20,563 bases of DNA from Pseudomonadota bacterium (GCA_043825735.1 JBDRRP010000087.1:62001-82563); one strand, 5' to 3'. Numbered from the stretch's first letter, positions 1-20,563 are shown. Notes: a model not told the origin generated them from the sequence alone. Numbers and translations: made by a program.

Positions 1-2
1 TC

Positions 3-1517
3 TACTATCGGATCATCGGCGGGTTCTATCCGCTCGTGTCCATCGGCATCATTTCCTTTGCCGCAGTGACCCAGTTCGCACCGGCCGTCATTCTGGGAAT
101 ATTCTGGAAGCAAGGAACCCGTGCCGGCGCCACGTGGGGCCTCGTGGCGGGGTTTTCGGTATGGTGCTACACCCTTGCCCTGCCGACCCTTGCGCAAGCC
201 GGATTTGTGGGTCACGGCTTCATGACCGATGGGGCCTTCGGCTTGCACTGGCTCAAGCCCTATTCCCTCTTCGGAATGACAGGTATGGGGGAAGTCACTC
301 ACGGGGTGTTCTGGAGCATGGTATCCAACATGGGGACATACATCGGCGTTTCCCTGTTCACCCGACCCTCCATGATCGAACGGTCCCAAGCCGTTCTTTT
401 CGTGGACGTAATGATCCTTCAGGGCGGTCCAGACGGATCGCCCGTAAGACCTGGGGTTGCCTCGGTGCACGACCTCAGGCGGCTTTTGGAGCGATTTCTC
501 GGCAGGAAACGCACCTCCGAGGCATTTGCCGCCTTTGCCAATGGCCGCGACATCAACTGGGACATACAACAGGATGCCGGATCCGATCTGGTCGATTACA
601 TGGAAAAACTGCTGGCCGGCGCCATCGGTTCGGCATCGGCCCATGTGCTGGTGGGTTCGGTGGTCAAGGAAGCCCCGCTGGGACTCGACGACGTCATGCA
701 CATGCTCGATGAAACCCGGCAGTTCATCAGTTACAGCCGTGAACTTGAAAAAGCCACGGCAGAACTTCAGGCTGCCAATTTACGTCTGAAGGAACTGGAC
801 CGGTTGAAGGACGAGTTCGTTTCCACGGTGACCCACGAGCTGCGCACGCCGCTCACCTCCATCCGCTCCCTGGCCGAAATCATCCATGACACCCCGGATT
901 TGGAAACTGATCGCAGCAAGCGGTTTTCTGCGATCATCATCAAGGAAAGTGAGCGTCTTACGCGGCTGATCACTCAGATGCTAGATGTCCAGAAGATCGA
1001 ATCCGGCAGAATGACATGGAAAATCAGCCAGATGAGACCGAACGACATGGTCCGCGACGCCTTGGCGGCAACCCGCCAGCTCATAGACGACAAAGGCATC
1101 ACCCTGGAATTAGATGTGCCCGACGGGCTGCCGAACATCACCGGTGACAGCGACCGGCTCATTCAGGTCATGGTGAACCTGATCTACAATGCCGTCAAAT
1201 TCTGCCCGGAAAACACCGGCTGGATCCGCATCCGTATACGTCGGGAGAACGACATGATGCGGGTGGATGTTACCGACAACGGCATCGGGATCCCTGCAGC
1301 GTATCATCAGCAGATTTTTGAAAAATTTTATCAGGTCACTGACGACAACCGTGGACGCCCCATGGGATCCGGTCTGGGGCTCAGCATCACCCGCAGTATC
1401 ATCGATTTTCACAAAGGACGCATCTGGGTAGACAGTTCCCCGGGCCAGGGCGCCACCTTCTCTTTTGTGCTCCCCCTCAAATTGTCACCGGACACACAAA
1501 ACCCCTACGGTGTATAA
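3..1517 (+). CDS. CrbS/CbrA-like Na+/solute symporter (SLC5)-STAC-histidine kinase, 5'-truncated by the window edge
   Basis: The frame is open from nt 3 (YYRIIGGFYPLVSIGIISFAAVTQFAPA). It encodes C-terminal symporter TM helices, a STAC-like segment (LLERFLG...EKLLAGAIGSASA), H-box THELRTPLTSIR (His codon 834-836), N-box NLIYNAVKF, DNGIGI and GSGLGL. No PAS or receiver domain follows STAC. Confidence 0.92.
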   Translation, partial: YYRIIGGFYPLVSIGIISFAAVTQFAPAVILGIFWKQGTRAGATWGLVAGFSVWCYTLALPTLAQAGFVGHGFMTDGAFGLHWLKPYSLFGMTGMGEVTHGVFWSMVSNMGTYIGVSLFTRPSMIERSQAVLFVDVMILQGGPDGSPVRPGVASVHDLRRLLERFLGRKRTSEAFAAFANGRDINWDIQQDAGSDLVDYMEKLLAGAIGSASAHVLVGSVVKEAPLGLDDVMHMLDETRQFISYSRELEKATAELQAANLRLKELDRLKDEFVSTVTHELRTPLTSIRSLAEIIHDTPDLETDRSKRFSAIIIKESERLTRLITQMLDVQKIESGRMTWKISQMRPNDMVRDALAATRQLIDDKGITLELDVPDGLPNITGDSDRLIQVMVNLIYNAVKFCPENTGWIRIRIRRENDMMRVDVTDNGIGIPAAYHQQIFEKFYQVTDDNRGRPMGSGLGLSITRSIIDFHKGRIWVDSSPGQGATFSFVLPLKLSPDTQNPYGV

Positions 1518-1568
1518 ACGAACCTGTGTGAGCATGGCGAGTCGCCATGCTCACGCAGGCTCGTTTAT
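1514..1568. terminator. Long hairpin between convergent genes, probably a bidirectional terminator
   Basis: 27-bp arms ataaacgaacctgtgtgagcatggcga / tcgccatgctcacgcaggctcgtttat with 2 mismatches and A/T-rich ends. It overlaps the kinase stop codon. Confidence 0.75.
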
Positions 1569-1573
1569 TTAGA

Positions 1574-1720
1574 TAGTGTCCATCCAGAAATGGTAGATTT
1601 TGGTTCAGAGCAAGGCTTGAGCATTTTCGAAACCGGAGGAATAGCCTGCTATTTCGAGGATTTCGAAAAATGCGAAAACGCAGCTCTGGGCCAAAAGATG
1701 CCGTTTATGGATGGACACTA
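1574..1720. mobile_element. MITE-like non-autonomous element, 147 bp including terminal TA
   Basis: 38-bp imperfect terminal inverted repeats (tagtgtccatccagaaatggtagattttggttcagagc versus the reverse complement of 1683-1720), outer 13 bp perfect, 7 mismatches in total. TA lies at both ends. Nested internal inverted repeats: gcattttcgaaa / tttcgaaaaatgc and aatagc / gctatt. Confidence 0.8.
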
Positions 1721-2370
1721 AATAGGATAGATGCCGGCAGGCACTGTTTATCCGGGGCAAAGCCGGCGTGAAAGGCTTCTCTGGCGGCGGGGAAGGGGCG
1801 GCGGTTTTTAGTTGAGATTTTTTTACCGTAGGGGCAGTCGCGGTGATGAAAACGCCGGGAGTTACTGTTTCCCATCACCGCGCCGATGTCGCTCGATAGC
1901 ATCGACCACAGTCCGCGCCGGGCCGCCATAGCCTTTCGCTGGGCAGCCAGCAGCCTGTCGGCGTATCGATCGTTGGGCTTCAGAGGCAGGCAGTAGGCCA
2001 GCCCTTCGGCCGCCAACGTTTCGTTGAGCATCTGTCCCCGCTGGTCGTATACGTACGCCAGGGTTCTGCCGTATCGGTCGCTGAGGGTTCGGTCGAATTC
2101 GAGGCGGAGCGGGTAGCCGCCGATCAACTGCTGGTTTCTTTCTCGAGCGGTTTGGCCCAGAGGCTCACCCGGATGATCTTTTGTAGCCACTTCAGGGGTG
2201 TTGATGCCGATGTAGCGGATCCAGCGCCCATCGGCGAGCAGCACCGTATCGCCGTCGGCCACCCAATTTACCTGAAAAGGCCCGCCACCGTCGCCCGCCG
2301 ACACGATTGCGGCCAGTACGACCATGACCCCGAGCACCGCCCACAGTGCCGGTCGCCGGTCCGGTGTCAC
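1705..2370 (-). CDS. Thermonuclease (SNase-like) with N-terminal membrane anchor/signal and C-terminal Ada-type metal-binding-like domain, about 221 aa
   Basis: Motifs VADGDT, IRYIGINTPE, DRYGRTLAYV, AQRKAMAARRGLW, and C-terminal GNSNSRRFHHRDC...GFAPDKQCLP. GTG start at 2370 overlaps the upstream TGA (GTGA). Confidence 0.88.
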   Translation of the reverse strand: MTPDRRPALWAVLGVMVVLAAIVSAGDGGGPFQVNWVADGDTVLLADGRWIRYIGINTPEVATKDHPGEPLGQTARERNQQLIGGYPLRLEFDRTLSDRYGRTLAYVYDQRGQMLNETLAAEGLAYCLPLKPNDRYADRLLAAQRKAMAARRGLWSMLSSDIGAVMGNSNSRRFHHRDCPYGKKISTKNRRPFPAAREAFHAGFAPDKQCLPASILFSVHP

Positions 2371-3467
2371 TGGGTCACGCCGCAGACCCGACGCACGCTG
2401 TCGTCCAGCATGGCGGGCAGTCCGCCCTTTTCGGCCGGCGTGAATCCCATAGACCGCTGCCAGACCTCGTCGTCTTCCATGCAAAAATAGGTGGTTACTC
2501 CCGGGGCCCGTTTGCGAATCGCCTCGGCAACCTGGCGAAAGAGAGCGATGCGTTGAGGTTTGAAGTAGCGCATCTTGCCGTCCAGTCCCGGAACGAACTC
2601 TCCTGCGCAGGTGATATCGGAATTCGGGAAACGCCTTTCCAGGATCGCCTTGAGATCGGGCATAAACCGGAAGGTGCCCAGACTGATCCAGACCACATTG
2701 TCGGGGCGTACTACCTGGAACAGCCGATCGACCACCTCGGTGTAGGCACCGGCGCATCCGTCATAGATCATCATGGGATCGAAATGAAAGGCCAGTGGGT
2801 ACCCCCACTCCTGGCATCGCCCGGCAGCCGTCAGTCTGGCCGTCAGACTGGCCGTGCGGCGCTCCTGCTTCCGGATCACCGTTTCCGTGTTGAGGGACCA
2901 GGAAACGATGGTGCGACGACGATGCCGGAGAGGCTGGAGGCGGTCTACAGCCACGGTTTTGGTCTTGAGTTCCAGCACGCTGGTATTCTGGGCGGCGAAT
3001 GCCGTCACCAGAACGCCGGACAGGTCCGTCCACAAATCCCAGATAAGGCTGTCTGTGAACTCACCGGTGCCGATGCGTGAAAGCCGGCCTTCGCTGAAAT
3101 GGGCCCTCAACTCGGTCAGCAGATCATCGTGGTTGAGAAAAAACTGCATGATCGGCGGGCGAAAATAGGCCTGGAGAATGCAATAGGCACAATCCAAGGA
3201 ACAGAACGAGCCGATATGCAGGATCCGGTAGTCGCAGCAGGTGTAGTTCCGGGTACCGGGGCATGGTTTCAAAAAGGCCCCGGAGTTGCGGGTGAGCAGC
3301 AGCATGTTCTTGGCGGCCCCGATGGGGTCCGGCGCGGACTGAATGGCCGCAGCGATGTCGGCAAGGGTGCCCGGCAGCACTTCAGTGGCGCCGAACCGCG
3401 CCGGGATCTCCCGGGTCAGCGGATGCCCGGCAACGGCCGGATCTATGAAGACAGTTTTTTGAATCAT
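2367..3467 (-). CDS. Spore photoproduct lyase-like radical SAM protein
   Basis: CxxxCxxC motif CSLDCAYC, plus SPL-family-like segments GTGEFTDS, LELKTK, SWSLN, HFDPM and YFCME. Confidence 0.85.
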   Translation of the reverse strand: MIQKTVFIDPAVAGHPLTREIPARFGATEVLPGTLADIAAAIQSAPDPIGAAKNMLLLTRNSGAFLKPCPGTRNYTCCDYRILHIGSFCSLDCAYCILQAYFRPPIMQFFLNHDDLLTELRAHFSEGRLSRIGTGEFTDSLIWDLWTDLSGVLVTAFAAQNTSVLELKTKTVAVDRLQPLRHRRRTIVSWSLNTETVIRKQERRTASLTARLTAAGRCQEWGYPLAFHFDPMMIYDGCAGAYTEVVDRLFQVVRPDNVVWISLGTFRFMPDLKAILERRFPNSDITCAGEFVPGLDGKMRYFKPQRIALFRQVAEAIRKRAPGVTTYFCMEDDEVWQRSMGFTPAEKGGLPAMLDDSVRRVCGVTQ

Positions 3468-3483
3468 GGCAAAACCGATGAAA

Positions 3484-3582
3484 CCGTAAAAAGTGATTTT
3501 GAACCACAGAGACCGCAGCGGAACACAGAGAATATGATGAATAATTAATAGGTTATCTCTGTGCCCTCAGCGCCTCTGCGGT
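3484..3582. repeat. REP-like imperfect palindrome built of CACAGAG/CGCAGAG units with an AT-rich spacer
   Basis: accacagagaccgcagcggaacacagag (from 3503) ... ctctgtgccctcagcgcctctgcggt (to 3582), preceded by ccgtaaaaagt at 3484-3494. Confidence 0.7.
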
Positions 3583-3593
3583 GCGCAGTGTTG

Positions 3594-5954
3594 TCAAGGA
3601 ATTCCGATGAAGTCAAAGGACAATTTGACCTGGTATTTTTCGATACGTTTGAAAATTTCCTTCAGCAGGGTCTGTTCGATACGGGAAAGTTTTTTGGGAT
3701 TGACGTAGTTATTGGGCGCCACGTGTTCGTCGGTGATGGCATTGATCTGGCGGACGAAGCGCTGCTGCATGAGAAACCCGTAAGCTTGTTCCAACTCGTG
3801 GTACTCCTCCCAGGTCAGCACTTCCATGAGGTAGAGCCGATGGAGGCGCTCCAGGGTATTGGTCTCGCTGACACCGTGGTGGATGGCGTAGATTCGGGCG
3901 AAATCGATCACCGGCATCATGGCACCCTTGATGTCGAAGGCATCCCGGTGCTCGCCCTTGGACTCCACGACGAAGTTGCGGAAAAAGCCCAGCGGCGGTT
4001 TGAAGCAAAGGGCATTTTCCGTCAGGTGACGGAAAAATCCGCTCCAGCCTGAAGTGGTCACAAACAGGTGCTTGCGCAGCGCGTCGATGAGTCCCACATC
4101 TCCATAGGCACCGCGAAAGTCGAAAAAGATACTGGCGTGAAGCAGATCTTCGGCTTCGGCGCTGCGAATCCACATCGTGAACTGCTTTTTCCACGCCGAC
4201 AGAGGCTGGCACCACTTGGGATTTTTGGCCATGATGCCGCCCTGGCAGAAGGCATACCCGGCGCTGTCGAGCCATGTGCAGATGCGCTCGCCCAGCCTGA
4301 GAAAATAGCCGGTGACCGCTTCAAGCGCTTCAGGGGCGACATCCTTGAAAATAATGGCGTTATCCTGATCGGTTTTGAGCGTCTGCTCCTTGCGTCCTTC
4401 ACTGCCCAGGATCATGAAAACAAAATCCGTCGGCGGAGGACCTTCCGCGATTACCGCGAATTGGACGATGCGATCGAGAATGGCGTCCGAGATGGTAGTG
4501 ATCAGTCGGGTAACATTGTTTGCCTTGGCCCCGGCATTGATGAGTCCTTTGATTATGGCCGGCAACTGCTGGTGTTTGTCAAAAAGGACCTCGGGAGTCC
4601 CCGCCAGATGGATTTCCCGCAGCAGGAACAGGGGGGACTGGCCCTGGGCCATGAGCAGGTCGTGATTGGTGAGCATCCCCACCACATGGTCGCCTTCCCC
4701 GGTAACCGCAAGGTGCTTGATTCCCGATTGCATCATGGTCATCATGGCCTCGAATACCGTGGCCGCAGCCGGCATCGACGCCACCGGACTGCTCATGACA
4801 TGGGCCACCGGCAATGAGATATCCGTCCCTGCGGCGATGACCTTTTTCCGCAGATCGTTATCGGTGACGATGCCGGCGATGGCGCCGTCGTCGGTGGTCA
4901 CGAAAATCGAACTGCATCGATGCCGGCTCATTTTTACGGCCGCGTCCTGGATGCTTTCATGGTGCGGGCACTTGAGAATATTGGTCGTATAAATAGAGGA
5001 GATCTGCTGGTTGAGCAGTGGCAGCCCGGTGTCGCGGGGGCGATGGCTCTGGGCGATAATGGCCGCATAGGAGCGGTCAAGCATGCGCTTTCCGAATGTG
5101 TCGGTGAAAAACTCTGAAAAGGTGGCATTGGATTGGCAGACGGCGCGAAATGTTTGGCCGGCAACCAGGTAAAATGTGGTTTCTTCAACCGTACGCAGGG
5201 TTCGAACGGCCACGCCGTTGTTCACGAGCATGGAAATGCCGCCGAACAGGTCCCCTTCGCCGGCGAGCGCCAGCAGGGTCTTTCGACCGTCCTCTTCGTA
5301 GTAGCGTTCAGCTGCCCCCTTATAGACGACGTGAAGGTTTTCGACCCGGGAACGGTCCTGGATGAAGAGGACCGTCTCTGCCGGATATGTAACCATCTGG
5401 GTGTTTGCGACCACCGCTTCCAGTTCTTCCGGTTTGAGAAGGCTGAATGGTTCCAAGACGGAAAGGAAGGTGGTGATCTGGTTGAGAGCGAGAATGGATG
5501 CGTAGGATTCATTGAGCATCCGGCGGCTGAAGGTTTCAACGAAATATTCACGAAACTTCACGTACCGCGTGCACAAGTCGGTGAAGGCGTCCGTCGGAAG
5601 AAAGAAAAATGCGCAATCGGTCTGCGCTTTTGCCGTGCGCACGCTGATACCCTGATTCATGAGAATGGAGATCCCGCCGAAGATGTCCCCGGGGCCCAGG
5701 ATGCCGCTGAGCTGTTTTTCCTCCTTTTTGTCGTAAAACAGCTCAAGGGAGCCATTCCGGATCAGGTAGACGCCTTCCAGACGGGTCCGGCCTTGCACGG
5801 CGAAAATGGTTCCTGCAGAAATCAGTTTTTCAGTCAGCCGCTCCGACAGGCTGCGTGCGTCCTTGGACGACAGGAGGGAATACGGATGTTGCTGGAGGAA
5901 ATCGTCGAGTGATAACAAAAGCGACCTCGCGTCGTTCGGGGCCAATATTGGCAC
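3594..5954 (-). CDS. DUF294 nucleotidyltransferase-like protein: 2x cNMP-binding-like, CBS pair, DUF294, DUF294_C
   Basis: Two similar N-terminal repeats (GDIFGGISILMN / GDLFGGISMLVN), CBS motifs (GIVTDNDLR, VMSSPV, GMLTNHDLL), NTase motif LGSEGRKEQTLKTDQDNAI, and DUF294 motifs CQGGIMAKNPKW, IFFDFR and PPLGFF. Confidence 0.9.
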   Translation of the reverse strand: MPILAPNDARSLLLSLDDFLQQHPYSLLSSKDARSLSERLTEKLISAGTIFAVQGRTRLEGVYLIRNGSLELFYDKKEEKQLSGILGPGDIFGGISILMNQGISVRTAKAQTDCAFFFLPTDAFTDLCTRYVKFREYFVETFSRRMLNESYASILALNQITTFLSVLEPFSLLKPEELEAVVANTQMVTYPAETVLFIQDRSRVENLHVVYKGAAERYYEEDGRKTLLALAGEGDLFGGISMLVNNGVAVRTLRTVEETTFYLVAGQTFRAVCQSNATFSEFFTDTFGKRMLDRSYAAIIAQSHRPRDTGLPLLNQQISSIYTTNILKCPHHESIQDAAVKMSRHRCSSIFVTTDDGAIAGIVTDNDLRKKVIAAGTDISLPVAHVMSSPVASMPAAATVFEAMMTMMQSGIKHLAVTGEGDHVVGMLTNHDLLMAQGQSPLFLLREIHLAGTPEVLFDKHQQLPAIIKGLINAGAKANNVTRLITTISDAILDRIVQFAVIAEGPPPTDFVFMILGSEGRKEQTLKTDQDNAIIFKDVAPEALEAVTGYFLRLGERICTWLDSAGYAFCQGGIMAKNPKWCQPLSAWKKQFTMWIRSAEAEDLLHASIFFDFRGAYGDVGLIDALRKHLFVTTSGWSGFFRHLTENALCFKPPLGFFRNFVVESKGEHRDAFDIKGAMMPVIDFARIYAIHHGVSETNTLERLHRLYLMEVLTWEEYHELEQAYGFLMQQRFVRQINAITDEHVAPNNYVNPKKLSRIEQTLLKEIFKRIEKYQVKLSFDFIGIP

Positions 5955-5986
5955 CCCTGTTCGCCCGCCCTGTCGGCGTGGCTCGG

Positions 5987-8167
5987 TTAATATGTCATCC
6001 GCGCAAAGTAAGTTTTTTGGGACGCGCGCCGAGCTTCCATCAATGAACGGATGCCCTGTTGTTTAAGCAGCGGAATGAGTTTTAGAAACACTTCCGCAGT
6101 CGTGATGGCGTCTCCCAGAGCCGTGTGTCGTCCTTCCACGGTGACACCCAGCCGTACCGCAATGGTTTCCAGTGAGTGGTCTTTTTGGCTCGGATGGACC
6201 ACCGCAGAGAGCAGCATGGTATCCAGCACCGGGTTGATGAAATAAATGCCGGAGGAAGCCTCCTTCATCTGGAGCATGCGCATGTCAAAAGCGGCGTTGT
6301 GTGCCACCAGTACCGTGTCGGCCGCAAACCGATGGAACTGTGCGAGCACCCGGTCCACTGTGGGTTTTCCCGCCACCATGTCCTGGTTTATGCCATGAAA
6401 TTTCACCGACTCCCAGGGAATCTGTCGCTGGGGGTCCACCAATTGATCGAAGGACTCCTCCCGCAGCAGGCGCTGGTTGACGATGCGTACGGCGCCGATG
6501 GAAATGATCTCATCACCGCCGCGGGGATCCAAACCGGTGGTTTCGGTATCAAAGACCGTGACCGTCAGTGCCTCCAGGGGCTGGCTGTCTGTACTCGGCA
6601 ACTGCCCGGGTTGGTTAAATAGATCGAAATCATAAAATTCCGGTCGGCTGGTGGTCAGTACTGCGGCGCTTCGTTTCTGGTTCTCTTCCGGAGGCGGCGC
6701 CAGTGTGGGCAAAAGTATCCGGAGTCCGGTGCAGGAAGGATCGCTGCATGACGGTTTACAGGGGATCAGTTCTCCGTCGTGGCGCTCAATGACCTGTCCC
6801 AGGGTCATTGGCAACCGGGTGTCATCCGTCCTCACCGATGCATTCTGCCACTTCTGAAGGCGTTCCATGGATACCGCAGTACCAACCCATACCAGGTCCA
6901 CATGTACAAAACGATCTTCAATCCGTCCCCGGACCGAAATCCGTGTAATGCCGTCGTGTTCGACGATCCGGGATATGATGAATCCCAGGGCCGTCAGCAG
7001 CAGGTAGCTGTCGGCTTTTACCCACAAAGCGTCTCCGACCGGAGGCATGTCCACCATGCATGCGGTGGCGCCGGTGGCACAACGTTGCTTCAATGCATGG
7101 AACAAATCGTCAAGCCTGACGGGGGTGAGCGGCCAACTACTGCGGGTTGCGGCTGGCAGTTGGGCTGCGGATTCGTCGAGAATACCGCTGAGAATAACGG
7201 CCTCGTCGCGAATGATAGTGCGCAGCCGGGTACGGCGCAGGTTGTCCATGTCCGGAAAAGCGACCATGAATTCGATGGCCGAGCGGATGCCGGCCAGAGA
7301 TGCCCGGGCCTTGGTGATCAGATGTTCCAGGAGGCGGGACATGCGATACCGGCTTTCCATTCGTTCCGTCACGTCTTCGAACATCAGGATGTAGCCGTTG
7401 AATTCACCGTGAGCATCGAATACCGGCACCATTTCGCTCTGGATGAGCCGCCCATTTTTTCCGGGCGTCACGAAGTGGCAGGCCGCACCGGTATCGTTTC
7501 GAGCCACATTGCGCCGTATGTCCTCCATTGCAAATCGGATCAGGGCGCCGTCCACTATGCCCATGATGGAACGTCCCAGTCCTAAAAAATGCTCGGTGCC
7601 AGCGCCGGTCGGGTCCGGCGGCTCAGGGCCGTCACCGTCTTCAAACAGACGCTTGGCCTGTCGGTTGTAGAGAATGATCCGATGGTCCATGTTGCAGACG
7701 ATCACACCCTGCGGCAGTTCAGACACCATGGCGGCCAGGATGGTTTTTTCCCGCTCACTCTCATCACGCGCCGTTGCTACCTGAGCGGATACCTGATCGT
7801 GGATGCTTTCGATACGTCCGGCCATGAGGTTGAACAGGTCGGCGAGTTGCTGGACCGGACGGCTTCCGTCGACCCGAATCCGGTGAGCGGGGTTGGCTGA
7901 TAGGATGATGCGGGTCTCTTCAAGCATCCGGTTCAAGGGCAGGATATAATTGTTAAGCGCCCCGTCAAGGGCAAAACCCACGGCCGCGATGATGAGGATG
8001 GCACCCATGAAGAAATAGGTGGGGTAGTTCTTGACTAGAGAAAGAAGCAGGTCCTTTTCGGAGGGCGTGAGATCCTGCCAGAAGAAAACACCGAGGATAA
8101 TGAATGTGATGGTGGTAATGCAGAGCGCCAGCGCCACAAACCACCAGAATTTGTTTTGGGTCCGCAT
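5987..8167 (-). CDS. Membrane-anchored signalling 3'-5' exonuclease: 2 TM, HAMP-like, PAS, degenerate HisKA/HATPase, DEDDh (DnaQ-like) domain
   Basis: Two N-terminal hydrophobic helices, PAS start LPQGVIVCN...YNRQA, and intact Exo I VFDTETTG, Exo II AHNAAFD and Exo III HTALGDA. Confidence 0.9.
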   Translation of the reverse strand: MRTQNKFWWFVALALCITTITFIILGVFFWQDLTPSEKDLLLSLVKNYPTYFFMGAILIIAAVGFALDGALNNYILPLNRMLEETRIILSANPAHRIRVDGSRPVQQLADLFNLMAGRIESIHDQVSAQVATARDESEREKTILAAMVSELPQGVIVCNMDHRIILYNRQAKRLFEDGDGPEPPDPTGAGTEHFLGLGRSIMGIVDGALIRFAMEDIRRNVARNDTGAACHFVTPGKNGRLIQSEMVPVFDAHGEFNGYILMFEDVTERMESRYRMSRLLEHLITKARASLAGIRSAIEFMVAFPDMDNLRRTRLRTIIRDEAVILSGILDESAAQLPAATRSSWPLTPVRLDDLFHALKQRCATGATACMVDMPPVGDALWVKADSYLLLTALGFIISRIVEHDGITRISVRGRIEDRFVHVDLVWVGTAVSMERLQKWQNASVRTDDTRLPMTLGQVIERHDGELIPCKPSCSDPSCTGLRILLPTLAPPPEENQKRSAAVLTTSRPEFYDFDLFNQPGQLPSTDSQPLEALTVTVFDTETTGLDPRGGDEIISIGAVRIVNQRLLREESFDQLVDPQRQIPWESVKFHGINQDMVAGKPTVDRVLAQFHRFAADTVLVAHNAAFDMRMLQMKEASSGIYFINPVLDTMLLSAVVHPSQKDHSLETIAVRLGVTVEGRHTALGDAITTAEVFLKLIPLLKQQGIRSLMEARRASQKTYFARMTY

Positions 8168-8169
8168 TA

Positions 8170-8538
8170 TTACCCGTTGAGCAATTCGCTGACCCGGCGC
8201 ACAACGGTGTTGTTGGAAAAGGGCTTGGTGATGTAGGCATCCGCGCCCAGGACCATTCCCTTGGCAATGTCGACTTCCCTGCCCTTGGCGGTGAGAAAAA
8301 TGATCCGGATGTCCTTCCAGGCGCTATTGAGCCGAACGATTTCACAGACCTCGTAACCGTCGATACCGGGGAGCATGATGTCGAGCAGTATCAGATCCGG
8401 TTGGAATTTGGAAATGCTTTCCAGCGCTTCTTCGCCGCTGTGGGCCACGGCTACCGAGTAGCCTTCGCGTTCCATGAGGAATTCGAGGGGAACCACGATG
8501 TTGGGTTCGTCATCGACGATGAGTACTTTAGGCGGCAT
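8170..8538 (-). CDS. Single-domain response regulator (receiver only)
   Basis: VLIVDDE, LLDIMLPGIDG (phospho-acceptor Asp), FLTAK and YITKPF. A TAATAATG junction links it to the exonuclease start. Confidence 0.95.
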   Translation of the reverse strand: MPPKVLIVDDEPNIVVPLEFLMEREGYSVAVAHSGEEALESISKFQPDLILLDIMLPGIDGYEVCEIVRLNSAWKDIRIIFLTAKGREVDIAKGMVLGADAYITKPFSNNTVVRRVSELLNG

Positions 8539-8739
8539 CAGATGGTCCCTGTCACCTGTCGCCTTAGGACCGGCTGCGGCTGACCTTCAAGAGATCGTGG
8601 CCGGCACGCGGGGCGGCATGAAAACGGTTTCTGACTGCAGCACTGAAAAATCCGGCAGATGCCGCCTGCCGGCCGGTGATAACGGGCGGTGCCATTATCC
8701 GGTTTGTATTGTGGGGTTCTTATATCTAATGATGAAGTG

Positions 8740-8782
8740 AGCCATGCGGTGGGGGCGACACAAACACCCCCACCGCGTGGTT
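8740..8782 (-). terminator. GC-rich hairpin after the acs-symporter-peptide genes (terminator or 3' stabiliser)
   Basis: Arms agccatgcggtgggggcg / cacccccaccgcgtggtt (18 bp, 3 non-Watson-Crick positions), 7 nt after the peptide stop. There is no clear U-tract. Confidence 0.55.
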
Positions 8783-8789
8783 AAGCGGT

Positions 8790-8876
8790 TTATCCGAAGA
8801 CGCCCCAGCCAAAGGCTGCGGTCCAGATGATGGAAAAGCCTACCAAGATAATCATCCACACATCTTCTTGTTTCAT
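8790..8876 (-). CDS. 28-aa single-TM small protein MKQEDVWMIILVGFSIIWTAAFGWGVFG
   Basis: ATG at 8876 with AGGAG about 7 nt upstream, TAA at 8790-8792, and an uninterrupted hydrophobic stretch. It lies between the symporter stop and a hairpin and is too short for the ORF track. Confidence 0.72.
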   Translation of the reverse strand: MKQEDVWMIILVGFSIIWTAAFGWGVFG

Positions 8877-8915
8877 AGTATTTCTCCTAGACCAGTAGTT
8901 GGCAGTGACGATCGA

Positions 8916-10709
8916 CTAATTCTCGACCACTTCCATGGTTTCCTCGTCTGCCCGCCGGCATTGCTCAACGGTCGTGGTGGCCATTTCTGCTTTAAAGCAG
9001 AGCGCCCACATCATCACGATACCGATGATCCACCAGACAATCTGCCAGGACCACAGCGGCGGGAAGCCGGAGATGGAGAAGGCCGTGTTGCCGAGGATAC
9101 AGGCAGGACCAATGGCGAAGAAGTACCATACCGGCACGAAGATCTTCATGATGCCGCGCCATTTCTTGCCCGATTCGCTGGGCTCGTCAACACTGTCCAG
9201 CCAACTGCGGACTTCCGCCTGGCGCTGGATGGTCTCTTCGTCGTCTTTCATGCCGATGCCGCGGCAGATGTAGGCCACGACCAGACCCGTGAACGTCCCC
9301 CAGAACGCGCAGTGCATGGACAGGGGGGACGGGAACACGGAGTAAGTGACGTAGACCGCGATCATGCCTGCTAGAACGCCCAGGACGGCGCCGATGGCAG
9401 GGAACCGGAAACCCCAGATGACACCCAGCAACAGCACGTACATGACGAAGCCGTAGGCGGTAGCCAGCGCCCCCAGAATAACCAGGGCGGCTGTCGATGT
9501 GAGACCGACCGCCAGGGCAGCAATGGTCAGAACGGTGGCCAGAAGACGGTTTACCCAGATCTGCTCGGCATCGCTGCATTTCTTTTTCTTGATGTAGCGC
9601 CAGTAGATGTCGCGCAGCAGAATGGAGCCGCCGGTGCCGATGTAAGGCGCCGCCGTGGAGTGAATGGCGGCGATGGCGCCGATGAAAACGACCCCCAGCA
9701 TGAAGGGCGGCAGGAACTGCTGCATCAGGATCGGCACCGTGGTTCGGTTGTTGAGGCCCTTGAAGATTTCGATCTGCTCAGGCGTAAGGCCGGCGCCGGT
9801 GGTCTGCAGAACGCGCGCGCCCATGCCCTGGAAGGCCGTGAAGTAAAACAGGGCGAAGCCGACTACGAAGGTGGACATGAAGGCCTGCTGCCAGGCCAGG
9901 GGTTTGGGGCTCTTGATGCCGAACGTCCACATGGTGAAGGCCGGGGATGACTGGATCCCCATGAGGGCGAACATGTAGGTGAGAATCATCACCGATGTCC
10001 ATCCGCCCTTGAGGCCGAAGTGGATGACTTTCGGCACTTCGAGGTACTTGGTTTCGAGCTTCATGATCTCGCTTGAAAAACTGCTCCAGCCACCCATCTG
10101 GGCTAGGCAATAGGCCCCGAGGATGATGATGCCGCCCACCAATAGGACGAACTGAATCACGCCGACCCAGGTACTGGCCTTGAGACCGCCGGTGCAGACA
10201 TAAAACCAGACGATGAAGGCCAGAAAGAGGCAGCCGAAAGTGACCGGTACGCCGGCGATGACGTTGAACAAAGCGCCGGCGGCCATGAGCTGAACGGCCG
10301 AGTAGAATACGGAGTACAGGACGGCCGTCAACACGACGAGAAACCTTAAGAATTCATTGTTGAAATAGTACGCATACATGTCGCCGGGGGTGACGAACCC
10401 GTAGCGTTTGCCCAGCAGCCAGGTTCGTTTTGAGAAAAACGTACCGGTGATGGGAATGGTGAGGACGTAAAACGAGGCGAAGGCGTACGCCAGACCGTCT
10501 CGCCAGATCAGACCGGGGTGACCGATGAAGGTCCACCCGCTGAAGGAGGCAGCGGTGGCAGCCAAAAGAAATGCGAAAAACGGAATGGAACGGCCCGCGA
10601 TGGCGTAGCCCTGTGAGGACTTTTCTGTAAAATAACCCTTCAGTCCCCAGTAAAAGCAGTAGACGATGTAGATGCCCAGCATGATGTAAACCCAAGTGGT
10701 TCCACTCAT
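8916..10709 (-). CDS. Sodium:solute symporter (SSS) family protein, probable acetate/monocarboxylate permease
   Basis: SSS motifs YAIAGR, ASFSGWTFIGHPG, YVCTGGLKA and AAIHSTA, many TM helices, and a GGAGG RBS. The substrate is inferred from adjacency to acs. Confidence 0.9.
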   Translation of the reverse strand: MSGTTWVYIMLGIYIVYCFYWGLKGYFTEKSSQGYAIAGRSIPFFAFLLAATAASFSGWTFIGHPGLIWRDGLAYAFASFYVLTIPITGTFFSKRTWLLGKRYGFVTPGDMYAYYFNNEFLRFLVVLTAVLYSVFYSAVQLMAAGALFNVIAGVPVTFGCLFLAFIVWFYVCTGGLKASTWVGVIQFVLLVGGIIILGAYCLAQMGGWSSFSSEIMKLETKYLEVPKVIHFGLKGGWTSVMILTYMFALMGIQSSPAFTMWTFGIKSPKPLAWQQAFMSTFVVGFALFYFTAFQGMGARVLQTTGAGLTPEQIEIFKGLNNRTTVPILMQQFLPPFMLGVVFIGAIAAIHSTAAPYIGTGGSILLRDIYWRYIKKKKCSDAEQIWVNRLLATVLTIAALAVGLTSTAALVILGALATAYGFVMYVLLLGVIWGFRFPAIGAVLGVLAGMIAVYVTYSVFPSPLSMHCAFWGTFTGLVVAYICRGIGMKDDEETIQRQAEVRSWLDSVDEPSESGKKWRGIMKIFVPVWYFFAIGPACILGNTAFSISGFPPLWSWQIVWWIIGIVMMWALCFKAEMATTTVEQCRRADEETMEVVEN

Positions 10710-10865
10710 AACTTCCCTCCTGTGGCAAATGTCGGTAAAGGTGACCGGTTAACCGGTTAGGACGGTTTTGCGTGTCACACCCTGCAGTACTACCACCTCC
10801 TTTCTATGCGCATTGATGAGGTCTCGTTCAAGATGACCTTTTTACTTGTGAAGCGGTGCCGGCAG

Positions 10866-10911
10866 TGCCGGCCGCCGCGGTGCCTCCGAAGGGGCGCCGC
10901 AGCAGCCGGCA
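10866..10911 (-). other. Stable intercistronic hairpin with cUUCGg tetraloop just after acs
   Basis: Minus strand reads tgccggctgctgcggcgcccc-TTCG-gaggcaccgcggcggccggca: a 21-bp stem with 2 G-U pairs and 2 mismatches, and no U-tract. Confidence 0.6.
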
Positions 10912-10926
10912 TCGTTCGGAGTGGTG

Positions 10927-12957
10927 TTATTTAGCCATTTTCTGGATGTGCTCCACGATCTCCGGGTTGGCCAGGGTGGTTACATCACCCACGTCACCGT
11001 TGTTGGAGATGGCGCCAAGAACCCGGCGCATGATCTTTCCGGACCGGGTTTTGGGCATGTCCGGAACGATCCACACTTTTCTCGGTTTGGCGATGGGGCC
11101 GATCTCCGTGGCCAGTGCCTTGGAGATTCTGGCGGCCAGCTCGGCCGTTGCTTCGAATCCGGGTTTGAGCGCCACGTACAGATCGGGCACAACGCCCTTG
11201 ATCTCGTCTCTGACCGGAACCACGGCGGCTTCCGCTACTTCTTTCACCGTCAGTGCCGCAGACTCCAGTTCCTTTGTGCCCAGCCGGTGGCCGGAGACGT
11301 TGATGACGTCGTCAATACGTCCCAGGATCCGGTAGTAGCCGTCCGGTCCTTCTACGGCGGCATCGCCGGTGAGATAGGGCCAGTCCTGCCATCTTTTGCT
11401 CTTGGGGTCCTTGCAGTAGCGCTCGAAATACGTACTCACGAAGCGATCGCGGTTGCCCCAGATGGTCTGAAACATGCCCGGCCAGGGGTTCTGAATGCAG
11501 ATATTACCGGCCTTTCCGGCGCCCCGGGGCAGTTCCTTGCCCTCGTCATCGTAAATGATGGGGTGAATGCCGGGCATGCCGGGTCCGGCGCTGCCGGGCT
11601 TCATGGGTTTCAAGGCCGGCAGGGTGCTGCAGAGGAAGCCGCCGGTCTCTGTCTGCCACCAGGTGTCCACGATGATGGCTTCCTTCTTTCCGACGAATTC
11701 ATAGTACCATTTCCAAACGGCGGGCTCGATGGGCTCACCCACGGTGGTCATATGCTTGAAGTGGTAATTGTATTTGGCGGGCTCGAGTGGACCGACTTTC
11801 CGCAGCGCCCGAATTGCGGTGGGGGCGGTGTGGAAAATGTTGACATCCAGGTCCTGGGCGATGCGCCAGCAGCGGCCGGCATCCGGATAGGTGGGGATGC
11901 CTTCATAAATGACCGATGAGGCGGCCAGCGCCAGCGGGCCGTAAACGATGTAGGAGTGTCCCGTGATCCACCCGATATCGGCCATGCACCAGTACACGTC
12001 TTCGGGATGGATGTCCTGGACGAACTTGGAAGTGCCCGTGACATAGGACAGATAGCCGCCGGTGCCGTGCTGGCACCCCTTGGGCTTGCCGGTGGTGCCG
12101 CTGGTATACATGAGAAAGAGCGGATCCTCGGCGTTCATGCGTTCGGGCTCCACGCGGACCCCGTAAAAGTCTTTGAGCTTCTCGTTGACGAAATAGTCGC
12201 GGCCGTCCACCATGGGTGTCGGGGCCGAATACTTGCCGGCATATCGCTGCCAGACCAGGACCTTGTCCACGACCTGGCCATCTTTGGCCGCCAGTTCGCA
12301 GGCCACGTCGGCCTTTTCCTTGTGATCCAGAAGGCCGCCGCCGCGGTAGTAGGCGTCGATGGTGATAAGCACCCGACTTCCGGAGTCGACGACCCGGTCG
12401 GCTGCCGCCCGGCCGCTGAAGCCGCCGAACACCTGGGAATGGATAACGCCCAGACGGGCGCAGGCCAGCATGGTGATGGGCAGCTCGGGAGTCATGGGCA
12501 GGTGGAGCGTGACCCGGTCGCCGCGTTTCAAGCCGGCAAAATCACGGAGCAGCGCAGCCATTTCATTCACCCGCACATAGAGCTCTTGATAGGTGATGTG
12601 CTCCACCTTCTCCTCTTCAAGTTCGGGCACGAAGTGGAGCGCGGTCTTATTTTTGTGTTTTGCGAGGTGTCGGTCGATGCAGTTGAAACTGGCGTTGATC
12701 TGCCCTCCCTTGAACCACTTGTAGCAGGGGGCGTCGCTGGTATCGAGGATATCGTCCCAGTACTTGTACCAGGTCAGCAGATCGGCGTACTCTTTAAAGC
12801 AATTGGGAAAATTATCCAGGCTGAACCGGTCGTATATTCCCATGTCGGTCATGTTCGCCTGGGCGATAAAATCTACTGAAGGGTACACCAGATTTTCTTC
12901 CTGCCAGTGGACGGCTATCTGCGCTTCTGAAGTTTCGACGACTTCTCTTTCGGCCAT
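10927..12957 (-). CDS. acs: Acetate--CoA ligase (AMP-forming acetyl-CoA synthetase), about 676 aa
   Basis: YTSGTTGKPKG, ADIGWITGHSY, DTWWQTETGG, GRIDDVINVSGHRLGT and PKTRSGKIMRR (acetylation-site Lys). ATG at 12957 follows GGAGG. Confidence 0.96.
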   Translation of the reverse strand: MAEREVVETSEAQIAVHWQEENLVYPSVDFIAQANMTDMGIYDRFSLDNFPNCFKEYADLLTWYKYWDDILDTSDAPCYKWFKGGQINASFNCIDRHLAKHKNKTALHFVPELEEEKVEHITYQELYVRVNEMAALLRDFAGLKRGDRVTLHLPMTPELPITMLACARLGVIHSQVFGGFSGRAAADRVVDSGSRVLITIDAYYRGGGLLDHKEKADVACELAAKDGQVVDKVLVWQRYAGKYSAPTPMVDGRDYFVNEKLKDFYGVRVEPERMNAEDPLFLMYTSGTTGKPKGCQHGTGGYLSYVTGTSKFVQDIHPEDVYWCMADIGWITGHSYIVYGPLALAASSVIYEGIPTYPDAGRCWRIAQDLDVNIFHTAPTAIRALRKVGPLEPAKYNYHFKHMTTVGEPIEPAVWKWYYEFVGKKEAIIVDTWWQTETGGFLCSTLPALKPMKPGSAGPGMPGIHPIIYDDEGKELPRGAGKAGNICIQNPWPGMFQTIWGNRDRFVSTYFERYCKDPKSKRWQDWPYLTGDAAVEGPDGYYRILGRIDDVINVSGHRLGTKELESAALTVKEVAEAAVVPVRDEIKGVVPDLYVALKPGFEATAELAARISKALATEIGPIAKPRKVWIVPDMPKTRSGKIMRRVLGAISNNGDVGDVTTLANPEIVEHIQKMAK

Positions 12958-13172
12958 AAATCCCTCCCTCTCAAAGCAGTTATTGAAAAAAACGATAAGG
13001 TGGTGGATCAACGGGGTGAGGCGCTAGGCATCCCTCCTTTCCAGCAGTGCATCGATAGTGAATAGTTCGTGTTGTAAACCGACCGAGCTGATCGCCCCAA
13101 GGCCCAACTGCCCGACACAGTAACGGCGGTTACCGGTATCCGTGGCCTTAAATATAAAGCGGTAATCGGGTA

Positions 13173-13823
13173 TCATGGCAAATCCGGTATCGGAGATGTT
13201 TTCATTCCGCGTTCAAGGATCTCGAAAGCGATGTCGAGTGTCTGCCTGAGAAAATCTTTACGCTCGTTAAAAACTTTTTTACTTTCCTCCCAGAGGACCA
13301 CGCCGGAGAAAAGGCTCCATGTGATGTCAGACAAGGCGCTGGGTGAGCCAAAGATGTTTTTGTCGGTGGTCGAGAGATGGCGGTAGATACTGGTCATGCT
13401 CGCGATGGACGAATCGGATAGATTCTGAATGTTCTCCAACAAGTCCGGAGAAAGGCTTTTCAGCGTTTCGCTCGATTGGAGATGAAACATGTTTATCAGC
13501 ACCAGCGGATCGAATTCATAAACATCCAACATGGCCTCTTTCAATGATGTTAAGGCTTCGTTCGTGGAAATGGATGTGTCCGTATCCAGTTGTTCCAGCC
13601 TTATATTAAGGTATTTGAGTACCCTGAGAGACAGAGAGGCATACAGTTCGTCTTTGTTCTTGAAATACAGATACAGCGTCCCTGGGCTGAGCTCGGCCTC
13701 TGTGGCGATGTCTTCCATGGTGGATTTATTAAACCCTTTTTCAGCGAAGACATGCTTAGCGGCAACCATGATCTGCTGGCGCCGACGCTCCTTTTCCCGC
13801 TCTTTGCGCTCTTGTATTCCCAT
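13173..13823 (-). CDS. TetR/AcrR family transcriptional regulator
   Basis: N-terminal [43 protein letters not shown]. Confidence 0.95.
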
Positions 13824-13855
13824 AATAGAATGAATGATATTTATTTCTTATAGGC

Positions 13856-13899
13856 TTTTAAATTACTTGGAATGAATTTGTCAAGTGCTTTTTATTCAT
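13856..13899 (-). promoter_or_regulatory. Possible sigma70 promoter of tetR with an overlapping inverted repeat
   Basis: TTGACA on the minus strand at 13884-13879 with an AT-rich, non-consensus -10. ATGAAT-N16-ATTCAT (13872-13899) brackets the -35. Confidence 0.35.
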
Positions 13900-14083
13900 A
13901 CTTTTATTCCAACCCACATTTTGTTATTATTTGGAATATCAAATTGACTGTCATATTTTGATCCTTTTGGTATATATTCCATTTCGCTGTATTTCTCGGA
14001 GGAATGATGATAGACACCGGGGGTATCGTGGACCTATGGACGTTGGGACGCGACCGCTTGCATGACGATTTCACTATGGAGAT

Positions 14084-14533
14084 ATGATGAACGCTTTTTG
14101 GGCCCATTTCCAGTCGTTCCCGTCCAGCGCCAAAAATGGCATCATCCTTTTGATCGCTGCCTGGTCTTGGCTGTTTTTTTCCATAAACAGGTTCTTTCTC
14201 CCCGGTGAGCTCCCGGAAAGAGTGCTGGCGGCCGGCATCATGGCCTGTATCATCATTTTCAAGGTCCGAAGTTGGGCCCGGGTGTTGTGCATCCTTGGCA
14301 ATGCACTGGCCATTTTGGCGCACATCCAGTTTGCTTATCATTTCTTCATGGTGGGTGACTCCGTCAAAGCCTTTGCCGCGGTCATCACCATCGTACTGTT
14401 CAGTGCCTCCACAATTTATCTGGGGGTGCCTCAGACGGCAGGTTTTTATAAAAAACACACGCCTGATCCTGCAGCCGCACTGGAAGGGAAAAACGATCCC
14501 CAAGAGGGTGGGCCGTCGGTTGATGCCAAGTGA
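14084..14533 (+). CDS. Hypothetical integral membrane protein (about 4 TM)
   Basis: Four hydrophobic segments and a polar tail. GGAG at 14078-14081; the true start may be the second ATG at 14087. Confidence 0.75.
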   Translation: MMNAFWAHFQSFPSSAKNGIILLIAAWSWLFFSINRFFLPGELPERVLAAGIMACIIIFKVRSWARVLCILGNALAILAHIQFAYHFFMVGDSVKAFAAVITIVLFSASTIYLGVPQTAGFYKKHTPDPAAALEGKNDPQEGGPSVDAK

Positions 14534-14577
14534 ACAAAATTGGTGATTGATTACCATCAACGTGATGTGAGGTGAGC

Positions 14578-14814
14578 ATGGCAGTTGAAGAACGAGATGT
14601 GAGTTGCGCCTGCGGTAACACCTATCCTTCCAGCCTGAGCGTCAATTGGTGCCCCAAATGCGGCAAGCGGGTTTTCGATACGGAAAAGGAACGGCGACGT
14701 CACAAAGTCAGCACCTACTATTATTACGGTATTTCACTCGTGGCCGTCTCAGCCCTGACCTATTTTTTCGTCGAACTGATTCTCATACCGATTTTTACCA
14801 TGACCGCACAATAG
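14578..14814 (+). CDS. Small zinc-ribbon protein with C-terminal TM helix, 78 aa
   Basis: CACG...WCPKCG followed by a hydrophobic helix. GAGGTG RBS precedes ATG 14578. Confidence 0.75.
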   Translation: MAVEERDVSCACGNTYPSSLSVNWCPKCGKRVFDTEKERRRHKVSTYYYYGISLVAVSALTYFFVELILIPIFTMTAQ

Positions 14815-14834
14815 CCCCATGAAGGTAGATTAAG

Positions 14835-14951
14835 CCGTAGAAAAGCAATTTTCTCGCAAAGACGCTAAGCGCGCCAAGAAAACCTCCATTAATATTAGTG
14901 TGTTGTCTTTGCGATCTTTGCGGCTTTGAGAGAGATCCCGACTTTTTACGG
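14835..14951. repeat. REP/MITE-like palindrome built of CGCAAAG-type units
   Basis: tctcgcaaagacgctaagcgcgccaagaaaac ... gttgtctttgcgatctttgcggctttgagaga, with outer ends ccgtagaaaag / actttttacgg. It lies between convergent genes. Confidence 0.7.
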
Positions 14952-14979
14952 AGAAACTCGCTAGTGTGATGGACGGCGA

Positions 14980-15945
14980 TCAGTCAGCAGATCGGTCCAG
15001 AATGCGGCTGAGATGGCGGGATGACACCTTCTCCTTCAATTCCTCCAGTTGGCGATTCAGCGCCTCGATAGATGTGAAGGAAAGGGTCATCGTGTAGGCG
15101 GTCCCTTCGAAAAACGGCGGCGCATCCAAGCGGATACCCTGCCCCAGCGTCAATAATTTGAGGCATTTGTTGAATTCCGCCTCGGCTGCCACGAGCCCCG
15201 GGTAGCGCATGCGTTTCAGCTGCCGGCGCAGACCGTGTGTTTTCGCACCGATATCGGTATCTGCGTTGTCCAGCAGCCCTCTCAATTCCGGCCCTTCCAG
15301 AATCTGCCCGATGGTCTGACCATCTCTGCGAGAAAGGTCGCGGCATATCCCCAGGACCTCTCTTTGTCGGCTCAGACTTAAACGCAAATCGGCGAACAAC
15401 CTGCCCAGAGTTTCCCCGTCAGCCGGTTCCAACGTCCCCAGCTCAAGAGCCATCGCCGTGCCGACGACGCTGCGCTGCAATAGTTGTTGGATGTCGGGGG
15501 GCAGCGCGGCCAACGCGAGTTGCATATCCAACCAGGCGGGATTGTCAGGAAGCATCAGGGCATTCAGGCATTCCCGGACGACCCCGGGATCGGTGATCCG
15601 GTCGCGCAGCAGTTTAACCGATCGGGCCATTTCGACGGGGTTGAGTGAGCGCTGAGTGCTGTTGTCGCCGATGGCCAGAAGGCAACGGCACCGGTCGCTC
15701 AAATCCCTTTCAGGGGTAACCCTGGCGATGATTTCAGTGTGGCCCAGTAAACGGCAAGCAGCGATTCTCCGGAACCCGGAGAGGATGATGAGCGGTCCCC
15801 CACAATCCATAAGCCGGATGGGATGGAGCTGCCCGATGCTGCGGATACTCTCCGATAACCGGTCATCGCGCTCGGTAGATATCCGGTAGGTAACATCCTC
15901 GGCATCGATACGGGACAGGGCTATCGATCGTATGTCACGGGGCAT
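14980..15945 (-). CDS. ParB/Srx N-terminal domain protein
   Basis: [26 protein letters not shown] and [14 protein letters not shown]. Its start overlaps the purC end by 11 nt. Confidence 0.85.
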
Positions 15946-16831
15946 AGGAACGGCCGGTGAGCTGCGTATAGGCCTCTCTGTATTTTGCCTGCGTGTTGTC
16001 GATCACTTCCTTGGGCAGGCGCGGGCCGGGGGCTTTCTTGTCCCAGTCGAGGGTGAGCAGATAGTCTCGAACATATTGCTTGTCGAAGCTTTTCTGACCG
16101 CCGCCAGGCATATAACTGGCGCTGGGCCAGAATCGGCTGGAATCGGGCGTCAGTACTTCGTCGATGAGAATCAACTCACCGTCGAGGAGCCCGAACTCAA
16201 ATTTGGTGTCGGCGATAATAATGCCCTTCTCGCGGGCCAGCACTTCGCCCTTTCGGTAAATCGCCAGGCTCAGGTCTCGGGCCTTTTCAGCCAATTCGCG
16301 GCCGACCCTTTTCACGGCGCCATCGAAATCGATATTCTCATCGTGCTCGCCGAGATCGGCTTTGGTAGAGGGTGTGAATATCGGCTCCGGGAGTTTCTCA
16401 GATTCCACCAGTCCTTCCGGGAGACGGATACCGCAGATGGCGCCGGTTTCTTTATAATCCTTCCAACCTGAGCCGGTGATATAGCCGCGCACCACGCATT
16501 CGATGGACAGGGGTGAGGCCTTTTTCACCAGCATACTACGGCCTTTCAGAACCTCTGCATAGGGCTGGCAACTCGCGGGGTAGTCGGCCACGTTACTGGT
16601 AATGACGTGGTTTGCAATGAGCTCGCTCATGGCAGAAAACCAGAACAAGGAGATCTGAGTGAGGATTTTTCCCTTACCGGGGACAGGGTCGGGCAGTACG
16701 ACATCAAAGGCTGAAATACGATCTGAAGCCACCATCAGCAGGGCGTCGCCCAGATCGTAGATATCACGCACTTTGCCGCGGGATCGTAGCGTCAGATTTT
16801 TAAAATCGGTGGTGACGACGGGGTTACTCAT
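15935..16831 (-). CDS. purC: Phosphoribosylaminoimidazole-succinocarboxamide (SAICAR) synthase
   Basis: [49 protein letters not shown] and SFDKQYVRD. Confidence 0.97.
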
Positions 16832-17180
16832 TGGGTGTCCCTTTGCCGCTCAGGGCGTGTATAAACCACTTCAGTTTCGGATAGGAGTCCGTTTCGACGG
16901 TGGCAAATTCGATGCCGGTTTCGTATTTTCCGGCCCCCATTGGTTTGGAATATACGGCATAGCCCTTGAGCTCAAGCAACTCGTCTTCCAAACCCAGCGT
17001 GATCACGAGCGGATCTCCCATGGGGACGTCAAATGTCGTTTCCAGCAGCATTCCCGATTCGGACAGGTTAAGCGTGCGCCCCATCCCCTGAACCGCGGCG
17101 TTGCCGTCTTCGGTCGCAAAGACGTGGGACAGGTTGAGGGAACGGATACGGGCGTGTCTGCGTTTGTTTTCTTCTGTCAT
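16824..17180 (-). CDS. Single-domain PilZ (c-di-GMP-binding) protein, about 118 aa
   Basis: RxxxR (KRRHAR) and (D/N)xSxxG (NLSESG) motifs. ATG at 17180 has a purine-rich RBS; the end overlaps the purC start by 8 nt. Confidence 0.85.
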
Positions 17181-17214
17181 GGATCCATCCCTTTCCATCC
17201 GGCTGCAGTTCGGG

Positions 17215-18393
17215 TCACGGTTTTTTGAAAGCTTTTTGGTACAACCCGCAGGCGATCTGGGTGGTGGCTGAAATGCAGATGGATGTGCTCTCAATGATAT
17301 TTTTGAAGGTCTGGGACTGGCGTTGATATTCCGCTTGGAGCTGATCCGTGTCGAGGCGGGACACTTTCAGGTCCTCCGAACCGTAGACACAAGCATTGTC
17401 CGGCTCGTGGCCGAGATTGAGGAAGTGAAAATTTCCGAAAACGTCACCCTTGCCCAGCATGGCCAACGGCACATCATCCTGTTTTGTGCGACGCACCAGG
17501 CAGGCGTCTCCTTGGGAGATCATGAACAGTTTTTCCTCGGGCTGCCCCTGCTTGACAACCGGTTTGCGGCCGTTGAGATAGTCCCGGATATTGTTTTTTT
17601 TCATCCGGATATCCGCCACGTTGTCCGTTACGCGCTTGAGCCGGCGGTCCAGGCTGATCACAAGATCGCGCATGGATGCCGATAGCTTCGAGAACTCAAT
17701 GGCCAGCCGCTGCGCGTCGAGAACGCCCAACTGAACCGTGGTGGCGCTGCGGACGGTGGCACTACGCACAGTGCCTTTCATGAGGAACGATTCCACGCTG
17801 CCGATAAAGGCGCCGTCGCCCAGTTTGAGGATTTTCAGCGGTTCTTTGCCATCCACGTCGCGAATCACATCAACGGCGCCTTCAAGGATCACCCAGATCC
17901 AGTCGCCGTGCTTTCCTTCAACGACCAGGGGTTCATCCGGGCCAAAGGTTTCCTCGTCCACCACGTACATGTAGTCGACCAGAGGCCCTTTGATGACGTG
18001 CGATCCTTCTTTTCCGGATGAGAGCGCGCCGCTCTCCTTGGGCCCTGACGGACCAAGCGTCGGAATCTGGCCATCATCCATCATCCGCAGGCCTTCCAGG
18101 ATGATTTCCATTCGACCCTGCTTGATCGCCTTTTCCCGGGAGAACTGTTCTTTTCGAAACTCGAACTGACCGGTGGTCCACCCGAACAGGGCATAGAGCG
18201 CTGAATCCGCTGTCATGTTTCCCACGATGGCATCCACCGGGTTGCCATCGGTGAAGTAAACCACGCCGATATCCGGGGTGTACTGACTGTGAAGCCGCAG
18301 AATTCCGGTATTGCCGTTACCGCCCAGCAATTGCAGAAGGTCGGCAAGGCCCATGAATTCGAGACGGCCCGTGAGTTCTGCGGTTTGGTTCAT
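17215..18393 (-). CDS. DUF4388 (PatA-N-like) protein with two cNMP-binding-like domains
   Basis: N-terminal LTGRLEFMGLADLLQLL...TGIL...W..GQFEF...IILEGLRMMDD. cNMP-like domains EGKHGDWIWVILEGAV...RSATV and QGQPEEKLFMISQG...GDVFG. Confidence 0.85.
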   Translation of the reverse strand: MNQTAELTGRLEFMGLADLLQLLGGNGNTGILRLHSQYTPDIGVVYFTDGNPVDAIVGNMTADSALYALFGWTTGQFEFRKEQFSREKAIKQGRMEIILEGLRMMDDGQIPTLGPSGPKESGALSSGKEGSHVIKGPLVDYMYVVDEETFGPDEPLVVEGKHGDWIWVILEGAVDVIRDVDGKEPLKILKLGDGAFIGSVESFLMKGTVRSATVRSATTVQLGVLDAQRLAIEFSKLSASMRDLVISLDRRLKRVTDNVADIRMKKNNIRDYLNGRKPVVKQGQPEEKLFMISQGDACLVRRTKQDDVPLAMLGKGDVFGNFHFLNLGHEPDNACVYGSEDLKVSRLDTDQLQAEYQRQSQTFKNIIESTSICISATTQIACGLYQKAFKKP

Positions 18394-18402
18394 GAGTCGT
18401 GT

Positions 18403-19017
18403 TTACCCGGCCCAGTTCATTTCTTTTTGCAGATACCTCAGAGTCGATTGAAGTGCGGCCTTGAGGGTCTGACCGACGCCATCGCCCCTGAAAGCACTCG
18501 CCTGAAAGGTGGGCGCCTTCAACTGGCGGTTGAGATCCCGCTCCATCATTTCGATGGGCATTATTGGAATGCCTTCTTCAGCCAAATCCCGTTTGTTGAA
18601 TTGGATAATCAGTGGGACTTTGAATATGTTCATGCCATAATCTTTGAGGTTAACCTGGAGATCTTTTAGCGACAGCATGTTCTTTTCGCGACGGACCTCC
18701 ATGGAATCGGCAACAAAGACCACGCCGTCGACACCCCTCAAAACCAGTTTGCGCGTGGATGCGTACTTGACCTGTCCGGGGACGGTGTAGAGCTGGACAC
18801 GCACATCGCAGCCTTTGATCTTGCCCAGGCCCATGGGCAGAAAATCGAAGAACAGCGTTCGGTCGCCCTCGGTATTGATGGACACCATCTCCGCTTCGGT
18901 TTGTTTCTGGAACATTTTGTGGATCATTTCCAAATTGGTCGTTTTCCCGCACCGTCCCGGGCCATAGTAGACCAGTTTGCACTCGATCTCACGTTTGCGC
19001 GCATTGAATACCGCCAT
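18403..19017 (-). CDS. mglA: MglA-family small GTPase
   Basis: KLVYYGPGRCGKTTNL, DRTLFFDFLP, LYTVPGQV, RKLVLRGVDGVVFVADS and NKRD. Confidence 0.93.
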   Translation of the reverse strand: MAVFNARKREIECKLVYYGPGRCGKTTNLEMIHKMFQKQTEAEMVSINTEGDRTLFFDFLPMGLGKIKGCDVRVQLYTVPGQVKYASTRKLVLRGVDGVVFVADSMEVRREKNMLSLKDLQVNLKDYGMNIFKVPLIIQFNKRDLAEEGIPIMPIEMMERDLNRQLKAPTFQASAFRGDGVGQTLKAALQSTLRYLQKEMNWAG

Positions 19018-19144
19018 AATCCGTCTCGTCCTTGTCGCCCGCTCGACTGGTTGATAGTGACCGACCGGTCGCCCCTGCCGGTGTTTTTAAAGACCTCCTG
19101 CAGACGCCTTACCGCATCAGTGCGGGATCGGCTGATTTAATGCA

Positions 19145-20068
19145 TTACGTGCTGCTGACCTTGATGTCTACGCTGAAATCACCTTTGCGAGGGCCAACGC
19201 GGATTTCCGTTTTTGCGGAAATAATGCCGGAGCCCTGAAAAATGGCAATGGGTGAGTAAAACTGCACCTGATCGAGCTTGTCGCCTACTTTGAGGTTTTC
19301 GATGAGGTTTTTATTGTGACTGGTGATCAAAACGCTGATGACGTTGCCGCTTTGGAAACTGACATCCAACTCCACCATCTCGCCCTTTTTGGGGCCCGTG
19401 GTGAATGTGAGTCCGATGGAATTGATGTCAAGAATCTCTTCTTCTTTCTCTTCAATCTCGATTTGAGGCTCTTCTACCGTCACCGTCGGCACTTCCAGTT
19501 CGGGCAGTTTTTTGTCGATCCCCTTCTTGTCCAGAATGTCCTGGAAAAAGGCTTTCAGCTTGGCCAGTTGGTCTTTGCTGAATAGTTCACCCCTGAGCCA
19601 TCCCTTGAATTGGTCAATGCCGTTATCGATGGCGCTGGTGGCAATATGGCACCGGATGATGTTTTTGGCGGCCGCCAGCCGGACAGCGTCCTGGCTGAGC
19701 AGGGCCGTGAACTCTTCGATGGCTTTTTCATACTGGCCGAATTTGGTCAGCGTAATGGCGCCGTCGAGGGCCTGGGCGGCTTTGTCTTTCTTCTGAGAGA
19801 AAGAAAACAGCCGTTTGATGAGATCCTGGGTTTCTGCCTTCATCGTGGGTGCATCGGGCGCGCTTTCCACCCGGGCGATCTCCATATCCACAGCCTTGAT
19901 CTTAGTGGAAATACCGCTGAGCAGAGACTCCTTGTTTTTTAAATTTGTGATTGACTGGATAATTGTGGCGGCTTGGGAGAGGCAGCCCTTGGCTTCATTA
20001 AGCAGCCCCTGGCCGCGATACAACTCCGATTCTTTCAACAACCCTTTGATCTTAGTGCCGACATCCAT
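19145..20068 (-). CDS. Hypothetical protein with TPR-like helices, an acidic linker and a beta-rich C-terminal domain
   Basis: TPR-like ELYRGQGLLNEAK and KFGQYEKAIEEF, linker EEPQIEIEEKEEE, and a GGAG RBS. Confidence 0.8.
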   Translation of the reverse strand: MDVGTKIKGLLKESELYRGQGLLNEAKGCLSQAATIIQSITNLKNKESLLSGISTKIKAVDMEIARVESAPDAPTMKAETQDLIKRLFSFSQKKDKAAQALDGAITLTKFGQYEKAIEEFTALLSQDAVRLAAAKNIIRCHIATSAIDNGIDQFKGWLRGELFSKDQLAKLKAFFQDILDKKGIDKKLPELEVPTVTVEEPQIEIEEKEEEILDINSIGLTFTTGPKKGEMVELDVSFQSGNVISVLITSHNKNLIENLKVGDKLDQVQFYSPIAIFQGSGIISAKTEIRVGPRKGDFSVDIKVSST

Positions 20069-20161
20069 TTTATGCTCCGTTTCGCCGCCTGATACCCCTG
20101 ATGCCTGAACCGGTCTGCGCGTCGGTCAATTGGTCGTCATTCCAGTGTTCAACAAATTTGT

Positions 20162-20191
20162 AAATTACCCTCTTTTTTCATAAAATGTCAA
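20162..20191 (-). promoter_or_regulatory. Putative sigma70 promoter for the TPR-mglA gene run
   Basis: Minus strand TTGACA (20191-20186), 18-bp spacer, TAATTT (20167-20162), in an AT-rich divergent intergenic region. Confidence 0.45.
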
Positions 20192-20287
20192 TAATTCAAA
20201 GCCGTTTTTATGGTTGACTTCAGTCCCGTCTGTGCTATCCCCATAAGCCATACTGGTATGGAGAGTCATGTTTAACCGCGTTTTTGA

Positions 20288-20563
<276 letters not shown>

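Follow-up and report, generated by a model that had tools for sequence, protein, structure and literature searches.

Among the closest known systems to the locus studied here is one from Pseudomonas. PP_0354/PP_0353 of Pseudomonas putida KT2440 (Pflu5625 in P. fluorescens) are a nucleotidyltransferase (NTase)-DEDDh exonuclease pair under the control of MxtR/ErdR (CrbS/CrbR), and rank among the most strongly CrbR/ErdR-dependent Pseudomonas genes, without known activity (bioRxiv 2026.09.07.749794). This CrbR/ErdR-regulated operon has been described together with mutant phenotypes (PMC9927547, bioRxiv 2026.09.07.749794), and a protein-modifying role has been suggested for it. The literature searched yielded no activity for either a DUF294 protein or a member of this DEDDh family; the statement in the first-pass annotation of the present sequence that DUF294 and DnaQ-like genes have no established function still stands, yet the pair itself is already in print.

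The present locus shares with PP_0354/PP_0353 a cNMP-CBS-DUF294 NTase, a DEDDh gene and a link to carboxylate uptake. However, while the Pseudomonas pair is a transcriptional target with a stand-alone exonuclease, here the exonuclease is fused to a pseudokinase with two transmembrane helices (2TM) and a PAS domain, a receiver gene adjoins, the kinase is non-hybrid and a CrbR orthologue was not found in the genome. Sequence comparison points to a real, widely conserved bacterial signalling module whose NTase-exonuclease pair has been published, and whose wiring was not found in the literature searched. We see roughly an even chance that it constitutes a reversible protein-nucleotidylation switch, which would be gated via kinase, receiver and pseudokinase and would probably act on the permease encoded nearby.

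Layout and conservation of the locus

The window, i.e. the whole 20,563-nt stretch of DNA analysed, belongs to a 6.8-Mb, Desulfobacterota-like genome (100% complete, 160 contigs) and contains the following features.

3..1517, + strand: SLC5-STAC-HisKA-HATPase sensor kinase, non-hybrid, C-terminal 504 of 913 aa (Pfam domains; profile match to CbrA SLC5-STAC)
3594..5954, - strand: DUF294 nucleotidyltransferase, proposed writer, cNMP-cNMP-CBS-CBS-DUF294-DUF294_C (domains, invariant active site, fold)
5987..8167, - strand: fusion, proposed gated eraser, with 2TM, HAMP-like linker, PAS, pseudo-histidine-kinase and DEDDh exonuclease (domains, predicted fold)
8170..8538, - strand: single-domain receiver, phosphorylation site intact (domain, conserved residues)
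8790..8876, - strand: 28-aa hydrophobic peptide right after the permease, possible transporter subunit (recurs in related loci)
8916..10709, - strand: sodium:solute symporter (SSS) of the SSF family, favoured candidate target (domain; NCBIfam cut-offs)
10927..13011, - strand: acetyl-CoA synthetase, alternative candidate target (passes the TIGR02188 cut-off)
13173..13823, - strand: TetR-family regulator upstream of acs (domain)

The first-pass annotation had placed the four module genes (kinase, receiver, pseudokinase-exonuclease and NTase) correctly and had assigned their domains as we find them, with gaps of 2 and 32 nt between receiver, fusion and NTase genes, the latter counted to the first GTG. 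The kinase gene lies on the opposite strand, convergent with the NTase gene and 2,076 nt away from it; two unrelated genes separate them, one for an SNase and one for a spore-photoproduct-lyase-like radical SAM protein. Each of the four is single-copy in the 6.8-Mb genome, and tblastn with the DUF294 core, the exonuclease fusion and the SLC5-STAC region returned one genomic match each (E ≤ 1e-8), all inside 8.5 kb, which argues for clustering beyond chance. Scans for promoters (6 versus 6.0 expected) and terminators (16 versus 12.3 ± 3.7 expected) were near chance.

The linkage is conserved across genomes, as the first-pass annotation had proposed to check. All four genes occur together in 33/44 fully flanked loci from several phyla (31 before receivers were found in L030 and L036; in L041 the receiver is on the opposite strand), and at least one part is absent in 11/44. 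In the best-scoring 80 of 560 loci, a lone receiver is present, adjacent or within the locus, in 67, the kinase in 58 and the NTase in 59; many of the sampled genomes appear to be close kin. The fusion occurs in 19 of 41 relatives, accompanied by the NTase in 18 of them and likewise by the SLC5 kinase in 18, with the kinase gene on a separate contig in 7/18. The SLC5 kinase was not found in 3/21 sampled pseudokinase-bearing genomes.

The nucleotidyltransferase and its partner enzymes

The Pol-beta GS motif and three catalytic acids are present in 65/65 NTase rows, a count that leaves out five partial NTase ORFs, and G517, S518, R521, E523, D529, D531 and D612 are invariant. The predicted structure (pLDDT 95.6) matches GlnE AR, GlnE AT and DrrA over 288-290 residues (Z 25.6, 25.4 and 25.2; rmsd 2.8-3.2), with the next match at Z 12.7. 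Searching PDB sequences with a profile of the NTase returned no significant match. What the protein has in common with GlnE, GlnD and DrrA/SidM is the two-domain NTase fold and the catalytic motif, a kinship of fold that need not extend to function. As in GlnE and GlnD, putative writer and eraser are coupled in DUF294 systems, sometimes in one chain; in contrast to them, the putative eraser is a DEDDh (or calcineurin-like, PHP or HD) enzyme and the input to DUF294 comes through CBS, cNMP-like or sCache domains or a two-component relay. A GS or PII gene was not recognised among the partly annotated neighbours. We propose that DUF294, regulated through the CBS and cNMP-like domains it carries, would move NMP, probably AMP, onto a protein hydroxyl.

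DUF294 is present in 48 of the 121 sampled Pseudomonadota genomes and, judging from its neighbourhoods, appears to be nearly always paired with a phosphodiesterase-type partner. A DEDDh gene is linked in 52/57 DUF294 loci of these genomes, two of them encoding single DEDDh-CBS-DUF294 polypeptides. This count comprises 51 loci plus L174, added by hand with its pseudokinase-DEDDh gene cut at the locus edge and its RNase T-like gene uncounted; L153, where the pseudokinase is joined to mid-Acs in a probable mis-assembly, is scored as lacking DEDDh. The NTase-DEDDh fusions were seen only in the genome sample: a search for longer relatives of a stand-alone DEDDh gave six weak matches and no DUF294 fusion. 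A calcineurin-like metallophosphoesterase has DUF294 directly upstream in 36/36 informative loci, a fused PHP domain or a GAF-HD protein are further substitutes for DEDDh in or beside DUF294, and several Desulfobacterota DUF294 genes adjoin no recognised phosphoesterase.

In the fusion, D540, E542, D628, H681 and D686 of the DEDDh domain are invariant (81/81). Its predicted fold matches DnaQ/PolC exonuclease domains (2gui, 2p1j, 8h18), and its closest structures are DNA proofreading exonucleases. DnaQ (DNA polymerase III epsilon), however, is a soluble proofreading subunit, whereas the fusion has two transmembrane helices (residues 10-28 and 53-71) and does not pass the dnaQ equivalog TIGR01406 (116 bits versus a cut-off of 222.7). 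A basic, Trp-rich N-terminus characterises 23/29 stand-alone DEDDh partners and 0/55 controls, and an Atlas search returned only unnamed RNase_T clusters. DLF-type clamp-binding motifs include Gln; a DLF in the conserved linker lacks it and is not retained in the second clade, and was rejected as such a motif. The DEDDh domain would cleave the phosphodiester of a protein-O-NMP, akin to removal of a 3'-terminal nucleotide, and thereby restore activity. We know of no DEDDh deNMPylase. A precedent is RNase Z, a nucleic-acid-processing phosphodiesterase reported to remove AMP from proteins (PMC12663964); as far as that account was available to us, it differs in its metallo-beta-lactamase fold and its SelO writer and makes no mention of two-component gating.

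The idea that NTase and DEDDh write and erase a nucleotide mark, put forward in the first-pass annotation, receives independent comparative support from the GlnE/DrrA fold, the NTase-DEDDh fusions and the swapped phosphoesterase partners. The variant offered alongside it, a small nucleotide signal, fares less well than a protein mark. It would have the NTase make a diffusible linear or cyclic di- or oligonucleotide that its partner degrades and that acts on carboxylate uptake or activation. DEDDh, calcineurin-like, PHP and HD folds, all found in DUF294 loci, each include small-nucleotide hydrolases. Besides, CRP-type cAMP-binding domains carry Gly-Glu in the phosphate-binding cassette, whereas both cNMP-like domains of the NTase carry Gly-Gly, with Glu in 0/39 family regex matches, and may bind another ligand. 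Yet the fold match to protein AMPylases (Z ~25) far exceeds that to the oligo-dA synthase HalB (Z 6.6), no gene for a separate receptor is found repeatedly across the loci, and such a signal would not need membrane-tethered erasers, all of which makes it rather unlikely.

Sensor kinase, receiver and pseudokinase

The kinase gene begins ~1.2 kb left of the window and is preceded by a 69-aa membrane ORF, as CbrX, a small membrane protein, is encoded upstream in the CbrA system. The phospho-His (687) and the N, G1 and G2 boxes are all present, Pfam recognises HisKA and HATPase domains, and positions 6-628 of the family profile match CbrA SLC5-STAC (PDB 10ed, E 8e-113). Like CrbS/MxtR, RpuS and CbrA, the protein joins an SLC5-STAC sensor to a histidine kinase, but its partner is neither a LuxR nor a sigma-54 regulator and neither a PAS nor a receiver domain was matched by Pfam in its 913 aa; 59 family kinases terminate at most 252 residues past the H-box. 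"CrbS-like", its first-pass label, is therefore apt for the SLC5-STAC-kinase build and not for a hybrid architecture with PAS and C-terminal receiver. The kinase would sense a solute, probably a short carboxylate, and phosphorylate the lone receiver, in which D53 (64/65 family rows), K105 (65/65) and the kinase-docking helix 1 are strongly conserved.

The fusion model resembles the PAS-histidine kinases WalK and VicK in predicted fold, with a HAMP-like linker that was deduced from the helical model and has no Pfam match. By its residues, the kinase-like core is dead across the family, as the term pseudokinase in the first-pass annotation had implied: the phospho-His is retained in 2/81 (Glu or Asp in 62/81), the N-box Asn positions are Tyr/Phe in 68/81 and Arg/Lys in 73/81, and the G1 Asp is replaced by Trp in 80/81. 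Profile comparison indicates that its closest relative is the cluster's own SLC5 kinase, ahead of the 55 others of the genome (69 bits versus 35 for the next among 56 kinase cores). This kinase is no generic hub, since it ranked first for only 2/55 other queries, and a quick tree, with a long branch and from an unfinished search, set pseudokinases and cognate kinases apart from the 55 others (SH-aLRT 84). The dead core also retains the docking-helix pattern of the cognate kinase; scored by itself, this pattern put that kinase 2nd, 4th or 5th among 56, varying with the choice of positions, and is suggestive, so we relied on the whole-core profile and the hub control instead.

Sequence kinship and adjacency lead us to infer that the pseudokinase binds the receiver; a complex prediction of two pseudokinase cores with the receiver scored 0.38, and a control with an unrelated protein 0.58. 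The receiver would dock on the dead core of the membrane-anchored fusion, as DivK~P does on DivL, and switch the DEDDh domain. DivL of Caulobacter likewise carries a PAS domain and is a pseudo-histidine-kinase believed to read a receiver of the single-domain type (PMC4211667), with another kinase as its output, whereas here the output would be an enzyme in the same chain.

Alternatively, writer and eraser could be real but ungated by the kinase and receiver, which would signal to a regulator whose gene lies elsewhere; the dead core would then be no more than a scaffold, for dimerisation or at the membrane, or the DEDDh domain would be a DNA exonuclease. In this genome the kinase gene occupies the opposite strand, and in several relatives it sits on another contig. 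Receiver-domain matches number 211 in the genome, alongside three NarL-type regulators, and membrane-anchored exonucleases that have lost the pseudokinase exist (L134, L135). Against this speak the lone receiver in most of the best-scoring loci and the kinship and docking-helix pattern that the dead core shares with the cognate kinase. Furthermore, of 32 sampled genomes encoding a hybrid CrbS/PrlS-type kinase, only two encode the pseudokinase, and in each of these the non-hybrid kinase is present as well. We consider the ungated reading distinctly unlikely.

Output and candidate target of the module

Whereas CrbS normally signals through CrbR, the window contains no DNA-binding response regulator, as the first-pass annotation had noted, but it does hold the TetR gene. 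Genome-wide (100% complete, 160 contigs), a CrbR orthologue was not found either, the best matches to two CrbR-like proteins being 23-31% identical. These queries, LuxR regulators adjoining hybrid SLC5 kinases, were chosen by adjacency rather than name and are 53% identical to each other. The TetR regulator, encoded directly upstream of acs here and present in 6/13 Desulfobacterota loci, likely provides transcriptional control of acs-SSS.

Within the nucleotidylation model, the mark would turn uptake off, and its target would be a membrane component, with the SSS permease or a small subunit of it as the most probable choice. The transmembrane helices of the putative eraser here and the basic, Trp-rich N-termini of its stand-alone counterparts speak for a target in this place. 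SSS genes are also found near DUF294 more often than acs is: 38/57 DUF294 loci and 10/16 loci of the metallophosphoesterase version have one nearby (acs: 19/57 and 1/16). The permease is a better candidate than Acs: within the model, we hold it to be the target with slightly better than even confidence, the signalling proteins themselves possible, and Acs or another enzyme a shade less so. Of the earlier proposal of acetate uptake or activation, uptake is favoured, though the permease passes neither the ActP (68 versus 750 bits) nor the VC_2705 cut-off (64 versus 321 bits); one permease from each of two other linked clusters passes the ActP/VC_2705 NCBIfam cut-off. A peptide similar to the 28-aa one comes after the permease in 9/13 related loci checked. 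Comparison of ActP from 25 NTase-bearing and 5 NTase-lacking genomes revealed no distinguishing Tyr, Ser, Thr, His or Lys.

P. putida grows more slowly on pyruvate when it lacks the exonuclease or actP, but not when it lacks the NTase (PMC9927547, bioRxiv 2026.09.07.749794). Such a pattern would follow if the mark, left unerased, shut the permease. However, deletion of either the exonuclease or the NTase lowers growth on propionate (bioRxiv 2026.09.07.749794), which a simple off-switch would not predict.

More tentatively, and with more doubt than belief on our side, the locus may define a two-component pathway with a protein de-nucleotidylase as output. A duplicated, sensor-derived kinase core would have turned into a switch that reads the receiver and controls an enzyme of DnaQ fold, which in turn takes NMP off a transporter in the membrane. 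On this view, DUF294 would join GlnD and GlnE as a third, widespread class of housekeeping protein-NMPylase in bacteria, and would gate the uptake of carboxylates together with erasers that can replace one another. If true, this would add a DEDDh-fold deNMPylase and covalent nucleotide control of a nutrient transporter, a two-component output would be an enzyme switched via a pseudokinase rather than gene switching, and many proteins labelled 'DNA polymerase III epsilon' by their sources would be misnamed.

According to a speculation by the authors of PMC9927547, the pair would act on RNA, tailing and trimming tRNA ends or carboxylate-metabolism mRNAs, with the kinase controlling a regulated RNase. 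The DEDDh domain does belong to the RNase T/DnaQ family, and polymerase-beta-type NTases include RNA tailing enzymes. Yet the NTase model gives only weak matches to TUTases (Foldseek E 0.06 at best), the domain search revealed no RNA-binding domain, and membrane tethering and replacement of DEDDh by a metallophosphoesterase or PHP domain fit poorly, which leaves this reading quite improbable. Adenylylation of a small molecule (a hydroxy-acid, cofactor or toxic metabolite), with a partner that would either reverse it or clear side products of the acyl-adenylate kind, and thus metabolite gating or repair, accords with distant fold relatives among aminoglycoside nucleotidyltransferases (Z 9.4 and 7.2), acyl-CoA synthetase neighbours and the propionate defect of both P. 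putida mutants, but the far stronger match to protein-modifying enzymes and the near absence of acs beside the metallophosphoesterase version render it very improbable.

Finally, in RNA runs at most 9% of words matched, mostly from contigs of relatives, and a contig of run X1, a possible source sample, matches positions 3912-12736 of the window without difference.

The four-gene locus and its conservation

The four-gene feature is real and conserved. All four open reading frames proposed by the first-pass annotation were recovered with the positions, domains and intergenic gaps (2 and 32 nt) as first read, and lie beside an SSS permease gene and acs:

3..1517 (+), SLC5-STAC kinase
3594..5954 (-), DUF294 nucleotidyltransferase (NTase; cNMP-cNMP-CBS-CBS-DUF294-DUF294_C)
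5987..8167 (-), exonuclease fusion (2TM-PAS-pseudo-histidine-kinase-DEDDh)
8170..8538 (-), receiver
8916..10709 (-), sodium:solute symporter (SSS) permease
10927..13011 (-), acs
13173..13823 (-), TetR regulator

The kinase (913 aa), whose start falls outside the window downstream of a 69-aa membrane ORF, is convergent with the NTase, and the intervening 2,076 nt are occupied by genes for a SNase and a spore-photoproduct-lyase-like radical SAM protein (1705-3467, -). The lyase-like gene recurs in Desulfobacterota loci only (6/13), and its presence thus probably reflects lineage synteny. Dispersed intergenic repeats at 1516-1720 and 3477-3583 gave 133 and 166 blastn matches in the genome and include a 17-bp hairpin (1523-1559). 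The source genome contains one copy each of the NTase core, the exonuclease fusion and the SLC5-STAC region. A DNA-binding response regulator is indeed absent from the window, as had been claimed, but the TetR gene ahead of acs gives the region a DNA-binding regulator of another type. At 16824-20068 (-), a small GTPase gene (Arf/Ras domain match), which we take to be MglA-like, adjoins a DUF4388-cNMP protein gene and a small, presumably PilZ-like ORF.

Conservation was assessed on the best 80 of at least 560 confirmed GTDB loci, which came from Desulfobacterota, beta-, gamma- and alphaproteobacteria, Chloroflexota and one Thermoleophilia genome; Desulfobacterota proteins are among the named homologues of the exonuclease fusion. 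Lone receivers were found in 67 of these 80 loci, the NTase in 59 and SLC5 kinases in 58; 55 contained acs or an SSS permease, and ten had output-domain receivers (OmpR-like or UvrY-like in 4/4 tested). The predicted linkage was borne out, with all four genes present in 33 of the 44 of these loci having at least 8 kb on each side. Carriers of the full module include Xanthobacter, Azonexus and Desulfosarcina. Outside Desulfobacterota, the usual order is small membrane ORF, kinase, receiver and fusion on a single strand. The fusion also occurred in 19/41 relatives, 18 of which carried the NTase and 18 the kinase, in 11 cases on the same contig. In 121 Pseudomonadota genomes sampled regardless of module presence, the NTase was found in 48 and the pseudokinase in 21, with 20 of these 21 encoding the NTase; these counts include non-independent kin, and many of the 21 genomes look closely related. 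ActP-like genes were present in 31 sampled genomes, 26 of them with the NTase.

The pseudokinase and the wiring of the proposed circuit

Among 81 aligned fusion proteins, all five DEDDh active-site residues are invariant. Within the pseudokinase, the phospho-His position is occupied by His in 2/81 and by Glu or Asp in 62/81. Aromatic and basic residues stand in place of the N-box Asn residues, and Trp replaces the G1 Asp in 80/81. The structure model predicts a PAS, kinase-core and DnaQ fold. When the dead-core profile was compared with 56 kinase cores, the cluster's own kinase scored 69 bits and the runner-up 35 bits, while that kinase ranked first for only 2/55 other queries in a hub control. 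In a quick 88-row tree (18 of the 80 pseudokinases, 15 cognate kinases and 55 others), pseudokinases grouped with cognate kinases, albeit on a long branch (SH-aLRT 84). Besides, nine of ten secondary matches of a pseudokinase search in the 121 genomes were frames of 913-930 aa, matching SLC5 kinases. The tenth, a chimera of a pseudokinase and internal acetyl-CoA synthetase sequence (homologous locus L153, 1445-3841, -), is probably a mis-assembly. We infer that the dead core arose by duplication of the core of the sensor itself and still docks the same receiver, much as DivL docks DivK~P (PMC4211667).

The fusion further carries a near-invariant RPE[FY]YDF linker motif (residues 508-517; window about 6617-6646, -), whose YDF part is retained in versions without the pseudokinase, and a C-terminal Tyr (residue 726; about 5990-5992, -) kept in 80/81. 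These elements might act in autoinhibition or be sites of modification.

The system lies outside CrbS/CrbR, and no CrbR orthologue was found in the source genome. In the 121-genome sample, the pseudokinase was present in only 2/32 genomes with hybrid SLC5 kinases but accompanied 18/19 of the top-scoring non-hybrid kinases, which suggests two alternative wirings, one transcriptional and one post-translational, in a count that is confounded by taxonomy. Hybrid kinases with LuxR partners (PMC9100948, PMC5436829) and CbrX-CbrA (PMC13022988) have been described, and 10.1101/2025.02.28.640801 belongs to the related literature. No paper on the receiver-pseudokinase-DEDDh wiring was found, though subscription literature, the original STAC paper or supplements might mention it.

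The nucleotidyltransferase and its partner enzymes

The NTase motif is invariant in 65/65 rows. The NTase model aligned with GlnE AR, GlnE AT and DrrA, whose substrates are protein tyrosines, at Z scores of 25.2-25.6 over about 290 residues (next 12.7), and Foldseek was concordant. These three are named as AMPylases or deAMPylases in PMC12663964, which also provides precedent for an RNase acting as deAMPylase, and DUF294_C has been grouped with the GlnD/GlnE C-domains (PMC3710099). A search of mainly open literature returned no paper on DUF294 activity. Regulation by nucleotidylation was predicted for the CrbR regulon member Pflu5625 (PMC5715377). For the Pseudomonas putida operon PP_0354-PP_0353 (NTase and stand-alone exonuclease), a role in mRNA decay was speculated (PMC9927547), and protein modification by PP_0354 and RNase T-like activity of PP_0353 were suggested (bioRxiv 10.64898/2026.09.07.749794).

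In the 121-genome sample, 52/57 NTase loci (covering 58 of 60 matches; the other two were retrieved separately) had a linked DEDDh domain, be it adjacent and stand-alone (28), membrane-anchored (22) or fused as DEDDh-CBS-DUF294 (2). In Desulfobacterota relatives, sCache-PAS-CBS-DUF294 proteins have a calcineurin-like phosphoesterase encoded next downstream (3 loci) or carry a PHP domain (1), and one further NTase lies upstream of a GAF-HD gene. A metagenome scan yielded 49 loci with the calcineurin-like phosphoesterase, and DUF294 was directly upstream in 36/36 of those with at least 400 nt of upstream sequence. Where the upstream sequence reached 5 kb or more (16 loci), it contained SSS in ten cases, acs in one and DEDDh in none. 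The best case for a partner that reverses the NTase product is the occupation of the same slot by unrelated phosphoesterase folds.

These sCache_2-PAS-CBS-DUF294 loci (L101, 6664-10376; L102-L104; L215-L263), with phosphoesterase or PHP fusion, form a separate membrane-bound system, often adjoined by an SSS gene and an sCache kinase-regulator pair. In one genome, a PAS-pseudokinase is fused to DUF294 next to kinase and receiver (L100, 5354-7756, -); this single case, retaining the linker and the exonuclease's first residues, is either a genuine domain swap or an assembly artefact. Other Desulfobacterota DUF294 genes lie directly 5' of Cache or PAS hybrid kinases (L108-L113), mostly without a recognised adjoining phosphoesterase.

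GlnD/GlnE, equipped with a DivL-like input, is the most plausible working likeness. We give an even chance to a protein-nucleotidylation writer/eraser pair gated by kinase, receiver and pseudokinase, for which anatomy and co-occurrence are observed and signal flow, chemistry and target are what we infer.

Permease or Acs as the possible target

The target is the weakest step. Judged from sequence features, the partner appears membrane-bound in every form: the window's fusion has TM helices, stand-alone DEDDh proteins bear basic Trp-rich N-termini (23/29 vs 0/55 controls), and the phosphoesterases show, by inspection, a basic hydrophobic C-tail. The commonest NTase neighbours are SSS permeases (38/57 loci; acs, 19/57). 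On pyruvate, a P. putida exonuclease mutant phenocopies the actP mutant, while the NTase mutant does not (PMC9927547; bioRxiv 10.64898/2026.09.07.749794). Membrane association, SSS adjacency and these genetics would favour the permease. Counting against it, no candidate modification site in ActP emerged from residue comparison between NTase-bearing and NTase-lacking genomes, the linked permeases are spread over four main clusters, and growth on propionate is impaired in both P. putida mutants (bioRxiv 10.64898/2026.09.07.749794). The full case, with a two-component output that de-nucleotidylates a membrane transporter and DUF294 as a third class of NMPylase, is tentative and rather unlikely as a whole.

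A paralogue of the window's permease (67% identity; source-genome contig G000:C48:40847-42610) without an adjoining DUF294 gene could serve as a built-in control where the target is concerned. Finally, 3' of the permease lies a 28-aa hydrophobic ORF (8790-8876, -) that is unannotated and has a ribosome-binding site; a similar peptide is encoded in 9/13 Desulfobacterota loci and is possibly a transporter subunit.
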